Part shown: in pieces, positions 1 to 64,000 of the stretch
How the letters are laid out: every line of letters starts with the position of its first letter
How positions within the stretch are numbered: position 1 is the first letter of the stretch
IMG/VR virus record: IMGVR_UViG_3300042339_000806
Length of the DNA stretch: 64,000 nt
Direction: 5' to 3' (one strand)
From: a virus
Taxonomy: Duplodnaviria; Heunggongvirae; Uroviricota; Caudoviricetes
The notes under the pieces: generated by a model
Seen by the model: the letters and a program-made list of their open reading frames with translations, nothing else
Told to the model about the DNA's origin: nothing
Databases searched by the model: none
Program-made: the position numbers and the translations under genes

Positions 1-114
1 CAGCAACAATTCCAGGGGTAGCAACATTCTTATCAGCTAACATTAACAATACAACAGCAGCCAATTACTATCTTCTAGTATTAGGAGACGCAAACGGAAC
101 AGGACGCAACTAAT

Positions 115-846
115 ATGCTACGCTATATAATCATAGCACTGTTATCAATAAATTCACTCTATTCCCAGGTACAATTTCAAGTGCCTGGGATTACAGTGTC
201 TCCGTCTAATACCATAGATCTACCTGTAGCTATTCTAACAAATGGAAATGCAGTAGGGAGTTTAGAATTTGCTTTAAATTACGATCAAAGCATTTTACAA
301 TTCTCAGAAATAATTTTATCTGAAAAAGCACAAACCTGGTTAACCTATACAATGGATACCGGAAGTGGAAAAGTAAGATGGGGAGGATATGATAGAACAC
401 ATGGACAGCATACTGTAACAGCTCCAACAGAATTATTCATATTAAAATTTACAGTACTTAATCCTAACTGGACTACAACTCCTATAACCGTAGGAAGAAA
501 GACAGCTGGAAATGTACAAGGGTGGGATATCGCTGTAACTAATACAGATGGTTATATCAACTATAATAGGTATGCAGCTCCTTTAGATGAAGATGGAATT
601 CACGGAAAAGTATATCCAGTACCTACAGATGGAATTATAACAATGGAGATGTCTTTACCAGTGAGTGGAGATTATGAAATTGCAGTTTACGACATGGGAG
701 GAAATCAACTAAGTATAAAGAAAGAACGTTTTGCAAAAGGACCGAATACTACTTATGGAGATCTAACTGCTTACCCAAGTGGTAACTATTTATTAAATAT
801 AAGAAGTAAGAACTTCGCAAAAACATTTAAAGTAATAAAAAAATAA
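115..846 (+). CDS. secreted protein with T9SS (Por) C-terminal sorting domain and cohesin-like N-terminal region
   Basis: N-terminal signal-like hydrophobic segment MLRYIIIALLSINSLYSQ. C-terminal ~80 aa (GDYEIAVYDMGGN...YLLNIRSKNFAKTFKVI) resembles the Bacteroidetes type IX secretion CTD. Confidence 0.5.
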   Translation: MLRYIIIALLSINSLYSQVQFQVPGITVSPSNTIDLPVAILTNGNAVGSLEFALNYDQSILQFSEIILSEKAQTWLTYTMDTGSGKVRWGGYDRTHGQHTVTAPTELFILKFTVLNPNWTTTPITVGRKTAGNVQGWDIAVTNTDGYINYNRYAAPLDEDGIHGKVYPVPTDGIITMEMSLPVSGDYEIAVYDMGGNQLSIKKERFAKGPNTTYGDLTAYPSGNYLLNIRSKNFAKTFKVIKK

Positions 847-849
847 GCT

Positions 850-1173
850 ATGTCAGAAGAAACAAACAACGAAGGTGGATTATCAGGATTGAAAAAAACC
901 TTAATCGGAACTCTAACTACAGTAATCGGTGGAGCAGGTATTTGGGTATCAACAACTTTATTCGGAGGTCACTCAGAAGATAAAGAAGAAGTGAAAACAG
1001 AACAAGTAGCACCAGCACCAGCAGCAGCACCTGTCATTAATGTTAATTTGGAGAACAACAACACCAACCAACAAAAACAACAATCAAACAACTCTAATTC
1101 AGCTAAAGCCGCTCCTGCTCCAGTTCAACAAGCAGCACCAGCACCAGCTCCTGCTCAAAAAGAATCTTGGTAA
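850..1173 (+). CDS. hypothetical membrane protein, Ala/Pro/Gln-rich tail
   Basis: One TM helix (TLIGTLTTVIGGAGIWVSTTLFGG) and a low-complexity APAPA tail. Confidence 0.35.
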   Translation: MSEETNNEGGLSGLKKTLIGTLTTVIGGAGIWVSTTLFGGHSEDKEEVKTEQVAPAPAAAPVINVNLENNNTNQQKQQSNNSNSAKAAPAPVQQAAPAPAPAQKESW

Positions 1174-1176
1174 TAG

Positions 1177-1446
1177 ATGGAAGAGACAAAAGGGTTCATG
1201 GATACATTCCTGTCTAAACTAAAGGAACAGTCTTTTACTATAATAGTTATGGTAGGAATAATCTGGTACCAGGGAGTGATGATGGAAGAAAGAGTTGCCT
1301 ATTGGCAAAAACTCTATGAGGCTCAAAAGGCTTATATTGAGGAAACTACTAAAGAAGATAAAGCAATTTTATTAGAAAGAGTAAAAGATTTAACAGATCA
1401 AAGAGAAAAGTATATAGAAGATTTATTAATACAAAAAAATAAATAA
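1177..1446 (+). CDS. hypothetical small membrane protein
   Basis: ORF with one predicted TM segment, tightly packed with neighbours. Confidence 0.35.
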   Translation: MEETKGFMDTFLSKLKEQSFTIIVMVGIIWYQGVMMEERVAYWQKLYEAQKAYIEETTKEDKAILLERVKDLTDQREKYIEDLLIQKNK

Positions 1447-1448
1447 AA

Positions 1449-2432
1449 ATGGCAGACGAAACAATCGGAGTTGTAGTAGGTAACGAACAAGCAGGTGCAT
1501 CAGCAGAAGCACACGCGGGAACAGAAGTAACAGATACATCAGTATCAGCAAATGCCGGAGTATCAGCCGAGGCTCATGCCAATGTAGAAAATACAACCGA
1601 AGTTGTAGAAGGAGTAGATATTAATTCAGAAGCACACGCTACAGCAGAAGCATCAGTAGAAGCACAAGCACAAGCAGGATGGGATGGACATGACGCTTCA
1701 GCATCAGCTGGAGTAACAGCTGAAGTAAAAGTAGAGGTAGAAGCTTCAACAGAAGTAGAAACTGATTACGGAACAGCAGGAGTACATGCCGGAGCATATG
1801 CAGAAGCACATGCAGGAGTAGAAGCAAATGCTTCAATAGGAGAACATGGAGCTGAAGCTAACGCAGGAGCATCAGTGGGAACATCAGTAGGAGTAGAAGC
1901 AGGAGTAACAGCACAATCAGGTGATGTATCAGCAGAAGCAAATGCAGGAGTATCTGTAGGGGTACAAGCAGGAGCAGAAGTTGGAGGTGGAGCTACTTAC
2001 GATGATGGAGCTATCACATTAGGAGTTGAAGGTGAATTAGCACTTTTAGTTGGTGTAGATGTAGACGCATCAGTAACTATAGATGTATCGGATGAAGTAG
2101 AAGCAGCTAAAGCAGCGGCAGAAGAAGCGGCTAAAGCAGCAGCAGATTTATTAGCATCTCAAGAAGCAGCTGAAGCACAACGTGTAGCAGAAGAAACAGC
2201 AGCAGAAACAAAACGTGTAGCAGATGAAGCAGCTAGAGTATTAGCAGAACAAGCTGCAGCAACTGAGAGAAGATTAGCTGAAGAAGCAGCAGCAGCTCAA
2301 AGAGAATTAGAAAGACAAGCAAGAGAAGCTCAAGACGTACTTGATAGAAAAGCAAGAGAAGCTCAAGATGCACTTAATAATGCAGGTAAAGCAATAGAAA
2401 AAAGTAAAGCTAATCCAAGAAATTGGTTCTAA
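1449..2432 (+). CDS. repetitive Ala/Glu/Val/Gly-rich protein with C-terminal coiled coil
   Basis: Degenerate tandem peptide repeats (SAEAHAG/ EANAGVSVG) visible as nucleotide repeats (gcagaagcacacgc...). C-terminal AEEAAKAAADLLASQEAAEAQR coiled-coil-like segment. Confidence 0.4.
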   Translation: MADETIGVVVGNEQAGASAEAHAGTEVTDTSVSANAGVSAEAHANVENTTEVVEGVDINSEAHATAEASVEAQAQAGWDGHDASASAGVTAEVKVEVEASTEVETDYGTAGVHAGAYAEAHAGVEANASIGEHGAEANAGASVGTSVGVEAGVTAQSGDVSAEANAGVSVGVQAGAEVGGGATYDDGAITLGVEGELALLVGVDVDASVTIDVSDEVEAAKAAAEEAAKAAADLLASQEAAEAQRVAEETAAETKRVADEAARVLAEQAAATERRLAEEAAAAQRELERQAREAQDVLDRKAREAQDALNNAGKAIEKSKANPRNWF

Positions 2433-3145
2433 TGGTAAGAAAATTAATATTTATACTATTTTTATTAGCAAGCATAATAGGCTCTGCTCAAAAAGTAGGG
2501 TCTGTTAAAACTGAAGTCTACCAAGCCGATTTTGAAAAGAAGCAATCATTAGAGGTTGTATCTGATTATAGCGGAGACATAGTCATCCCTATTCAGATCC
2601 TTAAGATTGGTATCAATGAGGAATTATATGAAATGTACCCTGAACTAAAAGATAAAAGAGTTGGTTTAGGAGTATCAAATATAGTATTAGAGTATTTAGA
2701 GTCCACAAATAGATTTAAGTTTACAGAAGACAGAGAAGAAATAAAACAAAAAATGATTGCTCAACACATAGCTTCAGCTAAGGGTATATCAGAAAATAAA
2801 ATAGAAGTTAAAGGAAATGTTATATTAGCAAAGTATTTTGTTTATATAGAAGTCTATGATTTCAGCATAGGTGAGGATGAAGAAGTTTCAACCTCTGGAG
2901 CTGAGATAAGACAAAAAACAATATTAGGGTTACAAGTAAGATTTGTGGATGCACAGAGCGGTGAAATAATTACTGGATCAGGATCCGGTGAAGCAGTTAC
3001 AGTGAAGAAGGCAAGCTTATTAGATGGACTCGACGATATTAAATTTAATCAATCAACAATCGGAGTATCTACCAAAAAGTCATTAGAAACTGCCTCTTCA
3101 AGAGTAGTATCAAAAATGATTAAAAAGGGGATATTTCCGAACTAA
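2423..3145 (+). CDS. secreted/lipoprotein-like protein, possible CsgG-like fold
   Basis: Signal peptide MVRKLIFILFLLASIIGSAQ. GLGVSNIVLEYLESTNRFKFTEDRE resembles the CsgG-family motif (GLxDMLTTxLxxSGRFxVxER). Weak, by-eye call. Confidence 0.35.
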   Translation: MVLMVRKLIFILFLLASIIGSAQKVGSVKTEVYQADFEKKQSLEVVSDYSGDIVIPIQILKIGINEELYEMYPELKDKRVGLGVSNIVLEYLESTNRFKFTEDREEIKQKMIAQHIASAKGISENKIEVKGNVILAKYFVYIEVYDFSIGEDEEVSTSGAEIRQKTILGLQVRFVDAQSGEIITGSGSGEAVTVKKASLLDGLDDIKFNQSTIGVSTKKSLETASSRVVSKMIKKGIFPN

Positions 3146-4575
3146 TGAAAAAATGGATTTCTTTATTTATATTCTTTGCTTTCCTACAGGCTTCAGCCCA
3201 GTACAGCTACACCTATACAGATCCGTGTACACTACAATCCAAGAGCGTATTCGTACCTGCTGGGGGAAATGTAATGGTAAACTACTTTGATAACCATAAT
3301 ACATTTTCTGCAAATGACTTCTCCTCAGGAGTCTTCGATAACTGGATAACTCTAGTATCTCAACAAAATTCAAACTCACCTTGTGAATCAGTAACTACAG
3401 CTATTGTAAATAGTATAACCAATGTAACAGTTGCTAACACATTAACTGTTGTTACAAATGTAATATCAGTAACAAACGTAGCTCAATCCATAGCGACCAT
3501 AGGAGGATCTATGGGAAGCTCTATGACAGCTACAGCCGGAGGCGTAACAAACTCTTCACAAAGTGAAGGAGGTAGTACTAACCAAAACTCAAAAGATGAA
3601 AAAAAATCCGATTCAAATACCAATTCAGGAACAAATACAGGAACTACTGGAACAAGCCCAACAGGTAACCAAAGTCAAGGAGGCCAAACCACTTCTAACC
3701 CTTCTGGAGGAACACCTACAGGATCTTCAACAGGAACACCTCAACAAGGAGGAGAAACTACAAGTCCAAATCAACCAGCTTCAACAGGAGGTTCATCGTC
3801 TGAGTCGTCTGTAGAAGGTTCAAGCGGTGGAGGAAGTAATTTAGCTAACTCTTTATCCAACTCTGTAGATGGAGGATCATCTGACGGAGGAAGTTCAGGC
3901 GGTGGAGGAACATCAGGCGGTGGTAAAAAATCTAATAATGCAGCTAAAAGTGTAGGAAGTTTAATTGCCTCAGGAGATATAGTAGCTATTGCCAATACTG
4001 ATCAAACTCAGAACTTTAGATTTGTAGGAAGTATAACTCATGCCAATACTAGAGGAACTAGAATCAAAGGAGTATTATTCAATTATACCTCAGGAGTTAA
4101 TAACTTAAATGTTACTTTTTATAAATCCTGGATTAATAAATCTAAAAAATTAAACACAGTAGGAGCTCAATCCATTATGATGGATTTTGATAAAAATTTC
4201 TTTAGTACAACGACAGTATTAGAATCATATAAAGTAAGTAACAAACTAACAGGAATGTTTGGTGTCAATTTTACAGCAGGTAAAATGGGAGAAAGAGCTT
4301 TATTGAATCTATCAGCTGTAGGTGGAGCACATAGTAGTTTTAAACTAAGCGATAGAGTTAGTACTAGCGTACTTGTATTAGGAGTATACTCTCCATTCAC
4401 TCAGTTCTACGAAGGTAAATGGTGGGATGCTGGCATAATAGTAGTACCATTTAATTCATGGGATTTAAAAATAACTAAGACATTTAAGTTTAATGTAAGT
4501 TTTACAGGAGTATACGAAGCAGGTAAAGAATTTTTAAATTACCAAATATTAACAGGTGGTAAATTGACATTTTAA
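3145..4575 (+). CDS. secreted Ser/Thr/Gly-rich protein with C-terminal beta-rich, OMP-like domain ending in Phe
   Basis: Signal peptide MKKWISLFIFFAFLQASAQ, a long S/T/G/N linker, and a C-terminal alternating hydrophobic pattern with terminal ...LTGGKLTF typical of beta-barrel OMPs. Confidence 0.4.
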   Translation: MKKWISLFIFFAFLQASAQYSYTYTDPCTLQSKSVFVPAGGNVMVNYFDNHNTFSANDFSSGVFDNWITLVSQQNSNSPCESVTTAIVNSITNVTVANTLTVVTNVISVTNVAQSIATIGGSMGSSMTATAGGVTNSSQSEGGSTNQNSKDEKKSDSNTNSGTNTGTTGTSPTGNQSQGGQTTSNPSGGTPTGSSTGTPQQGGETTSPNQPASTGGSSSESSVEGSSGGGSNLANSLSNSVDGGSSDGGSSGGGGTSGGGKKSNNAAKSVGSLIASGDIVAIANTDQTQNFRFVGSITHANTRGTRIKGVLFNYTSGVNNLNVTFYKSWINKSKKLNTVGAQSIMMDFDKNFFSTTTVLESYKVSNKLTGMFGVNFTAGKMGERALLNLSAVGGAHSSFKLSDRVSTSVLVLGVYSPFTQFYEGKWWDAGIIVVPFNSWDLKITKTFKFNVSFTGVYEAGKEFLNYQILTGGKLTF

Positions 4576-4660
4576 TTATGAAAAAATTAAATCAATTATT
4601 TGAAAGGTTTTACGATAAGGTATCAAATTTCCTTTTTGGAAGATAAAACAGTTTAGTATT

Positions 4661-5116
4661 ATGAAAAAATTATTTTTATTATTAGCATTAGTATTTTTAG
4701 TATCAGCTGATACAACTACTAAGGAATGTTATAAAGTAACAAAAGTGTCTTCACAAGTTGAAGCACCTGAAATGAAAAAAGAAAGAGTTGTATTCGGAAT
4801 TAAACAAATGACAGAAGAAATTCTATCTGAAAAGCATGACATATGTGAAGATGGAACTCCAGTAGAAGTAGAAGTACTATCAGTTGAAGCACCTTCCACA
4901 AATACATCTTTAGGTCCATTCTCTAAAACTAAAAAAATTACTATTGTAAAATTAAGACTTATAATAGGAAAAGAGGAATACTGGGGTCAAGGAGAAGCAA
5001 ACGTAACAGTTCAATCAACATTCTTAGATTTGAACGACGATAACTTACCATTTAACAAGACTGCATTCTCAGGAGCAGTTAAAAAAGCTTTAGTAGAAGC
5101 TGTTGGAGAAATGTAA
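4661..5116 (+). CDS. small secreted protein
   Basis: Signal peptide MKKLFLLLALVFLVSA. Confidence 0.35.
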   Translation: MKKLFLLLALVFLVSADTTTKECYKVTKVSSQVEAPEMKKERVVFGIKQMTEEILSEKHDICEDGTPVEVEVLSVEAPSTNTSLGPFSKTKKITIVKLRLIIGKEEYWGQGEANVTVQSTFLDLNDDNLPFNKTAFSGAVKKALVEAVGEM

Positions 5117-5137
5117 AAAATTTCGTATCTTTAAGAT

Positions 5138-5341
5138 ATGGAAGAATTCACTTTTAAATTTAGAGGAAAGACATACCGACTTACAGACAAGTGGGAGGAA
5201 ACCTGTGTGAATGATTCTAAAGTTTTTCAGATACAGCAATTCAAATATGTAGACAAAGTAGGTGATTATGTTACTATGGAAAATAGAATAAATAATCAGA
5301 TAATGCTTGGATACCTGGAAGAAATTTCGTATATTAAATAA
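5138..5341 (+). CDS. hypothetical protein
   Basis: ORF directly downstream of a promoter-like motif (TTG-N20-TATCTTTA). Confidence 0.3.
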   Translation: MEEFTFKFRGKTYRLTDKWEETCVNDSKVFQIQQFKYVDKVGDYVTMENRINNQIMLGYLEEISYIK

Positions 5342-5495
5342 TAATCAAAAATCAAATTTATGTCTAAAAATTCAGCAAAGAGTATCTATACTCAACTAAT
5401 GGAATGGATTCCTACACTGAACCGTCCAAAACAAGCCGTAGAACAATCATCAACTAAATTCAGCAAAGCTGATCACTACAAATCAAAAGGAGCAT

Positions 5496-5762
5496 ATGGC
5501 AAAGCAGGTAATTAAATTTTTCGCCGATTGGTGTGGACCTTGTAAGATCTACGGACCATCTTTTACTCAAGTGAGAGAAGAATTAGAAAGTGATGAGATT
5601 ACTTTCTTAGAAATTAATGTTGAAAATGATCCTGAAAATTTAGCAGGTGAATACGGAGTAAGAGGAATTCCTCATACGGTAGTTGTACAAGAGGGAGTAG
5701 AACCAAAAGCTGCATCCGGAAGACTAGGAGTAGAAGAATTAAAAGAATTTATTTTAAACTAA
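5496..5762 (+). CDS. trxA: thioredoxin
   Basis: WCGPC active-site motif (FFADWCGPCK), 88 aa, thioredoxin fold size. Confidence 0.8.
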   Translation: MAKQVIKFFADWCGPCKIYGPSFTQVREELESDEITFLEINVENDPENLAGEYGVRGIPHTVVVQEGVEPKAASGRLGVEELKEFILN

Positions 5763-5774
5763 AAACTAAAACAA

Positions 5775-6083
5775 ATGTTACGTAATCCAAACACAATACC
5801 AGCAGGTGATACAGTTATCGAGGATCCAATCATGGAGCCATTCTTCATTACGCATTCTTCATCAGGAGGATATACAGTTTACGAAAGAGTAAACAGAGGT
5901 AAAGATGATAAAGCATATCTGAGAACTGTATGCTATCCAGCCACATTCAATTATGCATTGAGAGCTGTTTCAAAAGAGCTATTAAGTTTTAATAGTAACA
6001 AGCACTTTAAGACAATAAAGGAATATATTGAAACTTGGGACTCTATTGAGCAAAGTATGAAGACAATGACTACTATCGGATAA
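5775..6083 (+). CDS. hypothetical protein
   Basis: ORF only. Confidence 0.3.
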   Translation: MLRNPNTIPAGDTVIEDPIMEPFFITHSSSGGYTVYERVNRGKDDKAYLRTVCYPATFNYALRAVSKELLSFNSNKHFKTIKEYIETWDSIEQSMKTMTTIG

Positions 6084-6224
6084 GAAAGAGAATATGGTAG
6101 AGACATTTAGACATGCGATGGGACTATGTGGAGAGCATTGGCACCCTAATTTATTAAATATTTCTGCATTTTCTGTTGCCTTCGGAGGAAGTATTTCATA
6201 TATTAAGTATAAAATAAAATCATT

Positions 6225-6428
6225 ATGGAAGAAGCAGGATTAATATCGTTATACGATTATTTAGGTTATGCAGCCGGGGGTGAATTAGGTAAACAGGTAG
6301 CTACAGCTGCTGCTAAGTCTAAAGAGAAGATTGGCAAAAGAGCAATCAGCAATACTCGATATAAAGGAGAAGTATTGTTATACCGTAGAGAGTTCTTACA
6401 AGAGTATTTTAAAACTCAACAACTATAG
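6225..6428 (+). CDS. hypothetical protein
   Basis: ORF only. Confidence 0.3.
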   Translation: MEEAGLISLYDYLGYAAGGELGKQVATAAAKSKEKIGKRAISNTRYKGEVLLYRREFLQEYFKTQQL

Positions 6429-6476
6429 CGTTTGCCTATACGCTTAAAATACCTGGCTTATTTAAAATTATAAATT

Positions 6477-7367
6477 ATGTCTAAAAAACATGTTGTAGTA
6501 TCCTTAAGTGGAGGAATGGACTCAAGTACATTATTACTTAGATGTCTAAAAGAGTATGATAGTGTAACAGCTATCTCATTTGACTATGGTCAAAAACACA
6601 GAGTAGAGCTAGATAGAGCTCAATCATTGGTGAATTATATAAATTCAAACGATTCTATTGAAGCTAATGGAAGTAATTACATATTTTACCCAAAAGTAAA
6701 CTATCGCCAAATCAAACTAGACGGATTAGTTGACTTACTAGATTCAGCTTTAGTAACTGGAGGTGAAGATGTACCAGAAGGTCACTATGCAGAAGATAAT
6801 ATGAAAGCAACAGTTGTTCCTAACAGAAACAAAATATTTGCTTCTATTACTCAAGCAATAGCTTTATCAGTTGCTCAAAGAACAGGTGAATTTTGTAGTA
6901 TTGCTTTAGGTATTCACGCTGGAGATCATGCAATTTATCCTGATTGTAGACAAGAATTCCGTGATGCTGATGATTATGCATTTAGAATAGGAAATTGGGG
7001 AGCTGAAAATGTAGGGTATTTTACACCTTACTTGAAAGGAGATAAATTTACTATCTTACAAGACGGAGAAGTATTATGTGAAGAATTAGGATTAAATTTT
7101 GATGAAGTTTATAAAAGAACTAACACATCTTATAAACCAATTTGGATACCTGGACCTGAAAGTAACTCAAGAGTAGAAGAAACACTTAGAACTAAATTTG
7201 GAGAATGGTACTCAGATTATAAATCAGCTTCATCAGTTGAAAGAGTAGAAGCATTTATTAAATTAGGAAGAAAAGATCCAGCTCCTTATGCAGACGAAAC
7301 AGGACCAGTAACATGGGAACATGTGGTAGCAGAGGTAACAAAAGTATTAGATAACCATAACAATTAA
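6477..7367 (+). CDS. queC: QueC-like 7-cyano-7-deazaguanine synthase (PP-loop ATPase), atypical C-terminus
   Basis: N-terminus VVVSLSGGMDSSTLL...YDSVTAISFDYGQKHRVELDRA matches QueC SGGxDS PP-loop and DYGQRH. The YPDCRQEF motif is present. The canonical C-terminal Cys4 zinc cluster is not seen; it is replaced by a ~90 aa Cys-poor extension. Confidence 0.65.
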   Translation: MSKKHVVVSLSGGMDSSTLLLRCLKEYDSVTAISFDYGQKHRVELDRAQSLVNYINSNDSIEANGSNYIFYPKVNYRQIKLDGLVDLLDSALVTGGEDVPEGHYAEDNMKATVVPNRNKIFASITQAIALSVAQRTGEFCSIALGIHAGDHAIYPDCRQEFRDADDYAFRIGNWGAENVGYFTPYLKGDKFTILQDGEVLCEELGLNFDEVYKRTNTSYKPIWIPGPESNSRVEETLRTKFGEWYSDYKSASSVERVEAFIKLGRKDPAPYADETGPVTWEHVVAEVTKVLDNHNN

Positions 7368-7371
7368 GATT

Positions 7372-7842
7372 ATGAACGAAACAAACAGCAACTGGCTGAC
7401 AAACAATCCTTGTAATATAACTACAACAGGAATAACAACAGGAACATCCACTATAAACGGATACTCAGGAACAACAATATCCGGAAATTCTACAACACAT
7501 ATAAACGGAACAGTAGGAATGGGATGTATTAATCCTTCAGAAAAACTTACAATATCGGGAACAAACTTTAACCAAGGATTAACCCTACAAGGAAATTCAA
7601 CAATTAATTATTCAACAAATCAAATTCAAAATAACATGGCACCAAGACAAGTACAAGTAGCAGTATTCACAATCACAAGAGATGTAGATACAAATGAAAT
7701 CAATTCAACAACATTTGTAAAAGAATTATGGGTTGAGCAAAAAAACGGAACATCAATCGATTTAATTGTTGCAAAAAAATTAGATAAAGATTTTGATCCT
7801 GAATTTACAATTATTAAAGTACTTTCAACAGTATCTTTTTAA
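7372..7842 (+). CDS. hypothetical Asn/Thr/Gly-rich protein
   Basis: ORF, low-complexity N-terminal half. Confidence 0.3.
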   Translation: MNETNSNWLTNNPCNITTTGITTGTSTINGYSGTTISGNSTTHINGTVGMGCINPSEKLTISGTNFNQGLTLQGNSTINYSTNQIQNNMAPRQVQVAVFTITRDVDTNEINSTTFVKELWVEQKNGTSIDLIVAKKLDKDFDPEFTIIKVLSTVSF

Positions 7843-7910
7843 TAAAAAAGTTGCTCAATTGAATTAAAGTTCGTATCTTTAAGTATTATTAATAACAAAA
7901 GAAAGTAAAA

Positions 7911-8111
7911 ATGAAAAAAGTATTTTTAGTATTAGCATTAGTATCAGCAGTATTAGTGTCTTGTAAAAAAGTAGAAGCACCTGCAAGATTAACAACAGTA
8001 GACTCAACAGCAGTAGTAGTTGATTCAGCATCAGTTGATACAACAGAAGAAGGTGCAATCATTGAAACTGAAAAAGTTCAGGATTCAATCGACGCTGCAA
8101 CCACAAAGTAA
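7911..8111 (+). CDS. small lipoprotein
   Basis: MKKVFLVLALVSAVLVSCKK: signal peptide with a lipobox-like LVSC. Preceded by a promoter motif at 7851-7888. Confidence 0.4.
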   Translation: MKKVFLVLALVSAVLVSCKKVEAPARLTTVDSTAVVVDSASVDTTEEGAIIETEKVQDSIDAATTK

Positions 8112-8324
8112 AACACACCCCAGTAGATAGGTCCGCCAAGAAAGTCTTTAAACAACGTGGGAACTGCGGCTCTCCCAATGTGGCTGGAATGTTTTAAAAT
8201 TACCAATGCTCGCTGTTAATTGAGAAGTAGAGTGTATTAATTTCCGAACAAGGGTTTATAGTAGGAAGGCGTCACTTATTGCACTCAATCAGAAACCCTG
8301 AAAGACCAAGGTTGGTAAAAAAAG

Positions 8325-8409
8325 AATCGGTTAGTGTCAACGGGAAAGTTCCTGCTAGGGTTAACATGGACGATAAGTCTGGATGAGGGTTCGAATCCCT
8401 CACCGATTC
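8325..8409 (+). tRNA. tRNA-like element (class II length, anticodon unresolved)
   Basis: Perfect 7-bp acceptor aatcggt/accgatt, T-arm gaggg-TTCGAAT-ccctc, and a variable-arm hairpin ggac-gataa-gtct. The anticodon stem could not be folded by eye. Confidence 0.35.
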
Positions 8410-8431
8410 CAAATTTTAAGATTACCGTTCT

Positions 8432-8761
8432 TTGAATTTAAAAAACAAAACTATGGAACAAATTTTAGCATTTGTTTTAGGTGTTAGTATAGCTCTTCTT
8501 GTATGGGGAGTTGTGGTAGCGTTTAAGACAGTAAAGAAAGTAAAGCAGATTGAACAAAAGATTGCAGGACATCAAGAGTGGATTCAAAGAAACGATGAGA
8601 TGGTGAATCGTAGAATAGATCAAGAAGTTGATCGAACAAATAATGTCTTCAATGACTGTATCAGACATACAGATTCAAGAGTAGATAAATTAGAACAAAA
8701 ACTTACATCAATTGACAGAAACGGATGTGAGCCAGTTAAAGACAAGTTATTAAAAGGATAA
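8432..8761 (+). CDS. membrane-anchored coiled-coil protein
   Basis: N-terminal TM (ILAFVLGVSIALLVWGVVVAF) followed by a charged helical region. Confidence 0.35.
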   Translation: MNLKNKTMEQILAFVLGVSIALLVWGVVVAFKTVKKVKQIEQKIAGHQEWIQRNDEMVNRRIDQEVDRTNNVFNDCIRHTDSRVDKLEQKLTSIDRNGCEPVKDKLLKG

Positions 8762-8939
8762 ATTAACCCAAAGAACGGTAATTATTAAAAAACTATTATA
8801 CATAATATATTTCATCCCATTACTATGCTATTCTCAGAATATCATAATAGGAGACTCACAAACACCTTACATTGATAAAAATTCAAATAAGGTAGAAAAA
8901 GTAAGCTCTTTATGGAAGGGAGGGATAGGAGTTGATAAA

Positions 8940-9275
8940 TTGACCTCAATGGTTTCAAATTATAAAACATCTCCTAAAGTAAAAAATATAATTTTATGTA
9001 TAGGAACAAATAACAATTTCCGAACAGGAAATATTAAAGAATTATTCAAAGCAGTAAAGAAAACTTTTCCAAATGCTACCATTTATGTAATAAAAGGATC
9101 ATGGGGTTGGGGAGGAAACAAAAGAATAACAGAAGAAAAAGTAAATAATTATTACAAACAATACGAAAAAGAAGGAGGAATCATAATAAATCCAGCAATA
9201 GGAAGAAATGAACCTCACCAGAATTTAACAGTTTATAAAACAATAGGACAACAATTGGATAATATTTTAAAATAA
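8940..9275 (+). CDS. hypothetical protein (possible SGNH-hydrolase-like)
   Basis: IILCIGTNN resembles the SGNH block I. Weak. Confidence 0.25.
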   Translation: MTSMVSNYKTSPKVKNIILCIGTNNNFRTGNIKELFKAVKKTFPNATIYVIKGSWGWGGNKRITEEKVNNYYKQYEKEGGIIINPAIGRNEPHQNLTVYKTIGQQLDNILK

Positions 9276-9510
9276 TTTATTTAATAGTTGGTTTGGAAAG
9301 GAAAAGTTCATATATTTATATATAGAAACAAATAAAATGAAAGCACAACAAAACATACATCAACTTAATCTTACAGCGCAGAGAGCCATTAGTATATGGT
9401 CGGATTCGTTATGTGGAGATGTGATTGTAGGCTTTACGTATAATAACGAACCGAAAAAAGGCAAGACCGGGGTATGATATAATTAACTTATACATATAAA
9501 TTCTAATAAG

Positions 9511-9548
9511 AACCCGGATCAAATAAAAAAGATTCGGGTTTTTTATTT
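9511..9548 (+). terminator. rho-independent terminator
   Basis: 10-bp stem aacccggatc/gattcgggtt (one G-U) followed by TTTTATTT. Confidence 0.6.
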
Positions 9549-9556
9549 AAAAAAAG

Positions 9557-9595
9557 TTGCTAGAAAGAATTAAAGATCGTATCTTTAGGTATATA
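9557..9595 (+). promoter_or_regulatory. Bacteroidetes-type promoter (TTG-N20-TAtcTTTAGGTATA) driving the tRNA array
   Basis: TTG at 9557, box TATCTTTA at 9580, exact 20-nt spacer. Same module seen about 17 times in the window. First tRNA starts 43 nt downstream. Confidence 0.55.
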
Positions 9596-9637
9596 AATAA
9601 AGAATAAGAGTTCATTGACATATTGGATAAAGCATAA

Positions 9638-9721
9638 GGAAGGCGGCCGAATGGACGAGGAGCTTGTCTTGAAAACAAGTAGCGGGTAACACCGTTGTGG
9701 GTTCGATTCCCATGTCTTCCT
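9638..9721 (+). tRNA. tRNA-Ser (anticodon TGA)
   Basis: Acceptor ggaaggc/gtcttcc, D region GGCCGAATGG, anticodon stem cttgt/acaag with loop CTTGAAA, long variable arm, T-arm TTCGATT. Strongly Ser-like overall. Confidence 0.6.
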
Positions 9722-9726
9722 CAATA

Positions 9727-9800
9727 TTGGCTTATAGTGTAACGGTTAGCACAAAACACTTTGACTGTTTTAGTCTAGGTTCGAATCCTAGTAAGCCAAC
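9727..9800 (+). tRNA. tRNA-Gln (anticodon TTG)
   Basis: Acceptor ttggctt/aagccaa perfect. Anticodon stem aaaca/tgttt with loop CTTTGAC. T-arm ctagg-TTCGAAT-cctag. Confidence 0.6.
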
Positions 9801-9808
9801 AATAATTT

Positions 9809-9884
9809 CGGGTAGTAGAGGAGTCTGGTTTATCTCGCTGGCCTTGGACGCTAGAGCACGCAGGTTCGAATCCTGCTTACCCGA
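9809..9884 (+). tRNA. tRNA-Pro (anticodon TGG)
   Basis: C1-G72 start typical of Pro. Anticodon stem ctggc/gctag with loop CTTGGAC. T-arm gcagg-TTCGAAT-cctgc. Discriminator A. Confidence 0.55.
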
Positions 9885-9890
9885 CGAATT

Positions 9891-9962
9891 GCCCCTATAA
9901 CTTAACGGCTAAAGTACTATACTTTTAATATAGGAATCCAAGTTCGATTCTTGGTGGGGGTA
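9891..9962 (+). tRNA. tRNA-Lys (anticodon TTT)
   Basis: D-stem actt/aagt. Anticodon stem ctata/tatag with loop CTTTTAA. T-arm ccaag-TTCGATT-cttgg. Confidence 0.6.
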
Positions 9963-10063
9963 CAAAAGCTACATACACAACCTTACAATCTCTCAGTTAA
10001 AAGCTGTTGTAAGATCAAGTAATAAGCCAATATGCTTGTTAGTTGTGATCAGGTGTAGCACCA

Positions 10064-10134
10064 GCCTCGTTGGCGTAATGGGAGCGTATTTCTTTTACAT
10101 GGAAATGGCAGTAGTTCGATTCTACTACGAGGTA
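10064..10134 (+). tRNA. tRNA-Val (anticodon TAC)
   Basis: Acceptor gcctcgt/acgaggt, anticodon stem tttct/ggaaa with loop TTTACAT, T-arm agtag-TTCGATT-ctact. Compact 71 nt. Confidence 0.5.
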
Positions 10135-10233
10135 CAAAATTCTGGGTAGCAAGTAAAATACCGGCAAGTATTTTCAAGTCTATATGGAGTCTATTATGAG
10201 TTATTAATTTGCCGATGAAAGCTTGTTATAGTT

Positions 10234-10305
10234 TCGTTCTTGGTAGATTGGTGACTACGCTGCCCGCGGAGGGTGGAGAAGCAGGTTCGATTCCTGTAGA
10301 ATGAT
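10234..10305 (+). tRNA. atypical tRNA (anticodon CGG?, Pro-like, G at position 33)
   Basis: Acceptor tcgttct/agaatga, D-stem gtag/ctac, anticodon stem ctgcc/ggtgg (two G-U) with loop CGCGGAG, T-arm gcagg-TTCGATT-cctgt. The loop lacks the conserved U33. Confidence 0.35.
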
Positions 10306-10311
10306 CAAATT

Positions 10312-10392
10312 GGGATGCTTCAGTCACTGGTGTGATAAGCGGTCTGTAAAATCGTTCTGTAAGAAGGTGTGGTTCGATTCCACAGTGTCCCA
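10312..10392 (+). tRNA. tRNA-Tyr (anticodon GTA), class II
   Basis: Acceptor gggatgc/gtgtccc, anticodon stem gcggt/atcgt with loop CTGTAAA, long variable arm, T-arm tgtgg-TTCGATT-ccaca. Confidence 0.5.
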
Positions 10393-10454
10393 CAAATATG
10401 GAATAACATCGCTCCCGTAATGCCATGGCTTGTATACGAGTGACGGGAGACAAT

Positions 10455-10527
10455 GGACCTTTGGTATAGCTGGTGCGTACGCTAGTCTGAAGAACTAGAG
10501 GAGTAGGTTCGATTCCTACAGGGTCCA
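10455..10527 (+). tRNA. tRNA-Phe (anticodon GAA)
   Basis: Acceptor ggacctt/agggtcc, anticodon stem ctagt/actag with loop CTGAAGA, T-arm gtagg-TTCGATT-cctac. Confidence 0.6.
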
Positions 10528-10604
10528 CGAAGTAGAGAGGTATGGGTTCGAGTCCCATCCGGGCCGTTAGCGGCGCGGTAGTATAACGGTAGTAACGCTT
10601 TCTT

Positions 10605-10676
10605 GGGTTTGTCGTATAACGGCTATTACGGATGACTGTTAATCATCTTATGAAGGTTCGATTCCTTCCAGGCCCG
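10605..10676 (+). tRNA. tRNA-Asn (anticodon GTT)
   Basis: Acceptor gggtttg/caggccc (2 G-U), D-stem cgta/tacg, anticodon stem gatga/tcatc with loop CTGTTAA, T-arm gaagg-TTCGATT-ccttc. Confidence 0.55.
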
Positions 10677-10682
10677 CAAAAT

Positions 10683-10756
10683 AGGTAATTAGCTCAATTG
10701 GTTAGAGCACTCGCCTGATACGTGAGAGGTTATAGGTTCGATTCCTATATTACCTA
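10683..10756 (+). tRNA. tRNA-Ile (anticodon GAT)
   Basis: AGGTAAT-TA-GCTCAATTGGTTAGAGC...CTGATAC closely parallels bacterial tRNA-Ile(GAU). T-arm atagg-TTCGATT-cctat. Confidence 0.6.
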
Positions 10757-10761
10757 CAAAG

Positions 10762-10844
10762 GGAAAGTAAATCAACTAGGAGTTGAGACCGCTTGCTAAG
10801 CGTATCGTGCCTTCGGGCATGGGGTTCGATACCTCTGCTTTCCT
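10762..10844 (+). tRNA. class II tRNA, anticodon ambiguous (possibly GCT, Ser)
   Basis: Acceptor ggaaagt/gctttcc, variable-arm hairpin gtgcc-ttcg-ggcat, T-loop TTCGATA. The anticodon region cgcttgctaagcg folds ambiguously. Confidence 0.4.
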
Positions 10845-11161
10845 CAAAAAAACCTCCTCACCGTCCTCACAACGCATCTAAGGAATGCAGGAGAAGGAAG
10901 TACGAACGGGGCCCCGTGGTAAGACACATTAAAATCAGATAGTACAGCGATAGGGTAAGAGGTTCCCTATCAACTACCGACTTGATCTAGGATCGAGAAT
11001 ATCTCATAAGTATTCTCAGACAAGAGCGTAACTTGTAGTCGGTACTAAATTATATGGGTAGGTAGGAAGTTAAGAAACGTTTCTCAAAAAACGACTTAAT
11101 GAGGTAAAGCGTTAGAGTAGTAAAATTGAGTAAGCGTTATTAAAGTAGTATAATTTTATAT

Positions 11162-11233
11162 GGTGTTCGAAGCTTTTTAGTGAAGCGCAAGACTGTGAAT
11201 CTTGAGAAGACGGGGCGGTACCGTCCTTACACC
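11162..11233 (+). tRNA. tRNA-His-like (anticodon GTG), atypical T-loop and acceptor
   Basis: Anticodon arm caaga-CTGTGAA-tcttg perfect, with anticodon at the expected position 34-36. T-arm gacgg-ggcggta-ccgtc has a non-canonical loop. Acceptor pairing is imperfect. Confidence 0.3.
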
Positions 11234-11239
11234 CAACAT

Positions 11240-11319
11240 GCCTCTGTGGTGAAATAGGTAAACACACCAGGCTTAAAACTTGGCGCTCAGGCTTGCTGGT
11301 TCGACTCCAGTCAGGGGTA
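11240..11319 (+). tRNA. tRNA-Leu (anticodon TAA), class II
   Basis: Acceptor gcctctg/caggggt, anticodon stem ccagg/cttgg with loop CTTAAAA, long variable arm, T-arm gctgg-TTCGACT-ccagt. Confidence 0.55.
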
Positions 11320-11408
11320 CAAAAAAATCGCTGATGTCCTCTTTAATTGTTCGACATTGAAGATGTGTAATGATATAAACATCGTAGGTTAAGCGATATC
11401 CTACAACT

Positions 11409-11480
11409 GGTCTTATAGTTTAATTGGAAAAACTTATCGCTACGAACGATAGAACGTAGGTTCGACTCCTACTAAGACCT
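11409..11480 (+). tRNA. tRNA-Arg (anticodon ACG)
   Basis: Acceptor ggtctta/taagacc perfect, anticodon stem tatcg/cgata with loop CTACGAA, T-arm gtagg-TTCGACT-cctac. Confidence 0.6.
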
Positions 11481-11640
11481 CAAAATATAATTACAAAGCG
11501 TAGGTAAGAAGACGTGGAGAGACGTTGCGCAAGGGTACACACTAAGGATAAGTATTTATACTCAACTCTCTAAGGGTGTGTGAAGCACTAAGAAATTAGA
11601 TCCCAGATTCCTGATAAAACTTACTAATTATATTTTAACC

Positions 11641-11712
11641 GCCCTATTAGTTAAACGGATATAACGAATCTCTTCTAAAGATTAATTCTAGGTTCGATTC
11701 CTGGATGGGGTA
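11641..11712 (+). tRNA. tRNA-Arg (anticodon TCT)
   Basis: D-stem gtta/taac, anticodon stem aatct/agatt perfect with loop CTTCTAA, T-arm ctagg-TTCGATT-cctgg. Confidence 0.6.
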
Positions 11713-11718
11713 CAACAA

Positions 11719-11789
11719 GCGGGTCACAGACAAGGTGTCGGTACGGTCTCCAAAACTGCTACGGGTAGGTTCGATTCCTACGGTCTGCG
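11719..11789 (+). tRNA. tRNA-Trp (anticodon CCA)
   Basis: Anticodon loop CTCCAAA identical to the bacterial tRNA-Trp loop. T-arm gtagg-TTCGATT-cctac. Acceptor gcgggtc/ggtctgc with three G-U. Confidence 0.45.
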
Positions 11790-11847
11790 CAAAATTATTA
11801 ATTATGAAAAAGAAATTCGATGCTCATTAGGTTTATTAACCTAAAAT

Positions 11848-12039
11848 TTGAGCAAGATGAGAATCAAAAACTATACTCAGAAAGAGTATAAAAAAGAAAA
11901 AAGAAAACAATCCAAAGATGGTGGAATGTGGTTTGAAGACTATTGGAGTAAATGTAAATCCGGAATATGGGCCTTCAAGTACAGAGAGTACCGTACTTGG
12001 AAGTACAACAGAAAAACACAGTATAAACCTTTAAATTAA
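11848..12039 (+). CDS. small Lys/Arg/Tyr/Trp-rich basic protein
   Basis: 63-aa ORF immediately upstream of the HNH gene within the tRNA island. Confidence 0.3.
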   Translation: MSKMRIKNYTQKEYKKEKRKQSKDGGMWFEDYWSKCKSGIWAFKYREYRTWKYNRKTQYKPLN

Positions 12040-12044
12040 AAATC

Positions 12045-12551
12045 ATGAGTAAGTATCAAAAAGCACTAGTAGTGGATGCAAGCTTTACAGCAAGATCAGT
12101 TATAAGTACCGAACGAGCGTTCGTGATTTTTTATAAGGGTAATGCTGAAGTAGTAGCAGAGCATCCAGAAACATTTAGTTTAATTAATCCTGAACTAACC
12201 ATTTACAAACCTTCTATTATTAGAGTAGCTAAGTATGTAAAACAAAACATTCAAAAAGTACCTCTAACAAGAGAGAATATTTACCGAAGAGATAATTATG
12301 AATGTGTTTATTGTGGTAGTTCAAATCAAAGAATATTAACACTTGACCATGTTATCCCTCAATCAAAAGGAGGAAAAGATGCTTGGGATAATTTAGTAAC
12401 AGCTTGTAGACCATGTAATCATGAGAAAGCAGATTTAACATTAGAGGAATATGGTAAGGAAATTCCAGAACCAAAAAGACCTCATTATTTAATGTTAATG
12501 AGAAGTATGACATACATACCTAAAGAATGGGAAACATTTTTATTCTTTTAA
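12045..12551 (+). CDS. HNH homing endonuclease
   Basis: CVYCGSSNQRILTLDHVIPQSKGGKDAWDNLVTACRPCNHEK is the canonical HNH ββα-Me/zinc motif. It sits inside the tRNA array. Confidence 0.75.
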   Translation: MSKYQKALVVDASFTARSVISTERAFVIFYKGNAEVVAEHPETFSLINPELTIYKPSIIRVAKYVKQNIQKVPLTRENIYRRDNYECVYCGSSNQRILTLDHVIPQSKGGKDAWDNLVTACRPCNHEKADLTLEEYGKEIPEPKRPHYLMLMRSMTYIPKEWETFLFF

Positions 12552-12820
12552 ATAATGGAAGAGTGGAAGCCAGGATATTATGATAAATGGGAGAATTTTA
12601 TTCCTTATGATAAAAAATGGTATTGTAATGAAAATAAAAGAATCCATCAATCAGAAAAGGAAAAAAATAATTGTAAGTATTGCAATAAAGGTTTGGAAAA
12701 CCAGAAATAGTTTCATATATTAAGGTATAAGAAAGTAAAATATATCACCTACTACAAAACGGCGCGCGAAACAATAGAATCCCGACTTGTACTGTCTGGA
12801 AGGTCAGGCTAGGTGAAAAT

Positions 12821-12891
12821 GGGCAGTTGGCCGATTGGTTAGGCACAGGATTGCAAACTCTGTTAGGTTGGTTCGATTCCAACACTGCCCT
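12821..12891 (+). tRNA. tRNA-Cys (anticodon GCA)
   Basis: Acceptor gggcagt/actgccc perfect, anticodon loop TTGCAAA, T-arm gttgg-TTCGATT-ccaac. Confidence 0.55.
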
Positions 12892-12986
12892 CATTTAAGG
12901 TTCGACCCTCTACCAAATGTGTTACACCCACAAATGGACAACGAGAGGGAGCTACCGATTGATAAGTGGCCGCACATGCGGCAAAT

Positions 12987-13060
12987 GCCCGAGTGGTGGA
13001 ATTGGCAGACACGGCGGCCTTAGAAGTCGTAAACTGAGAGTTCGAGTCTCTCCTTGGGTA
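12987..13060 (+). tRNA. tRNA with anticodon TAG (Leu by anticodon) but class I short variable arm
   Basis: Acceptor gcccgag/cttgggt, anticodon stem gcggc/gtcgt with loop CTTAGAA, T-arm gagag-TTCGAGT-ctctc. It is 74 nt with a 5-nt variable loop, unusual for Leu. Confidence 0.4.
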
Positions 13061-13136
13061 CAAATTAGAGTTAGCTTATAGTAAAGCAGCAGGGGCTAAC
13101 CTGCAGAACGGATACGAAAACCGGCTCTAATTATCT

Positions 13137-13210
13137 GCTTCTGACGCACAAATGGTGGTGCACCGGATTTGTAACCCAGAATAGAGTCGGTTCGATCCCG
13201 TCCAGAAGCT
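13137..13210 (+). tRNA. tRNA, probable Thr (anticodon TGT), weak anticodon stem
   Basis: Acceptor gcttctg/cagaagc perfect and D-stem gcac/gtgc. The loop TTTGTAA sits in a poorly paired stem. Confidence 0.4.
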
Positions 13211-13215
13211 CAACT

Positions 13216-13287
13216 GCGACTATCGTATAATGGTCATTACTTCAGACTTCCAATCTGAAGATGAGAGTTCGATTCTCTCTAGTCGCT
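13216..13287 (+). tRNA. tRNA-Gly (anticodon TCC)
   Basis: Acceptor gcgacta/tagtcgc perfect, anticodon stem tcaga/tctga with loop CTTCCAA, T-arm gagag-TTCGATT-ctctc. Confidence 0.6.
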
Positions 13288-13338
13288 CAGGGGTGTGTAG
13301 GAGCCCAAGAGTATGTGATGAGCATACGCCTACAATTT

Positions 13339-13410
13339 GCTGCCATCGTCTAACGGCTAGGACCTATGGTTTTCATCCATAAAATCGGAGTTCGATTCTC
13401 CGTGGCAGTA
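13339..13410 (+). tRNA. tRNA-Glu (anticodon TTC)
   Basis: Anticodon stem tatgg/ccata perfect with loop TTTTCAT, T-arm cggag-TTCGATT-ctccg. Confidence 0.6.
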
Positions 13411-13415
13411 CAAAA

Positions 13416-13487
13416 GGGGCTATAGTGAAATTGGCATCACGATAGATTTGCATTCTGTTATTCCGGGTTCGAATCCCGGTAGCTCCA
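13416..13487 (+). tRNA. tRNA-Ala (anticodon TGC)
   Basis: Acceptor ggggcta/tagctcc with G3-U70, anticodon loop TTTGCAT, T-arm ccggg-TTCGAAT-cccgg. Confidence 0.6.
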
Positions 13488-13492
13488 CAAAA

Positions 13493-13564
13493 GGTCTATT
13501 CGTTCAACGGCTAGGATACTACCCTGTCACGGTAGGGATGAGAGTTCGATTCTCTCATAGACCG
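13493..13564 (+). tRNA. tRNA-Asp (anticodon GTC)
   Basis: Acceptor ggtctat/atagacc perfect, anticodon stem ctacc/ggtag with loop CTGTCAC, T-arm gagag-TTCGATT-ctctc. Confidence 0.6.
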
Positions 13565-13572
13565 CTTATAAA

Positions 13573-13643
13573 CTGCGTTAAAGTGTAAAGGTTGCATCCC
13601 GGTCTCATAAGCCGGGGGGGTGGTTCGAGTCCACGCTACGCTA
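13573..13643 (+). tRNA. tRNA-Met-like (anticodon CAT), possibly initiator-like; acceptor stem poorly paired
   Basis: GC-rich anticodon stem ccggt/gccgg with loop CTCATAA. T-arm gtgg-TTCGAGT-ccac. The 5' and 3' ends do not form a 7-bp acceptor by eye. Confidence 0.35.
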
Positions 13644-13649
13644 CAAATT

Positions 13650-13723
13650 GTCCTTTTAGCTCAGATGGTGAGAGCAGCTCGCTCATAACGAGAAGGTCAC
13701 AGGTTCGAGCCCTGTATAGGACA
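13650..13723 (+). tRNA. tRNA-Met elongator (anticodon CAT)
   Basis: TA-GCTCAGATGGTGAGAGC D-arm, loop CTCATAA, AGGTCACAGGTTCGAGCCCTGT closely resembles bacterial elongator Met. Confidence 0.55.
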
Positions 13724-13787
13724 CTAAATTTTATCCACTATGAGGTCAATTCCTTCGTCTCCAATGTAGGTTAGCTATTGCTAACTT

Positions 13788-14021
13788 ATGACTCAGAAAT
13801 TGAGAATTTGGAGAGTAGTCCCAACCAGCATGACTGGTGTTCAGGCTCCCACGTTTTTTGTAGAAACTACAGAAAATGGTAGAGAAGAAGCAGAAAAATC
13901 TGCAAACCTACAAGCAAGACAAAAATCTCGCTTGGGTAAGTTTAACAATTGGTATTTTGATTTAACAAGAATGAATGTCAGAGTAGACAGACATGGGAGG
14001 TATATCAAACATCACCAATAA
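13788..14021 (+). CDS. hypothetical protein
   Basis: First ORF after the tRNA island. Confidence 0.3.
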   Translation: MTQKLRIWRVVPTSMTGVQAPTFFVETTENGREEAEKSANLQARQKSRLGKFNNWYFDLTRMNVRVDRHGRYIKHHQ

Positions 14022-14088
14022 GAAATATTCGGAGAAAGGTTTGGAAACCTGAACCTTTCTTCTTATATTAAATAAAAATAAAGGTAAT

Positions 14089-14304
14089 ATGGTCTGGTCT
14101 GTATTTAGTATTGAAGTAAAAGAGCAATTAGCATGGACAATACATACTAGACTATTTATGGGCGATCTATCTAATATAGATCTTACAACAGATTGGAGAT
14201 TTTGTGATGTTAAAGGAAAAAGAAGGAATTGTATATTCTTAGGTTTTATTGACAACCCAGAATTTCCATTAAAAGAACCAATAAAAACATATAGAAATAA
14301 TTAA
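14089..14304 (+). CDS. hypothetical small protein
   Basis: ORF fills an otherwise empty 300-nt gap. Confidence 0.25.
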   Translation: MVWSVFSIEVKEQLAWTIHTRLFMGDLSNIDLTTDWRFCDVKGKRRNCIFLGFIDNPEFPLKEPIKTYRNN

Positions 14305-14319
14305 ATAAAAATCATAGTT

Positions 14320-15231
14320 ATGAAAAATTCGTTATCTACAAAAGGGTTATCAATGTCTCAAGCACAATCAATCTCAAACTTGTGCAATCAACGTTCAAAA
14401 GATATTACAGCGAAATTGGCTGATATCAATAACGTTTCTAAAGAACTAGTAATAGGTTCAGAAACCTATGTAGAGACTAATGGGAATCCTATCCCAGTAA
14501 ACGTAGTTGAGCTATTAACTGCTAAGGCAAGATTATCTGCCACTCAAGCTTTCTTGATGGAGAATATCAAAGCAAAGGATGAATTGATTACTAAAATCAA
14601 ATTTGAAAAGTATAACTACGAGGTTGAATCTCCAGAGAGACCAAAACTAATCTCAGAAGTAATTCCAACAGAAGTGGATGAAGATTTTGGTTGGGATACT
14701 TTATCTACAGCCGAATACAACGAATACCTAGAGGCAGAAGCTTATGCTTCACATATCGGACAATTCATCCATAAAGGAGGAAAATTGGATAAGTTGAGAG
14801 GAGAACTTCCTACCATTAAAACTTTAGAGTTTATGGAAATAGAAGTAGGAAAGAAAACTCCTATGAAAGTATCTATTCACCATACAGCAGAACAATTGCT
14901 TTCAGTTCATGAACAATTAGCAGCTCTTCATAGAGGATTTGAACAAAGAGTAAATTACTTTAAATCTAAAGTAAAAAATGCTACTACTTCTGAGAATGCT
15001 AGAATTCAGAAAGAGAGAGGTATCATTCAAGCAAGAGTGAATAACGAGAATGCAGAAGCTGCAAACAATTATAAGTTAGCTTATGATAAGTGGTCTGGAG
15101 AGGAACGTCAAGCACAACACGAGTTTGAAGAAAAACGTCAAGCAAGAATCCAAGAAGCTGTCAATTTAAAAATTGAAGTAGCAGAAAGATTCCAGGACGT
15201 AGTAGATGAATTCTTGAATCAACTAAAATAA
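14320..15231 (+). CDS. hypothetical protein
   Basis: 303-aa ORF with a helical, charged C-terminus. Confidence 0.35.
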   Translation: MKNSLSTKGLSMSQAQSISNLCNQRSKDITAKLADINNVSKELVIGSETYVETNGNPIPVNVVELLTAKARLSATQAFLMENIKAKDELITKIKFEKYNYEVESPERPKLISEVIPTEVDEDFGWDTLSTAEYNEYLEAEAYASHIGQFIHKGGKLDKLRGELPTIKTLEFMEIEVGKKTPMKVSIHHTAEQLLSVHEQLAALHRGFEQRVNYFKSKVKNATTSENARIQKERGIIQARVNNENAEAANNYKLAYDKWSGEERQAQHEFEEKRQARIQEAVNLKIEVAERFQDVVDEFLNQLK

Positions 15232-15572
15232 TTTGGTGCTAAGGAGGTAAGCACAAGCCGATCCTCCAAAGCTTTATGCTGGGATAGTAGAGTTTTAAAT
15301 ATAAACTATATGATATATGTAATCATCTACAGACTAAACGGCCATGGGCCCTTTAAAACTCGCTTCCCTACAACTTAAACCAAACTGAGATAGAACTCAA
15401 CAGCTAGACATGTTACTCTTGAGGGAGACTAAAAGTGGCTAGCGACTCTAAGACTTAGTTTTTGTCCTTGCCCTTGTGGTAGTGGAAGGTTTTTGACTTT
15501 GATTTTGCATTTGACCTAGGCTATATGCTTTACATCCCAGCAACATTTTTTTAAAAATAATTAACAAAAAGC

Positions 15573-15611
15573 TTGCTTAGGCAGGCTTTTATTCGTATAT
15601 TTAGGTATAGA
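15573..15611 (+). promoter_or_regulatory. promoter module (TTG-N20-TATATTTAGGTATAGA) preceded by a weak hairpin
   Basis: Exact 20-nt spacer. Lies inside the computed ORF 15573-15863, arguing the real start is ATG 15621. Confidence 0.5.
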
Positions 15612-15620
15612 AAAAAGATT

Positions 15621-15863
15621 ATGAAAGATGCATTAGGAATAGAGATTCAAATAGGACAGCGATACGGATACTCCAGAAATGAAAATGGATTTACTTATGT
15701 ACGAATAGGTACTATAAGTAAGGTAAATGAAAAGACAGTAACAATGGATGTAGAGATTACAAAGAGAGCATTATACAGTGCAGACTTGGTAATAGATTCT
15801 ACATCAAGTAAAAAAATATCAATAAAAGGAAATATGTTATTCCCAGTTAATACAATAGATTAA
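15621..15863 (+). CDS. hypothetical protein (start trimmed to internal Met downstream of promoter)
   Basis: MKDALGIEIQ... begins 10 nt after the GGTATAGA box. Confidence 0.35.
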   Translation: MKDALGIEIQIGQRYGYSRNENGFTYVRIGTISKVNEKTVTMDVEITKRALYSADLVIDSTSSKKISIKGNMLFPVNTID

Positions 15864-15864
15864 A

Positions 15865-16515
15865 ATGAAACTAGTATTAGAAAAAGGACAGCAATTGTTC
15901 TTTACATCAGACACACATTACTCACACTCAAACATTTGTAGTGCTACTACAAACTGGTCAGTGAATGATGGATATGCTCGTAAGTTTGATTCATTGGAAG
16001 ATATGAACCAAAGACTAGTTGATAACATTAACAACATGGTCGGTGAAGATGATATCTTAATCCATTTAGGTGACTGGTCATTTGGAGGATTTGATAAGAT
16101 TGAAGAATTCAGAAGTCAAATCAACTGTAAAAACATTCACTTGACATTTGGAAACCATGATCATCACATCGAAAGAAACAAAGAGGGAGTACAAAAACTA
16201 TTCTCTTCAGTACAAAACTATTTGAGATTAGAAGTACAAAGACCAATCAATAAAGCAACAACTGAAAAGTTTATTTTCGTTTGTATGCACTATCCAATAG
16301 CGTCATGGCATGATATGAACCAAGGAGTAATTCACTTGCATGGCCACGTTCATTTACCTTCACACCTAAGAATAGCAGAAGGTAAGGCAATGGATGTTGG
16401 AGTAGATGGAAATGGTTTAGAGCCTTTATCATTAGATGAAATAGTAGAATTGATGAAAGATCGTCCAGTTAAAAAATTAGCTTTACCAAAGGATCATCAC
16501 GAAAAGAGAATTTAA
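15865..16515 (+). CDS. calcineurin-like metallophosphoesterase (RNA end-healing phosphatase candidate)
   Basis: SDTHYSH, LGDWSFGG (GDxx), GNHDHH, HGHVH motifs of the metallophosphatase fold. Confidence 0.7.
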   Translation: MKLVLEKGQQLFFTSDTHYSHSNICSATTNWSVNDGYARKFDSLEDMNQRLVDNINNMVGEDDILIHLGDWSFGGFDKIEEFRSQINCKNIHLTFGNHDHHIERNKEGVQKLFSSVQNYLRLEVQRPINKATTEKFIFVCMHYPIASWHDMNQGVIHLHGHVHLPSHLRIAEGKAMDVGVDGNGLEPLSLDEIVELMKDRPVKKLALPKDHHEKRI

Positions 16516-16516
16516 T

Positions 16517-16732
16517 ATGAATATAATATACTCATACAGTCCACAAAAGGTTAAAGAACCTCAATGGTATAAATTTTATAATACTGAAGAGTTTAACATA
16601 ACTACTCAGAGAGATTATACAGCAAGAGCTGCATCTAGGTTAGATCTAATACCAGAACCTAAATGTTTTACTCAAGAGTTTTTACGTAAACATGGAGACC
16701 ATAGTAATATGATGTTAAAAAAGAAAATATGA
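16517..16732 (+). CDS. hypothetical protein
   Basis: ORF, ATGA-overlapped with the next gene. Confidence 0.3.
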   Translation: MNIIYSYSPQKVKEPQWYKFYNTEEFNITTQRDYTARAASRLDLIPEPKCFTQEFLRKHGDHSNMMLKKKI

Positions 16733-17136
16733 AAGAGTTATTTTTATTAAGAGGATTACCTGGATCAGGTAAATCAACATTAGCAGAATCTTTAACAGGA
16801 GGATCTTTTTTTGAAGCAGATCTTTTTTTCTTAGATGAGAAAGGAGAGTATAGATTTGATGCTTCTAAATTAAAAGACGCTCATAAGTGGTGCCAAGATC
16901 GTGTAGAAGCTATTATGAAAGGATTTGGAGCACATATACACCCAGCAAACAGGATTGTAGTGTCGAATACATTCACTCAGGAATGGGAAATGCAACCATA
17001 CTTTGATCTAGCAGAAAAATACAGATACAGAGTTTATTCTTTGATTGTAGAAAATAGACATGGAGGAGTAAACGAGCATGGAGTCCCAGAAGAAAAATTA
17101 GTACAAATGAAAAATAGATTCGAAATAAAATTATAA
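16729..17136 (+). CDS. P-loop kinase, polynucleotide-kinase-like
   Basis: Walker A LRGLPGSGKSTLAESL in a 135-aa protein. Resembles the kinase domain of Pnk/Pnkp-type enzymes. Confidence 0.55.
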   Translation: MKELFLLRGLPGSGKSTLAESLTGGSFFEADLFFLDEKGEYRFDASKLKDAHKWCQDRVEAIMKGFGAHIHPANRIVVSNTFTQEWEMQPYFDLAEKYRYRVYSLIVENRHGGVNEHGVPEEKLVQMKNRFEIKL

Positions 17137-17235
17137 GAAATGGAATTTTGGAAAGTATGGTTAATAGTAGTGTCTTTATGGTACATAGGTTTTAAATTGC
17201 ATGATATTTTAAATGAACTTAAAAAGAAATAAAAA

Positions 17236-18363
17236 ATGGAAAATCAAAATAGTGTTTGCTTTGTAGCAACAATCAAAGAAGTAAAAGCAATCGAAGGAGC
17301 TGACAACATCGAACAAGTAGTTGTTGGAGGATGGAATGCTATTACCAAAAAAGGTGAATTTAAAGAAGGTGACTTAACAGTTATTGCAACTACGGATGCA
17401 GTAATTCCAGAAGCATTTTCTGAAAAAATGGGAGTTACTTCTTATCTAAGAAAAGGAGGTAGAGTAAGAACTGTAAAATTAAGAGGAGTTTATTCTGAAT
17501 GTCTAATCATTCCAACCAAATACATTCCAGGATATGGAGACAGATACCAAGATGGAGATGACATGATGGAAAAATTTGGTATTGTAAAATACGAACCACC
17601 AGTTAAGCAAATTCAACTTGCTTCAGGTAGAAAAATTAAATGGAGAGACAATCAAAACTTCCATATCTACTACAAATTCCCAAACCTTAAAAACGTAGCA
17701 GGAATGTTTACTGAAGAAGATTTAGTAGAAATTACTAGAAAGGTTCACGGTACAAATGCTAGATACGGTATTGTAAAGAAAGGTAAATTATCATTCTGGG
17801 ATAAAGTAAAAAAATTCTTTAGACTAGCTGATGAATGGATTGACTATGAATACATTTATGGATCTCATAACTGTGAAAAAGGAAGTGACTCTCAAGGATT
17901 CTATTCAACTGATGTTTGGAGAACAATCGCTGAAAAGTATAACATCAAAGAAAAACTTTGGAGTTATATTAAAAACAGAAATATTGAAATAGGTGAAGGT
18001 ATTATCCTATACGGAGAGATTTACGGAGCAGGTATTCAGAAAAACTATGACTATGGTTTGACTGATATTGAGTTTGCAGGGTTTGATGTGAAACTTAAAG
18101 GAGAATACGTAAGTACATATGATGCTTGGGTTTTAATTGAAAACCATTTAAAATTACCTTATGTAGAGGTTTTACATTATGGGGATTGGACACAAGAAAT
18201 CCAAGATAAATTTACATTCAACAACTTCATTGAAGGAACTAAAGTACCACATGAAGGAATTGTAATTAAATACTTCACCGGTGAACGTCAAAAGGTAGCA
18301 AAGGTAATCAATCCAGACTATTTGATCTACGGAGAGAAGAATGATGTAGGAGATTCTCACTAA
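17236..18363 (+). CDS. ATP-dependent RNA ligase, Rnl2-like nucleotidyltransferase
   Basis: Motif I KVHGTNARY (KxHGxN as in T4 Rnl2), EGIILYGEIYGAG (motif IV-like), KVAKVINP (motif V K-x-K). An ~120-aa N-terminal extra domain is present. Confidence 0.55.
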   Translation: MENQNSVCFVATIKEVKAIEGADNIEQVVVGGWNAITKKGEFKEGDLTVIATTDAVIPEAFSEKMGVTSYLRKGGRVRTVKLRGVYSECLIIPTKYIPGYGDRYQDGDDMMEKFGIVKYEPPVKQIQLASGRKIKWRDNQNFHIYYKFPNLKNVAGMFTEEDLVEITRKVHGTNARYGIVKKGKLSFWDKVKKFFRLADEWIDYEYIYGSHNCEKGSDSQGFYSTDVWRTIAEKYNIKEKLWSYIKNRNIEIGEGIILYGEIYGAGIQKNYDYGLTDIEFAGFDVKLKGEYVSTYDAWVLIENHLKLPYVEVLHYGDWTQEIQDKFTFNNFIEGTKVPHEGIVIKYFTGERQKVAKVINPDYLIYGEKNDVGDSH

Positions 18364-18375
18364 AATAATTGTTAA

Positions 18376-18401
18376 AAGAGTTGCTAGTTCAACTCTTTTT
18401 T
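18376..18401 (+). terminator. rho-independent terminator
   Basis: Stem agagttg/caactct followed by TTTTTT. Immediately followed by promoter 18381-18417. Confidence 0.55.
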
Positions 18402-18436
18402 CATATATTTAGGTATAATAATTAAACAAAAAGGTT

Positions 18437-18997
18437 ATGTATTACAAATTTAATGAACAGACACTGTTACCAGAAAAAGTTAAATTGACCAACAAGTCAT
18501 TACTAGGATTCGGAGCAGCAGTAGGATTACTATTAGTATTTGGATTTACATCTAATCCAGCTAATGAAGTACAGAATCTTTCTCAGGAAGAGAAATTGAT
18601 TGTAGTTAGAGAATATAACGAGTTTAGTGAGACTAAACTAATTGAAAAGATTACAGAGTTAAATTTTAAGTATCCTTATATTATTTTAGCACAAGCTAAA
18701 TTAGAATCAGGGCATTTTAAATCAACTATCTTTCTAGAGAACAATAACATGTTCGGTATGAAAGAAGCTAAGTTAAGAGCTAATTTAGCAAAAGGAACAA
18801 ATAGAGGTCATGCCTATTATGAAACATGGCAAGAATCAGTTATCGATTATGCTTTATACTATTCATCTTACTTAAGAAGTATTAAAACTGAAGGAGAGTA
18901 TTTTGAATACTTAAGACAGAATTATGCTGAGGATTTAACTTACGTTCAGAGATTAAAAGAGATAATTAAAAAAGAAGAATTAAAAAATAAATTCTAG
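18437..18997 (+). CDS. membrane-anchored peptidoglycan hydrolase, FlgJ-type glucosaminidase domain
   Basis: N-terminal TM (LLGFGAAVGLLLVFGF). YIILAQAKLESGHFKSTIFLENNNMFGMK matches the glucosaminidase (PF01832) signature AQAxLESGWG...NNLFGIK. Confidence 0.6.
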   Translation: MYYKFNEQTLLPEKVKLTNKSLLGFGAAVGLLLVFGFTSNPANEVQNLSQEEKLIVVREYNEFSETKLIEKITELNFKYPYIILAQAKLESGHFKSTIFLENNNMFGMKEAKLRANLAKGTNRGHAYYETWQESVIDYALYYSSYLRSIKTEGEYFEYLRQNYAEDLTYVQRLKEIIKKEELKNKF

Positions 18998-18998
18998 T

Positions 18999-19616
18999 AT
19001 GGAAGATTTTTTTGAAGATTTAAAAAACCAACCAAGACCAAACTTCTTTAGAAGAATATGGCTGTGGTGGGAGCATGACGGAAAGTATTATCACAAATAC
19101 TTCATACAAGGAGTAAAGAACATTGTCTATTGGTTTCCAATCATCTGGAAAGACAGAAATTGGGATGGACATTACATCTATGAAATAATGAAGCATAAAT
19201 TGAAAGCTCAAGCCAATTATATCGGTAGAAGAGATTTTCATACAAGAGCACAACAAGACGCTCGTAGAATGAGACTATGTGTTAAATTAATTAAAGCATG
19301 TCAGGAAGAGCCTTACTCAATGGAGTATATGGATTACCATAAAGACAGAGTTTGGTTTACTGATTGTGAAGACAGACCAGGATCATCTTTATATAATTCA
19401 GAAGAGGTATGGGAAAATTATGATGAGTTCTTTAAAAAGTATCCTTTAGTTTATAAAAGAGTATTAAAAGGTGAAGGGCCATTTACTCTAGATGGTAGAG
19501 ATGAATCTGAAATGAAAAGAATCATTGCAATGAGCATTGCACATATAAATCAAGATAGGGCAAGAAAATTGCTATTTAAAATAATGGAAGAAAATATTGA
19601 AGGATGGTGGGATTAG
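18999..19616 (+). CDS. hypothetical protein
   Basis: ORF only. Confidence 0.35.
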   Translation: MEDFFEDLKNQPRPNFFRRIWLWWEHDGKYYHKYFIQGVKNIVYWFPIIWKDRNWDGHYIYEIMKHKLKAQANYIGRRDFHTRAQQDARRMRLCVKLIKACQEEPYSMEYMDYHKDRVWFTDCEDRPGSSLYNSEEVWENYDEFFKKYPLVYKRVLKGEGPFTLDGRDESEMKRIIAMSIAHINQDRARKLLFKIMEENIEGWWD

Positions 19617-19742
19617 TAATAGTATCAGTAGTAGCAGCAGCTTTTATAATAGCAGTAGGACTGTGGGTAGAAGGAATTGATTACATGAATACAAATCATC
19701 CAGACTACAAAGGAGAAGATTTATTTAACGAAGAAAAAGAAG

Positions 19743-20153
19743 ATGCTAAGACATAGAATATACTTAGACGACGTAAGAACACCAGTTGATCCAACTTGGA
19801 TCGTGGTAAGAAATTACGAAGAGTTTGTACAAAAGGTACAAGACTTAGGACTGGAAAACATTGATATAATTTCATTAGATCACGATTTAGGACCTTCGGC
19901 AATGGCTGAATGGCACTCAAACGTGTATCACAATTATGAATTAAATTATGATAACATTGAAGAGAAAACTGGAATGGATTGCACTAAATGGCTGGTGGAT
20001 AAATGGTTGGACGGAGCTCCTGTTGTTGATGTTGTAATACATTCTGCAAATGCTGTGGGGAGTGCTAACATGATGGGGTACATAAACAACTACAGACATA
20101 TCCACAGATTACCTCAGAATTGTGTAAGAGTACAAATTGAACATACAGTATAA
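19743..20153 (+). CDS. hypothetical protein
   Basis: ORF only. Confidence 0.35.
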   Translation: MLRHRIYLDDVRTPVDPTWIVVRNYEEFVQKVQDLGLENIDIISLDHDLGPSAMAEWHSNVYHNYELNYDNIEEKTGMDCTKWLVDKWLDGAPVVDVVIHSANAVGSANMMGYINNYRHIHRLPQNCVRVQIEHTV

Positions 20154-20156
20154 GTT

Positions 20157-20513
20157 ATGATAGGAGGAGCACAACCAAAAGTATTACTAACTCAAACTGA
20201 GGAAGGTACATTTGATCTAGATGAAGCATTTAAGTCCATATTTGGTAAAGAATTAAAACCAAACTACAAATTAGTAAGAGAAAGAGACGGTCTAACTAAA
20301 ACATCAGTAGGAGTAAAATGGTTAGAGTTTAACGAGGAAGGAAGGTATAAAGCAGACTTTGAAGACATTGCTGTTGGAAGAAGTTTATTAATGTCTCCAT
20401 TCGGACCTTCATTTACTTGGCAAACAACTCTAGTAACAGAGATTGTAGAGCAAAGAGAAGATTATATTAAATTTAATACAGAAAATAGTAACTACGAATT
20501 ATTTAAAATATAG
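20157..20513 (+). CDS. hypothetical protein
   Basis: ORF only. Confidence 0.35.
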   Translation: MIGGAQPKVLLTQTEEGTFDLDEAFKSIFGKELKPNYKLVRERDGLTKTSVGVKWLEFNEEGRYKADFEDIAVGRSLLMSPFGPSFTWQTTLVTEIVEQREDYIKFNTENSNYELFKI

Positions 20514-20516
20514 ATT

Positions 20517-20747
20517 ATGATTTGGATATTATTACTTTACGTTTTACCACTAGTACTTAGTATGTTAGTGGCATATTTCCTAATAAAAAAAGAAGGAGGG
20601 TCAGTAAAAGACTTTTTAGAACCACTTCCTTTTTTATTCATTCCTATAATGAACATTGCAGCCTTAGGAGCAGGGTTAGTTATTTTTATTGAGAAATTTT
20701 TAGAAGAAGATGAATCTTGGCAAAACTTTAAAAACAAAAAACTATAA
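20517..20747 (+). CDS. small membrane protein (2 TM)
   Basis: Two hydrophobic helices. Confidence 0.3.
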   Translation: MIWILLLYVLPLVLSMLVAYFLIKKEGGSVKDFLEPLPFLFIPIMNIAALGAGLVIFIEKFLEEDESWQNFKNKKL

Positions 20748-21463
20748 TGAGAATAACAGTACTATCAGACACACATACAAGACATGGATTGATTCCTATG
20801 GAAGATTTACCTGGAGGTGATCTTCTTATTCATGCTGGAGACATAATGAATTCAGGGTACAACAAGAACGACATCTGGGATTTCTGTCATTGGTTCCAAT
20901 CTCTAAAGCAATACCAAGACAAAGTATTCATAGCAGGTAACCACGATCGAATGTTTGAAAATCATCCTGAGGATGTAAAGGAATGGGTAGACAAGTTTGG
21001 AGATATAATCTATCTTCAAGATGATGACTTAGTACTATACGGAGATGGTCCAAATGGAGATTCTCCTCAAGACAATATTCGCATTTACGGATCACCTTGG
21101 CAACCGGAATTCTATTCTTGGGCATTCAATTTACCAAAAAATGGAATTGAAATAGCAGGTAAGTGGGAAGGTATTCCTGACAACACAGACATCTTGGTTA
21201 CACATGGTCCTTCATTTGGAACTCTAGATACAGTAGCAGGAAGACCTTGGGACGGATTAGGATGCGAATTGTTAGCTCAAAGAATTGAAATTATTAAACC
21301 AAAGATCCATGTATGTGGACATATTCATTCAGGATATGGTTATGAGTTTAAAAATGGTACTCACTTCTTTAATGCATCAGTATTGGATGAGGCTTACGAG
21401 TACACTCAAAAGCCAATGACGTTTGATTGGGACAAGGAAACAAATACAGTAAAATTTATTTAA
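20747..21463 (+). CDS. calcineurin-like metallophosphoesterase (second copy)
   Basis: VLSDTHTRHG, IHAGDIMNSG, AGNHD, THGPSFG, CGHIHSG metallophosphatase motifs. Confidence 0.65.
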   Translation: MRITVLSDTHTRHGLIPMEDLPGGDLLIHAGDIMNSGYNKNDIWDFCHWFQSLKQYQDKVFIAGNHDRMFENHPEDVKEWVDKFGDIIYLQDDDLVLYGDGPNGDSPQDNIRIYGSPWQPEFYSWAFNLPKNGIEIAGKWEGIPDNTDILVTHGPSFGTLDTVAGRPWDGLGCELLAQRIEIIKPKIHVCGHIHSGYGYEFKNGTHFFNASVLDEAYEYTQKPMTFDWDKETNTVKFI

Positions 21464-21471
21464 GAAAAGTT

Positions 21472-21490
21472 GGCTCTTCGGAGCCTTTTT
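21472..21490 (+). terminator. rho-independent terminator
   Basis: ggctc-ttcg-gagcc hairpin plus TTTTT. A promoter box TATCTTTAAGTATA follows at 21493. Confidence 0.55.
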
Positions 21491-21518
21491 CTTATCTTTA
21501 AGTATAATTAAAAAGGTT

Positions 21519-21755
21519 ATGGAAGATCAAGGTACATTATTAGAACAAGCATCATTTATATTCTCACAAGATGCTAATTGTTTATCAGACAGGGATGAGT
21601 ATGAATCTTTAGAGATAGAAGCACGTTCAAGTATAGGAATTGATAGAGACGAGGATTGTTTCTTTATACTAAAAACAGACAAATGGTCAGTAGGTTCAAT
21701 AGAGGAACTAGAAACATTATTTGATAGAATAAAACAAGTAGTAATTAAAAAATAA
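21519..21755 (+). CDS. hypothetical acidic protein
   Basis: ORF only. Confidence 0.3.
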   Translation: MEDQGTLLEQASFIFSQDANCLSDRDEYESLEIEARSSIGIDRDEDCFFILKTDKWSVGSIEELETLFDRIKQVVIKK

Positions 21756-21760
21756 AGGTT

Positions 21761-22108
21761 ATGATATTCAAAAGATTTTTCAAGTACACACCAACACAGC
21801 AAGAGCAACAATTCATAGATATTGTTACTAAATTATTAGCACATCCTAAAACATCTTTAAGGATGACACCTCTAACAGATAAGTATTTTCTTATCAATGA
21901 GCAGAAACATTACTATGTTTTGCTAAAAGAGAATGGAATTCAGATTACTAACTCTAAGTTTTCTTTTGCAAAGTCTTTGCATTCAAAAGCTTATGATATG
22001 ATCATAAAAATAATTCATGCTCACATGGAAGAGAATAGACAAGCCTTAGAAGACAAACTATTTGTAAATGAAACAAATATGCTGGATACAGTATTAACAA
22101 GCTTATAG
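21761..22108 (+). CDS. hypothetical protein
   Basis: ORF only. Confidence 0.3.
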   Translation: MIFKRFFKYTPTQQEQQFIDIVTKLLAHPKTSLRMTPLTDKYFLINEQKHYYVLLKENGIQITNSKFSFAKSLHSKAYDMIIKIIHAHMEENRQALEDKLFVNETNMLDTVLTSL

Positions 22109-22110
22109 TA

Positions 22111-22440
22111 ATGCAAAGACTTGAAAAATATTCTGAGAGATTTGATAATGATAAATCTCCAATAGGCAACTCAGATACTTGGGGTAAGAGGTTAGTTGAA
22201 GATAAAAATCCTTACATAGGATCATTTCTTCTTAAGAATGGATTTTCAAAAGATGTACTTGATAACAATGTATACCATAATCTAGAATGCATTATAACAG
22301 TTCTAGATGAATGCTATCAGATTGACTTTGATCATCCAGAGTATGGAGCTGTTTCAACCTACACAGACTCCTATTCAATTATACATTTAGTAGGAATTTT
22401 AACCTGGAATGATTTAATAGATAGAAATTATATAAAATGA
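22111..22440 (+). CDS. hypothetical protein
   Basis: ORF only. Confidence 0.3.
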   Translation: MQRLEKYSERFDNDKSPIGNSDTWGKRLVEDKNPYIGSFLLKNGFSKDVLDNNVYHNLECIITVLDECYQIDFDHPEYGAVSTYTDSYSIIHLVGILTWNDLIDRNYIK

Positions 22441-22655
22441 AAAAAACATTATTGACAGTGACGGTGAATGGAAATGAAATTGCATTTGTAAAAGATAGAG
22501 AACATTATTTTATTCATTGGGGAGAACAAGGAAAGCCTAGAGCAGTAAAGAAGATAACAACTCCAACTGGAAGAAAGCCTTCACAAAAATCAGCACACAG
22601 ACAGTTCCTAGAAGCAGTAAAAGCGACTAAAGTATTAAAATTCAGCAGACTATAA
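22437..22655 (+). CDS. hypothetical basic protein
   Basis: ATGA overlap with the upstream gene. Confidence 0.3.
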   Translation: MKKTLLTVTVNGNEIAFVKDREHYFIHWGEQGKPRAVKKITTPTGRKPSQKSAHRQFLEAVKATKVLKFSRL

Positions 22656-22849
22656 TGGCAGCACTAACAGATAATAAGTACGATGTATACAATTGGATAG
22701 AAAAAGTAATTGATTCTTGTACTACTTATTTTCATTTTAAGAGTGTAGATGCTCTTATAACAAACTTCGATAGAGTATATGATGATTGGGAATTAACAGG
22801 AAAATTATTAGTTTACTCAAGTCATAAATACTATAAAACAAAAAGATAA
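22655..22849 (+). CDS. hypothetical protein
   Basis: ORF only. Confidence 0.3.
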   Translation: MAALTDNKYDVYNWIEKVIDSCTTYFHFKSVDALITNFDRVYDDWELTGKLLVYSSHKYYKTKR

Positions 22850-23164
22850 ATGAGAGCACAGAAGATAAAAGTAAATAAGATTATCAAGGAGTATAAAGAA
22901 GCAACCAATAGAGAAATTTGGGAAGGAGTTAGAGATAATTTTACTTTTGGATTCATAGGAGCAACTCTAGTAGTATTCATTGCAACAAAGACAGACCTTG
23001 CAGTATTGCTAGGATATCTAGCCTACTACTTCTTTGTAGGTAAAATAGTTAACCGTCCAAAGTACGTAACAGATTTAGGAAAGCTAATAGTATTTCCATT
23101 CCCTTCAGCACTTGGAGCATTTACCGGGTATAAATTAAGTTACATTTTATTACAGTACATATGA
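22850..23164 (+). CDS. membrane protein
   Basis: 2-3 TM helices. Confidence 0.3.
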   Translation: MRAQKIKVNKIIKEYKEATNREIWEGVRDNFTFGFIGATLVVFIATKTDLAVLLGYLAYYFFVGKIVNRPKYVTDLGKLIVFPFPSALGAFTGYKLSYILLQYI

Positions 23165-23499
23165 ATTTTATAATAGGTTTTAGCTTTGGAGTACTAGCAC
23201 AAATACTTACATTTGTTCAACTACAGGGACAATTCAGATGGGAATGGTTCAAGCAACATCCATGGGCAGTTTCATTGATGGGAGTACCAATCTCATTTCT
23301 TTATATTATGTCTGTAAAGTATATGGTATCACATTTTGGAGGAGAGTTATGGCCTTCAAGACTAATGGGATTCTCAATCGGAGCAATAGTATTTAGTTAC
23401 ATGGCACATTTATGGTTTCAAGAACCATTCACCCTTAAGACACTTATATGTCTTGGATTAGCTTTTGCAATAATGATGGTTCAATTATTTTGGAAATGA
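23161..23499 (+). CDS. membrane protein
   Basis: 3 TM helices. Confidence 0.3.
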   Translation: MNFIIGFSFGVLAQILTFVQLQGQFRWEWFKQHPWAVSLMGVPISFLYIMSVKYMVSHFGGELWPSRLMGFSIGAIVFSYMAHLWFQEPFTLKTLICLGLAFAIMMVQLFWK

Positions 23500-23726
23500 T
23501 ACAACTTAAATCTACAGACAGAATACATGGAGTATATGAGGTGTATTTTAGTGAAAAAAGAATAGGTACCTTCCTTATACAGGAGGATGGATACTACGGA
23601 TTCTATACAGAAAGTGACTCTGGATACTGGAGTTCATATGCTTTAAGGCTTATAGCAGATAAGTTAGATGAAATGAATAAAAAGTGGGATGATCAAGTAA
23701 AAAAAGATATAGGTAATGGAAAGTAA
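23496..23726 (+). CDS. hypothetical protein (start trimmed to ATGA-overlap Met)
   Basis: Internal Met gives a classic ATGA junction with the upstream stop. Confidence 0.3.
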   Translation: MIQLKSTDRIHGVYEVYFSEKRIGTFLIQEDGYYGFYTESDSGYWSSYALRLIADKLDEMNKKWDDQVKKDIGNGK

Positions 23727-24165
23727 ATTAGAAACATGTCATCACTGCGGTGAAGAAAAAGAAAATTGCTATCACGGATTTATAACAATGTGTATCCCTA
23801 TTCCTGAAATGGAAGAAAAGATTAATAAGTGGAATCTGATTGATGCTTATAAAAGCTACGAAAAGGAATGGATGTTAGAAAATCCTCCATTTGCTGGTCC
23901 TTATACTGATACTTGCCTAACTCAGGAAGAATTTAATAGTAAAATAAAAACAGACTCAGAATTTTCACTGGAATGGTTTACCAATAAATGGTTTAACAAT
24001 TTAGAAAGAGAAGATCTTACTGAGGAAGAACTAGAAGAACTAGATAAGCTTTCTTTATATGATCAGATGTTAAACAGTATTGGAAGAGGAGTTCAATGTA
24101 ATGACTGCGGAAAGAAAGAATCAGAGCTTTATGAAAAATATTACCCAAAACATTTGGTACCTTAA
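23716..24165 (+). CDS. hypothetical Cys-containing protein (possible zinc ribbon)
   Basis: CHHCGEEKENCYH ... CNDCGKKE Cys pairs at both ends. Confidence 0.3.
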   Translation: MESKLETCHHCGEEKENCYHGFITMCIPIPEMEEKINKWNLIDAYKSYEKEWMLENPPFAGPYTDTCLTQEEFNSKIKTDSEFSLEWFTNKWFNNLEREDLTEEELEELDKLSLYDQMLNSIGRGVQCNDCGKKESELYEKYYPKHLVP

Positions 24166-24189
24166 AATAAATTTACTATATTAAAAACT

Positions 24190-25860
24190 ATGAATAATAA
24201 ATTTACATTCCACGTATTAGGACTTCCTCATACAATCACTAATAGAGAATTTGTAGCATGTGCTTATACACAAAAGGCTTGGAAATTCTGTAAGATGATG
24301 GGGGAAAGAGGGCATACTATCTACCATTACGGACATGAGGAGAGCGACGCTCCATATGCGGAAAACGTAACAGTTATCACCAATAAGGTATGGAAAAAAG
24401 TATACGGTACTCATGACTATAAATCTAAATTCTTTAAATATAATGTAGAGGATGAAGCCTATCAAACCTTCTATAAAAATGCTATAAAGGAAATAGGAAA
24501 GAGAAAACAGAAGAATGATTTCATTTTACCATTCTGGGGGTCAGGAGTAAGGCCGGTATGTGACGGACATCCAGATTTAATAACTGTTGAACCAGGAATA
24601 GGCTATGCAGGAGGGCATTGGGCAAATTGGAAAGTATTTGAATCTTATGCAATCTACCATGCATACTACGGACTGATGGGAGTGAATTATTGCGATATGA
24701 AAAACTACGAAGTAGTAATTCCAAACTACTTCGACCTCTCTGATTTTGAATTTAGCGATAAAAAAGAAGATTACTTTCTTTATTTAGGAAGAGTCTTTGA
24801 CGGAAAAGGAGTTAATATAGCAATCCAGGTTACTGAACACTTAGGGTATAAATTAAAGATAGCAGGACAGATTGACGCCGATGGACCTTATAAGGATGGA
24901 AAGTTTCCTCCTCATGTAGAGTTTGTAGGGTATGCTGGAACCGAAAAGAGAAAAGAACTGATGAAGAGTGCAAAAGGATGCTTCCTACCTTCACAATATG
25001 TTGAACCATTTGGAGGAGTTCAAATAGAAAATTTACTATCAGGAACACCAACAATTACCTCAGACTGGGGAGCCTTTGCAGAGAATAATATAAACGGAGT
25101 AACTGGTTACAGATGTAGAACGTTTGATGATTACTTGCAGGCAACTATAAAAATTAACAACGGAGAAATAGATTACAAGACTTGTAGAGAGTATGGAGAA
25201 AAGTTTTCATTAGAGAATGTAGCTCCTATGTACGAAAAATATTTTAAAGATATTTTAAATGTTTATGAAGGAGAAGGATGGTATCAAACAGATATTCCTA
25301 GAGGGAAGACTGATGCTTTCAATTATACAAATATGGAGGAAGAAGAAAAGCCATTTGCAGATAATCTAGCTAAGTGGATTAAAAAGTATTACAATCCTAA
25401 AAAAGTAGTCGATGTAGGTTGCGGGAGTGGGACTTATGTAAGGTCCTTAAGAAAAGAAAAAATTGATGCTATTGGGTACGATATTAACGATGTAGTAGAA
25501 GATCAGGACTTTCTCTTTAAAAAGAGTATCTTTGACCTAAACCATAAATCAGAACTAATTATCTGCCTGGAAGTAGCCGAGCACATAGAGACAGAACACA
25601 ACGACAGTATTGTTGAAAAGTTATACGAAAACCTTAAACCAGGAGGTACTTTAATCTTCACAGCAGCACATCCAGGACAGCAAGGAATAGGTCATATAAA
25701 CTGTCAAACAAAAGACTACTGGTGGGAGAAGTTTGCAGAAAAAGGATTAGTCCGAGATTTAAAAGCAGAGAAGGATTGGGAAGATTATTTTGATCAAGGA
25801 AGAGAGTACATGGGATGGTTCCGTATGAACAAGCTCTTTTTAACTAGAGTAGGATCATAA
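24190..25860 (+). CDS. bifunctional glycosyltransferase (GT-B/GT4-like) - class I SAM methyltransferase fusion
   Basis: N-terminal/central EPFGGVQIENLLSGTPTITSDWGAF resembles the GT4 E-x7-E/PVI region. C-terminal VVDVGCGSGTYV is SAM-MTase motif I, with DAIGYDIN / LIICLEV motifs II/III. Confidence 0.5.
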   Translation: MNNKFTFHVLGLPHTITNREFVACAYTQKAWKFCKMMGERGHTIYHYGHEESDAPYAENVTVITNKVWKKVYGTHDYKSKFFKYNVEDEAYQTFYKNAIKEIGKRKQKNDFILPFWGSGVRPVCDGHPDLITVEPGIGYAGGHWANWKVFESYAIYHAYYGLMGVNYCDMKNYEVVIPNYFDLSDFEFSDKKEDYFLYLGRVFDGKGVNIAIQVTEHLGYKLKIAGQIDADGPYKDGKFPPHVEFVGYAGTEKRKELMKSAKGCFLPSQYVEPFGGVQIENLLSGTPTITSDWGAFAENNINGVTGYRCRTFDDYLQATIKINNGEIDYKTCREYGEKFSLENVAPMYEKYFKDILNVYEGEGWYQTDIPRGKTDAFNYTNMEEEEKPFADNLAKWIKKYYNPKKVVDVGCGSGTYVRSLRKEKIDAIGYDINDVVEDQDFLFKKSIFDLNHKSELIICLEVAEHIETEHNDSIVEKLYENLKPGGTLIFTAAHPGQQGIGHINCQTKDYWWEKFAEKGLVRDLKAEKDWEDYFDQGREYMGWFRMNKLFLTRVGS

Positions 25861-25927
25861 AAAGATATTTCTTATATTTATTAACATATAACAACAGTGT
25901 CGTAGCACCACTTTAAAAACACACCTT

Positions 25928-26251
25928 ATGGCAACATATTTTAAGAAGCCTTCCATAGAGAAAGCAGAACAATCGGTTATAATGGATAGAGTTCTAGAAC
26001 AAAAAAAGAAAGAACTCTCACCAGGAGATTTCAAAACCTATGCAAACTTTACTACTCAGCAAGAACTGCTTGAAGAAGCAACTAGAAGAAATCTATTAGC
26101 AATTCCAGATCCAAAACTACATCAACAAATTTCATTTATCAAATCCGGTATAAGAATACTTGGATACTTTCTATTACCTTTTAATCTTTTATTAGGAGCT
26201 GGAGTATTAATTTTAAGTGAAATAGTTGGAATTTACGAAGAATTAGTTTAA
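25928..26251 (+). CDS. hypothetical protein with C-terminal TM
   Basis: ORF only. Confidence 0.3.
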   Translation: MATYFKKPSIEKAEQSVIMDRVLEQKKKELSPGDFKTYANFTTQQELLEEATRRNLLAIPDPKLHQQISFIKSGIRILGYFLLPFNLLLGAGVLILSEIVGIYEELV

Positions 26252-26413
26252 ATTAGAGTTATGAGAGAGGTGAACGATCACGTAAAAGAAGCTTTAGGTA
26301 TAAAGCCTAAGAAGAGATTTAAGAAAGACTACACAAAAGCATTTGTATGGATAGGGCTTGCTCTAATCACAATTGCTATATGGACAACAATTTACAATTT
26401 AATATTTTAACAA

Positions 26414-26875
26414 ATGAAATTTCAAGCAACAAAACTATTTGACGGCTACTCAGCATGCTTTCGACAATGGAAAGCAGAGGGTACACATTGCAGATTTCTT
26501 CACGGCTATGCCGTATCATTCCGAGTATGGTTCGAAGGAGAACTAGACGAAAGAAACTGGGTATGGGACTTCGGAGGAATGAAAAGAGCTAAAGGAAACA
26601 TCGAAGGATATTCTCCAAAAGCATTTTTCGATTACCTATTAGATCATACAACTATTGTAGCAGAGGATGATCCTTATATGGATACATTTAAACAAATGCA
26701 TAACGACGGCGTTATACAGTTAAGAATACTTCCTGCTACAGGATGTGAACGATTTGCAGAATACTTACATTTAAAAATCAATACATTTTTACTTGAAGAA
26801 ACAAACAGTAGAGTAAGAGCTACTAAGGTAGAAGTTTACGAACATGAAAGGAACTCAGCATCTTATGGTGAGTAA
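26414..26875 (+). CDS. queD: QueD-like 6-carboxy-5,6,7,8-tetrahydropterin synthase (PTPS fold), divergent metal ligands
   Basis: GTHCRFLHGYAVSFRVWFEGE aligns with QueD CGRLHGHSFMVRLEITGE. The HGH is HGY here and the upstream His is Cys. Confidence 0.55.
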   Translation: MKFQATKLFDGYSACFRQWKAEGTHCRFLHGYAVSFRVWFEGELDERNWVWDFGGMKRAKGNIEGYSPKAFFDYLLDHTTIVAEDDPYMDTFKQMHNDGVIQLRILPATGCERFAEYLHLKINTFLLEETNSRVRATKVEVYEHERNSASYGE

Positions 26876-26992
26876 GCCTAACTTAACAATGGACGAGTTT
26901 CATCAGTACTTACAAAATGTAATAGACTCTAAATTAGATCTAAGACAGAAAGTAGTAGCGGTAGAAAGGTATATAAAACAAATAACAGGAAG

Positions 26993-27187
26993 ATGAAACT
27001 GAGTGAAATAATTTACCTAGCAACAAAAGCATTCGATAAAGGATGGGACTTTGAAACTCTAAAGTACGGAGATGATTTGTATGGAAAGGAAAAATATGCT
27101 TCTGAAGTATGGGAGTATGTAGAAGAGCTGCAAGAAATAGGAAGAACTGAATTTTACATAAAATATTGTCAATACAATTTATATTAA
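26993..27187 (+). CDS. hypothetical small protein
   Basis: ORF between queD and queE. Confidence 0.3.
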   Translation: MKLSEIIYLATKAFDKGWDFETLKYGDDLYGKEKYASEVWEYVEELQEIGRTEFYIKYCQYNLY

Positions 27188-27188
27188 G

Positions 27189-27962
27189 ATGAAAAGAATA
27201 GAAGATTATAACAAAACACTTCCCATTGTAGAGCTTTATACAGCAGTACAATCAGAAGGAAGTAGAGCAGGTTATCCAACCGTAGTAATCAGAACAACAG
27301 GCTGTACTCACAGATGTTGGTTTGGTGATGGTGGATGGTGCGATTCTTGGTACACAAGTATACATCCTGAAAAAGGACATATCAGTTTTCAAGATATTAT
27401 TAACATGTATGATGCCAATCCCCACATCACAGAGATGATGCTAACAGGAGGATCACCAACAATGCATCCAGCATTAGTAAACGAATTAACACATTTTGCA
27501 CATGAAAGAAATATTTTCATTACGATTGAGACCGAAGGAAGTCATTTTCTTGAGACAGATTACCCAATTAATCTATTATCAATCTCCCCTAAGTTCAGTA
27601 ATTCTGTCCCTAAGGTTGGCATTGCAACACCTCAAGGAGACATTACAGATGAGAAAATGATTAAACAGCATAACAAGCTAAGATTAAACTACGATGCAAT
27701 ATCCAAATCAATCTCTTATCATTCAGACTACCATTTAAAACCGGTATGGGATGGAGAGGATCAAGAAGCATTAAAAGAGATTATGAATTGTATTAAAATG
27801 CTAGACATACCAGAAGATAAAGTATGGTTCATGCCAGCAGGAGATTCAAGAGAAGCTTTATTCAAATCATATCCAAAAATGTTTGATTGGGTTAGAGATA
27901 ACGGTTATAGATTGACCTGGAGACCTCACATCATTGCATTTGAAGACCAAAGAGAAGTGTAA
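27189..27962 (+). CDS. queE: QueE-like radical-SAM 7-carboxy-7-deazaguanine synthase
   Basis: Cys triad in TTGCTHRCWFGDGGWCDSW (C-x3-C-x7-C variant of the radical SAM cluster). Size and context fit QueE. Confidence 0.55.
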   Translation: MKRIEDYNKTLPIVELYTAVQSEGSRAGYPTVVIRTTGCTHRCWFGDGGWCDSWYTSIHPEKGHISFQDIINMYDANPHITEMMLTGGSPTMHPALVNELTHFAHERNIFITIETEGSHFLETDYPINLLSISPKFSNSVPKVGIATPQGDITDEKMIKQHNKLRLNYDAISKSISYHSDYHLKPVWDGEDQEALKEIMNCIKMLDIPEDKVWFMPAGDSREALFKSYPKMFDWVRDNGYRLTWRPHIIAFEDQREV

Positions 27963-27963
27963 G

Positions 27964-28155
27964 ATGGCAGTAAAAAGAGCAACAGAGTTTGAAGTACTAA
28001 CAGTATTTCATACACTATGGAAAAGTAGAGGGCTTGAAGCAGCAACAGTAAAAAGACTTTTAAAGGAAGAGTTTGATTTAGAACTAACAGTTCTAGCAAA
28101 CGGAGAAATATCAGCACAATCACCAGACGGAAAAACTAAATATACAATTAAATAA
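27964..28155 (+). CDS. hypothetical protein (start trimmed)
   Basis: Met right after the queE stop. Confidence 0.3.
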   Translation: MAVKRATEFEVLTVFHTLWKSRGLEAATVKRLLKEEFDLELTVLANGEISAQSPDGKTKYTIK

Positions 28156-28167
28156 AAAAACAAAGTT

Positions 28168-28461
28168 ATGACATTAAAAGATCTAATCGATTTAGCAGGG
28201 GATAGAGAACTATCAAAATCATATCCAAAAGCAGATGGCCTTTACATCTGGGATTATAAGTTACAATTCAATCAAGACCTTAATTTAGAGCTAGTATTAA
28301 TACCAAGTGACTCAGGTAAGACAGGATTTAAAGATAAAGTATCTATCGAAGAATTAGTAAATTACGTATTGGAGTCAACAGATCCAGAAGTATCAGGAGA
28401 CGAAGTTATCTCACAACTACAAATTGTAGACGTGGAAGGAATTACAATCGCAAAGGTATAG
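28168..28461 (+). CDS. hypothetical acidic protein
   Basis: ORF only. Confidence 0.3.
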   Translation: MTLKDLIDLAGDRELSKSYPKADGLYIWDYKLQFNQDLNLELVLIPSDSGKTGFKDKVSIEELVNYVLESTDPEVSGDEVISQLQIVDVEGITIAKV

Positions 28462-28462
28462 T

Positions 28463-29047
28463 ATGAAGAAGTTTTTATTATTACTCTTACTTCCGTTATT
28501 AGGGTTTGGACAGTTAAGAGATAGCGTTTATGTAAAGACAGACATATACGAGGTAATGTATTCAGAGACATTAGAGCAACCATTGTGGGTAAAGTACCAA
28601 GTACTGTGCACTGGAGTAGGAGCATCTAGAAAAGGAATGGATTTCTATAAAGATAAAACAATTCATACCTCAGATGAAAAAGACTATGCATTCAATATCT
28701 ACGACAAAGGACATTGTGCACCAGCAGCTGACTTTAACTGTACTAGAGAAATGTTATTTAAAACATTCTCATACCTAAACTGTACTCTTCAAAATGAAAG
28801 ACTAAATAGAGTTCATTGGAGACTATTAGAAGACTATGAAAGACTTTTAGCCTTTTCAGAAGGACCAGTCAACGTTGAAATAAAAATAGTATTTGATAAA
28901 AATCCCAGACGAGTTCCGGCAGGTGCAGCTATTCCTACGGCTTTCTATAAGATTATCAAAACTAAGAGTAAGACAATTGCTTTTTACTTTCTAAATGAAG
29001 CACCAAAGAAAGCAACGTTTGTAGATTATCAAGTAAAAATTAAATAG
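28463..29047 (+). CDS. secreted DNA/RNA non-specific endonuclease (ββα-Me, Serratia-nuclease-like)
   Basis: Signal peptide MKKFLLLLLLPLLGFGQ. YDKGHCAPAADF matches the DRGH[LM]AP active-site motif. Confidence 0.55.
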   Translation: MKKFLLLLLLPLLGFGQLRDSVYVKTDIYEVMYSETLEQPLWVKYQVLCTGVGASRKGMDFYKDKTIHTSDEKDYAFNIYDKGHCAPAADFNCTREMLFKTFSYLNCTLQNERLNRVHWRLLEDYERLLAFSEGPVNVEIKIVFDKNPRRVPAGAAIPTAFYKIIKTKSKTIAFYFLNEAPKKATFVDYQVKIK

Positions 29048-29049
29048 TT

Positions 29050-29445
29050 ATGGCACTAAAAATAGGAAATAAAGTTTATTTAAGCTGGGATGATATCAAC
29101 ATCTTAGTAGAAGATTTAGCAAATACAATAGCAGCATCAGGAGCAGAGATTAAATCGATAACAGGTATTCAAAGAGGAGGATTAATACCAGCAGTAATGA
29201 TCTCCCACAAGCTCCACATACCTTACGTTAGTAGAATAAATAAAGATACTTTGGTAGTAGATGATATTTGTGATACAGGAGAGACGTTAAAAAATACTAT
29301 TGGAATGTATACTGCAACGCTTCATTACAAACCAACAGCAATCTTTACTCCAGACTTCTACTCAAAAGAAGTAGGAACAGAGTGGATTGTATACCCTTGG
29401 GAAAGAAATGACTCAGAAACTATTCAAGATTATTTGAAAAAATAG
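29050..29445 (+). CDS. Gpt-like xanthine/guanine phosphoribosyltransferase
   Basis: SWDDINILVEDLA...ITGIQRGGLIPAVMISHKL...LVVDDICDTGETL aligns along its length with E. coli Gpt, including the PRPP motif VVDDxxDTG. Confidence 0.6.
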   Translation: MALKIGNKVYLSWDDINILVEDLANTIAASGAEIKSITGIQRGGLIPAVMISHKLHIPYVSRINKDTLVVDDICDTGETLKNTIGMYTATLHYKPTAIFTPDFYSKEVGTEWIVYPWERNDSETIQDYLKK

Positions 29446-29516
29446 TTGCAGGATAAAGTAAAAAATGTTATATTAAATAAAACGGAGTCGTAGAACCTCC
29501 ATAAAAACAATCTTAT

Positions 29517-30224
29517 ATGTCAAATAAAAAATTTATCGACGGTACAGAATTAGTACAAGCCGGATTCGCTAATGGTATTTCCTCTCAATTGGCAAAAAAA
29601 CAACTAACAGAAGGTCCAGAAGCAAGATTAACTGAAGTAGAAAAGCAACACATCATTGAAGATGCAGCAGAAGCTTTCGGACAATTCCTTTCAGCTTTAG
29701 GATGTGATTGGCAGAATGATCCAAATTCATCTGATACTCCTAAAAGAGTTGCAAAAGCATACGTAAACGATTTATGGGCAGGTCGATTTGAACCACTAAC
29801 AAGAATTACAGCATTCCCTTCTGATGGTTATGATGGAATAGTACAAGAGAGTAATATACCAGTTACCTCAATGTGCTCACATCACCACCAAACAATTTCA
29901 GGAGAGGTAAGTATAGCTTATGTTCCTTCAGCAGATGGAAAGGTAGTTGGGCTTTCAAAATTAAATCGAATTGTAGAGCAGTTTGCTAGACGTGGAGCTA
30001 TTCAAGAGCAGTTAACAGTTGCAATTCATAATGCAGTAGATAAAATCTGTGAAGGTAATCTAGGAGTAGCAGTAGCAATTTCAGCAACACATAACTGTGT
30101 ATCGTGTAGAGGGATTAAACATCAGGGAGCTTCAATGCAAACAGCAAAGTTAACAGGGTGTTTCTTAGATGAAGCATCAGCAAGAGCAGAATTCTATACA
30201 AATATTAAACTTGGAAAAAAATAA
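29517..30224 (+). CDS. folE: GTP cyclohydrolase I
   Basis: CSHHHQTISGEV (CEHH-type zinc motif), QEQLTVAIHNA (QERLT), ~230 aa. Confidence 0.8.
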   Translation: MSNKKFIDGTELVQAGFANGISSQLAKKQLTEGPEARLTEVEKQHIIEDAAEAFGQFLSALGCDWQNDPNSSDTPKRVAKAYVNDLWAGRFEPLTRITAFPSDGYDGIVQESNIPVTSMCSHHHQTISGEVSIAYVPSADGKVVGLSKLNRIVEQFARRGAIQEQLTVAIHNAVDKICEGNLGVAVAISATHNCVSCRGIKHQGASMQTAKLTGCFLDEASARAEFYTNIKLGKK

Positions 30225-30239
30225 CTAAAACCAAACATT

Positions 30240-30437
30240 ATGAATTATTGGCAAGTAACTGTGCAATTGGAGCACGAAAATGACCGAGGTCGTATTCAAA
30301 GAGTAAAAGAACTTTATTTAGTAGATGCAATTTCAGCAACAGAAGCTGAAGCAAAGATCTATACAGAGTTCGAAGGAGAGTCTAACTTCGCAGTAGTAGG
30401 AGTTAATCAATCTAAAATTATTAAAGTAATTGAATAA
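30240..30437 (+). CDS. hypothetical protein
   Basis: ORF only. Confidence 0.3.
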   Translation: MNYWQVTVQLEHENDRGRIQRVKELYLVDAISATEAEAKIYTEFEGESNFAVVGVNQSKIIKVIE

Positions 30438-30441
30438 TAAG

Positions 30442-30465
30442 TTGGCTCTTCGGAGCCAATTTCTT
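30442..30465 (+). terminator. rho-independent terminator
   Basis: ttggctc-ttcg-gagccaa hairpin plus TTT. A degenerate promoter box follows. Confidence 0.5.
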
Positions 30466-30489
30466 ATATTAATAAAAAAGTAAAAAGTT

Positions 30490-31002
30490 ATGATTACAGA
30501 TCCAAAAGTACCTTTTATTGATGAGGTAGAGGAATTTAATGCCGTAATGGGTAAACCTAATAACTATGAACCAACTATCCCCGAAAGAAAAGAATGGGAA
30601 TTTGTATACAATTTCATCCTTGAGGAATTGGAAGAATATAGAGAAGCTTGCGAAGCAGGAGACATCGTTGAGGTTCTGGATGCTTTGTGCGATATTACTT
30701 ATGTTGCCACTGGGAACGGTACTATGTTACATGGCCTTAAGGATAAGATATGGCCAGCATATCAAGAAGTTCAAGCTTCAAATCTATCAAAAGCTTGCCA
30801 AACAGAAGAAGACGCTAAAGCAACTGTCATTCAGAGATCGAGTGAGCAAGGTGAGGAGTGTCATTACGAAAAAGTTGGAGAGTATTACGTTGTTTATAGA
30901 ACAAGAGATAGAAAAGTAATGAAGAATGTAAATTACTTCCGACCAGATCTTTCTCAGTTTTTTACTCAAGAGCAGTTAAGTAAATTTAATAGAATTAAAT
31001 AA
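30490..31002 (+). CDS. MazG-like nucleoside triphosphate pyrophosphohydrolase
   Basis: EFNAVMG...ILEELEEYREACEAGDIVEVLDALCDITYV carries the MazG/HisE E-x2-E-x12-E-x3-D acidic helix pattern. Confidence 0.5.
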   Translation: MITDPKVPFIDEVEEFNAVMGKPNNYEPTIPERKEWEFVYNFILEELEEYREACEAGDIVEVLDALCDITYVATGNGTMLHGLKDKIWPAYQEVQASNLSKACQTEEDAKATVIQRSSEQGEECHYEKVGEYYVVYRTRDRKVMKNVNYFRPDLSQFFTQEQLSKFNRIK

Positions 31003-31205
31003 TGCAAGCAGCACTAGACCATTTAGAAAAGCATAAAGTGTTTATTGATACTTTAGGTATAGATATGATTCCTTTATCAGAGGCATATAAAGCAGTTGAG
31101 AAGTCTATCGATAGTCAACTGGCAGAAGTTATGGAAACATTACAAGCACAGTTAGGAGGATTAGTAGAAGATTTACAAGATATAACACCAGAAGATAATG
31201 ATTAA
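31002..31205 (+). CDS. hypothetical protein
   Basis: ORF only. Confidence 0.3.
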   Translation: MQAALDHLEKHKVFIDTLGIDMIPLSEAYKAVEKSIDSQLAEVMETLQAQLGGLVEDLQDITPEDND

Positions 31206-31992
31206 GATAGCACACGAATCACCGAAGAGTATCTTTAAAGAAGTACAGAAGTATACTGACTATGATTATGCATTAGTGCATTTATTTGAAGAAGATCCAG
31301 AATACTTAAAACAGTTTCAAGATGCTAAAGAAGCAGGTAGAGAAATTATTTTAGATAATTCTATCTTTGAATTAGAAGAAGCTTTTGATGCAGAGAAGTT
31401 TGCAGGCTGGGTATTAGAATTAAAGCCAGATTGGTATATAGTTCCGGATGCTTTAGAGGATGCAAAGAAGACTGTACAGCAAATGACAGAATGGAATAAC
31501 AAGTATAAAAATCTTCCAGGAAAGAAAATAGGAGTTGTTCAAGGAAAGACTTACAGTCAAATTAAGACTTGTTATGAGTATATGGATAAGATTGCAAATG
31601 TAGATATGATTGCAATTTCATTCGACTACTCGTACTATACAAATACTATTTCACATCCTAACAAGTATGTTAGTTGGATGCTAGGAAGGGTTAAGCTACT
31701 AGGAGATCTATTGAGAGACGGTGTTATAAACGAAGAGAAGAAGCATCACCTATTGGGATGTGGATTACCTCAAGAGTTTTCTTTCTACTCAGACTATAAA
31801 TGGATCTATTCTTTAGATACTTCTAATCCAGTTGTACATGGTATAAAAGGAGTTGAGTATAGAGCAGATGGATTATGGTCAAAAGAGTCTCAAAAGTTAT
31901 TTGAATTAATCAACTACGTACCGGAAGATACGAATATGATTCTTCAGAACATTCATAAATTCAGATGGTTTGCAAATGGACGCAAAGTATAA
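31198..31992 (+). CDS. tRNA-guanine-transglycosylase-family protein, DpdA-like 7-deazaguanine DNA transglycosylase candidate
   Basis: KKIGVVQGKTYSQIK resembles the TGT LFGIVQGG motif. HHLLGCGLPQEF resembles the TGT RYLMGVG(K/T)P motif. No Cys-x-Cys-x2-Cys zinc site is seen. Confidence 0.5.
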   Translation: MIKIAHESPKSIFKEVQKYTDYDYALVHLFEEDPEYLKQFQDAKEAGREIILDNSIFELEEAFDAEKFAGWVLELKPDWYIVPDALEDAKKTVQQMTEWNNKYKNLPGKKIGVVQGKTYSQIKTCYEYMDKIANVDMIAISFDYSYYTNTISHPNKYVSWMLGRVKLLGDLLRDGVINEEKKHHLLGCGLPQEFSFYSDYKWIYSLDTSNPVVHGIKGVEYRADGLWSKESQKLFELINYVPEDTNMILQNIHKFRWFANGRKV

Positions 31993-32158
31993 GATAGGGG
32001 AAATGGTTATTATAAATCTCGATAATGAGATTATAGATGCCGAAGTATTTGGAATAGTAGACAGTAATTCAGGAGGAAAACCTTCGTACAGTTTAAGAGT
32101 GAAAGGAAATTTTATCTTTATGAATGAGGATAGAATAATAAGTATATCACATGAATAG
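31970..32158 (+). CDS. hypothetical small protein
   Basis: ORF only. Confidence 0.3.
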   Translation: MQMDAKYKIGEMVIINLDNEIIDAEVFGIVDSNSGGKPSYSLRVKGNFIFMNEDRIISISHE

Positions 32159-32678
32159 ACCTTGGATAGCATTCTTTAGTCAAACAGGATCAGAGATCGT
32201 AGAAGTATCAAAGCTACTAGGAAGATGGCCTGACCTTATTATTACAAACGAAAGACCAGAACATCTTAGAAAGATTCATCCTGCTTTAGAAAATAAGCAC
32301 TTAATCTTCGTAGACAATAAGCCTTCAGAAGAAGAACTATTTCCTCTATTGGCTCAGTATGATAATGCTTTAGTAACTCTTCATGGATGGTTAAGGATTA
32401 TGCCACCAGGTATTTGTAATCGATTTGAAATCTATAATGGACATCCAGGACTTATAACTCAGTATCCAGAACTAAAAGGAAAAGATCCTCAGCAAAAAGC
32501 TTTTGACTTAGGATTAGAACATTCTGGATGTGTTATTCATAGAGTAACAGAAGGAGTGGATGAAGGAGCTATACTTTTACAGAGACAAGTTTCTATAAAA
32601 GGGTTGGAAATAGGAGAATTATTTCATATCTTACATAGTATATCAGTAAGTCTTTGGGTAGACTTTTTAAAAAATTAG
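32151..32678 (+). CDS. formyltransferase-fold protein (PurN/Fmt N-domain-like); candidate preQ1 N-formyltransferase
   Basis: EIYNGHPGLITQYPELKG resembles the N-x-H-P-S-L-L-P-x-x-R-G formyltransferase loop. HSGCVIHRVTEGVDEGAIL resembles SG(C/A)TVH-x-V-x-x-x-D-x-G-x-I. Confidence 0.55.
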   Translation: MNRPWIAFFSQTGSEIVEVSKLLGRWPDLIITNERPEHLRKIHPALENKHLIFVDNKPSEEELFPLLAQYDNALVTLHGWLRIMPPGICNRFEIYNGHPGLITQYPELKGKDPQQKAFDLGLEHSGCVIHRVTEGVDEGAILLQRQVSIKGLEIGELFHILHSISVSLWVDFLKN

Positions 32679-32680
32679 TT

Positions 32681-33205
32681 ATGAAAAGAATAGCATTAGT
32701 AGGAGCATCATCAGTAGGGAAGACTACAGTATACGAATTACTTAAAAGTAAATTACCTGAGTATGATTTTATAAATGAATCAACAAGAACGGTTGGTAGT
32801 TATGGATTTCCTATTAATGAAGCAGGAACTTCTGAAACACAGCTTGCTATTTCTTCTTTCCATTTAGAGGCATTATTAGCTACTAAAGATGTAATACTTG
32901 ATAGATGTTATTTAGATCTATTAGTTTATTCTACTTATATGGATAATTTATCCGATAGTGCTTATACATACATCTTAGATACTTGGTTAAGAGTTAAAGA
33001 TCAATATACACATTTTATTTATTTCCCTATTGAATTTGCTTCTGTAGATGATGGAGTAAGGAGTGTAAATGAAGGATGGAGAGAAGCAATTGATAAGCAG
33101 TTTGAAATTAACTTAAAGTCAATTAAGTTTGCTGGAGGAGATTACTTAACAGTAACAGGAAGTCCTAATCAAAGAGTTGAACAAATATTAAACTATATAA
33201 AATAA
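32681..33205 (+). CDS. AAA_28/NadR-like P-loop nucleoside kinase
   Basis: IALVGASSVGKTTVYELL...INESTRTV resembles the NadR ribosylnicotinamide-kinase-type P-loop (GxxxxGKTTL...E.aR). Start trimmed to the TAGTTATG junction. Confidence 0.45.
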   Translation: MKRIALVGASSVGKTTVYELLKSKLPEYDFINESTRTVGSYGFPINEAGTSETQLAISSFHLEALLATKDVILDRCYLDLLVYSTYMDNLSDSAYTYILDTWLRVKDQYTHFIYFPIEFASVDDGVRSVNEGWREAIDKQFEINLKSIKFAGGDYLTVTGSPNQRVEQILNYIK

Positions 33206-33206
33206 A

Positions 33207-34133
33207 ATGACACAAGAATTAAATCAAGCAGAAGTTGTAAAGATTGCAGGAAAGCATCTAGGACAAGTAGGTGGAGCAGGATATAGCGATACTTACGATC
33301 CAAGTCTATTGGTAGAAATTCCACGTTACTTGAATAGAGAAGCGTATGGAATTGACGATAATAACCTTCCATTTGTTGGAGGAGATGTTTGGAATGCATA
33401 CGAAGTATCTGCAATCACTACAAAAGGATTACCAGTAGTAGGAATGTTAAAGATTTGGTATCCAGCCGATTCAAAACTTCACGTAGAGTCTAAATCAATT
33501 AAATTGTATTTGAATTCATTCAATATGACTCAATTGGGAGATACAGATCATGAATGTATTAAGTTACTAAAAGAAAGAGTAAAGAAAGACCTATCTGACT
33601 TACTACAGACAAAAGTACAGGTAGAGATGTTTACATCAGAGCATTCTCCAAGCTATGCCTTTAAAGGATATGCACCATTGGATGCTTTGGTTGACTTAAA
33701 CAAAATTGAATTTACTTCTTACCATTCAGACGCTACACAGTTACAGTCAGAAGAAGTATCTGAAGACTTTGAAATTGGAGAAATAAAAATACAGTCTAAT
33801 CTTTTAAGATCAAATTGTAGAGTAACAAACCAACCAGACTGGGGTGATGTATTTATTCATATTAAACCAACAGCAGGAGTTGTTCCTGATTTAGAATCAT
33901 TAGCAAAATATATTGTAAGTCACAGACAAGTAAGTCACTTCCACGAAGAGATTTGTGAAATGATCTACATGCACTTAAAAGAAGCTTACAATCCAGAAGA
34001 ATTAATGGTAGCTTGTCTTTATACTCGTAGAGGAGGATTGGATATTAATCCAATTAGAGCTTCCCATAAGAAATTAATCCCAGGATTCTTTACAGATATT
34101 ACTTGTAGAATGGCTAAAACATTACGTCAGTAA
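33207..34133 (+). CDS. queF: NADPH-dependent 7-cyano-7-deazaguanine reductase QueF (two-domain/type II)
   Basis: QueF motif ESKSIKLYLNSF (E(S/L)K(S/A)hK(L/Y)(Y/F/W)) and catalytic Cys in NCRVTNQPDWGDV (cf. CPVTGQPDW). Confidence 0.8.
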   Translation: MTQELNQAEVVKIAGKHLGQVGGAGYSDTYDPSLLVEIPRYLNREAYGIDDNNLPFVGGDVWNAYEVSAITTKGLPVVGMLKIWYPADSKLHVESKSIKLYLNSFNMTQLGDTDHECIKLLKERVKKDLSDLLQTKVQVEMFTSEHSPSYAFKGYAPLDALVDLNKIEFTSYHSDATQLQSEEVSEDFEIGEIKIQSNLLRSNCRVTNQPDWGDVFIHIKPTAGVVPDLESLAKYIVSHRQVSHFHEEICEMIYMHLKEAYNPEELMVACLYTRRGGLDINPIRASHKKLIPGFFTDITCRMAKTLRQ

Positions 34134-34402
34134 TGGAAGCTAACTCAAGACAAGAAGAAGTATTAGAGCTTATTGCCTTAAGAACACCACCAGGAGATAA
34201 CTGGAAAGGACAATGGCCATCAGCACCCTTACATACAATTGAAGGACTGGTACCAACTCTATCAGCTTATATGAGAGCGACAGAGTTTAAAGGAGCTTAC
34301 AGGTTAGAACCTCTAAAAGGAGAACTATACGCCATAAGAACTCAGACAGTTACCTGGACACCTCCAGAGCCAGAAAAATTTGACCTTTACGGGGAATTTT
34401 AG
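34133..34402 (+). CDS. hypothetical protein
   Basis: ATGA overlap with queF. Confidence 0.3.
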   Translation: MEANSRQEEVLELIALRTPPGDNWKGQWPSAPLHTIEGLVPTLSAYMRATEFKGAYRLEPLKGELYAIRTQTVTWTPPEPEKFDLYGEF

Positions 34403-34408
34403 TATAAA

Positions 34409-34434
34409 AGAGTTGCTTAACCGCAGCTCTTTTC
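34409..34434 (+). terminator. rho-independent terminator
   Basis: agagttgc-ttaacc-gcagctct hairpin plus TTTT. A promoter box TATCTTTA follows at 34436. Confidence 0.5.
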
Positions 34435-34466
34435 TTATCTTTACATAATATAAAAACAAAAAGGTT

Positions 34467-34922
34467 ATGACAGATTTCGAATTACTACTTAAGAAAGGGC
34501 AAGTTGGAGAACAGGTCGCATTAAAATACTTCAGTAAGATAACTGAAGTAAAAGATCGCACAGATTATACTGAGCATAAATTCTACCAGAAGAAAGGATT
34601 TGATTTCGAATTTCTAAATAGAAAAACACAGACTTGGGATAGAGCAGAAGTAAAAACTAATATAAGAGAGAATAATTTAACGTTTTTTGAACTGTATAAT
34701 AAGAAGCAGGAACTAGGATGGTTTAATACCTCTACTGCAGATATATTAGTTCTATTCAGCGTATATAGTAAGAAGCTGTACTACTGCAACTTAAAAGAGA
34801 TGAGAAATTATATCAATAGTAGAATTGAGAGTAAGTCTATAAACTTTAGTACAGTTAAGGACGGAAGTGTTGGAGTATGGATTCCTGTAAATAAGAATAA
34901 TTTAATTATAGAACTTGACTAA
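34467..34922 (+). CDS. hypothetical protein
   Basis: ORF only. Confidence 0.35.
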   Translation: MTDFELLLKKGQVGEQVALKYFSKITEVKDRTDYTEHKFYQKKGFDFEFLNRKTQTWDRAEVKTNIRENNLTFFELYNKKQELGWFNTSTADILVLFSVYSKKLYYCNLKEMRNYINSRIESKSINFSTVKDGSVGVWIPVNKNNLIIELD

Positions 34923-34925
34923 GTT

Positions 34926-37259
34926 ATGCAAATAGAAAAAAAGTATTACCACGTCGATAGTATCGAGACTATCAACCTTCTTATCGAGCATATTAATCAG
35001 TCAGAAGTTCTTGCTTACGATACTGAGACAACTGGACTGAATGTAAGAAGGGATCAAGTTGTAGGATGGTCCGTATCAGGAGAAGAAGGAATAGGATTCT
35101 ATCTTCCAACTCAGAAATGGAATACAGAATTAAATCAATTAGAGGAATGTATCATTGGCGGAAAAGGAGCACATGACATTACTAAAAAGTTACTCCCGCT
35201 GCTTAAGGGTAAGAGACTAGTAATGCACAATGCTTCTTTTGACTGCCGAATTACTAAGAACTATTACGGAGTATCTTTATTAGAAGATCTTTGGGTAGAT
35301 ACAGCTCTCCTTGTTCATACAGTACAGGAAGAAGGAGCTGGTATGGGAGTGTTTGGACTAAAGGCATTAGCTATCTCTATTCAGAAAGAGATCGGACTAA
35401 ATGTAGAAGAAGCAGCTAACAAAGAGCAAGTAGAGCTAAAAGAATCTATTAAAGCAAATGGAGGATCAACTACAAAAGATCTTTACGAGATCTTTAAAGC
35501 AGATATGGCAATTCTTTCCAAATATGCTGCAGCCGATACGGATTTAACCCTTAGAGTTTGTAATCACTTCTTAAAAGTATTAAAGGAAGAAGGACTAGAG
35601 AAATTCTTCTTTGAAGAAGAAGTAATGCCTCTTTACAAAGAAGTAACTGTTCCAATGGAAGAGATAGGAGTAGCATTAAATCTTCCGTTACTAGAAAAGA
35701 CTAGAGATGATATTACAAATGACCTACAATCGAATAAAAAGATAGTAATTGACAGTATACTAAGCATTCCAGAGGCAAAGGAATGGGTAGTTGATACAGC
35801 ACTTTATACTTACCCTCCTTCACACAAAGGTAACTGGGCACAGAATTTAATTATGCTTCACTCTCTTCCTTTAGAGAGAAGCGAAAAGACTGGAAAGTAT
35901 TCTTTAACTAAAAAAGCTATTGACGAATTAGAAGAGAGTAATATAAAACAATTTCTACTAACAGGAGACTTAAACCTACTAGACGAAATGGAAGTTGTTA
36001 GAATTTCTATGTCGATGTGGAAGGAAGAGAATGAAGGAGACTATTTGAATATTCAATCTAAGAAACACTTAGGTGAGATTGCATTCAAGTATATGGGAAT
36101 CAAACCTCTTACTCAGACTAAAAAAGGTCAAGATCAATTTGACATGGATATGTTAGAGGAGTTATCTAAGACTTATGAATGGGCAAATAACCTTAGAACA
36201 TATAATAAGTTACTAAAAATTAAATCAACTTACATCGATAGATTCCTAGACGGTCAAGAGGACGGAAGATACTACTTTTACTACAAGCAGCATGGTACGG
36301 TATCAGGAAGGTATGGATCAGATGCTCAGCAATTACCAAAGCCTAAAGAAGAAGGAGAAGATACCCCGCTACTTGTAAAGTATACAAATGTAGTAAGAGA
36401 GTTCTTAATTGCAGGAGAAGGAAGAAAGTTAATCGATAATGACTATACTTCTCTAGAACCTCACTGCTTTGCTTCTGTAGCAGGTGATATTAATCTTCAA
36501 GAGATTTTTAACAACGGATGGGATTTCTATTCTACTGTTGCTATTAGAACTGAGAAGCTTGATCAAGATAAAGTAAAATATCCAGACGGTGTTTCACCTG
36601 ATACTAAATCTCCTATCTTCTTAAAGAAATTAGATCCAGTAAAAAGAAATCAAGCTAAGGCTTACTCTCTAGGAATTGCATACGGAATGGAAGCATATGC
36701 TCTGGCAAAGACTTTAAATATATCTCAGAAAGAAGCTGATACTCTTGTAGCAGGTTACCTAGATGGTTTTCCTCAATTAAAAGAGTGGAGAGTTAACTCT
36801 AGAGAGCAAGTAAAAAGGCTAGGGTATATCCAAAATAAAGTAGGACGAATCAGACACTTACCAAAAGTGAAATTGATCTTTGAAAAGTTTGGAGATCAAG
36901 TATTGGATTGGAGATTTAGAAAGAGTCTTGAACAGCAGTACGGAAAAGATCCTGTAATGCAGATGTATAGAGATTATCGAAATGGATTAAACAACTGCTT
37001 GAACTACCAGTTACAGTCTTTAGCGGCAGCGGTTGTGAATAGAGCAGCAATTCAGATTAATAGAAAAGCAAAAGAGTTAGGAATAGACGGTAGAGTACAA
37101 GCTCAGATTCATGACCAGTTGATCATAAATGTAAGAGAAGATCAAGCAGAAATGTTTATGCCTTACGTTCAAGAGTTGATGGAATTAACAACACAACTAC
37201 CGGGAGTAACTCTAAAGGCACCACCACAGATAGCAAATAACTTTGCAGAAGGTCATTAG
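34926..37259 (+). CDS. polA: family A DNA polymerase (Pol I-like) with 3'-5' exonuclease domain
   Basis: Exo I LAYDTETTGL. Motif A DYTSLEPHCFA (DYSQIELR-like). Motif B RNQAKAYSLGIAYGM. Motif C QIHDQLI. Confidence 0.9.
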   Translation: MQIEKKYYHVDSIETINLLIEHINQSEVLAYDTETTGLNVRRDQVVGWSVSGEEGIGFYLPTQKWNTELNQLEECIIGGKGAHDITKKLLPLLKGKRLVMHNASFDCRITKNYYGVSLLEDLWVDTALLVHTVQEEGAGMGVFGLKALAISIQKEIGLNVEEAANKEQVELKESIKANGGSTTKDLYEIFKADMAILSKYAAADTDLTLRVCNHFLKVLKEEGLEKFFFEEEVMPLYKEVTVPMEEIGVALNLPLLEKTRDDITNDLQSNKKIVIDSILSIPEAKEWVVDTALYTYPPSHKGNWAQNLIMLHSLPLERSEKTGKYSLTKKAIDELEESNIKQFLLTGDLNLLDEMEVVRISMSMWKEENEGDYLNIQSKKHLGEIAFKYMGIKPLTQTKKGQDQFDMDMLEELSKTYEWANNLRTYNKLLKIKSTYIDRFLDGQEDGRYYFYYKQHGTVSGRYGSDAQQLPKPKEEGEDTPLLVKYTNVVREFLIAGEGRKLIDNDYTSLEPHCFASVAGDINLQEIFNNGWDFYSTVAIRTEKLDQDKVKYPDGVSPDTKSPIFLKKLDPVKRNQAKAYSLGIAYGMEAYALAKTLNISQKEADTLVAGYLDGFPQLKEWRVNSREQVKRLGYIQNKVGRIRHLPKVKLIFEKFGDQVLDWRFRKSLEQQYGKDPVMQMYRDYRNGLNNCLNYQLQSLAAAVVNRAAIQINRKAKELGIDGRVQAQIHDQLIINVREDQAEMFMPYVQELMELTTQLPGVTLKAPPQIANNFAEGH

Positions 37260-37322
37260 AAGTTGTTTCCTTAGATATTTATTCATATATTATTAAAATA
37301 AGTTATTAACCAAATCAAGTTT

Positions 37323-37628
37323 ATGTCACAAGAGTTATCAGCTAACAGCGACAGAGTTATTGTAAAGCCTGTTGAATCAGGAGAAGAAAGATTCGGAAGT
37401 ATTATCATTCCGGATATGGGGAAAGAAAAGCCAGAAATGGGTGAAGTAGTTTCCGTAGGTCCAGGACGCCAGTCTGAATTTGGACAATTTATTAGAGTAG
37501 AAGCCAGTGTAGGAGATGTGGTATTGATTCCTAAGATAGGAACAATCCGTATTGACTTTGAAGGTCAAGAATACTTTATACTTCCAGACAGAGAAATTTT
37601 AGCAACAATCAGAAAATCACAAGAGTAG
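37323..37628 (+). CDS. groS: co-chaperonin GroES
   Basis: 101 aa with IVKPVE...GSIIIPD mobile-loop region; immediately upstream of GroEL. Confidence 0.85.
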   Translation: MSQELSANSDRVIVKPVESGEERFGSIIIPDMGKEKPEMGEVVSVGPGRQSEFGQFIRVEASVGDVVLIPKIGTIRIDFEGQEYFILPDREILATIRKSQE

Positions 37629-37630
37629 TT

Positions 37631-39265
37631 ATGTCAAAACAAATTAGTTTTTCAAAAGAAGCTAGAGAGAAATTACTATCAGGAGTAAACCAACTAGCAG
37701 ACGCAGTAGTATGTACATTGGGACCGTCAGGTAGGAATGTATTTATTCAACAACAAGGAGGTAATCCAACCTCAACAAAGGATGGTGTAACAGTAGCCAA
37801 AGAAGTAGAATTGGAAGATCCAATTGAGAATACTGGAGCACAAGCTGTAAAACAAGTAGCAATCGAATCAGCTAGATTGGCTGGAGATGGTACTACAACA
37901 GCAACATTACTTGCAAGAGAAATTTATAGCCAAGGATTATCTGAGCTACAAAATGCAAATGCAGTAGAAGTAAAAAGAGGAATCGATATTGCCACTAAAG
38001 CAGTAGTCGAATACTTAAGAGAGAAGTACTCTAAAGAAGTTACAGAAGAAGAACAAATCAAACAAGTAGCAACAATCTCAGGTAATAATGACCCAGAAGT
38101 AGGAAATCTTATTGCAACAGCAATGGATAAAGTTGGTAGAGATGGATTAGTAACTATTGAAGAATCTAAAACAGGAGAGACTTATCTCGAAACTGTAGAG
38201 GGTATGCAATTCAACAGAGGATACAAGTCACCTTACTTCGTTACAGATAACAATACTATGACTTCAGTATTGAACAATCCTTTAATCCTTATCACAGATA
38301 AAAGAATCCAGCACGTAAAAGAGATGCTTCCTTTATTGGAATCAGTATCACAACAAAATAAAGACTTACTTATCATTGCAGATGATATTGACGGAGAGGC
38401 TTTATCGACATTGGTTGTAAATAAGATGAGAGGAATTCTTAGAGTAGTAGCAGTTAAAGCTCCTGAATTTGGAGATAAGAAGAAAGCTATGCTTGAAGAC
38501 ATTGCAGCTCTTACTGGGGGTACAGTTGTATCTGAGGAGAAAGGAATGAAGCTAGACAAATTCGATTTACAGTGGTTTGGTAATTCAAGAAAAGTAACAG
38601 TAGGTAAAGATGATACTACCATTGTAGATGGTAAAGGAACTGAAGAAGCTATTGCAGAGAGAATTGAGCAATTAAAAGAACAAATCGAGAATACAGTTTC
38701 ACCTTACGAGATTGAAATCTTACAAGACAGATTAGCAAAACTTATCGGAGGAGTAGCTATGATTCATGTTGGAGGTCATACAGAGGTTGAAATGAGAGAG
38801 AAAAAAGATAGAGTAGATGATGCTCTTCATGCAACTAAAGCAGCTTTACAAGAAGGTATTTTACCTGGAGGAGGAATTGCTTTACTAAATGCTTCTTTCC
38901 ACTTAACAGAGCATCCATTAGTAGCTCAACATCCAGATCAAGAAAAAGGATTTGACATTATAATCAAAGCACTTCAGAAGCCATTCAAACAGATCTTAGC
39001 AAATGCAGGAGAGACTTCAGAAGTAATTGAAGAGAGAGTAAACTACATCTTTGACAATCACAAATGGATTGGATTTAATCCAAGAACAGGGGAGTATGTT
39101 GATATGTTAGAGGAAGGTATTATTGATCCAACTAAAGTAACAAGACTAGCTTTAGAGAATGCAGCATCAGTTGCAGGAACAATGTTAATCACAGAGTGTG
39201 TTATCACAAGTATAAAACCAAAAGATGAACAAGGAGCAGGAATCGATCCTTCTCAGTTCATGTAA
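37631..39265 (+). CDS. groL: chaperonin GroEL
   Basis: 544 aa with [20 protein letters not shown] and GGGIALL motifs. Lacks the GGM C-terminal tail. Confidence 0.95.
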
Positions 39266-39287
39266 TATTAATTAAAAAGAAAAAAAG

Positions 39288-39455
39288 ATGAACAAGCAAG
39301 AATTATTCGAACAAATCGATGAATTGTATCAAAGTTTTGTAGCAAGCCATAACGGAACTACTAAAAAATCGCAAGCACAAGCAAGAAAGTCTATCGGAGA
39401 GGTTAAGAAATTAATCACAGATTATAGAAAAGCTTCAACAGCAGAGAGCAAGTAA
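39288..39455 (+). CDS. small ORF (55 aa) ending immediately before the conserved GC-rich element
   Basis: ATG 39288 to TAA 39453-39455. Below the ORF-track cutoff. Confidence 0.25.
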   Translation: MNKQELFEQIDELYQSFVASHNGTTKKSQAQARKSIGEVKKLITDYRKASTAESK

Positions 39456-39466
39456 GCAAGGACCGA

Positions 39467-39517
39467 GAGGGGAGGGGGCGTCAAAACCTCCTCACCGAAG
39501 GTGTCACGCGCAAATTT
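39467..39517. repeat. conserved GC-rich element copy A (GGGGAGGGGGCG...CACCGAAGGTGTCACGCGCAA)
   Basis: Near-identical to 61418-61465. Contains the hairpin cacc-gaa-ggtg. GC-rich island in an AT-rich genome. Confidence 0.5.
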
Positions 39518-39534
39518 AACAAATAAACAAACAT

Positions 39535-39900
39535 ATGACAATTTTAACATCAATTATTTTAGTGTTAGTTATAGTAGCAGGAACAGCATTCCTTGCATAC
39601 TATATGCAAAGAGGAACAAAGCCCTTAAAAGAATTTAAAATGGACTTTGACAACAACAAAGAAGCTCAAGAGTTAGTAGAGTTATCTAAAGAATTGTACA
39701 ATAAAGACTTACGTCCTATTGTAGCAAAGAAAGCACCTAAGAAAGACAAAGTAACAGAGCAGGTAGAGTCTATGAAAAAAGTAGTAGAAGCACACGATAC
39801 TTTGGTAGAAGAGATTAACAAAATATCTCCAGAAGTAACAGCAGTAGTAGAAGCAGCAAAGCCAAAGAAAAAAAGAAAGTACTACCCTAAGAAAAAATAA
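39535..39900 (+). CDS. membrane-anchored Lys-rich protein
   Basis: N-terminal TM followed by a basic K-rich tail. Confidence 0.35.
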   Translation: MTILTSIILVLVIVAGTAFLAYYMQRGTKPLKEFKMDFDNNKEAQELVELSKELYNKDLRPIVAKKAPKKDKVTEQVESMKKVVEAHDTLVEEINKISPEVTAVVEAAKPKKKRKYYPKKK

Positions 39901-39912
39901 TACGTAAAGTGT

Positions 39913-40191
39913 ATGTCAGACTCAATAAAAAAATATCAAGAGTTACTAGAAGAAGGTAGAACGTTTACCGTTACAGCACATCAGAGAAGTACTATGACCA
40001 TCATAGAGATACTTCGTGCTTCCGATTGTGCCGGTAATATGAAAACACTTCTAGAGAAAGCAACAGACATATGCAAAAAAAGTCCGAACCTTACCCCGGC
40101 CACTGTATTTCAAATTGCAGGTGATGAGGTAAAGGTAGACGAGTTATGTGGTAAAGAAAAACAAGAACAATGGAACAACAACCAAGAATGA
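39913..40191 (+). CDS. hypothetical protein
   Basis: ORF only. Confidence 0.3.
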   Translation: MSDSIKKYQELLEEGRTFTVTAHQRSTMTIIEILRASDCAGNMKTLLEKATDICKKSPNLTPATVFQIAGDEVKVDELCGKEKQEQWNNNQE

Positions 40192-40406
40192 ATCTATCGA
40201 TTGATCAAACACTTCCGGTAGAGTGCGAAAAATGTAACCATACATTTTTTGAAGAAGCTCTTCACATTAGAAAGGCAAGTGGAATCCTTACAGGAACAGG
40301 TCAAACAACCTACATGCCTATTCCGGTATTTGCGTGCAAGGCCTGCGGCCATGTCAATACTGAGTTCCTTCCAAAGGAATTAAAGCACATGAATATAGGA
40401 GAGTAA
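40170..40406 (+). CDS. zinc-ribbon protein
   Basis: CEKCNH ... CKACGH paired CxxC. Confidence 0.35.
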   Translation: MEQQPRMNLSIDQTLPVECEKCNHTFFEEALHIRKASGILTGTGQTTYMPIPVFACKACGHVNTEFLPKELKHMNIGE

Positions 40407-40428
40407 GAGAGACTTTACTTAAACATCA

Positions 40429-40453
40429 AAGAGGCCTTGTGCCTCTTTTTTTT
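40429..40453 (+). terminator. rho-independent terminator
   Basis: aagaggc-cttgt-gcctctt hairpin followed by TTTTTTTT. Confidence 0.6.
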
Positions 40454-40484
40454 GTGCTATTTATTAGAAATTAAACCAGTTACT

Positions 40485-40793
40485 ATGAAAAATTTGTTAT
40501 TACCAATTAGTTACATCTTAACTAAACTAAATAATTATTTTATGGGATTTTTCAGTATCTTTAAAAAATCAAATGATTACAACGAGAAAGTTGTAATTGG
40601 ATTCATGTCGTTCATGGTAATGGTAATTGCAATTGCAGTAGACCTTGTAACAGGTTACCTAGGTAAAGCGTTAGAATTAAACGAGTACATCTTTGATGCA
40701 TTTATGTACATCACATTAGGTTCATTCCTTCCAGATGTATTAGAGAAGTTTGCAGCAATGAAAAACGGAAACAAATCAAATAACGAAGAATAA
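40485..40793 (+). CDS. holin-like small membrane protein (start trimmed)
   Basis: 2 TM helices (FFSIF...; VVIGFMSFMVMVIAIAVDLV). Immediately upstream of the endolysin. The computed ORF start 40437 overlaps the terminator. Confidence 0.4.
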   Translation: MKNLLLPISYILTKLNNYFMGFFSIFKKSNDYNEKVVIGFMSFMVMVIAIAVDLVTGYLGKALELNEYIFDAFMYITLGSFLPDVLEKFAAMKNGNKSNNEE

Positions 40794-40803
40794 AAATTAG
40801 ATT

Positions 40804-41415
40804 ATGAGCTTAAAAAGTTTACAAGAAAAGATCGGAGTAGCTGCAGATGGAGCTTTCGGTCCTGGAACAATGAAAAAAGCAATGGAGTTTTACAAACTAA
40901 CACCAGTTAGAGCGGCTCACTTCTTTGCTCAAACGTCACACGAATCAGGAGGATTTAAAGCATTCTCTGAAAACTTAAACTACTCAGCACAAGGACTTCA
41001 AGGTATCTTTGGAAAATACTTTCCAGGTAACTTAGAAGAGTCTTACGCTAGAAATCCAGAGAAGATTGCCAATAGAGTTTACGCATCTAGAATGGGTAAC
41101 GGTGATGAAAAATCAGGAGATGGTTTCAAATTTAGAGGAAGAGGTGCTCTTCAATTAACTGGTAAAGAAAACTACGCAGCATTTGCTAAGTATTTAAACA
41201 AGCCAGAAATTATGACTAATCCAGACTTAGTAGCAACAACTTATTCATTTGAATCAGCAATGTTCTTCTTTGACAAAAATAAATTGTGGGAGATATGCGA
41301 CAAAGGAATTAATGATGCAGCCATATTAGCTCTTACAAAAAGAATTAACGGGGGTACTCACGGATTAGCAGATCGTTCAGAGAAAACTAAAAAGTATTAC
41401 GAATACGTTAAATAG
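40804..41415 (+). CDS. endolysin, glycoside hydrolase family 19 (chitinase/lysozyme-like)
   Basis: AAHFFAQTSHESGGF matches the GH19 catalytic-region signature FLAQTSHETTGG. Confidence 0.6.
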   Translation: MSLKSLQEKIGVAADGAFGPGTMKKAMEFYKLTPVRAAHFFAQTSHESGGFKAFSENLNYSAQGLQGIFGKYFPGNLEESYARNPEKIANRVYASRMGNGDEKSGDGFKFRGRGALQLTGKENYAAFAKYLNKPEIMTNPDLVATTYSFESAMFFFDKNKLWEICDKGINDAAILALTKRINGGTHGLADRSEKTKKYYEYVK

Positions 41416-41426
41416 GTAAATATAAG

Positions 41427-41852
41427 ATGAAAACTTCACTATTAATTACATTATCATTGACAACAGCATTAGCATTTATTGGTACATATTTTATGCACCT
41501 AACAGCCGATAACATCGAGCAATTCCTAGCAGTAGGATTGGTTGTCTTTGCTGATGGCTTCTTTGGCATATGGGCCGGAGTTAAGAGAGAAGGATTTCAG
41601 ACTTGTAAAGCATTAAGTGTATTAAAGACATTTGGTTTCTGGACAGTAATGCTGGCAGCCATCTTATCAATAGAAAAAGGATTTACTGGAACATCTTGGT
41701 TGAGTGAAACCATTATGGCTCCTTTCTTAGTGTTCCAGTTAGTCTCTATATTGAAAAATGCCTCAATGGTAGGTATAGTTAAAAACGAACTAGTAACACA
41801 AATACTAGACAGATTAGATAAACACAAAGGAGACAGAGATGTTACAAAATAA
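41427..41852 (+). CDS. polytopic membrane protein (4 TM), lysis-cassette member
   Basis: Four hydrophobic helices; adjacent to the endolysin. Confidence 0.35.
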   Translation: MKTSLLITLSLTTALAFIGTYFMHLTADNIEQFLAVGLVVFADGFFGIWAGVKREGFQTCKALSVLKTFGFWTVMLAAILSIEKGFTGTSWLSETIMAPFLVFQLVSILKNASMVGIVKNELVTQILDRLDKHKGDRDVTK

Positions 41853-42192
41853 GCAAAACTTATTATTGGTTATAGTAATTGTATTAATAGGTTATAATAT
41901 ATTTACTACAAACAGTATTAGAACAGACGTTAAAGGATATGAAGCCAGAATAGATTCAGTCCAAACTAAAATTGATTCAGCACAAGTAATCAATAAACAA
42001 ATCGATGTTAAGATCGATTCAGTAAAAGAAAATGTAATTTCTATTACAAAAGAAATACACCACATAGATAATACCATAACAATTGTAAAAAAACAAACAG
42101 ATGAAAAAATTAATACTGTTGATAAGTTTTCTAATGCTGAGCTTGAATTCTTTTTCACAAACAGATACCACCAAGGTAACACTGCCAACTAA
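41839..42192 (+). CDS. i-spanin-like protein (N-terminal TM plus periplasmic coiled coil)
   Basis: LLLVIVIVLIGYNIF TM followed by heptad-like repeats. Overlaps the next ORF out of frame. Confidence 0.3.
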   Translation: MLQNKQNLLLVIVIVLIGYNIFTTNSIRTDVKGYEARIDSVQTKIDSAQVINKQIDVKIDSVKENVISITKEIHHIDNTITIVKKQTDEKINTVDKFSNAELEFFFTNRYHQGNTAN

Positions 42193-42499
42193 GGTAGTAA
42201 GACTAGCAGCAAAAGATTTAGTTCGCTATGATGGATGTAAGGTAGAATTAAAACTTACTCAAGATAAAGTAATTAAATTACAGGAAAGAGAAGTACAAAA
42301 AGATACTATCATCAACTTCTTAACTGTTAAAGATAAGAACAATCAGTTCATCATTGGACAGAAAGATGTTCAAATTGGAGAGTACAAAGGAATGACTGAT
42401 GACTTAAAGAAAGAATTAAAAGGTCAAAGGAATAAAACATTCTGGTATAAAGTGTTAGCTTTTGTAAGCATATCCACAACACTATACTTCGCAAAATAA
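42101..42499 (+). CDS. secreted protein with C-terminal TM, overlapping the previous ORF (o-spanin-like arrangement?)
   Basis: Signal peptide MKKLILLISFLMLSLNSFSQ. Begins 92 nt inside the 41839-42192 ORF in another frame. Confidence 0.3.
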   Translation: MKKLILLISFLMLSLNSFSQTDTTKVTLPTKVVRLAAKDLVRYDGCKVELKLTQDKVIKLQEREVQKDTIINFLTVKDKNNQFIIGQKDVQIGEYKGMTDDLKKELKGQRNKTFWYKVLAFVSISTTLYFAK

Positions 42500-42507
42500 A
42501 TTAAATA

Positions 42508-42532
42508 AGGCTTGTTTTTACAGGCCTTTTTT
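42508..42532 (+). terminator. rho-independent terminator
   Basis: aggcttg-ttttta-caggcct hairpin followed by TTTTTT. Confidence 0.5.
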
Positions 42533-42562
42533 CTTATATTATAGTTATATAAAAATGTTATT

Positions 42563-42832
42563 ATGAACGACAGAGAAGCGATCTTTACTATTGACGAGCC
42601 AAGTCAAAAGAAAGAACTAGTAAACCATCCAAACCATTACGGAGGAAAAGATAATCCCTACGAAGCCATAAAAGTTATTGAAGCCTGGAATTTAGGTTTC
42701 TGTTTAGGAAATACCGTTAAGTATATTGCCAGAGCTGGAAAGAAAGATGCTACAGTTCAAGAGCTTGAAAAAGCTTTATGGTACTTAGAAAGAGAAATCA
42801 AAAAACTAAAGGATGGTAAAAAAAACTCTTAA
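42563..42832 (+). CDS. DUF3310-like phage protein
   Basis: HPNHYGG...AWNLGFCLGNTVKYIARAGKK resembles a conserved phage family of unknown function. Confidence 0.3.
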   Translation: MNDREAIFTIDEPSQKKELVNHPNHYGGKDNPYEAIKVIEAWNLGFCLGNTVKYIARAGKKDATVQELEKALWYLEREIKKLKDGKKNS

Positions 42833-43754
42833 ACAGGTAAGCCTGATAAGAGACTTCTGTAATCCAGTTATAGATTACAATATCAGCAAATCCATATCGT
42901 ATAGTCAGACCTTAGCATACAATACTTGTCCACACCAATGGGCATTGAAATATGTTAAAGGATTGCAAGAGTATAAGCCTTCCATTCATACAGTCTTTGG
43001 CACAGCAGTACATGAAGTAATGCAGGAATGGTTAACAGAACTCTATGAAGGAACAGTAAAGAAGTCAAATGAAATGAATTTGAATGCTCTTCTACTGGAG
43101 AAAATGCACACAATTTATGCTCACGAGAAAGAAAAGTACGGAAAACATTTCTCTACCTCTCAAGAGCTTTCTGAGTTTCATAATGATGGTATTGAAATTC
43201 TAGAGTACGTTCGTAAGAAACGCTCTGTTTACTTCGGTACCAAGTACTATAAGCTGGTTGGAGTAGAAATTCCTCTTATACATAAAATATCTGACAATGT
43301 TTTCTTCAAAGGGTATATCGATATTGTTCTCTACGATGACCAAGACGATAAGTATATCATTTTAGATATCAAAACATCAACTTCAGGATGGAATGACTAC
43401 GCAAAGAAAGATGATAAAAAGCTAGCACAGTTACTTCTTTATAAAGAATTCCTAGCAAGACAATTTGATATAGATGTTGATAAGGTAGATGTAAAATATT
43501 TTATTGTAAAGAGAAAGGTTCCTAAAGATCCAGAATTTGCAGCAATGGGTAGAAGAGTTCAAGAGTTTGTACCTCCATCAGGAAAGATTAAAAGAGGTCA
43601 AGCCACTACAGCACTTACAAAATTTATTAACGATGCTTTTGATAGTCATGGACAGTACATCGATAAAGAGTACGACAAGACTCCTTCAAGATCAAATTGT
43701 ATGTTCTGTGAATTTAAAGGAACAGAGCACTGTCATGCAGGTGTTTTAGGATAA
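42813..43754 (+). CDS. PD-(D/E)xK nuclease, Cas4/RecB-family exonuclease-like
   Basis: GYIDIVLYDD...YIILDIKTS (D...D/ExK core). C-terminal CMFCEFKGTEHCHAG Cys cluster typical of the Cas4/AddB Fe-S module. Confidence 0.5.
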   Translation: MVKKTLKQVSLIRDFCNPVIDYNISKSISYSQTLAYNTCPHQWALKYVKGLQEYKPSIHTVFGTAVHEVMQEWLTELYEGTVKKSNEMNLNALLLEKMHTIYAHEKEKYGKHFSTSQELSEFHNDGIEILEYVRKKRSVYFGTKYYKLVGVEIPLIHKISDNVFFKGYIDIVLYDDQDDKYIILDIKTSTSGWNDYAKKDDKKLAQLLLYKEFLARQFDIDVDKVDVKYFIVKRKVPKDPEFAAMGRRVQEFVPPSGKIKRGQATTALTKFINDAFDSHGQYIDKEYDKTPSRSNCMFCEFKGTEHCHAGVLG

Positions 43755-43789
43755 GGGTATATTTATATATACATATAATTATATAAACA

Positions 43790-43972
43790 ATGAACACTAA
43801 AAAATTAACATCGGTTAAGGTAGAAGAAGATCTTCTACAGGAATTTAAAGAACAGTGCGTAAGGCATAAATTTTCTCTACAAAAGCTTGTAGACAGAGCA
43901 ATTTTTTTATATCTTACAGAAGATAACTTCAAGCAAAAGTTACACACACAAACAAATATTAAATTAAAATAG
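43790..43972 (+). CDS. hypothetical small protein
   Basis: ORF only. Confidence 0.3.
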   Translation: MNTKKLTSVKVEEDLLQEFKEQCVRHKFSLQKLVDRAIFLYLTEDNFKQKLHTQTNIKLK

Positions 43973-43976
43973 TTAC

Positions 43977-45419
43977 ATGAAAGAAAAATTTCGTTATGTT
44001 AAGAAGGAGGATCGTAAAAAGATTCTCTTGTTATGCGATGATATTAGGATGCATTCCGGTATCGCAACTATGGCCAGAGAGATTGTTGTAGGAACATCTC
44101 ACCACTTTAATTGGGTCAATTTAGGAGCAGCTATCAATCATCCAGAAGCAGGTAAAGCATTTAATATCTCAGCTGAGGTAGGAAAGTTAAACGGTATAGA
44201 AGATGCTGATGTAAAGGTAATTCCTAACAATGGTTATGGAGATGCTATGCAAATAAGAAATTTAATTGCTCAAGAAAAACCAGACGCTATTTTTATATTT
44301 ACTGATCCAAGATACTGGACTTGGTTGTTTGAAATAGAAAGAGAGATTAGAAATGAAATTCCTTTAATGTATTTAAACATTTGGGATGACTATCCAGCAC
44401 CTCTGTATAATAAACCTTACTACGAGTCATGTGACTTATTGATGGCAATCTCAAAACAAACTAAAAATATTAATGAAATAGTTTTAGGAGAAGCAGCTAA
44501 GGGTAAGCTACTTAAGTATGTTCCTCATGGAATAAACGATAAGCATTTCTTTCCTATGACTTCAGTAGATGAATTAGAAACACTAGGTAAATTTAAGAAA
44601 GACTTATTCCAAGGAAAAGATATCGAGTTCGTAGCATTCTTCAACTCTAGAAACATTAGAAGAAAATCTCCAGGAGATGTAATTCTTTCTTATAGAATGT
44701 TCTGTGATTTGATCGGAGAAGAGAAAGCTAAGAAATGTGCCCTTGTAATGCATACACAAGCTGTAGATGAAAATGGTACAGATCTTTATGCAGTAAGAGA
44801 AGCAATTTGTGATGACAGTTATGTAAATGTATTCTTCTCACAAGAGAGATTAGATACTCCACATATGAACTTACTGTATAATATAGCAGACGTTGGAATG
44901 CTTATCACTTCAAATGAAGGATGGGGGTTGTCTTTAACTGAAACTATGATGGCTGGTAAGATGATTATTGCCAACGTAACAGGTGGTATGCAAGATCAAA
45001 TGAGATTTACAGATGAGAACGGTAAGTGGATTGACTTCACTTCAGACTTCCCTTCTAATCATAGAGGAACATATAAGGAGTGTGGTGAGTGGGCAGTCCC
45101 TGTATTCCCTTCAAACATTTCAATGGTAGGCTCAGTTCCAACTCCTTATATCTTTGATGATAGATGTCGACCAGAAGATGTAGCTAAAGCTTTAGAAGAA
45201 GTTTACAACATGGGTAAAGAGGAAAGAAACAGAAGAGGAGCACTAGCAAGAGAATGGGTAACATCAGATGAATCAGGAATGTCAGCACGTCAGATGTGTG
45301 AGAATGTACTTGATTCAATGGATGAAACATTTGAGAAGTTTGTTCCTAGAACTAGATTTGATCTTTACAAAATAGAGGACCGACCAAAAAAATATATCAC
45401 ACATAAATTAATATACTAG
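43977..45419 (+). CDS. glycosyltransferase, GT-B fold (GT4-like)
   Basis: DVGMLITSNEGWGLSLTETMMAGKMIIANVTGG matches the GT4 EGFGL...EAMAxGxPVI region. Confidence 0.5.
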   Translation: MKEKFRYVKKEDRKKILLLCDDIRMHSGIATMAREIVVGTSHHFNWVNLGAAINHPEAGKAFNISAEVGKLNGIEDADVKVIPNNGYGDAMQIRNLIAQEKPDAIFIFTDPRYWTWLFEIEREIRNEIPLMYLNIWDDYPAPLYNKPYYESCDLLMAISKQTKNINEIVLGEAAKGKLLKYVPHGINDKHFFPMTSVDELETLGKFKKDLFQGKDIEFVAFFNSRNIRRKSPGDVILSYRMFCDLIGEEKAKKCALVMHTQAVDENGTDLYAVREAICDDSYVNVFFSQERLDTPHMNLLYNIADVGMLITSNEGWGLSLTETMMAGKMIIANVTGGMQDQMRFTDENGKWIDFTSDFPSNHRGTYKECGEWAVPVFPSNISMVGSVPTPYIFDDRCRPEDVAKALEEVYNMGKEERNRRGALAREWVTSDESGMSARQMCENVLDSMDETFEKFVPRTRFDLYKIEDRPKKYITHKLIY

Positions 45420-45421
45420 TT

Positions 45422-46735
45422 ATGAGTAAACCTACATTAGTAGTAAGCTGCCCTATCGATACATATTCAGGATACGGAGCAAGAGCCAGAGACTTTGTAC
45501 AATCGATTATCGATACAGATAAGTATGATGTTAGAATATTATCACAGAGATGGGGTAATACTAGATTTGGATACTTAAAAGATCACGGAAATGAATCTCT
45601 ACACTCTAGAGTTATTACACAACTAACACAACAACCAGACATCTGGATTCAAATTACAGTACCGAATGAATTCCAAAAGGTCGGTAAATATAATATTGGA
45701 GTAACAGCTGGTATTGAGACTACACTTTGTGATCCTTCCTGGGTACAGGGATGTAACAATATGGACTTAGTTATTGTATCAGCACAACATGCTAAGAAAG
45801 TATTTGAAGAAAGTAAATTCAATATACAAGATGAAAAAACAGGTCAAGTAACAGGAGTAGTTGAATTAAAAACTAAAGTTGAAGTAGTATTTGAAGGAGC
45901 TAATATAGAGAAGTATATGCCATTGGCATGGCCAGTAAAACTAGACTTAGATAGTATCGATGAAATGTTTTGCTTTTTAGTAGTAGGACATTGGCTACCG
46001 GGAGTACTTGGAGAGGATAGAAAGAATATTGGATACACTATCAAAGCATTCCTTGAAACATTTAAGAATAAGAAATCAGCACCAGCACTTCTTTTAAAAG
46101 TACAAGCAGGATCAGGAACATCTATTATGGATAGAGAAGCTGTATTGGATAAAATTGATGAAATAAAAAAAACTGTAAAAGGAAAGTTACCAAACATACA
46201 TCTTCTACATGGAGAGCTATCTGATGCTGAGATGAATGAGCTATACAATCACGGTAAAGTAAAAGCAATGATCTCTCTAACAAAAGGAGAAGGATTTGGA
46301 AGACCTTTATTAGAGTTTAGTTTAGTAAACAAACCAATTATAGTATCAGGATGGTCAGGTCATACAGACTTCTTAGATAATAAATTTACAAAACAAATAG
46401 GAGGTCAACTCACAAACGTACATCCTTCAGCTGCAATTGATAAGATGATACTAAGAGAAAGTCAATGGTTTACACCGGATGATATGCTAGTAGGCAAGGC
46501 ATTAAAAGATGTCTTTGAAGATTATAAACCATATAAGGAATTAGCAAAGAGACAGGGTCATAAGAGCAGAACTGAGTTCTCTTATGAGAAGATGAGAGAG
46601 ACGCTAGATAACCTTCTAACACAGTACATTCCTGAGTTCCCTAAGCAAGTACAGTTAAAGCTACCTACGCTTAAGAAAATAGAATTACCACAGGCTAATA
46701 AAGTTGAAATACCAAGGCTTAAAAAAATAGAATAA
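45422..46735 (+). CDS. glycosyltransferase, GT-B fold (GT4-like)
   Basis: ISLTKGEGFGRPLLEFSLVNKPIIVSGWSG matches the GT4 signature. Confidence 0.5.
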   Translation: MSKPTLVVSCPIDTYSGYGARARDFVQSIIDTDKYDVRILSQRWGNTRFGYLKDHGNESLHSRVITQLTQQPDIWIQITVPNEFQKVGKYNIGVTAGIETTLCDPSWVQGCNNMDLVIVSAQHAKKVFEESKFNIQDEKTGQVTGVVELKTKVEVVFEGANIEKYMPLAWPVKLDLDSIDEMFCFLVVGHWLPGVLGEDRKNIGYTIKAFLETFKNKKSAPALLLKVQAGSGTSIMDREAVLDKIDEIKKTVKGKLPNIHLLHGELSDAEMNELYNHGKVKAMISLTKGEGFGRPLLEFSLVNKPIIVSGWSGHTDFLDNKFTKQIGGQLTNVHPSAAIDKMILRESQWFTPDDMLVGKALKDVFEDYKPYKELAKRQGHKSRTEFSYEKMRETLDNLLTQYIPEFPKQVQLKLPTLKKIELPQANKVEIPRLKKIE

Positions 46736-47193
46736 TGGAAGAAAAAATGTCAATCTGTCCACACTGTGGAGGAAATGCTTGCTATGAACAAGCAGTAACA
46801 GAAGAAGTAACAACAAGCTTTTGCTTTGGTTGTGGATATTCAACTTCAACTCTAATGGTTGAAGGAGGAGATCTAGTAGCAAAAACACTAGAAGCATCAC
46901 CAGAACTTTATAAAGATCTTATGTTTATTGACGAAGATAAGAGAGTATGGTTCCCTTCAACAGTTACTCTTCCTGGTAAGGGAATGGTATTCTTAGATGG
47001 TACAGCAAAAGAGAATTGGAAATGGGCTGCAGTAAACTCTATAGAGATTTTAGAAGAAGAGAAATCTAAGTTCCCAAAAGGTCAAACAACTAAAATGGAT
47101 ATGAAAAATATTAAACATTTTGAGAAAGAAGACTTCATGGAAGCATTAGATGCTATAAACTTCTTTGATGTAGAAGTTGCAGAATCAAAATAG
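46735..47193 (+). CDS. zinc-ribbon-containing hypothetical protein
   Basis: CPHCGGNACY ... CFGCGY. Confidence 0.3.
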   Translation: MEEKMSICPHCGGNACYEQAVTEEVTTSFCFGCGYSTSTLMVEGGDLVAKTLEASPELYKDLMFIDEDKRVWFPSTVTLPGKGMVFLDGTAKENWKWAAVNSIEILEEEKSKFPKGQTTKMDMKNIKHFEKEDFMEALDAINFFDVEVAESK

Positions 47194-47211
47194 ATTTCGT
47201 ATATTTACAGT

Positions 47212-47826
47212 ATGAAAATAAGTTATGCAATAACAGTTTGTAATGAATTGGAGGAAGTGAAAAGACTAGTCAACTTCCTCCTTTCACATAAACGAAAAGA
47301 AGACGAGATAGTAATCTTGTTTGATGAGAAGAACGGAACAGATGAAGTATTTGATTATATAGAATCTCAAGTACACGACTGTGAAGTCTTCTGTGAAAAA
47401 TTCGAAGGACACTTTGCCGATTGGAAGAACTTACTGACTTCACATTGTACAGGAAATTATATCTTCCAAATAGATGCTGATGAGATTCCTCATCTCAATT
47501 TAATTCAAAACCTACCTACACTGTTAGAGACTAACGATGTTGATATGCTCAGAATACCTAGAGTAAATACTGTAGAAGGACTAACTCAAGAACATATTCA
47601 GAAGTGGGGATGGAATGTAAATGAAAAAGGATGGGTGAACTGGGCTGATTGGCAAATGAGAATCTATAAGAATGTTCCTTACATTAAATGGGTTAATAAG
47701 GTACATGAAGTACTAGAAGGATTTAAGATCCATGGCATGCTTCCAGTAGAAGAGGAATGGGCTTTGTACCATCCAAAGACAATTGACAGACAAGAGAAAC
47801 AAAACAACTACTACGATACATTATGA
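47212..47826 (+). CDS. glycosyltransferase family 2-like
   Basis: ISYAITVCNELEEV (GT2 N-terminal) and QIDADEIP (DxD). Confidence 0.45.
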   Translation: MKISYAITVCNELEEVKRLVNFLLSHKRKEDEIVILFDEKNGTDEVFDYIESQVHDCEVFCEKFEGHFADWKNLLTSHCTGNYIFQIDADEIPHLNLIQNLPTLLETNDVDMLRIPRVNTVEGLTQEHIQKWGWNVNEKGWVNWADWQMRIYKNVPYIKWVNKVHEVLEGFKIHGMLPVEEEWALYHPKTIDRQEKQNNYYDTL

Positions 47827-49022
47827 AAAAAATAAACAAACAAATTGATCTGTTTAAAGTATTTATGTCACCAACAGCAGCAGCAGAAGTGGGTGAAGTA
47901 CTTAATAGCGGTTTTATCGGACAGGGACCTAAAGTTAATGAGCTTGAAAAGAAATTACAAAACTTCCTTAAAGTAGATAACTCAGAGGTAATTACTTACA
48001 ATTCAGCAACATCAGCAGAACATTTAGCATACCATTTATTAAAAAAGCCTTCTAAAATATCAATAGGATTTGATGGAGCGGCTATGGTAACAGAGAACTG
48101 GCCAGGACTTGAAGAAGGGGATGAAGTATTAACAACAGCGTTGACTTGTACAGCAACCAATTGGCCTATTTTAGCAAATGGATTAAAGATCAAATGGGTA
48201 GATGTGGAACCTACTACAATGAATATTTGCTTAAAGGATTTAGAGAGTAAATTAACAGAGAAGACTAAAATTGTAGCCGTAGTACACTGGGGAGGATATC
48301 CAGTAGACTTAGTAGAACTTCAAGCTATTCAAAAAAGATATAGAGAGAAGTACGGCTTTCCTTTTATGATTATGGATGATGCTGCTCATGCTATGGGAAG
48401 TAAATTAGATGGAAAGAACATCGGCACATTCGAAACTATTACTACATTCTCATTACAAGCAATTAAACATATAACATCTGTAGATGGAGGATTCTGGACA
48501 TCACCTTTCATAGAATTAAACAAAAGAGCAAAACTAACTAGATGGTACGGTATTGATAGAGAAGGTCCTAGATCAGACTTTAGATGTGAATCAGATATTC
48601 CTGAGTGGGGTTTTAAATTCCATATGAATGATATCTGTGCAACAGTAGGACTCTCAAATCTAAATCATGCAGAAGAGATTATATCAAAGCATAAAGCAAA
48701 TGGAGCTTTCTATAATAAAGAATTGCAAGGAGTAAAAGGAGTTACTCTATTGGAGAATGATCCTAGAAAAGAATCAGCTTACTGGCTATATACTATGAGA
48801 GTAGAGAACAGAGATGCTTTTATGAAGTATATGTCTGAGAACGGAGTGGCTACTTCTAGAGTTCATGAAAGAAATGATAAGCATACTTGTACAAGAGAAT
48901 TCTTAGCTCCTCTTCCTAATGTAGATTTAGTATCAAAAGATATGATATGCATACCAGTAGGGTGGTGGGTAACAGAGGAAGAGAGACAGTACATAGTAGA
49001 TTTAATTAAACAAGGATGGTAG
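47823..49022 (+). CDS. DegT/DnrJ/EryC1-family PLP-dependent sugar aminotransferase
   Basis: MDDAAHAMGSKLDGKNIGTF...FSLQAIKHITSVDGG (active-site Lys region). 399 aa. Confidence 0.7.
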   Translation: MKKINKQIDLFKVFMSPTAAAEVGEVLNSGFIGQGPKVNELEKKLQNFLKVDNSEVITYNSATSAEHLAYHLLKKPSKISIGFDGAAMVTENWPGLEEGDEVLTTALTCTATNWPILANGLKIKWVDVEPTTMNICLKDLESKLTEKTKIVAVVHWGGYPVDLVELQAIQKRYREKYGFPFMIMDDAAHAMGSKLDGKNIGTFETITTFSLQAIKHITSVDGGFWTSPFIELNKRAKLTRWYGIDREGPRSDFRCESDIPEWGFKFHMNDICATVGLSNLNHAEEIISKHKANGAFYNKELQGVKGVTLLENDPRKESAYWLYTMRVENRDAFMKYMSENGVATSRVHERNDKHTCTREFLAPLPNVDLVSKDMICIPVGWWVTEEERQYIVDLIKQGW

Positions 49023-49240
49023 ATACTAAAGTAGATTTAAAATCATCAGTTACAGAAGCAGTAGGAGAATTAACAACTCAGATTATACACTTTGTAGGAG
49101 GAGAGAAGAGAACATTTACAGATGTAGTATCTACGTCAATCAGGCAAGGACAGTTCACAAAGTTTAAACAAAAGGACGGTACTTGGATTATGATAAATGA
49201 TAAGAATGTTTTATGTATAGAAGTTTTTAAACAAGAGTAG
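49016..49240 (+). CDS. hypothetical protein
   Basis: ORF only. Confidence 0.3.
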   Translation: MVDTKVDLKSSVTEAVGELTTQIIHFVGGEKRTFTDVVSTSIRQGQFTKFKQKDGTWIMINDKNVLCIEVFKQE

Positions 49241-49246
49241 ACAGAT

Positions 49247-49849
49247 ATGAAATATGCAAATATATTACCGCAACACAAATATCCTTGGCTGGAGACGTTG
49301 TACAGTATGGTACTTGATATAAAGCCTAAGGTAGTCATAGAGTACGGAACAGAGCATGCAGGCACGGCTATAGTAATGGGACTTGCATTGAAAGAGTTGT
49401 ACGAACAGGAACAGCATCAAGGAATTGTATTCACATATGATACTTTTGAAAAACAAAGTAAAGGGGAAATAGGCTCATCACCGAACTATAAAGTAGCAGT
49501 GGATAATATAGCTCACTACGGATTACAAGACTATGTAAAAGTGGACTATGGGGACTTTTTTAAATTTTGTGACGACCCTAGTAAAGAGTTTGATTTACTG
49601 TACTTTGACATAGACAATGATGGAGATAAGGTACTGGAAATGTATAACGGATGCAAGAGTAATATTGAAAAAGGCTCAGTAGTAATCTTTGAAGGAGGTT
49701 CACAAGTAAGAGACGATGTTGAATGGATGAATAATCTAAACAAAGTAAAAATTACAGACATTAAAGAACAAGTAGGGTACCAACTACTCACACCTAATCA
49801 AAAATACTCTTGTAGTATAATCTTTAACACCAAAAAATATAGTTTATGA
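49247..49849 (+). CDS. class I SAM-dependent methyltransferase (TylF/CmcI-like O-MTase?)
   Basis: VVIEYGTEHAGTAIVM (motif I-like) and LLYFDIDNDGD. Confidence 0.4.
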   Translation: MKYANILPQHKYPWLETLYSMVLDIKPKVVIEYGTEHAGTAIVMGLALKELYEQEQHQGIVFTYDTFEKQSKGEIGSSPNYKVAVDNIAHYGLQDYVKVDYGDFFKFCDDPSKEFDLLYFDIDNDGDKVLEMYNGCKSNIEKGSVVIFEGGSQVRDDVEWMNNLNKVKITDIKEQVGYQLLTPNQKYSCSIIFNTKKYSL

Positions 49850-50547
49850 TACAGTTTATAATAGTAGGGTGGCACTTTGACCTATACCCGGAATTAGTAC
49901 AGGAATTAATTGAATTGCAAGAGGCAAATAAAGATTCAATAAACATCTTTTGGTCATGTCATAGAGAGCCTTCAGAGTCAGTTAAAGCTAACTTCGAATA
50001 TAAAGTGTTTCCTAACTTAGGACTAGAGGATGGAGCTTATCAACAAGCATTAGATTACCTAGATATTGCTGACGATACTATTTTGTTCTTAATGCATGAC
50101 GATATCATAGTTAAGGATTGGGGATTCATTAATGAATGCATAGGAAGGTTAGAGCAAGGAGCTGCCTTCGTAGGTAATGGAATGAATTACCCAGACTATA
50201 TGTCTCCAACTAGAATCTACGATGAGGAGTTCTTTCCACGTACAGTACTAGAAGTATCACGTCCGGAGAGTCTTCACTACTTCCAGAAAGAAGGAATGGC
50301 CTATACCTTTAGAGAAAGCTTCCTATGTACAGTAAGAAAATATCTAAGAGATATAAATGACTTTGAAGTAGTATGGGAAGAGCCAGGAGAGAATATGCCA
50401 ATAGGTCCTATGGGTAATATGCAACAATCAATGCTGGGGTGGAAAATTACACAGACATATGGAGTAGAACGTATGAGCTATCTTTCAAATACTTACATGG
50501 ATTCCGATTGGTTATACGAATGTGAAAGAGGTCTAGTTAAAAACTAA
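49846..50547 (+). CDS. hypothetical protein (possible GT-A-like, HDD motif)
   Basis: ILFLMHDDIIV. Weak. Confidence 0.3.
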   Translation: MIQFIIVGWHFDLYPELVQELIELQEANKDSINIFWSCHREPSESVKANFEYKVFPNLGLEDGAYQQALDYLDIADDTILFLMHDDIIVKDWGFINECIGRLEQGAAFVGNGMNYPDYMSPTRIYDEEFFPRTVLEVSRPESLHYFQKEGMAYTFRESFLCTVRKYLRDINDFEVVWEEPGENMPIGPMGNMQQSMLGWKITQTYGVERMSYLSNTYMDSDWLYECERGLVKN

Positions 50548-50563
50548 TATAATAAAACAAGTT

Positions 50564-51556
50564 ATGGATAAAAAAGTATACTACATAAGTGATTGGCATG
50601 TAAGCCCAGGGCATTACAGTTACGAACGTCATCGCTTTCCACAAGCATACATAGAGCTAGCTCCTTGGTATATCTTAAACTGGAGAGATATTCCTAATGT
50701 AATAAAAGGTACTGGAAATATTATCGTAATAAACACTCCTGTTCACGATGAGTTGGCTAAGTTAAAGATTGCCGATAGTCTTACAGAAGGTAATGAAGTG
50801 TATATTGTACAGGAAGGATCCGTATGGGACTGGTTAGATTGGTCAGCTCCAGAACAAGAAATGTATATAAAGATACTGTCTAAAGCAAAAGCATACCTAT
50901 GCTCTAATGAATACGAAAAACGTATGATGAAAGTGTTTATAGAAAATAGTATAAAGGTACCGCCCTGCACTAGGCATTTCGCAGAATCAGCTAGAGAACA
51001 TTTAGGGAACTATGTGTTTATAGTTAATCCCTGTAAGGGATATCAGAGAGGTATGATCTCTCACAAGTTAGTATACGATAGTGTTCCTAAAGAATTAGAA
51101 GTGTATACTATGCATTATGATAGAACTCCTCACATTGGAAGAATGTTACCACTACCAGACTCGTACTCTATGCCAGGTTTTAAAAAATTAAACTATATGC
51201 AGCATGATGAGTTTTTATCCACTGCTTATACTTCAAGATTTGGAGTAGATATTCATAGGGACTTTTCAGCAGGACAAACAGCAGTAGACTTTGGATCACT
51301 CGGAGTACCTATGGTAGGTAATATTCAACTAGATGCTCAGAGAAATATATTTCCAGACACTTCTTTCGAATGGGACGACTACGAAGGATTTAAGAAATGT
51401 ATTAAAACACTTTCTACTGATGATGAATTCTGTAAAGAAGTCGGAAGAAAAGCTTTAGAGAATGTACAGAAAACACATTTAAGTACTATAGTTGTAGAAA
51501 CTTTTAAAAACGAATTTAATACATTAAGAGAATGTCAAACGGAATCTATAAAATAA
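50564..51556 (+). CDS. hypothetical protein
   Basis: 330-aa ORF inside the sugar island. Confidence 0.35.
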   Translation: MDKKVYYISDWHVSPGHYSYERHRFPQAYIELAPWYILNWRDIPNVIKGTGNIIVINTPVHDELAKLKIADSLTEGNEVYIVQEGSVWDWLDWSAPEQEMYIKILSKAKAYLCSNEYEKRMMKVFIENSIKVPPCTRHFAESAREHLGNYVFIVNPCKGYQRGMISHKLVYDSVPKELEVYTMHYDRTPHIGRMLPLPDSYSMPGFKKLNYMQHDEFLSTAYTSRFGVDIHRDFSAGQTAVDFGSLGVPMVGNIQLDAQRNIFPDTSFEWDDYEGFKKCIKTLSTDDEFCKEVGRKALENVQKTHLSTIVVETFKNEFNTLRECQTESIK

Positions 51557-52176
51557 CAGAAGACTTTGAAAAAGCCTTAGGAGATTATACAGGAGCAAAG
51601 TATGTAATTACTTTAGATAATATGAGTAACGGACTTTTCTTAGCACTATATTACGAGAACTATGTAAAAAAGAGCATAACATCTCCTACAATAAAAATAC
51701 CAAACAGAACATACCCTTCAGTACCATGTGAGATTATTCATGCTGGATTAAGAGTAGAGTTTGAAATAGTAGAGGGAAGAACTATTAAAGGAGCTTATAA
51801 TCTAAAAGGAAGTAATGTATGGGACTCTGCTTTATCGTTTACAGCAGACATGTATAAGCAAGGAACTCATATGTGTATATCTTTTACAGGACCTTATAAG
51901 CATTTTAAATTATCTAAAGGAGGAGCAATACTGACAGATAGCGAAGAGGCTTACTTGTGGTTTAAGAGAGCTAGGTATAGTGGAAGAAGAGAATGTTCGT
52001 ACCACGAAGATGATTTGGATATGTTAGGATGGAATTTCTATATGATGCCAGAGTTAGCAGCAAGAGGAATGTTATTAATGAATCAATTCTACACACTAGA
52101 CGGTACTAAGAAACATAATGCTGATTTAGAATTACCTTACCCAGACTTATCTAAGTTCGAGATATACACACGATGA
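51532..52176 (+). CDS. short DegT-like domain protein
   Basis: N-terminus ITEDFEKALGDYTGAKYVITLDNMSNGLFLAL and KLSKGGAILTDSEEAY resemble DegT N- and GEGG regions, but the protein is only 214 aa. Confidence 0.35.
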   Translation: MSNGIYKITEDFEKALGDYTGAKYVITLDNMSNGLFLALYYENYVKKSITSPTIKIPNRTYPSVPCEIIHAGLRVEFEIVEGRTIKGAYNLKGSNVWDSALSFTADMYKQGTHMCISFTGPYKHFKLSKGGAILTDSEEAYLWFKRARYSGRRECSYHEDDLDMLGWNFYMMPELAARGMLLMNQFYTLDGTKKHNADLELPYPDLSKFEIYTR

Positions 52177-52745
52177 AAAAAGCTTTAATAGGATTTGGGG
52201 GACATGCTAGAGAGGTCTTAGCTCAAATGGGAGAAGATCTTATATGCTTTGTAGATAATCAATATGTAGTAGAGGGTACATTACCTATCTCTTCTTTTGA
52301 TCCTACAGAGTATGAAGTAATGGTAGCAGTAGGAGACTCTAAGGACAGGTACGACATAGTTCAGAAGCTTCCAAAAGAGACTAAATACTTTACCTTCATA
52401 CATCCTACAGCTCTTATAATGAATAATGTGGAGATAGGAGAGGGTAGTTTTATTGGTGCTTATTCAATACTTACTACTAATATTAAAATAGGTAAACATG
52501 CATTACTGAATAGAGGTAATCAAATAGGGCATGACTGCATCATCGGAGATTACTTCAGTGCAATGCCAGGAGCTATTGTATCAGGTAATGTAACAATTTA
52601 CAGCTGCGTGTATATGGGAACTAACTCAACAATTAGAGAAAAACTATCAGTACATAGCTTTGCTACAATCGGACTTAATGCCGGAGTTGTAAAATCAACA
52701 GAAGGTCCTTATACTTATATAGGAACACCAGCTAAAATACTATAA
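52173..52745 (+). CDS. NeuD/PglD-family sugar N-acetyltransferase (left-handed beta-helix)
   Basis: N-terminal MKKALIGFGGHAREV Rossmann-like NeuD start plus hexapeptide repeats (IGDYFSAMPGAIVSGNVTIYSCVYMGTNSTI). Confidence 0.65.
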   Translation: MKKALIGFGGHAREVLAQMGEDLICFVDNQYVVEGTLPISSFDPTEYEVMVAVGDSKDRYDIVQKLPKETKYFTFIHPTALIMNNVEIGEGSFIGAYSILTTNIKIGKHALLNRGNQIGHDCIIGDYFSAMPGAIVSGNVTIYSCVYMGTNSTIREKLSVHSFATIGLNAGVVKSTEGPYTYIGTPAKIL

Positions 52746-52755
52746 ACAAAATAGA

Positions 52756-53607
52756 ATGAAAGTACTAGTAACAGGAGGAGCAGGATTTGTAGGAACAAAT
52801 CTAATCAAAAGACTTCTAGAGGAAGGACATGAAGTTGTATCGGTTGATAACTACAACACAGGATTGAAAAGCAATCATCAAGAAGGATGCTTATATGTTG
52901 AACAAGACATAAGAAACATATCTGATTATTCTGCATGGGGTAAATTTGATATTGTATATCATTTAGCAGCAATTGCTAGAATACAGCCATCCTTTATCAA
53001 TCCGGAAGAGTACTTTATAACTAATGCTTATGCTACTATGAAGATAGCTAAGTATTGTTCCGATAAGAACATACCACTTGTATATGCAGGAAGTAGTTCA
53101 CATCATTCAGGTAAGTTTAAAAATCCATATACATTTAGTAAGGATGTAGGAGAAGAAGTAATCCAGTTATTTGAACAACATTACAATTTAAAAGCTACCA
53201 TAGTACGATTTTATAATGTATACGGACCATATCATTTAAAAGAAGGAGGATATACTACTCTAATAGGAGCATGGGAGAAGAGAGTTGAAGAAGGTAAGTC
53301 ACTAATCATTTACGGAGATGGAACAAAGCGTAGAGACTTCACACACGTTGATGATATTATAGAAGGATTAGTATTAGTGAATACTAAACAAGCTTGGGGG
53401 ATTATATTTGAATTAGGAAAAGGACATAACTATTCAGTTAATGAAATAGCAGATGCTTTTGGAATAGAGGTAGAATATAAAGAGAACAAGCCAGGTGAAG
53501 CAGAGATAACTCTATGTACAGATACAGCAGCAAGAGACATCCTAGGTTGGAATCCTGAGAAAGATATCATAGATTACATAAAAGAATACTTATCATGCAA
53601 AAAATAA
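52756..53607 (+). CDS. NAD-dependent epimerase/dehydratase (SDR)
   Basis: VLVTGGAGFVGTNLIKRLLEEGHEVVSVDN Rossmann motif. YxxxK region present. Confidence 0.7.
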   Translation: MKVLVTGGAGFVGTNLIKRLLEEGHEVVSVDNYNTGLKSNHQEGCLYVEQDIRNISDYSAWGKFDIVYHLAAIARIQPSFINPEEYFITNAYATMKIAKYCSDKNIPLVYAGSSSHHSGKFKNPYTFSKDVGEEVIQLFEQHYNLKATIVRFYNVYGPYHLKEGGYTTLIGAWEKRVEEGKSLIIYGDGTKRRDFTHVDDIIEGLVLVNTKQAWGIIFELGKGHNYSVNEIADAFGIEVEYKENKPGEAEITLCTDTAARDILGWNPEKDIIDYIKEYLSCKK

Positions 53608-54785
53608 CATTCGTAATACCTTCCAGAAACAATCTAGAGTTTTTACAATTAGCTTATAAATCAATTCGAAATCTTAGAACCAAGCATGAAGTCTTAGTAC
53701 TTGATGATGCTTCTACAGATGGAACAGCAGAATGGATTACATCTCTTAACGATGAAGATCTTATCACACATGTCAATCCAGGTCCAGAAAGGATAGGAAT
53801 TGTAGGAATGTTTGACAAAGGAATTGAGATGGCAAGAACAGAGATCATATTTGCCTTCCATGCCGATATGATTGCAGGTCCTAATCTAGATAAGAATATA
53901 TTAAAGCATTTAAAAAGAGGAACAGTTGTAAGTGCAACTAGAATAGAACCTTCTCTTCATCCACCAGGACCGGAGAAGATTACTCAAGATTGGGGAATAG
54001 AAGTAGAAGAGATAGACTTCAACGGAGTAATAAATGCTATAGGTCATTTTGAGAATCAAAATAAGGATAAAACAACTGAGGGTATATTTGCTCCTTGGTG
54101 TATGTATAAAGAAGACTTCCAGGCAGTAGGAGGACATGACGAAGTATTTGCACCTCAATCAAAAGAAGACTCAGATCTATTTAACAGATTTGTATTAAAT
54201 GGTTACAAAGTAATTCAATCATGGGATGGATTAGTATATCATTTTACTTCTAGAGGAAGTAGATTTAATAAACATGCCGGAGGAGGAGCTGGAAAGAATA
54301 GTGAGGAGTGGTTATACACAACTACTAAGAATGGTAGAGAGTTTATTCGTAAGTGGGGATCGTTTATAAAGCATGATTCATTAATGAAGCCAATCGTACC
54401 TCCAAAGTATAATGTAGCATTTGTAGTTAACAATTGTAACTCTGAGATGTTAGAAGCATTTGAACCTTGGTGCGATAGAATCTATATTAACGATGAACTG
54501 GGAATATTGTTTGCAGCCTACTATGAAACTGAACATAAAAATACATCATACGATTTAAAGAAACGAGTACTTAATACGAAGTGGAACGATCCTCAAGGAG
54601 AAAATGATATCGTAGTAGAGTTTGATGGAAAGCAGATCACACAACAGTCCTTCAGCGTTATACAACAACTGGCAGAGATTATAAAAGAGAGTGGAGAAGT
54701 AGGAGAGTTTGAATTAGATGTATTTAAAATAACTATTAACTCTCTTATAGAATATCAGAACGATCTAATAGTATGTAAAAATTAA
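53595..54785 (+). CDS. glycosyltransferase family 2
   Basis: ITFVIPSRNNLEFL...VLDDASTDGT (GT2 motifs). Confidence 0.55.
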   Translation: MQKITFVIPSRNNLEFLQLAYKSIRNLRTKHEVLVLDDASTDGTAEWITSLNDEDLITHVNPGPERIGIVGMFDKGIEMARTEIIFAFHADMIAGPNLDKNILKHLKRGTVVSATRIEPSLHPPGPEKITQDWGIEVEEIDFNGVINAIGHFENQNKDKTTEGIFAPWCMYKEDFQAVGGHDEVFAPQSKEDSDLFNRFVLNGYKVIQSWDGLVYHFTSRGSRFNKHAGGGAGKNSEEWLYTTTKNGREFIRKWGSFIKHDSLMKPIVPPKYNVAFVVNNCNSEMLEAFEPWCDRIYINDELGILFAAYYETEHKNTSYDLKKRVLNTKWNDPQGENDIVVEFDGKQITQQSFSVIQQLAEIIKESGEVGEFELDVFKITINSLIEYQNDLIVCKN

Positions 54786-54804
54786 CTATTTATAACAAAA
54801 ACAT

Positions 54805-55158
54805 ATGAGCTTAATCAACGAAATAAAAGAGATGCTATCTGAAGTTACAAAGGTAAACTTCAAAGGAAACAAATTTGTCCTTAAGATAGATGTAAACGAA
54901 GATCCAAATAAGAAAGGAATCAAAGTACAATTCCTTCCAACTACATTTGCAGGTATGTCTAAGCAACAACAAGACGACATCGCTATGGAGTTAGGAGCTA
55001 AATTGAATCAAGGACTATCGGCTCTAGGCTTAACAGTTGAGAGAGACAGAGAATTAAAGGATAAGACGATTGTAGGCTTCTTTATATACATCGAATACCT
55101 AGATAAGATTATTATCAATGCTTTAAATCAAGCAGCACAAGAACCAAGTAACAACTAA
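54805..55158 (+). CDS. hypothetical protein
   Basis: ORF only. Confidence 0.3.
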   Translation: MSLINEIKEMLSEVTKVNFKGNKFVLKIDVNEDPNKKGIKVQFLPTTFAGMSKQQQDDIAMELGAKLNQGLSALGLTVERDRELKDKTIVGFFIYIEYLDKIIINALNQAAQEPSNN

Positions 55159-55168
55159 TTAGAGAGAT

Positions 55169-55381
55169 ATGCCACAGTTTTGTTTTTATTCAAAAAATAA
55201 CCCTACACAAGAACCAGTAGGAGTATTACATGCAGCAAGTAGAGAAGAAGCAATAAAATTCTTCTCATTATCAAAACAGTTACCAGTAAACGATTTTCTA
55301 ACAATTTTTGAAGTAAAGAACTACACGTATGGTACACAAGAAGGACTTAAGGAAAACACTAAACAGCTTCTTAAAGGCTAG
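55169..55381 (+). CDS. hypothetical protein
   Basis: ORF only. Confidence 0.3.
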   Translation: MPQFCFYSKNNPTQEPVGVLHAASREEAIKFFSLSKQLPVNDFLTIFEVKNYTYGTQEGLKENTKQLLKG

Positions 55382-55403
55382 TATTAGTATAAAGGAAAAG
55401 GGT

Positions 55404-55739
55404 ATGGCTAGAGAGGTAATCGAAAAGAAACTCTTCATAGAAAATATTATCCTTTTAAGAGAGATAGAGGATAGGAGAGACTTCATGGAAGAAGAGATCG
55501 GAGTAGATATGTCTATCTACGAAGAGAAGTTCCTACAAATAATAGAAAATCTATTCAAGATACACTTCAGCAAAGAACAATTTGCATTAATACAGTACTA
55601 CCTTTACCAAGTCCCTACAATAGATAATTGGGATGGAAAGATAGATCTCTCAGATGGAAAGAAAATGATTACAGTTGACTTTGAAACACCTGAGCAGGTT
55701 TGGAATGTAATAACTAGCTTAAAAGAAGTAAAGAAATAG
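55404..55739 (+). CDS. hypothetical protein (start trimmed)
   Basis: Internal Met after the upstream stop. Confidence 0.3.
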   Translation: MAREVIEKKLFIENIILLREIEDRRDFMEEEIGVDMSIYEEKFLQIIENLFKIHFSKEQFALIQYYLYQVPTIDNWDGKIDLSDGKKMITVDFETPEQVWNVITSLKEVKK

Positions 55740-55778
55740 TTGCTAGAACGAATCTTTATTCTTATATTTAGGTATAAT
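55740..55778 (+). promoter_or_regulatory. promoter module TTGCTAG-N-TATATTTAGGTATAAT
   Basis: TTG 55740, TATATTTA 55763, 20-nt spacer. Confidence 0.5.
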
Positions 55779-55796
55779 TAATAAACAAAAACGGTT

Positions 55797-56198
55797 ATGA
55801 ATTTAGAAATGATTCCTTGTACAAGATGTGGCAATGATATGCCAAAGCTCCGATTAGACAGTTACGGATACGACTTCTGTGTTAACTGCTCAGATGTAAA
55901 GCCTAAGGTAGGACGTATTAGAGTAGTAGGAGAAGGAGACTATACAGTAACAGAGCTTGATATCTTAGATCAAGACACTGCTAGAAGACTTCAAGAGATG
56001 GAAAATACTTCAAGAGGAGTAAGAAATGTTCCATTAGAGATCTTAAACTATGACGAAGATGAAGTAACAGATGATGCTAAAGCATTAGATGCTGTTATTG
56101 AAAAGGCCTTAGATGATGATTTAGAAATCGAAGAGGTAGAAGAAGACTTAGAAGATCTAGAAGATATAGATGATCTAGAAGACGAAGATGAAGACTAA
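55797..56198 (+). CDS. zinc-ribbon protein with highly acidic C-terminal tail
   Basis: CTRCGN...CVNCSD. Tail DDLEIEEVEEDLEDLEDIDDLEDEDED. Confidence 0.35.
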   Translation: MNLEMIPCTRCGNDMPKLRLDSYGYDFCVNCSDVKPKVGRIRVVGEGDYTVTELDILDQDTARRLQEMENTSRGVRNVPLEILNYDEDEVTDDAKALDAVIEKALDDDLEIEEVEEDLEDLEDIDDLEDEDED

Positions 56199-56852
56199 AT
56201 GCCAGCAGCTAAATTTATATCTAAAGATGATTGCCTCAGAGCAATGGACAATACTAAGAGTAATAGAGGAGCAGCTCGATTTCTTCGTTGCAGCTTTGTC
56301 CATTATAAGAAGTATGCCAGAACTTATGTAAACGAAGAAGGAATAACTCTATGGGAGGTTCATAAGAATCCAGCCGGAATAGGTATTCCTAAATATCTTC
56401 CTAACAAAGGCAAACAAGCACCCCTTAAGGAATTAATAGAAGGAAAGATATCAGTAGCTTCTTTTGAGCCGGCTAAGATCAAACAGAGACTAATCTTTGA
56501 AGGGTACTTGAAAGAGGAATGCAATCGATGTGGCTTTCATGAAGAGAGAGTAACAGATCATAAAATACCTTTGATACTTCAATTCAAGGATAAGAATAAA
56601 GTCAACTATGAGCTTACTAATATAGAGCTTATGTGTTACAATTGTTCTTTCCTGTACTCGGTATCACCTATTACCGACAAGCAAGTAGCAGCAGCAGAAG
56701 ATTCTGTAGACAGACAAGTAAGAGATTTTGATTGGGAGGTAGATGATGCAATGAAAGAGCATCTAGAATCATTAGGACTTTGGAATGAAGTACCAACAGA
56801 TGGTTCACAATACATCTCAGAAAACTTTAAGAGGAATGAAAAAGAAGACTAA
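56199..56852 (+). CDS. HNH-like nuclease domain protein
   Basis: ECNRCGFHEERVTDHKIPLI ... CYNCSF (C..C..DH..P..C..C pattern). Confidence 0.35.
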   Translation: MPAAKFISKDDCLRAMDNTKSNRGAARFLRCSFVHYKKYARTYVNEEGITLWEVHKNPAGIGIPKYLPNKGKQAPLKELIEGKISVASFEPAKIKQRLIFEGYLKEECNRCGFHEERVTDHKIPLILQFKDKNKVNYELTNIELMCYNCSFLYSVSPITDKQVAAAEDSVDRQVRDFDWEVDDAMKEHLESLGLWNEVPTDGSQYISENFKRNEKED

Positions 56853-56964
56853 ACCTACCAGAGAAAGAATTGTAGCCAACAAGCTTGTAAAGCAATCAGA
56901 GCAGAATGAAAAGCTGAGAGAGAAAACAATCAGTAATTCTTTTTGGAAATTGTTTGGAAAATAG

Positions 56965-57004
56965 TTGCTAGTACGAATCTTTGTTCGTATATTTAGGTAT
57001 AGAA
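56965..57004 (+). promoter_or_regulatory. promoter module
   Basis: TTG 56965, TATATTTAGGTATAGA from 56988, 20-nt spacer. Confidence 0.5.
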
Positions 57005-57018
57005 ATTAAAAAAAGGTT

Positions 57019-57348
57019 ATGGCAGAAAAGACAGGCGCTACAGTCAAAAAGATTCACGATTTTAATACCTCAGGTGTATTAGAAGTATGTATCAAAGGAA
57101 ATTGGTATAGAACTACTTGTAATGAATTCAGATCATTCGATGGTAAGAGAAGAATAACTGAGCCTTTAAAGCAGCCAGGTATTGGAGATAGCTTTAATGA
57201 TATAGAATTTAGAACGTATGACTATAACGGCCCAGTTTATATCCTTCAGACTAATCTAGAGGTAATTAGAATGGATACAGAGACTATTGTAACTAATCCA
57301 AAAATGCCAGTCAATCAAAAATCAGAAGCAAATAGTAATCGTATATGA
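57019..57348 (+). CDS. hypothetical protein
   Basis: ORF only. Confidence 0.3.
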   Translation: MAEKTGATVKKIHDFNTSGVLEVCIKGNWYRTTCNEFRSFDGKRRITEPLKQPGIGDSFNDIEFRTYDYNGPVYILQTNLEVIRMDTETIVTNPKMPVNQKSEANSNRI

Positions 57349-57638
57349 GAAAATTAGAAATAGAATCTCTAGAAGAATTAGAATCTATCTTCAGAGAAAG
57401 ATCAGTCGATATGACAAACAATATCAGAGAAGGTATTGAAGAAGCTATGAAGAGTAAGAAGAGGACAGCTATCTTATTTGAAATATTTATGGATGGAATG
57501 GAGACTTCTTTTGAAATATCACTTTCAAAAAGAGAATGGATTACAGCTCTAGAGAATTGCTTGAAGCATTACAGCGAGTGGGAGATGGGAGATGAAGCAA
57601 TTGATACTTATTTACTAATCAAAGAACTGAAAGCATGA
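57345..57638 (+). CDS. hypothetical protein
   Basis: ATGA overlap. Confidence 0.3.
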   Translation: MRKLEIESLEELESIFRERSVDMTNNIREGIEEAMKSKKRTAILFEIFMDGMETSFEISLSKREWITALENCLKHYSEWEMGDEAIDTYLLIKELKA

Positions 57639-57889
57639 TAAAGCCTTATGTGAAAGTATTTGTATGTGAGAAGACTGGAATTAAGTCAACTTATACATAT
57701 AACGGTGCAAGTATTGTAAATGGAATGATAAAAGCTGAGTTCGAATATCCTAAAGAATACTTAGATGAGTTCAATAAAAAGGAAAAAATTAAGAATAATC
57801 TTCCGAAAACAAAACAAATGTTCTTAAATCCTGCAACAGGAAAAGAAGTAGGATATTACAGAGCTAAGAATTTAGGCCTTGTAAAATAA
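57635..57889 (+). CDS. hypothetical protein
   Basis: ATGA overlap. Confidence 0.3.
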   Translation: MIKPYVKVFVCEKTGIKSTYTYNGASIVNGMIKAEFEYPKEYLDEFNKKEKIKNNLPKTKQMFLNPATGKEVGYYRAKNLGLVK

Positions 57890-57912
57890 ATTAAAAAAAG
57901 TTTGTGAATTAG

Positions 57913-57951
57913 TTGCTAGTTACGAAGTTAGTTCGTATATTTAGGTATAGA
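57913..57951 (+). promoter_or_regulatory. promoter module
   Basis: TTG 57913, TATATTTAGGTATAGA from 57936, 20-nt spacer. Confidence 0.5.
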
Positions 57952-57973
57952 AATCAATTAAAAACAAAAAGTT

Positions 57974-58798
57974 ATGTTATCAAAATTCACTACAGGTTTA
58001 GATTCTTACCTTACAAAAGATCAAGTAAAAGCTTTAGCACCAGTAGCATTTGCTACAGAGCCAACAAGCGATAAAGTAAGTAGTAAATACTTACATGTTA
58101 ATACTGAGACTATCATCGATGACTTAGAAAAGTTAGGATGGCTTCCAGTAACAGCCTCTCAAAGAAAGGCTAGAAAGTCTGATAAGACTACAATCTTCTC
58201 AAAGCACATGGTATCATTTCAGAATCCAGACCTTATGATTAAAGGTAAGAATGGTGATGATGCTTTTCCAAGAATCATTTTAACGAACTCTCATGATGGA
58301 TTTAATTCTTTTCAGTTTAGAATTGGAATCTACAGATTGGTATGTTCAAATGGATTGGTAGTAGCTGATGAGGAATTCTCAGCATTCAGAATACGTCACA
58401 CAGGATATACCTTCGAAGAATTAAGAGGAGTAGTAGCACAAGCAGTAGCTGATCTTCCTAATAAGGTAATGATTTTAAATCAAATGCAGTTGAGAGAATT
58501 GTCTCCGGTAGAGCAAAGACAATTGGCTATCGATGCAATGCAATTGAGAACAAATAGAATCGATGCTGAATGGGATGAAGAGACTATCCAGGACGTTTTA
58601 ACTCCTACAAGAGATGCTGATAAAGGAAATGACCTTTGGAAAGTATTTAATGTAATCCAAGAGAAGATTACTCAAGGAGGATATTCAGCAGCATTGAATG
58701 GTGCTAAAGTAAGAAAGGTTAGAAAGATTAAATCATTCGAGAAAGATCTAGAGGTTAATCAAAAGCTATTCAAATTAGCTACAGCATTGATCAACTAA
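57974..58798 (+). CDS. hypothetical protein
   Basis: 274-aa ORF. Confidence 0.35.
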   Translation: MLSKFTTGLDSYLTKDQVKALAPVAFATEPTSDKVSSKYLHVNTETIIDDLEKLGWLPVTASQRKARKSDKTTIFSKHMVSFQNPDLMIKGKNGDDAFPRIILTNSHDGFNSFQFRIGIYRLVCSNGLVVADEEFSAFRIRHTGYTFEELRGVVAQAVADLPNKVMILNQMQLRELSPVEQRQLAIDAMQLRTNRIDAEWDEETIQDVLTPTRDADKGNDLWKVFNVIQEKITQGGYSAALNGAKVRKVRKIKSFEKDLEVNQKLFKLATALIN

Positions 58799-59037
58799 TG
58801 GATAGAGAGAAATATCTACAGATGAGAAGAACTGGCCAATATGACCTTGGCTGGTTCTATCAATACTACCTAGAGCATAAGGATAAGGATAGAATGACTC
58901 CTCCCTTTGAAGCTTTTCATCAGGCCTTTAATATGTACTTCCAAATGCATGGAGGTTTTATTCTAGACTATATGGATAAGAAAATGGAAGTAACTAAAAT
59001 AGAAAACGAACAAGGAAATTTAATTTATATAAACTAA
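58798..59037 (+). CDS. hypothetical protein
   Basis: ORF only. Confidence 0.3.
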   Translation: MDREKYLQMRRTGQYDLGWFYQYYLEHKDKDRMTPPFEAFHQAFNMYFQMHGGFILDYMDKKMEVTKIENEQGNLIYIN

Positions 59038-59038
59038 A

Positions 59039-59281
59039 ATGGCAGAAGGCAAAGTAAAAACACCAAAGGAATTGATGGCAGACTTAAAAGGAAATTACAT
59101 TCAAGTAATTAAAAAGAACGGAAAGACTCATGATAAGCTCTATAAAGATCCTCAGAGAGCGATTAGAGGAGTAGGAGGAGTTGATAATGTAAAATACCTT
59201 AGAGAGGTTCTTAAAGAGCAAGTCAATTCAAGATACGTAGAAGTAGATTCATTAACCGGAACACCAGAAAACGAATTATAG
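59039..59281 (+). CDS. hypothetical protein
   Basis: ORF only. Confidence 0.3.
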   Translation: MAEGKVKTPKELMADLKGNYIQVIKKNGKTHDKLYKDPQRAIRGVGGVDNVKYLREVLKEQVNSRYVEVDSLTGTPENEL

Positions 59282-59283
59282 TT

Positions 59284-59487
59284 ATGGAAAAATTAGGAAT
59301 AGTATTAGCAGCATTTGGAATGCTAGTTGTAGTAGCGATTTTATTAGCATGGCCAACACAATGGCTTTGGAATAACGCTTTAGTAGGAGCAGCAGATGGA
59401 TTTAATCCAATTGGCTTTTGGCAAGCATTAGGAATTAATATCCTATGTGGAATTTTATTTAGAAATAATAACTCAAGTTCAAAGTAA
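59284..59487 (+). CDS. small membrane protein
   Basis: 2 TM. Confidence 0.3.
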   Translation: MEKLGIVLAAFGMLVVVAILLAWPTQWLWNNALVGAADGFNPIGFWQALGINILCGILFRNNNSSSK

Positions 59488-59720
59488 TGAAGACAGTTAT
59501 TAAAGTTTTAGTAGGATTTTTCCTAGGATTAGGATTAGTTCAGTTAGTAGATCTAGGAATGTATCTGCTGAATAGGCCAGATAGTTATCTATTCAACTTA
59601 GGAGTATTGATACTTGGAATAGTATTTGTAGCATTTGGATTCTTAGGATTGTATATAATGAAAATAATCAAGCCTGAGGAAGAAGTAAAAGAAGAGGTTA
59701 AACAGGAAAAAGAAGAATAG
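59487..59720 (+). CDS. small membrane protein
   Basis: 2 TM with a KEE-rich tail. Confidence 0.3.
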   Translation: MKTVIKVLVGFFLGLGLVQLVDLGMYLLNRPDSYLFNLGVLILGIVFVAFGFLGLYIMKIIKPEEEVKEEVKQEKEE

Positions 59721-59722
59721 TT

Positions 59723-60112
59723 ATGGTAGTATTATTAGTAATATTAATTGTAGGCTTATTAGTTTTAGGAATTATAGAAACTGTTACAGCATTTGATTTA
59801 GGATCTCCAATCTCAGACAAAGACATCTCAGATTATTTAGATAGAATTGAAAATGAAAATCTTATAAATGGAATAACTTTAAGATGGAATGACAAATATG
59901 TTCTTAATGTAAAAGGGTATACAATTAGACATCATAGTAATCCTTCCATTTATCAAACACAGTACTCTATTATATTTCCATATTATATCACTGATGTAGG
60001 AGTAATTCCAATATGGAGTAAATCTTATAGTAGAGTTAAGAAGTTATTTAAAGATAACATTGAAAATTCTAGTTATAGAACAGATAAAAGAAAAAAATTA
60101 GGGCTAGAATAG
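59723..60112 (+). CDS. membrane-anchored hypothetical protein
   Basis: N-terminal TM. Confidence 0.3.
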   Translation: MVVLLVILIVGLLVLGIIETVTAFDLGSPISDKDISDYLDRIENENLINGITLRWNDKYVLNVKGYTIRHHSNPSIYQTQYSIIFPYYITDVGVIPIWSKSYSRVKKLFKDNIENSSYRTDKRKKLGLE

Positions 60113-60151
60113 TTGCCTCCTAAGAATATATTTCATATATTTAGGTATAAT
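60113..60151 (+). promoter_or_regulatory. promoter module
   Basis: TTG 60113, TATATTTAGGTATAAT from 60136, 20-nt spacer. Confidence 0.5.
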
Positions 60152-60192
60152 AATAAACAATTAATTATAAATCAAATTTAAACAAAGAAGTT

Positions 60193-61029
60193 ATGAACAG
60201 AATTTTAGTAGCAGTAGGATTAATCCTAGTAGTTTTTGCAGTAACCATGTCATGTGAGAACATTGACTCAGGTAACATTGGTATCAAAGTAAACAAGTTT
60301 GGTACAGGAAGAGGGGTAAGTGGAGTAACAGAGTGTACAGGTACAGTCTTTTATAATCCAATCACAACAAACATCTTTGAATTTCCAATCAATATTCGTC
60401 ATAAAGAGTATACTGACGAAGGATCATTTGTAGTGAATAGTAAAGATGGATCAGAGTTTCATGTTAGTCCAATTGTCAACTATAGAATTAATCCAGATAA
60501 AGCCACACAGATCTTTGCAAAATATAGAAAAGACTTAGATGGTATTGAGAATGGATTCCTTAAGACAGCAGTAACAGAAGCATTTAGAATCGTTACCAAT
60601 GGCTATACAGCTGATCAATTAATCTCAAGTAGAGAAGCATTTGATAATAAAGTAAAAGCTACATTAAGAAAACAATTAGAGCCAGAAGGATTTGTATTGG
60701 ATCAATTTACAACTAATCTAGAATATCCTACATCATTCAAGAATGCTATTAATGCTAAGAATAATGCAGTACAGAAGGCTTTAATGGCTGAGAATAGAGT
60801 TAAACAAGCAGAGGCTGAAGCAAAGATTAAAGTAGCAGAAGCAGAAGGAGATGCTCAATCAACACTTACAAGAGCAAGAGCTGAATCAGAAGCAAATACT
60901 TTAAAGCAGAGAACATTAACTCCAATGCTATTGCAACAACAATGGATTGAAGCATGGAGAAAAGGTGGATCTAAAGTACCTCAGTATATTACAAGCGGTG
61001 GAGGAAACTTCATGATGACTATAAAATAG
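60193..61029 (+). CDS. SPFH/band-7 (stomatin/prohibitin/HflK-like) membrane protein
   Basis: N-terminal TM, central band-7-like region, C-terminal AEAEAKIKVAEAEGDAQ...RARAESEA coiled coil typical of HflK/C and YqiK proteins. Confidence 0.45.
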   Translation: MNRILVAVGLILVVFAVTMSCENIDSGNIGIKVNKFGTGRGVSGVTECTGTVFYNPITTNIFEFPINIRHKEYTDEGSFVVNSKDGSEFHVSPIVNYRINPDKATQIFAKYRKDLDGIENGFLKTAVTEAFRIVTNGYTADQLISSREAFDNKVKATLRKQLEPEGFVLDQFTTNLEYPTSFKNAINAKNNAVQKALMAENRVKQAEAEAKIKVAEAEGDAQSTLTRARAESEANTLKQRTLTPMLLQQQWIEAWRKGGSKVPQYITSGGGNFMMTIK

Positions 61030-61056
61030 TAAAATATATTAAAAATAATTGATAAA

Positions 61057-61082
61057 AGAGTTGCTAGCGCAGCTCTTTTTTC
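61057..61082 (+). terminator. rho-independent terminator
   Basis: agagttgc-tagc-gcagctct hairpin plus TTTTTT, followed by promoter 61061-61100. Confidence 0.55.
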
Positions 61083-61117
61083 GTATATTTAGGTATAGAA
61101 ATCAATTAAAAATAAAG

Positions 61118-61297
61118 GTTATGAAAGTACAAGATTTAAAAGCAGGTGATAAGTTTAAGATGAATGGACTATCAGTAAGCGGTAAGCAGACTAAGGTTAA
61201 ATGTGAAATGATCCGATACAATGGAATGGATAAGTACGTTGTAGTATGCCAGGGTATTAGTATACTGGTAGATGGTACTGATGAAGTATTTGTATAA
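61118..61297 (+). CDS. hypothetical protein (start trimmed downstream of promoter)
   Basis: MKVQDLKAGDKF... The computed ORF start 61049 spans the terminator and promoter. Confidence 0.3.
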   Translation, partial: VMKVQDLKAGDKFKMNGLSVSGKQTKVKCEMIRYNGMDKYVVVCQGISILVDGTDEVFV

Positions 61298-61417
61298 CTA
61301 GAGGATAAGAGCTATGACAGAAGAAGAATTACAAGTACTGCTTGATGAGGAAGAGACTTACATCAACGAATGGAGAGATAGTTTAACGCAAGAGCAGATT
61401 GATTCGATTTAAGAACG

Positions 61418-61491
61418 AAGGGGAGGGGGCGCAAGACTACTCACCGAAGGTGTCACGCGCAATTTCTCCCAACCCTCCAGGTTGTTGGAGG
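61418..61491. repeat. conserved GC-rich element copy B plus adjacent hairpin cctcca/tggagg
   Basis: GGGGAGGGGGCG...CTCACCGAAGGTGTCACGCGCAATTT is nearly identical to 39467-39517. Confidence 0.5.
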
Positions 61492-61512
61492 TAAAATCTA
61501 AATAAAAACTAT

Positions 61513-61767
61513 ATGAAAACAATTTACAAGTACGAATTAAGATCACAAGATGCTAGTATGAAGCTTCCAAAAGGGGCAGAGATACTTACAGTACAGATTC
61601 AAGATGGGAGACCAATGCTATGGGCTTTAGTAGATCCAGAGAATGTATTAGAGGATAGATTTATATCCACTGTTGGTACAGGATGGGAAGTGGAAGACAA
61701 TATGAAATACATTTGTACATACATGGAAGGATATTTTGTGTGGCATGTATTTGAAATGATACAATAG
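61513..61767 (+). CDS. hypothetical protein
   Basis: ORF only. Confidence 0.3.
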   Translation: MKTIYKYELRSQDASMKLPKGAEILTVQIQDGRPMLWALVDPENVLEDRFISTVGTGWEVEDNMKYICTYMEGYFVWHVFEMIQ

Positions 61768-61904
61768 TATGAAAGTAATATACATGGAACAGACCATTGC
61801 TCTTATGTCTCATGGAAGAGCCAGAGAGGTAGAGGAATTAATAGCCTCAGGAGAGGTTAAGAAATCAGAACAAGGAGTTAATTACTTACTAACAATTATA
61901 GAGG

Positions 61905-62099
61905 ATGAAGATACAGGAAGTTGAATTGTATAAGAAAAAGTATAAGGGAGTTAAAATAGCTTTCAACTCTAGAAAAGGTGTAGGAAGGATTATAGAAGGA
62001 ATAGCCGTACAGGTGGTAGAATCTCAGGGCCTTGTTATACTCAGAGACTATGATAACTTCCCTCATTGTATATCAATAATGACATTGGAAGAGATATGA
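61905..62099 (+). CDS. hypothetical protein
   Basis: ORF only. Confidence 0.3.
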   Translation: MKIQEVELYKKKYKGVKIAFNSRKGVGRIIEGIAVQVVESQGLVILRDYDNFPHCISIMTLEEI

Positions 62100-62284
62100 A
62101 AAAGTTTTTAGAAATTTATTTAGGGTTCTTTATAGCCTTGCCATTAGCACTTTGTATAGTATTATATGCAATAGGATGTTTTATGACATGGAGTATTCTT
62201 GAACCAAATATTGAATGGGCCTATGTTAGGTTGTATATGGTAATGGCTCTTATAGTATCAATATTTTTAGCAGCGGATGAATAA
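62096..62284 (+). CDS. small membrane protein (start trimmed to ATGA overlap)
   Basis: 2 TM. Confidence 0.3.
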   Translation: MKKFLEIYLGFFIALPLALCIVLYAIGCFMTWSILEPNIEWAYVRLYMVMALIVSIFLAADE

Positions 62285-62492
62285 TATGAAAAAGCTAATA
62301 GGAAATCTTTATTGGAGAATATGTAGAAGGATAGGTTATATTATTACCCTTAGAGACTATTATGATCCAAAGACATTCACTCTAGTAAAAAAGAATAGTC
62401 ATATGGCCTTATTAAAACATATAGGTAAGGTAGATGAACATGGACATATAAAGGTAAAAGAAGTTTGGCAAATACAAATTAAAAAGATATGA
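62277..62492 (+). CDS. hypothetical basic protein
   Basis: ORF only. Confidence 0.3.
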   Translation: MNNMKKLIGNLYWRICRRIGYIITLRDYYDPKTFTLVKKNSHMALLKHIGKVDEHGHIKVKEVWQIQIKKI

Positions 62493-62740
62493 CCGTAAAA
62501 GAACTAATTGAAAGTCTAAGTAAGATAGAAGACCAAGACATAAAGGTAATGACAAAAGGATATGAAGGAGGAGTAAATGATATGGTAATAGGAAATGGTA
62601 TAGATAATAATACTCCAGCAATCATACATGTAGCCTTAGATGTAAATACAGAATGGTATTACGGTACACATGAAAGAGTAGATGATATGTACGGCAGTAC
62701 TAATAGTGATTATCATATAGTAAAGGCAATTATTCTATAG
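62489..62740 (+). CDS. hypothetical protein
   Basis: ATGA overlap. Confidence 0.3.
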   Translation: MTVKELIESLSKIEDQDIKVMTKGYEGGVNDMVIGNGIDNNTPAIIHVALDVNTEWYYGTHERVDDMYGSTNSDYHIVKAIIL

Positions 62741-62741
62741 T

Positions 62742-62933
62742 ATGGAAGTATGGGGAATAAATAAGTTAAAGGATCCTAATTCAAATCATATAATACGAAA
62801 GGTAGTAAAGAGGAGAGAACAATTAAAGGAAAGAGAACAGACACCTAAGGTAATAAAGGAATTAAAGGGCCTAGAAGACAGGATGAAGATAGGAGAAATG
62901 CTATTGGAAAGATGGCGAGAGACCCATTCATAG
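62742..62933 (+). CDS. hypothetical charged protein
   Basis: ORF only. Confidence 0.3.
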   Translation: MEVWGINKLKDPNSNHIIRKVVKRREQLKEREQTPKVIKELKGLEDRMKIGEMLLERWRETHS

Positions 62934-62985
62934 ACCCATTCCATACCCGTTTCTCTACCCGTTCGATACCCGTTTATACATACGT
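62921..62985. repeat. iteron array, left cluster (GACCCATT/TACCCGTT x5 at 11-12 bp spacing)
   Basis: Octamer starts at 62921, 62933, 62944, 62956 and 62967. Confidence 0.6.
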
Positions 62986-63248
62986 ATCACGTACGGGAGA
63001 TATAAGGAGAGACATAGAGAGAACTACTGAGATACATAGTAAAAGGTGAAGGACTTTGATTAAACATAAAGGGTAGAAAAACCATACAAAGAGTATAAAG
63101 ACATAGAGTACTAGGTAAGAAAAGGTACTGTACAGTATATACGATGTGTAAGAAAGAGGATAAGGCTAGGTAAAATAAGGATAGGAAAAATGTGGCGGGT
63201 GTGTCTCCTTAATAGTTTTTTTCTATAATAAGGAAAACCTATAGTAGA

Positions 63249-63384
63249 TACCCGTTCTATAGCCCCGTTTCACTCTCTAGTAACCCGATTGGTTACCCGT
63301 TACAAACCCGTTCTAGCTACCCGTTTTGTTACCCGTCTAGTGACCCAATTGAGACCCGTTCTCTTTACCTGTTTGGAACCCGTT
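63249..63384. repeat. iteron array, right cluster (about 11 copies of (T/A/G)ACCCGTT at 10-14 bp spacing)
   Basis: Octamer starts at 63249, 63262, 63283, 63295, 63305, 63319, 63330, 63342, 63353, 63366 and 63377. A ccccttcggggg hairpin follows at 63408-63425. Confidence 0.6.
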
Positions 63385-63444
63385 TCTTTCCCCGGTAGAA
63401 ACCAGGTACTTATCCCCTTCGGGGGTAAAAAGCCTATAAAAGAG

Positions 63445-63481
63445 TTGCTTATATGGCCTATGGTTCTTATCTTTAGGTATA
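63445..63481 (+). promoter_or_regulatory. promoter module
   Basis: TTG 63445, TATCTTTAGGTATATA from 63468, 20-nt spacer. Confidence 0.5.
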
Positions 63482-63498
63482 TAAAAACAAATAATCAT

Positions 63499-63708
63499 AT
63501 GGTAAAGGAATTAAATAAGGTAATAGGAAAGGATTGTTCATGTAATAATTCTCCTACACTGAGGGCTAAATTGCTTACGGTAACTTCTCTTTGGTGCTTA
63601 CTTGAAGTAACTCCTACTATGTATAATAGGAACCAATGGAGTAATATCTCAGTGGGTAAGAAATTTAAGCTTCCTATTCAGACGGTTCACAATATGTATT
63701 TTTATTAA
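63499..63708 (+). CDS. hypothetical protein (start trimmed; upstream part of the computed ORF runs through the iterons)
   Basis: MVKELNKVIGKD... begins 17 nt after the promoter box. Confidence 0.35.
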   Translation: MVKELNKVIGKDCSCNNSPTLRAKLLTVTSLWCLLEVTPTMYNRNQWSNISVGKKFKLPIQTVHNMYFY

Positions 63709-64000
63709 ACCTATACCTATGAAACAGATTCAGATTACAATGCAAGAGCGATGGGCAGCCTCACGGCATACCATTCAGAAGTCTAAGAAGACCTACACCA
63801 GGAAGGAGAAGCACTCCTCTTCCAAGCAGGGGCCTCACAAGGGCCCTTTCCTTTTATCTAAAGCTTTCCTTTAAGTAAAATATTCAGTTAAAGCATCACT
63901 TTAAGTTAAAGTAACAGTTTAAGTTAAAGCTTTGCTTTAAGTAACGAACATGGCGTACCGGCCCGTCTACTCTTCCGACTCTCTTTCAAAGCCAGGCCCC

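Follow-up and report, generated by a model that had tools for sequence, protein, structure and literature searches.

The window analysed here, a stretch of 64,000 nucleotides of viral DNA, carries a 7-deazaguanine DNA-modification locus at 26414-34133. All genes named in a preliminary description of this DNA were found on the + strand at the positions it gave, with support from Pfam, NCBIfam and PHROGs for every one except the TGT-like ORF. QueD, the 6-carboxytetrahydropterin synthase (26414..26875), matches Pfam PTPS (55.9 bits) and the QueD-like phrog_2389 (3.9e-38), and QueE, the radical-SAM 7-carboxy-7-deazaguanine synthase (27189..27962), matches Pfam Radical_SAM, the NCBIfam QueE models and phrog_2076 (1.2e-53). 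FolE, the GTP cyclohydrolase I of the first pathway step (29517..30224), scores 151.3 bits against Pfam GTP_cyclohydroI. The bimodular NADPH-dependent preQ0 reductase QueF (33207..34133) is recognized by QueF_N (116.7 bits), QueF (74.6 bits) and TIGR03138 (262.5 bits), and the ESKSIKLY and CRVTNQPDW motifs by which it had been singled out are indeed seen in its translation. The preQ0 synthase QueC (6477..7367; Pfam QueC, 117.8 bits) is encoded apart from the main cluster, approximately 24 kb upstream of it.

The locus closely resembles that of its sister, Flavobacterium phage immuto_2-6A. At the DNA level the region is 87% identical across 82% of its length to immuto_2-6A and two sister isolates, and the gene order is the same as in immuto_2-6A. 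The encoded proteins share 96% (DpdA3), 95% (QueE, immuto_57), 95% (MazG), 89% (FolE, immuto_61), 87% (DpdN, immuto_67), 86% (kinase), 85% (PRT), 82% (QueF), 82% (QueC, immuto_28) and 61% (QueD, immuto_55) identity with their immuto counterparts. In immuto_2-6A, guanine is fully replaced by 7-(formylamino)methyl-7-deazaguanine (fdPreQ1) (Cui et al., NAR 2023; PMC10516641); the dG peak is missing and fdPreQ1 was identified with a synthetic standard, and the names DpdA3 and DpdN were coined from this very cluster (PMC10516641). The initial reading of our locus, a preQ1 branch leading to an fdPreQ1-type base by means of a DpdA-type transglycosylase and a formyltransferase, is thus correct yet not new, being exactly the system already published for immuto_2-6A. 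By this close homology, the DNA of the present phage is predicted to be without detectable dG. The same gene order was met again in > 100 viral contigs, and the clustering of these genes is therefore not due to chance.

The TGT-like ORF (31198..31992) contains the GVVQG and LLGCGLP motifs, and a profile search had been proposed as a check of its assignment. It gave no match in Pfam, NCBIfam or PDB profiles, but the identity of the protein held up by other means: it is DpdA3 by its identity to immuto DpdA3, it shares 44% identity with gp056 of Campylobacter phage CP220 and 22% with CGPG_00065 of phiST, and a Foldseek search of the PDB with its AlphaFold (AF2) model (pLDDT 87.3) returned tRNA-guanine transglycosylases for all of the best 50 matches (E approximately 1e-8). 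The modelled structure thereby provides independent confirmation of the TGT fold. The invariant residues of the protein are D53, D84, Q115-G116, H184-x-L186-G187 and D207. Downstream, DpdN (32151..32678) is a PurN-like formyltransferase, and here the profile check was positive (Pfam Formyl_trans_N, 57.3 bits; TIGR00639 PurN, 59 bits). Its conserved catalytic motifs N-G-H-P and V-D-E-G align with those of PurN, as does an invariant FFSQTG(S/T)EI loop with PurN's GAR-phosphate loop. By analogy with immuto_2-6A, whose DNA chemistry was measured, the pathway would run from GTP to the free base preQ1 through FolE, QueD, QueE and QueC plus QueF; DpdA3, as a minimal TGT-fold transglycosylase, would swap preQ1 in for guanine, and DpdN would formylate the aminomethyl group, before or after insertion.

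Three conserved side genes, encoding a purine phosphoribosyltransferase (PRT), a nucleoside-kinase-like enzyme (KinA) and an NTP pyrophosphatase, make up the still unexplained part of this published system. As had been pointed out, they are not accounted for: we found no discussion of them in the openly searchable literature, including the texts of PMC10516641 and Hutinet 2019. We judge it somewhat probable that the locus serves an uncultivated Flavobacterium myovirus of the immuto-like (Immutovirus-type) kind as its module for fdPreQ1 DNA hypermodification, and that the three extra genes are accessory "guanine-economy" genes, with roles suggested by comparative genomics.

The PRT (29050..29445) is a Gpt-like mini phosphoribosyltransferase of 131 aa (Pfam Pribosyltran, 30 bits). 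It keeps the RGG loop, the VVDDICDTGET PRPP motif and WIVYPWE. To call it bona fide Gpt-like was nevertheless an overstatement, as its best NCBIfam match, the Gpt model NF006613, reaches only 57.6 bits against a model cutoff of 138, and it is without the hairpin of about 25 residues (the flexible loop) present in E. coli Gpt. From its sequence relatives, the protein is a member of a viral Gpt-like subfamily adjoining or fused to FolE. In Vibrio phage 1.207.B and in Stenotrophomonas phage ply2008005c, FolE has a PRT homologue as its N-terminal domain, and both clusters also have a TGT-type DpdA; in Brevundimonas phage MaInes a homologue adjoins FolE. Among the best 80 IMG/VR loci of the subfamily, Que/FolE genes occur in 65 (81%) and FolE in 56, adjacent or fused in 39; DpdA3 is present in 33 and DpdA1 in 5 of the 80. 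In two DpdA3 clusters (L053 and L057) the PRT slot holds a protein that passes the curated HGPRTase model (154-155 bits against a cutoff of 150). The adjacency and fusion to FolE, the substitution by HGPRT, and a product that would be a ribonucleotide and not a deoxynucleotide together point to guanine salvage as the role of the PRT, and not to phosphoribosylation of preQ1. Each exchange by DpdA3 would set free one guanine, and nucleases degrading unmodified nucleic acid may add to the supply; the PRT would convert this free guanine to GMP, and such recapture would remove the competing product of the exchange and restock the GTP pool used by FolE.

The Streptomyces enzymes ToyH and TubE are PRTs that are clustered with FolE, QueD and QueE homologues and use 7-deazaguanine bases, preQ0 or CDG, in the toyocamycin and tubercidin clusters; clustering alone is therefore no proof of guanine specificity. 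By the same comparison, the PRT could phosphoribosylate preQ1 or formyl-preQ1, after which the kinase would give the diphosphate, the phage ribonucleotide reductase would reduce it, Pol A would incorporate the dNTP and MazG would remove dGTP. The parallel with the Streptomyces clusters, the presence of both a kinase and a MazG gene, the NrdA/NrdF encoded by immuto and the divergence of the PRT from canonical Gpt are all compatible with such a route, yet we regard it as very improbable. The PRT subfamily is FolE-adjacent or fused also in DpdA1-type clusters, e.g. in the Queuovirinae Vibrio phage, and the DpdA1-type family has been shown by experiment to insert free preQ0 into DNA (PMC10516641), so that draining the free base to ribonucleotides would be counterproductive there. 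The HGPRTase found in the same slot argues against it as well, the PRT and the kinase are not linked, and no role would be left for DpdA3. In addition, the Asp matching Asp92 of Gpt in our alignment, which we take to be the partner of purine N7, is invariant across the family. The originally suggested step in which the Gpt-like enzyme turns the base into an NMP, to be raised further to the NTP, is thus unlikely.

The gene following FolE and a small ORF encodes an all-alpha NTP pyrophosphohydrolase of the MazG/PRA-PH type (30490..31002), in line with its first description (Pfam PRA-PH, 40.1 bits; phrog_671 nucleotide pyrophosphohydrolase, 1.3e-28). Its relatives in the PDB are weak only (3nl9 and DR2231), and E45/E46/E49 and D64/D68 are invariant. 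The gene is conserved in position, with FolE/PRT on one side and DpdA3 or the polymerase on the other. The protein would act as a (d)NTP pyrophosphohydrolase, and dUTPase-like house-cleaning appears at least as likely as removal of dGTP, because the slot carries dUTPase/DCD-like proteins in other clusters (L190, L201, L211). The immuto genome annotation has no dUTPase anywhere.

KinA (32681..33205) is a P-loop kinase of the deoxynucleoside-kinase or NadR-RNK-like kind, most likely starting at the ATG at 32681 rather than at the TTG at 32654. The suggested AAA_28/NadR-like assignment is borne out by Pfam AAA_28 (45.5 bits) and by profile searches of the PDB (NadR RNK, 7e-7; dNK, 1e-5). The top Foldseek matches of its AF2 model (pLDDT 87.5) are human dGK, Mycoplasma dAK, dCK and NadR, and both the modelled fold and the profile place KinA closest to NadR RNK and the kinases of deoxyguanosine, deoxyadenosine and deoxycytidine. 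It is 29% identical to CP220 gp057, a neighbour of CP220 DpdA3, and the kinase is located at most 4 kb from DpdA3 in 75 of 89 non-redundant clusters, CP220 included. The kinase occurs regardless of the final base: CP220, whose base is dADG, has it, and so do clusters that by gene content are QueC-only, QueF-only or QueF + DpdN; different P-loop kinases are found beside DpdA3 in phiST, Bacillus phages and Weizmannia phages. KinA travels with DpdA3 and may phosphorylate a nucleoside or nucleotide of the guanine or 7-deazaguanine type. Not every DpdA3 depends on it, since no kinase is present near DpdA3 in the "group 2" DpdA3 clusters or in L256. The tie of the kinase to DpdA3, rather than to FolE/PRT, is left unaccounted for by a role in guanine recycling.

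A route that does use the kinase would be a swap before replication, in which the substrate of DpdA3, as a 2'-deoxyribosyl-transferase, would be deoxyguanosine or dGMP and not DNA. In the first step an NTP hydrolase, which is MazG-like in this phage and an HD domain in CP220, would take dGTP to dGMP or dG, supplying the substrate and removing the competitor; DpdA3 would exchange guanine for the 7-deazaguanine base, the dNK-like KinA would phosphorylate the product, DpdN would formylate it as its relative PurN does a 5'-phosphoribosyl amine, and cellular kinases would yield the dNTP for incorporation by the adjacent polymerase, with the PRT recycling the freed guanine. If true, this would account for 100% replacement of G, and complete replacement is known only in DpdA3 phages. 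The authors of the immuto study tried to demonstrate DpdA3 activity on DNA in E. coli, and these attempts failed (PMC10516641). For Campylobacter phages, a route by way of modified dGTP has been put forward, with "undetected 2'-deoxyribosyltransferases" explicitly allowed for (PMC6884629). The ADG nucleoside is reported from the cytoplasm of CP220-infected cells, KinA-like kinases adjoin DpdA3 across phyla, NTP hydrolases lie by DpdA3 in immuto-like phages (MazG), phiST (MazG/dUTPase-like) and CP220 (HD domain), and the DpdN loop matches the phosphate loop of PurN. The layout further resembles two triads, gp56/gp42/gp1 of T4 and MazZ/PurZ/DatZ of S-2L. To our knowledge, however, every characterised member of the TGT/DpdA superfamily acts on polynucleotides. 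Neither the size nor the charge of DpdA3 gives any hint of a small substrate, the DpdA1-type proteins that we fetched exceeding it by only about 40 residues and being just as acidic. The clusters without a kinase, a distant clade (48-54% identity) with no MazG-type gene near DpdA3, and the interchange of dUTPase-type enzymes with MazG also speak against it, and the window offers no candidate for the further NMP kinase step. We therefore consider this route unlikely, though worth keeping as a minority reading: of the pre-replicative idea as first put forward, the Gpt-like step falls away while the kinase step retains support from the linkage to DpdA3 and the dNK-like fold.

The accessory-gene reading also has to be weighed against chance, as the PRT, kinase and MazG-like genes might serve the general nucleotide metabolism of a large phage and just happen to lie in its replication module. 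Kinase homologues are found in 89 Streptomyces phages, where our DpdA3 search gave no match in any phage and the one neighbourhood inspected, that of phage Coruscant, has no 7-deazaguanine genes by the kinase homologue. MazG, dUTPase and HD enzymes are frequent in phage replication modules (e.g. the HD protein of Vibrio phage 1.207.B), and some DpdA3 clusters are missing the kinase or the MazG gene. An explanation of this kind is nonetheless improbable in view of the PRT-FolE fusions, the co-occurrence of the PRT subfamily with Que/FolE genes and the slots that stay occupied through non-orthologous replacements. Moreover, in the DpdA3-(DpdN)-KinA-QueF block start and stop codons lie few bases apart, and the block is kept down to 48% DpdA3 identity, reaching Campylobacter phages.

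Lastly, the remaining ORFs of the region, likewise on the + strand, include small conserved ones of 67 aa (31002..31205; 46% to immuto_64; the metagenome record also has it as a called gene) and 62 aa (31970..32158; 84% to the immuto_66 region), and a DUF4494 fragment (30240..30437; Pfam DUF4494, 44 bits; 94% to immuto_62) that has 20 ORFs at the equivalent position among the loci of our first census. The family A DNA polymerase (34926..37259; 96% to immuto_72) is a conserved downstream neighbour and comes after the cluster in immuto-like loci. Inside the cluster lies a DNA/RNA non-specific endonuclease whose N-terminus is hydrophobic and resembles a signal peptide (28463..29047; Pfam Endonuclease_NS, 88.7 bits). 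It is 83% identical to immuto_12, whose gene sits elsewhere in the immuto genome, and in relatives the endonuclease occupies either the QueE-PRT or the KinA-QueF interval.

The genes of 26414-34133 are all on the plus strand, co-oriented and closely packed in our translation of the window. Searches with Pfam, NCBIfam and PHROG profiles upheld the QueD, QueE, FolE, QueF, kinase and MazG-like assignments of the preliminary description. QueD (26414-26875) matches the PTPS profile, QueE (27189-27962) is a radical SAM protein with a PHROG QueE-like match at 1.2e-53, FolE (29517-30224) scores 151 bits, and QueF (33207-34133) is bimodular, with QueF_N and QueF modules and both of the motifs by which it had been recognised. 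The MazG/PRA-PH-type pyrophosphohydrolase (30490-31002; hereafter the MazG-like protein) scores 40.1 bits on PRA-PH (vs 21.3) and 1.3e-28 on phrog_671, and an AAA_28 kinase, KinA, scores 45.5 bits (vs a gathering value of 27). KinA was called at 32654-33205; its likely start is ATG 32681, 3 bases past the stop of the preceding formyltransferase gene, and QueF starts 2 bases past the KinA stop. QueC, also on the plus strand, has a profile match exactly where it had been placed, at 6477-7367. The preQ1 pathway is thus complete, FolE, QueD, QueE and QueC, together with QueF, all having family-level profile matches. The proposed formyltransferase (32151-32678) was likewise confirmed by Formyl_trans_N (PF00551, 57 bits). 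Between QueE and FolE lie a gene for a DNA/RNA non-specific endonuclease (Endonuclease_NS, 28463-29047), found by profile search and with a hydrophobic N-terminus, and a gene for a Gpt-like phosphoribosyltransferase, PRT (29050-29445), while Pol A (34926-37259, plus strand) is downstream of QueF.

The closest described counterpart is Flavobacterium phage immuto_2-6A (immuto). Gene order from QueD to Pol A is identical in the two phages, and QueC stands apart from the main cluster in both. By protein comparison, identities are 96% for DpdA and Pol A, 95% for QueE and MazG, 89% for FolE, 87% for the formyltransferase, 86% for the kinase, 85% for PRT and 82% for QueF. The two differ in that QueD is just 61% identical and the window's Endonuclease_NS gene sits within the cluster; moreover, the window is a separate species-level genome (~87% DNA identity) known here from its genes alone. 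In immuto, Cui et al. (NAR 2023, PMC10516641) saw no dG peak; in its place was fdPreQ1, 7-(formylamino)methyl-7-deazaguanine, which they identified with a synthetic standard. The TGT-like protein of immuto was placed in a new subfamily, DpdA3, and its PF00551 protein was named DpdN (PMC10516641). Since immuto, the type example with measured chemistry, has this cluster, the core of the earlier reading (a preQ1 branch, DpdA-like insertion, and formylation to an fdPreQ1-type base) is right by homology, and was already published. By close homology, this core comprises the predicted route from GTP to preQ1 (FolE, QueD, QueE, QueC, QueF), an exchanger with a TGT fold and a formyltransferase of the PurN type. 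Judged from its sequence, the window is a new species-level relative of immuto with a core system that has already been described, and it mainly adds one environmentally abundant member to that system. The metagenome collection lists the exact DpdA protein of the window in 73 blocks, and the DpdA3 family, clustered at 90% identity, comprises 3,367 clusters. Among 185,579 prokaryotic genomes scanned there were only nine DpdA3 loci, all on MAG contigs, and therefore no independent cellular context was gained; the family is essentially viral.

The TGT-like assignment of DpdA3 (31198-31992) fared differently by method, and it is the only one to have failed the kind of profile search that the preliminary description had suggested. 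No Pfam, NCBIfam or PDB profile matched the protein, including PF01702 and the NCBIfam TGT models, but the TGT fold was borne out by an AlphaFold2 model (pLDDT 87.3), for which the best 50 Foldseek matches in the PDB are all tRNA-guanine transglycosylases (E 1e-8 to 4e-7, TM about 0.6). DpdA3 is related to the TGT superfamily by fold only, with a predicted TIM-barrel TGT fold. Across 29 diverse DpdA3 proteins, D53, D84 and D207 do not vary; these candidate catalytic aspartates were matched to TGT Asp102/156/280 by motif order alone. The zinc subdomain (C-terminal CxCxxC...H) is missing from DpdA3, which has 264 residues against 340-390 for TGT and only two cysteines, C125 and C188. The neighbouring DpdN keeps the catalytic Asn-His-Asp; N-G-H-P and D-E-G align to PurN, as does an invariant FFSQTG(S/T)EI loop, which aligns with the GAR-phosphate loop of PurN.

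Our comparative census drew on three sets of IMG/VR loci, 80 centred on homologues of DpdA3, 79 on those of the kinase and 80 on those of PRT, annotated with HMMs built iteratively from the window's own proteins. One set of clusters, here group 2 (L179, L190, L199, L211, L218 and about ten more), has the order DpdA3-QueC-...-QueD-QueE-FolE-PRT and a DpdA3 32-38% identical to that of the window. PRT is followed by MazG in L179 and L199 (then by a family B polymerase in L199) and by a dUTPase/DCD-like protein in L190 and L211. Near DpdA3 in group 2 we found no QueF, DpdN or P-loop kinase, and a DNA base of preQ0 or ADG would be expected. In Bacillus phage BSTP12 and relatives (L252 4336-5684) and Weizmannia phage Youna2 (L253 4387-5705), a DpdA3-like gene (E about 1e-27 against the DpdA3 profile) lies downstream of QueC-QueD-QueE-FolE, between a 185-residue P-loop protein and Pol A; its GenBank labels vary between 'NadR', 'polynucleotide kinase' and 'integrase'. 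A gene for a YhhQ/Vut_1-type transporter, a family for uptake of 7-deazaguanine precursors, occurs near DpdA3 in L256 (3359-7816) and L090 (5784-6377). L256 has no kinase nearby. It also has no biosynthesis genes within 7 kb, which suggests a phage that imports the base instead of making it. Lastly, in L079, of the distant DpdA3 clade, 2OG-Fe(II) oxygenase, DUF6445 and dCTP-deaminase-like proteins (8978-9583, 10803-11468 and 15043-15567) are interleaved with the Que genes and may mark further modification variants.

The two key papers, Cui et al. (supplementary tables aside) and Hutinet et al. (2019), mention neither PRT nor the kinase, in line with the earlier remark that known Dpd systems do not account for these genes, and we found no relevant literature linking 7-deazaguanine or DpdA with phosphoribosyltransferases, kinases or pre-replicative routes. 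PRT retains RGG as its PPi loop, VVDDICDTGET as its PRPP motif and a C-terminal WIVYPWE, all of which align with E. coli Gpt, the last with W134...D140; we take this W-x-x-x-P-W-(D/E) segment of Gpt to be base-stacking. At 57.6 bits, PRT falls below the curated cutoff of 138 for the Gpt model NF006613, yet this is its best match. The flexible-loop hairpin of E. coli Gpt (~25 residues, from the PPi loop to the PRPP motif) is missing from PRT, so that the previous label of a bona fide Gpt was too strong. The hairpin is present in gp064 of Cellulophaga phage phiST and in the XPRT of Brevundimonas phage MaInes (gene order dNMP kinase-FolE-XPRT), and is deleted likewise in homologous domains fused to FolE.

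These fusions are found in Vibrio phage 1.207.B (L004 7007-7930; 307 residues, FolE domain from residue 124), in Stenotrophomonas phage ply2008005c (L005 5754-6647) and in an IMG/VR contig (L249 2806-3708), where the PRT homologue forms the N-terminal domain of FolE with its PRPP motif intact; the public records say plain GTP cyclohydrolase I. The cluster order in the two named phages is QueE-QueC-QueD-[PRT-FolE]-DpdA-clamp-PolA. Such Queuovirinae-type clusters resemble that of the window in having the 7-deazaguanine pathway beside Pol A and, in 1.207.B, ply2008005c and relatives, the PRT-homologous domain; they differ in that DpdA1 replacement is partial and sequence-selective, and that no KinA, DpdN or QueF was seen in the loci examined. 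Among the best 80 IMG/VR loci with the PRT subfamily, 65 have 7-deazaguanine pathway genes within 6 kb. FolE occurs in 56 of the 80, and in 39 it adjoins PRT or is fused to it; 33 have DpdA3 and 5 have DpdA1. In some DpdA3 clusters, an HGPRT-type enzyme replaces the Gpt-like mini-PRT: L053 (7720-8226) and L057 (3932-4438) have, in the slot upstream of FolE, a protein scoring 154-155 bits on the HGPRTase model TIGR01203 (cutoff 150), and L074 (14385-14921) has one scoring 132 bits. By profile score, the protein in L053 and L057 is a putative non-orthologous replacement by another 6-oxopurine PRT.

From its fusion or adjacency to FolE and its replacement by HGPRT, we favour guanine as the predicted substrate of PRT, i.e., guanine salvage. 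Exchange by DpdA3 would set guanine free one-for-one, which would come to ~55,000 guanines per 160-kb genome at 34-35% G+C. In general TGT enzymology, the incoming base faces competition from free guanine. By turning free guanine into GMP, PRT would both remove this competitor and refill the GTP pool on which FolE draws. The preliminary description had instead proposed that the Gpt-like enzyme phosphoribosylates preQ1. There is precedent for such an activity in ToyH and TubE, Streptomyces PRTs that are encoded with FolE/QueD/QueE homologues in toyocamycin and tubercidin clusters and attach PRPP to preQ0 or CDG, and guanine specificity carries this caveat. ToyH and TubE differ in leading to nucleoside antibiotics, whereas the phage PRT resembles Gpt, can be exchanged for HGPRT and is found together with a DpdA that exchanges bases; it is by description that we set them apart. 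Action on preQ1 is the least supported of the routes considered and seems to us very improbable, as the product would be a ribonucleotide, no job would be left for DpdA3, PRT can be swapped with HGPRT, and the same PRT is fused to FolE where a DpdA1-type transglycosylase is present, a family for which insertion of free preQ0 into DNA has been demonstrated (PMC10516641).

The linkage of KinA with DpdA3 is the strongest new pattern. In the census seeded with DpdA3, all loci whose flanks were long enough have the block DpdA3-DpdN-KinA-QueF, to as low as 48% DpdA3 identity, and in the census seeded with the kinase, DpdA3 is just upstream in all contigs that extend far enough on that side, L154 excepted. 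Overall, KinA is within 4 kb of DpdA3 for 75 of 89 DpdA3 genes (non-redundant at 95% identity, in a sample biased by the way loci were retrieved). The DpdA3 clusters without KinA at this distance are those of phiST, eleven group-2 clusters and two distant loci. Sorted by gene content, some clusters have DpdA3-KinA-QueC only and others DpdA3-KinA-QueF without DpdN; KinA is present regardless of the end product. The idea that KinA serves QueF or NAD supply was ruled out by Campylobacter Firehammervirus CP220 and the QueC-only clusters, which keep KinA although the search near DpdA3 turned up no QueF. KinA as a universal partner of DpdA3 was ruled out as well, by the group-2 clusters and L256, which have no kinase nearby.

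The Walker A motif, the DR motif and the LID DDGxRS of KinA are invariant in 22 homologues, and conserved residues are also found outside the P-loop, where dNK/NadR-like kinases bind the acceptor. The KinA family profile matched the ribosylnicotinamide-kinase domain of NadR (7e-7) and deoxynucleoside kinase (1e-5) in the PDB, and the LID aligns with VDDGLRS of NadR (VDDGxRS). The nearest folds to its AlphaFold2 model (pLDDT 87.5) are human dGK 2ocp (E 2.6e-6), Mycoplasma dAK, human dCK and NadR (6gyf, TMq 0.78), with thymidylate kinase lower in the Foldseek ranking. Given these profile matches and model neighbours, "NadR-like nucleoside kinase" was a fair label, and we infer that the acceptor is a nucleoside or nucleotide. 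Bacterial DpdA also has an NTP-using partner, the ParB-like ATPase DpdB; the likeness is that of a transglycosylase with such a partner, and the difference is that KinA is a dNK/NadR-like putative small-molecule kinase. Other P-loop proteins are found beside DpdA3 in phiST (CGPG_00066, GEICSGKDT) and in BSTP12 and Youna2 (GCDKTGKST...DRFHFPDDxVY). Kinase homologues (about 29% identity) also occur in 89 Streptomyces phages, ~130-kb relatives of Coruscant, which gave zero matches in the DpdA3 search. In Coruscant, the homologue (L254 6001-6606) belongs to a replication/recombination module and has a MazG-like gene close by; this neighbourhood, the one inspected, contains no 7-deazaguanine genes. 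The occurrence of these homologues without DpdA3 points to a general nucleoside/nucleotide kinase family that has been recruited.

The MazG-like protein is an all-alpha NTP pyrophosphohydrolase with E45/E46/E49 and D64/D68 invariant, and would act on some (d)NTP; in the PDB its profile found marginal matches only, to relatives too distant for specificity. Its gene precedes DpdA3 by ~700 bp in almost every immuto-like locus and comes straight after PRT in group-2 clusters, and no MazG-type gene was found near DpdA3 in the clade at 48-54% DpdA3 identity. In L190, L201 and L211, PRT is not followed by MazG, and the slot before the polymerase is taken by a dUTPase or dCTP-deaminase-like protein; L081 has both a canonical MazG and a dUTPase. 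No dUTPase is annotated in immuto. Because dUTPase/DCD proteins occupy the slot elsewhere and immuto has no annotated dUTPase, dUTPase-like house-cleaning is at least as likely a role for the MazG-like protein as the removal of dGTP. Action as a dihydroneopterin-triphosphate pyrophosphatase is unlikely, as it would compete with QueD for substrate.

These genes bear on how all guanine in a phage genome comes to be replaced. Hutinet et al. (2019, PMC6884629) pointed to an earlier proposal of a modified-dGTP route in Campylobacter phages and left room for 2'-deoxyribosyltransferases that had escaped detection. The authors' E. coli tests of DpdA3 failed (PMC10516641), and ADG nucleoside was seen in the cytoplasm of CP220-infected cells, as cited in PMC10516641. 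In a pre-replicative scheme for the phages with complete guanine replacement, DpdA3 would leave DNA alone and, as a TGT-fold 2'-deoxyribosyl transferase, swap the base of deoxyguanosine or dGMP, and KinA, the NTP hydrolase and guanine recycling by PRT would together provide a 7-deaza-dGTP analogue for the phage polymerase. As a joint reading of all these genes we consider this main rival possible but rather unlikely. It is favoured by the KinA-DpdA3 linkage, by the dGK-like fold of KinA and by the alignment of the invariant DpdN FFSQTG(S/T)EI loop with the GAR-phosphate loop of PurN, as well as by an NTP hydrolase beside DpdA3 in three complete-replacement lineages (MazG in immuto, MazG/dUTPase-like in phiST and HD in CP220). 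Against it, all characterised TGT/DpdA enzymes have polymers as substrates, and the kinase or the MazG gene is missing from some DpdA3 clusters. Neither does the protein itself speak for a small substrate: the DpdA1-type proteins that we fetched, from a family with reported DNA-modifying activity, exceed DpdA3 in length by only ~40 residues and are equally acidic, and we dropped net charge and pI as a clue to the DpdA3 substrate. Thus, of the earlier interpretation, the core stands as already known, while its nucleotide-level extension is supported in part only.

Known pre-replicative systems use triads, i.e., gp56 dCTPase, gp42 dCMP hydroxymethylase and gp1 dNMP kinase in T4, and MazZ, PurZ and DatZ in S-2L. 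The window resembles these in having an NTP pyrophosphatase, an enzyme that modifies the base and a dedicated kinase beside a polymerase, in a type of phage where the canonical base is fully replaced; it differs in that the modifier has a predicted TGT fold, with relatives that act on polymers, and in that its three proteins are known from sequence. Candidates for the removing, making and kinase functions are co-located near DpdA3, but not in every DpdA3 cluster. In CP220, where dG is completely replaced by dADG, DpdA3 is 44% identical to that of the window, a kinase homologue (29% identity, E 1e-15) directly follows it and an NTP phosphohydrolase with an HD domain directly precedes it. The differences are that the base is ADG, that the hydrolase, of the HD type, carries a fused P-loop domain, and that no DpdN, QueF or Gpt-like PRT was found within 9 kb of DpdA3; the PRT search also had no match in the CP220 group. 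In phiST, where dG is completely replaced by 7-deazaguanine (DpdA3 and DpdL), the order QueD-QueE-FolE-MazG-like-...-DpdA3-Pol is shared with the window, QueE and FolE are 75% and 73% identical, CGPG_00066 adjoins DpdA3, and a Gpt-like PRT lies beside a P-loop kinase elsewhere in the genome. Unlike in the window, the kinase and MazG-like protein are from other families, DpdA3 is 22% identical, and QueC, QueF and DpdN are absent from the stretch examined.

The comparison gives leads that can be tested: a putative guanine-salvage PRT fused to FolE in some phages, an NTP-hydrolase slot with interchangeable enzyme types, and a deoxynucleoside-kinase-like gene that, within this clade and the Campylobacter phages, is hardly ever parted from DpdA3. 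If the kinase were necessary for modification, the accepted model of 7-deazaguanine DNA as post-replicative only would need revision, and it would be settled which enzymes are required to make DNA fully substituted with 7-deazaguanine, be it in vitro or in engineered hosts. Were the pre-replicative scheme true, immuto- and CP220-type genomes would be built pre-replicatively, against the current statement that all such modification is post-replicative.

We also noted several features in and around the cluster. The Endonuclease_NS gene, absent from the preliminary description, encodes a protein of pI 9.1 with a signal-peptide-like N-terminus (MKKFLLLLLLPLLGFGQ). Its orthologue in immuto (83% identity) is ~20 kb away, beside NrdA and a resolvase, and in other relatives the gene is between KinA and QueF; the nuclease might degrade unmodified nucleic acid and spare the modified phage DNA. 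At 22655-22850, the position corresponding to immuto ThyA (immuto_47) and the three genes downstream of it, the window has no counterpart, and the ThyA gene of its phage is either lost or outside the window. Just upstream of the cluster (24190-25860) is a 556-residue fusion of a group-1 glycosyltransferase and a SAM-methyltransferase, to which nothing corresponds in the first 75 kb of immuto_2-6A. GroES and GroEL (37323-39265) directly follow Pol A and are 100% and 95% identical to those of immuto, and ~11 kb at 43977-54785 encode proteins with 64-97% identity to products of immuto genes annotated as glycosyltransferases, WecE-type aminotransferases, an epimerase and a methyltransferase, with virion proteins, host surface or DNA as candidate targets. 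Lastly, 20 tRNA genes lie within about 4 kb (9638-13724), where the corresponding region of immuto_2-6A has 4 annotated. Tyr(GTA), Asn(GTT) and Asp(GTC) are among them; queuosine is normally placed in four tRNA families, of which these are three, and the phage itself is predicted to make large amounts of preQ1.

Follow-up and report, generated by a model that had tools for sequence, protein, structure and literature searches.

What is a GC-rich sequence of about 50 nucleotides doing twice in an AT-rich phage genome, each time directly behind a very small open reading frame (ORF)? The question is raised by a stretch of viral DNA of 64,000 nucleotides, here called the window. A first-pass annotation had noticed the repeat and had named three candidate identities, namely a protein-binding DNA site, a cis-regulatory RNA, or a small mobile or homing-associated sequence.

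Covariance model R1, built from 40 relatives, finds exactly two copies of the element in the window when both strands are searched with the filters off. Copy 1 (39461-39517, plus strand) scores 60.3 bits (cmsearch, E=1.3e-11) and copy 2 (61412-61466, plus strand) scores 49.2 bits (E=3.5e-9), while the third-best match in the 64-kb window reaches only 6.7 bits. The 22-mer TCACCGAAGGTGTCACGCGCAA is identical at 39492-39513 and 61441-61462, with 0 such repeats expected from shuffles, and GGAGGGGGCG is found at 39471-39480 and 61422-61431. Both repeats are genuine copies of one conserved, GC-rich structured element of about 45-57 nt, and the exact 22-mer together with the model scores bears out the repeat pair as first reported. 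The annotation had allowed that the similarity might vanish on proper alignment, or that the motif might be absent from related genomes and lack covariation. The similarity survives alignment, the motif is plentiful in relatives, and covariation is present. The hairpin CACC-GAA-GGTG occurs in both copies, as described, and the window has 34.7% GC, in agreement with the figure of about 35% given for the genome. The value of about 70% GC for the element was too high, as the copies measure 58-60% (0.60 for copy 1). Single-sequence fold z-scores of the two copies are modest (-2.4 and -2.3). A third, partial match reported at 10850 is real as an exact repeat, since the 14-mer at 10850-10863 equals 39484-39497, but it is not a member of the element: no other element block accompanies it and the model does not match it (filters off, E up to 10). 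This 14-mer starts 6 nt after an unannotated tRNA-like sequence. The features of the two sites are as follows.

39288-39455, plus strand: gene upstream of copy 1, encoding a 55-aa Lys-rich Hc1 (histone H1-like) protein (ORF list, Pfam)
39461-39517, plus strand: element copy 1, full model match (cmsearch)
39467-39478, plus strand: purine tract GAGGGGAGGGGG of copy 1, candidate 5' strand of helix P1 (sequence reading)
39478-39481, plus strand: GCGU, 5' strand of helix P0 in copy 1 (RNAalifold consensus)
39487-39493, plus strand: pyrimidine tract CCUCCUC of copy 1, candidate 3' strand of P1 (sequence, MFE fold)
39493-39503, plus strand: hairpin P2 of copy 1, CACC-GAA-GGUG (covariation)
39505-39517, plus strand: 3' block of copy 1, CAC-GCGC-AAAUUU, with the 3' strand of P0 at 39508-39511 (alignments, RNAalifold)
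39535-39900, plus strand: gene downstream of copy 1, encoding a 121-aa predicted membrane protein (ORF list)
61314-61412, plus strand: gene upstream of copy 2, a 32-aa acidic ORF (MTEEELQ...QIDSI), kept in relatives
61412-61466, plus strand: element copy 2, full model match (cmsearch)
61420-61429, 61429-61432 with 61457-61460, and 61442-61452, plus strand: purine tract, P0 and P2 of copy 2
61466-61514, plus strand: cassette downstream of copy 2, a C-rich hairpin and UAAAAUCUAAAUAAAA, up to the next start codon at 61515

The 55-aa ORF of the annotation is genuine and Hc1-like, and it ends in a stop codon 5 nt ahead of the model match. The protein matches Pfam PF07432 (Hc1) at E=1.2e-4 and 22.3 bits, which is below the cut-off of 23.5, and PF07432 matches six of ten members of the Hc1-like protein family (best E=3.9e-9). 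The gene for the 121-aa protein starts 17 nt after the match of copy 1. This protein has no match in Pfam, PHROG or NCBIfam and is annotated as FliL-like in the cultured phage immuto. At site 2, the small upstream ORF does have 32 codons for amino acids, but its coordinates were one base off those given above; its family of upstream ORFs has 11 members. The reported absence of a T-run terminator holds for both copies: a terminator scan detected none at either, and they end in AAAUUU or AAUUUC.

Immuto is a cultured Flavobacterium phage with a complete genome of 160 kb. It carries exactly two copies, at the same two positions as in the window (74.5 and 30.2 bits with model R1), and the copies of both phages are all on the plus strand. 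In all, more than 100 AT-rich contigs of viral or metagenomic origin make up the family. A strict pattern is matched by about 43 related viral contigs, more members are recovered with relaxed patterns, and about 60 occurrences come from metagenomes; one looser viral scan yielded mostly GC-rich chance matches. The family, which consists of Flavobacterium-type phages, is plentiful in viromes from marine and brackish waters. No cultured phage besides immuto was found with the element. Bacterial species genomes gave GC-rich chance matches plus one 1.6-kb AT-rich phage-type contig binned into a metagenome-assembled genome. Judged from these matches, the element is common to a large lineage of AT-rich immuto-related phages, mostly uncultured and known from contig fragments. 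A known RNA family was rejected as its identity by Rfam searches. Rfam 15 (4227 models) detects only tRNAs in the whole window at the gathering threshold; in 39400-39600, at E up to 10, the sole match is an 11.7-bit minus-strand snoRNA, a chance hit; and the element is unmatched in nine divergent member loci (E up to 1) and in eleven further loci (gathering threshold). A search of a literature library for the conserved sequence blocks and for immuto returned nothing relevant. By these searches, the element family is previously uncatalogued and widely conserved.

From 5' to 3', the element consists of a G-rich purine tract, GCGY, 3-5 nt, usually a pyrimidine tract, the hairpin P2, (Y)CAC-GCGC, and an A/U-rich stretch. 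P2 is a hairpin of 3-6 bp topped by a near-invariant C-GAA-G. Its covariation score is 0.308 against 0.113 for shuffled alignments (none of 500 as high), and the signal collapses if the partners are slid. GC, AU, CG and UA pairs are all present, with one U.G among about 160 pairs. The closing C-G is kept in 39 of 40 sequences and the GAA loop in at least 90%, with the G and one A invariant. The stem sequence differs freely among close relatives (CACC, GACAAC, GACGAC, GCC, CGAC and others), and for this reason a double-stranded operator is disfavoured. The second helix, P0, which pairs GCGY with GCGC, was picked independently by the RNAalifold consensus. Its bases are almost invariant, so this candidate helix is beyond the reach of covariation. 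The fourth pair is solely U.G (26 of 39 sequences) or C-G (13 of 39). In a set gathered without reference to the element's sequence, 6 of 24 distinct sequences have a broken outer pair, and the CGCG of the 3' block is invariant even there. A short variant at site 2 keeps only P0 and the flanking blocks. The plus-strand fold is the more stable one in 74 of 81 unique members (mean -17.5 vs -12.5 kcal/mol). The sequence d(GCGAAGC) forms a very stable DNA mini-hairpin, and the C-GAA-G top equals it. With this top and with almost no G.U pairs, P2 alone fits single-stranded DNA as well as RNA.

The genomic context ties the element to the end of the gene in front of it. It is invariably in sense orientation, 0-21 nt past the upstream stop codon. 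Within the immuto clade this argument from orientation is weaker, because almost every gene of immuto is encoded on a single strand. In nearly every context the stop codon and GGGGCG are spaced by -10 to +21 nt; downstream, the distance can be as short as 14 nt or exceed 500 nt. The sequence that follows also varies and can be a start codon, a C-rich hairpin, a canonical terminator, or a long ORF-free region. In one clade, the element follows the Hc1 stop codon and is itself followed, after 10-14 nt, by a canonical intrinsic terminator. The element is thus inside the predicted transcription unit and would be transcribed there. In several relatives, the element and a terminator, sometimes two tandem terminators, end an operon that faces convergent genes, and in these members there is no downstream gene to regulate.

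On these grounds we tentatively favour, as a reading that falls somewhat short of probable, that the element is a protein-recognised RNA module setting the fate of the upstream transcript's 3' end. The sense-strand element would be read as RNA and would fold once the ribosome leaves the stop codon just upstream. The nucleotides that are invariant in its loop and single-stranded parts (GGCG, CGAAG, CGCGC) would then become accessible to a protein. As an outcome, 3'-to-5' decay may be blocked and/or a processed or terminated end may be defined, and the upstream message (GroES-GroEL-Hc1 at site 1) would thereby be uncoupled from the following genes. The prime candidate for the partner, at a guess whose sole basis is adjacency, is the small basic Hc1-like protein, which in most contexts is encoded directly upstream. 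Of the three identities first proposed, the cis-regulatory RNA fits best, with the covarying stem, the invariant loop, the sense position after a stop codon and the terminator clade in its favour. Several points count against it. Sequence conservation this strict would be unnecessary for a plain stabiliser, bacteria and phages rarely have autoregulatory operators in their 3'-UTRs, and there is no terminator after either window copy.

With the double-stranded operator disfavoured, the protein-binding DNA site is left as a single-stranded DNA hairpin. In this case, the plus strand, exposed in replication, in an R-loop or in recombination, would form a C-GAA-G mini-hairpin, with the conserved GC blocks on either side, to be recognised by a DNA enzyme, such as a primase or helicase loader, an HUH or tyrosine-type nuclease, or a homing endonuclease. 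The element would then serve in the priming of replication or in recombination, or be a portable hairpin of the REP type. The nearly all Watson-Crick pairs of P2 and its top are consistent with such a signal, as is the purine/pyrimidine helix discussed below, which is RNA-specific and has no statistical support. The genomic surroundings also suit it: the element follows about 15 or more unrelated genes in addition to Hc1, and site 2 is a mosaic junction carrying the element, where the downstream cassette is kept ahead of at least four unrelated genes in relatives. The hairpin of this cassette spans 61474-61491 in the MFE fold, and a longer alternative, CUCCCAACC..GGUUGUUGGAG, can be drawn. In the relative L091, an HNH endonuclease gene abuts the element, and in one group the element opens an ORF-free region of 450-650 nt with iteron-like CTAAAG repeats, resembling an origin or control region. 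However, the fourth P0 pair, U.G in two thirds of members, would become a T.G mismatch if the 4-bp stem were DNA, and the plus-strand RNA fold is better than the minus-strand one by about 5 kcal/mol. The coupling to stop codons and the fixed spacing of 10-14 nt to the terminator in one clade are features of a transcript. Moreover, each genome has just two copies, both at conserved positions, and neither a transposase nor target duplications were seen. We therefore regard a single-stranded DNA signal as rather unlikely. The mobile or homing-associated sequence of the annotation has circumstantial support from the same unrelated genes, mosaic junction and HNH neighbour, against which stand the two copies at conserved positions.

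A further helix could be formed by the purine tract. In the MFE fold of copy 1, 39472-39478 is paired with 39487-39493, and a pyrimidine tract is found at the corresponding place in nearly all family members. Copy 2 has no internal pyrimidine tract; in its MFE fold the purine tract (61421-61428) pairs with UUUCUCCC (61463-61470), which is 3' of P0, giving a nested stem. Purine/pyrimidine pairing is plausible, and the potential for it is family-wide, with 26% G.U among the predicted pairs. Three tests of this helix revealed no specific covariation: permutations were at least as good in 876 of 2000 cases with chimeric folding, in 1029 of 5000 with double-centred energies, and in 797 of 5000 with an anchored helix score (p about 0.16-0.44 for the chimera and double-centred tests). 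Pairing of the purine tract with the internal pyrimidine tract, combined with P0, would yield an H-type pseudoknot whose third loop contains P2. As the helix has no specific covariation, this pseudoknot and much of the strand argument likewise lack such support. Alternatively, a CUCCC tract located 3' of P0 can serve as the partner of the purine tract, as predicted for copy 2.

Such a fold raises the possibility that the element is a functional RNA of a new class, either a small ribozyme that cleaves itself or a riboswitch pseudoknot that senses a ligand, in which variable helices hold a conserved core of GGCG, CGAAG and CGCGC. It would sit at two checkpoints of the genome, before a lysis-type cassette and before a small-gene array. 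Invariant junction and loop nucleotides with covarying or variable helices are typical of these RNAs, and the candidate pseudoknot with its embedded hairpin resembles preQ1-I and preQ1-II. The riboswitch version might sense a 7-deazaguanine intermediate, e.g., preQ1 or preQ0, made by these phages. Immuto and the window, the only phages with enough sequence, both encode GroES/GroEL and a 7-deazaguanine DNA-modification pathway (QueC, QueD, QueE, QueF, FolE and DpdA), and QueF and DpdA are also encoded at the distant element-bearing loci L178 and L308. The terminator at fixed spacing in one clade, and the ability of the purine tract to pair with downstream C-rich arms instead, would also suit a switch. 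Even so, we consider this class improbable. Rfam contains no riboswitch or ribozyme matching the element even at E up to 10, the flanking genes are heterogeneous, and the que genes are not adjacent but 5-33 kb upstream. The element is tied to the end of the upstream gene and not to the start of the downstream one, the pseudoknot is unproven, and inspection revealed no consistent complementarity between the pyrimidine tract and the terminator arms.

Another way in which nascent RNA could act is processive antitermination of the lambda nut or HK022 put type, where the hairpins, with or without a phage protein, would load onto RNA polymerase and carry it past terminators further downstream. This would time the lysis-type genes after site 1 and the small-gene array after site 2. 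Two copies per genome, the sense position directly after the stop codon of a small gene (as with nutR after cro), and a variable-stem hairpin with an invariant purine-rich loop and conserved linear blocks are what such a site would look like. Terminators or C-rich, G-poor tracts follow in many relatives, and the window has a terminator-like site at 40428-40448, about 900 nt past copy 1. On the other hand, where the element and terminator face convergent genes, as in several relatives, read-through would be antisense and pointless, and a terminator merely 10-14 nt away leaves scant room to modify the polymerase. No boxA-like sequence and no N-like or Q-like protein were identified, and we know of no nut/put-type system in Bacteroidota. 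We give this mechanism little credence.

The most frequent neighbour of the element is the Hc1-like gene, found upstream in 55 of 102 contexts (54%). Among the 80 closest Hc1-like viral loci, 35 carry the element right after the gene (35-75 bits with model R1) and 45 do not, and the association holds across Hc1 proteins that are only 51-58% identical. At the equivalent 3'-UTR position, other Hc1-like genes have a conserved hairpin of another kind, whose loop is invariant. The element might accordingly be read as an RNA decoy or operator for the Hc1-like protein, which would titrate a potentially toxic DNA-condensing protein or let that protein feed back on its own message and on a small number of others. 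In Chlamydia, Hc1 binds both RNA and DNA, and a small RNA controls it. The frequency and persistence of the association argue for this view, together with the equivalent placement of the second, unrelated hairpin. The Hc1-like loci that lack the element and the many other genes that precede it argue for the contrary, and one RNA copy per message cannot titrate a protein that is translated many times. Overall, the decoy or operator reading seems improbable.

Several other identities were considered and rejected. Twister, pistol, hatchet and HDV-like ribozymes were suggested by GGAGGGGGCG-like strings and the nested-helix layout, but no model matches; for HDV, the purine and pyrimidine tracts are separated by too short a loop to house P2/P3, and for twister, the remaining parts are missing from the variable flanks. 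The preQ1 riboswitch classes I-III also have no model match, and the element is not in the 5' leader of que or transporter genes. A stimulator of stop-codon read-through or frameshifting is rejected by the frame after the stop codon, which is unconserved and is not that of the downstream gene. A promoter on either strand does not agree with a GC-block spacing of 10-36 nt or with the terminator 10-14 nt later in one clade, and a minus-strand TAnnTTTG-like box is present in some variants only. The element itself is not an intrinsic (Rho-independent) terminator, since its hairpin has no U-run within 0-2 nt and relatives have a separate terminator 10-14 nt later; the minus strand also has no U-run. 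The G-runs are interrupted in relatives (GGUGAGGUGG), which speaks against a G-quadruplex or H-DNA. Unrelated flanks, the lack of arrays and variable lengths exclude a DGR template/variable repeat pair, a CRISPR repeat mimic, a tRNA fragment and attP. For a translation-coupled attenuator, about 10 loci were inspected for complementarity between the pyrimidine tract and the terminator 3' arm; it was not consistent, and other terminators of these phages have similar C-first arms. A REP/BIME-like mobile palindrome is rejected by the numbers, two copies in 64 kb and two in the 160 kb of immuto, on the plus strand only. The immuto annotation lists no transposase and no N4-type polymerase.

Should the element prove to be an RNA signal, Bacteroidota phages would gain their first described example of a conserved cis-acting structured RNA. 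Gene expression in Bacteroidota departs from that of E. coli in its unusual promoters, in its atypical Rho and in doing without Shine-Dalgarno sequences. To our knowledge, almost nothing is known about post-transcriptional control during infection by Bacteroidota phages. Since the family is abundant and one member, phage immuto, is in culture on Flavobacterium sp. LMO8, the question can be put directly to the test. An unexplored protein-RNA pair is suggested by the link to Hc1 and by the second hairpin after other Hc1-like genes. Furthermore, the covariance model can serve as a marker for this phage lineage and as a candidate entry for an RNA family database.

Known systems resemble the element in part. 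Lambda nutL/nutR (boxA and boxB) and HK022 putL/putR also occur as two copies per phage genome and act as sense RNA, as the element would. They likewise combine a free-stem hairpin and a conserved purine-rich loop with conserved linear sequence, and put consists of two adjacent hairpins. NutR is placed similarly, between the end of the small cro gene, whose stop codon it directly follows, and a terminator. The element differs from both in lacking sequence or model similarity and an identified N-like partner, in its block order, and in that some members close operons facing convergent genes. A boxA consensus (CGCUCUUUA-like) 5' of the hairpin is missing from the alignments, in which the conserved blocks are GGGGCG and CACGCGC. 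The covarying stem and near-invariant C-GAA-G top of P2 would suit a boxB-type hairpin, with its conserved purine-rich loop on a stem of free sequence; the loop of P2 is a triloop, and that of boxB a GNRA-like pentaloop.

REP/BIME sequences of enterobacteria and other intercistronic mRNA stabilisers are also GC-rich hairpins in AT-richer surroundings after many unrelated genes. They protect the upstream message from 3' exonucleases, as is proposed for the element. Like the element, REP/BIME sequences are extragenic, typically within about 20 nt of the upstream stop codon. Unlike the element, they are present in hundreds of copies rather than two, and the element is strictly in one orientation, with an invariant loop and flanking blocks but no RAYT transposase or GTAG-type motif.

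The candidate fold is similar to preQ1-I and preQ1-II, which are small H-type pseudoknots with a purine-rich 5' strand, a pyrimidine-rich 3' strand and a loop that pairs with the 3' tail; in preQ1-II, a hairpin is also embedded in the last loop. The phage makes 7-deazaguanine precursors, but there is no covariance-model match to these riboswitches, the element is not upstream of que or transporter genes, and its first helix is unproven. The d(GCGAAGC) mini-hairpins of single-strand origins and the N4 hairpin promoters share a short C-G-closed stem of free sequence and a conserved, purine-rich GAA triloop. They act in single-stranded DNA, whereas the P0 wobble and the position between stop codon and terminator point to RNA for the element.

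Finally, site 2 can be compared with the PeSL (promoter-early stem-loop) cassettes of T4-type phages. No promoter consensus was recognised in the site-2 cassette, and there is one element-bearing junction per genome rather than dozens. Nevertheless, the shuffling junctions of T4-type hyperplastic regions resemble site 2, where an intergenic stem-loop cassette precedes different small genes in close relatives.

Two copies of a GC-rich structured repeat of about 45-57 nt are found in the window, at 39461-39517 (copy 1) and 61412-61466 (copy 2). The first-pass annotation had placed a conserved element twice at these positions, and this is borne out: both copies contain the exact 22-mer TCACCGAAGGTGTCACGCGCAA (39492-39513 and 61441-61462) and GGAGGGGGCG (39471-39480 and 61422-61431). 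The 22-mer has no other site in the window at up to three mismatches, and shuffles give an expectation of 0 occurrences. A covariance model likewise finds exactly two matches in the window (60.3 and 49.2 bits; runner-up 6.7 bits). The G+C content is 58-60%, against 34.7% in the window, and thus falls short of the roughly 70% claimed before. As described, copy 1 follows a small ORF of 55 aa (39288-39455); the 32-aa ORF before copy 2 is also present, with its coordinates corrected by one base to 61314-61412. No T-run terminator was found after either copy, in agreement with the annotation. A third, partial match had been proposed at 10850. The segment 10850-10863 is an exact 14-nt repeat of 39484-39497, an identity not expected by chance, but it lacks the other blocks and is missed by the covariance model. 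This 14-mer, AAACCTCCTCACCG, corresponds to the pyrimidine tract and the 5' half of the P2 hairpin of copy 1 and begins 6 nt 3' of the first of two tRNA-like sequences that ARAGORN left uncalled in the tRNA cluster.

tRNA-like sequences in the tRNA cluster of the window
10761-10844 (+), Ser-GCU-like, with a long variable arm and the anticodon loop CUUGCUAA; its only match is the Rfam tRNA-Sec model (30.5 bits, below threshold)
11163-11233 (+), His-like, with a GUG anticodon; tRNA model 30.5 bits, slightly over the gathering score of 29

Searching for GGAGGGGGCG-N(5-35)-CACGCGCAA retrieved 50 viral loci, comprising about 43 AT-rich relatives and 7 GC-rich chance matches. With looser patterns, further, more divergent viral members came to light, along with about 60 occurrences in metagenomes. 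When bacteria and archaea were scanned at one genome per species, the only matches were GC-rich and due to chance, apart from a 1.6-kb AT-rich contig of phage type that had been assigned to a metagenome-assembled genome. A second sample was gathered through the upstream protein, without use of the element sequence; among the 80 closest viral loci encoding this protein, the element lies directly 3' of the gene in 35, always on the gene's own strand. The element is real, conserved and abundant among uncultured Flavobacteriia-type phages. Rfam 15 holds no match to it, even at permissive thresholds, and a full-text literature search for its conserved blocks found nothing relevant.

The only cultured relative is Flavobacterium phage vB_FspM_immuto (MW353175, whole genome; loci L415-L418), a 160-kb myovirus from the Baltic Sea that is about 81-85% identical to the flanks of the element in the window. 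Immuto carries the element at the same two places, and the covariance model gives exactly two matches in its complete genome (42438-42494 and 64747-64794). At site 1, the element lies between a 57-aa ORF, itself located after GroES-GroEL, and a small membrane protein. At site 2, a shorter form precedes gene 117; about 3 kb upstream of this site are genes for a DksA-like protein and an HNH endonuclease. Since the 239 annotated genes share one strand with only a few exceptions, arguments from orientation are weak within the immuto clade.

The anatomy of the element was read from an alignment of 40 diverse members.

Blocks of the element, 5' to 3'
Block 1: purine tract with terminal GGGG
Block 2: GCG-Y
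Block 3: 3-5 variable bases
Block 4: pyrimidine tract, CYCUCUC-like
Block 5: P2 hairpin of 3-6 bp, with a near-invariant closing C-G and GAA loop
Block 6: (Y)CAC-GCGC
Block 7: A/U-rich tail

The fold is partly established. The first-pass annotation had suggested a search for further copies and covariation; viral and metagenome members are many, and P2 covaries, scoring 0.308 versus 0.113 in shuffled alignments (0/500 as high) and at most 0.087 with slid partners. Its stems include CACC/GGUG, GACC/GGUC, GCC/GGC, CGAC/GUCG, GCAC/GUGC, CCCC/GGGG, GACAAC/GUUGUC, GACGAC/GUCGUC and UGGC-UUU-GCCA, and P2 is well supported. The RNAalifold consensus independently pairs GCGY with GCGC (P0). Three P0 pairs are invariant; at the fourth, 26 sequences have U.G and 13 have C-G. 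In the motif-independent sample, CGCG is invariant, but 6 of 24 distinct sequences lack an intact outermost pair. P0 is plausible, and because its pairs hardly vary it lies beyond covariation testing. At site 2 of immuto and two other lineages, a short variant is reduced to the G-run, P0 and the tail, with AUCUGA in the loop. In minimum-energy folds of nearly every member, 6-13 bp can form between the purine and pyrimidine tracts (P1); in copy 2, where an internal pyrimidine tract is missing, the purine tract is predicted to pair instead with UUUCUCCC, 3' of P0. G.U pairs make up 172 of 659 predicted P1 pairs, and owing to P1 the plus strand is the better-folding of the two strands in 74 of 81 members. 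Three tests for a better mutual fit of a member's own P1 strands than with those of other members were all negative. Purine and pyrimidine runs have such pairing potential in general, and P1 is therefore an unproven, candidate helix. Together, P1 and P0 would form an H-type pseudoknot whose third loop contains P2.

This candidate fold resembles preQ1 topology, and these phages encode QueC, QueD, QueE, QueF, FolE and DpdA. The conservation pattern would also suit a new riboswitch or ribozyme. The varied gene contexts and the lack of a match to any known model speak against this reading, which is improbable. The 7-deazaguanine DNA-modification set is complete in the window (6477-34130) and is followed by genes for a family A DNA polymerase, GroES, GroEL and an Hc1-like (histone H1-like) protein.

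7-Deazaguanine gene set in the window
6477-7364, QueC
26414-26872, QueD
27189-27959, QueE
29517-30209, FolE
31198-31989, DpdA
33216-34130, QueF

The upstream neighbour is on the same strand as the element in all contexts, and the distance from its stop codon to GGGGCG is, with few exceptions, -10 to +21 nt; in one clade, the UAG stop falls within the purine tract. The upstream ORFs form 23 clusters, about 15 of which resemble real genes. More than half (55/102) belong to one family of Lys-rich proteins of about 55 aa, which matches Pfam Hc1 in 6 of 10 members (best E=3.9e-9); the window's own protein scores 22.3 bits, slightly under the 23.5-bit cut-off. In locus L091 (~1760-2322), an HNH endonuclease ORF ends 1 nt 5' of the element, and its closest relative, L007, has an Hc1-like gene in that place. 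A different conserved hairpin occurs in the 3' UTR of other Hc1-like genes, 10-35 nt past the stop codon (L376, L383, L388, L401, L404, L412). It has a covarying 5-6-bp stem (GACUG/CAGUC, GCUAG/CUAGC, GCUCG/CGAGC, GGUGG/CCACC) and an invariant AUUCAUA(G/U)C loop followed by GAU, with a canonical terminator about 25 nt beyond.

The downstream side is heterogeneous. A start codon may follow after 14-25 nt (window copy 1), or a C-rich hairpin without a U-run (copy 2 and immuto site 1). In 19 of 109 distinct contexts, a canonical intrinsic terminator follows at a near-constant 10-14 nt, and in several cases element and terminator stand at convergent operon ends. The site 2 cassette (element, its hairpin and UAAAAUCUAAAUAAAA) is conserved as a unit; the genes 3' of it are of at least four unrelated kinds, and the ORFs 5' of it of at least three. 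A nut- or put-like antitermination site would account for the two copies, their position behind a small gene and the type of hairpin, yet it does not fit convergent operon ends and has little probability. Candidate phage promoters of the type TTGCTA-N17-TATATT recur in the small-gene region at 55740, 56965, 57913 and 61061 (+), with a TTGCCT variant at 60113; one of them stands about 250 nt 5' of the small ORF that precedes copy 2. CTTATATTAA comes directly after several of the window's terminator-like hairpins.

In the remaining type, the element opens 450-650 nt without ORFs (metagenome relatives L242, L224, L311, L281, L217, L086, L140, L313, L218, L329, L307, L310, L333, L330). This region contains a loop poor in G and rich in C/U, closed by GUCCU..AGGAC with GUCCA..UGGAC as a covarying alternative; the hairpin NGCUAAAGCN; UCUGAGGUAGU..GACUUUGG; iteron-like CTAAAG(A/G) repeats; CAGGCAUGCACCCCUC followed by a U-run; and TTCGTATATT..AAAGGTTATG ahead of the next gene. 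It is absent from the window, gave no Rfam or tRNA matches, and may represent a large non-coding RNA, an origin or a control region.

The element borders this iteron-bearing region, lies at mosaic junctions and adjoins an HNH gene in one relative, as a single-stranded DNA hairpin signal might. P2 pairs are almost purely Watson-Crick, the C-GAA-G top matches the classic stable DNA mini-hairpin, and P1, the RNA-specific helix, is unproven. The transcript-level context speaks against this, as does the U.G pair of P0, and we consider a DNA signal unlikely.

The covarying P2 with its invariant loop, the strict sense orientation and the upstream-stop anchor argue for a function at the transcript level, tied to the end of the upstream gene and not to the start of the next. 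The placement between stop codon and terminator in one clade also fits, as does the occurrence at operon ends, where nothing downstream is left to control. Strict conservation of GGCG, CGAAG and CGCGC, which thermodynamic stability alone would not demand, points to specific recognition, for which a protein is the simplest candidate. Our preferred reading, tentative and held as possible rather than probable, is that a protein recognises the element as an RNA module, in the 3' UTR or between cistrons, that would fix the fate of the upstream message 3' end. The module may act through the stability, processing or termination efficiency of that message. The Hc1-like protein would be the prime candidate partner of the RNA because of its adjacency and of the different conserved hairpin at the same place after other Hc1-like genes. 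That the element serves as an Hc1 decoy or operator, a special case of this protein-recognised RNA module, has only a slim chance. The element is open to direct testing in immuto and Flavobacterium sp. LMO8. It forms a new family among the phage cis-acting structured nucleic-acid signals, which are a known general kind.
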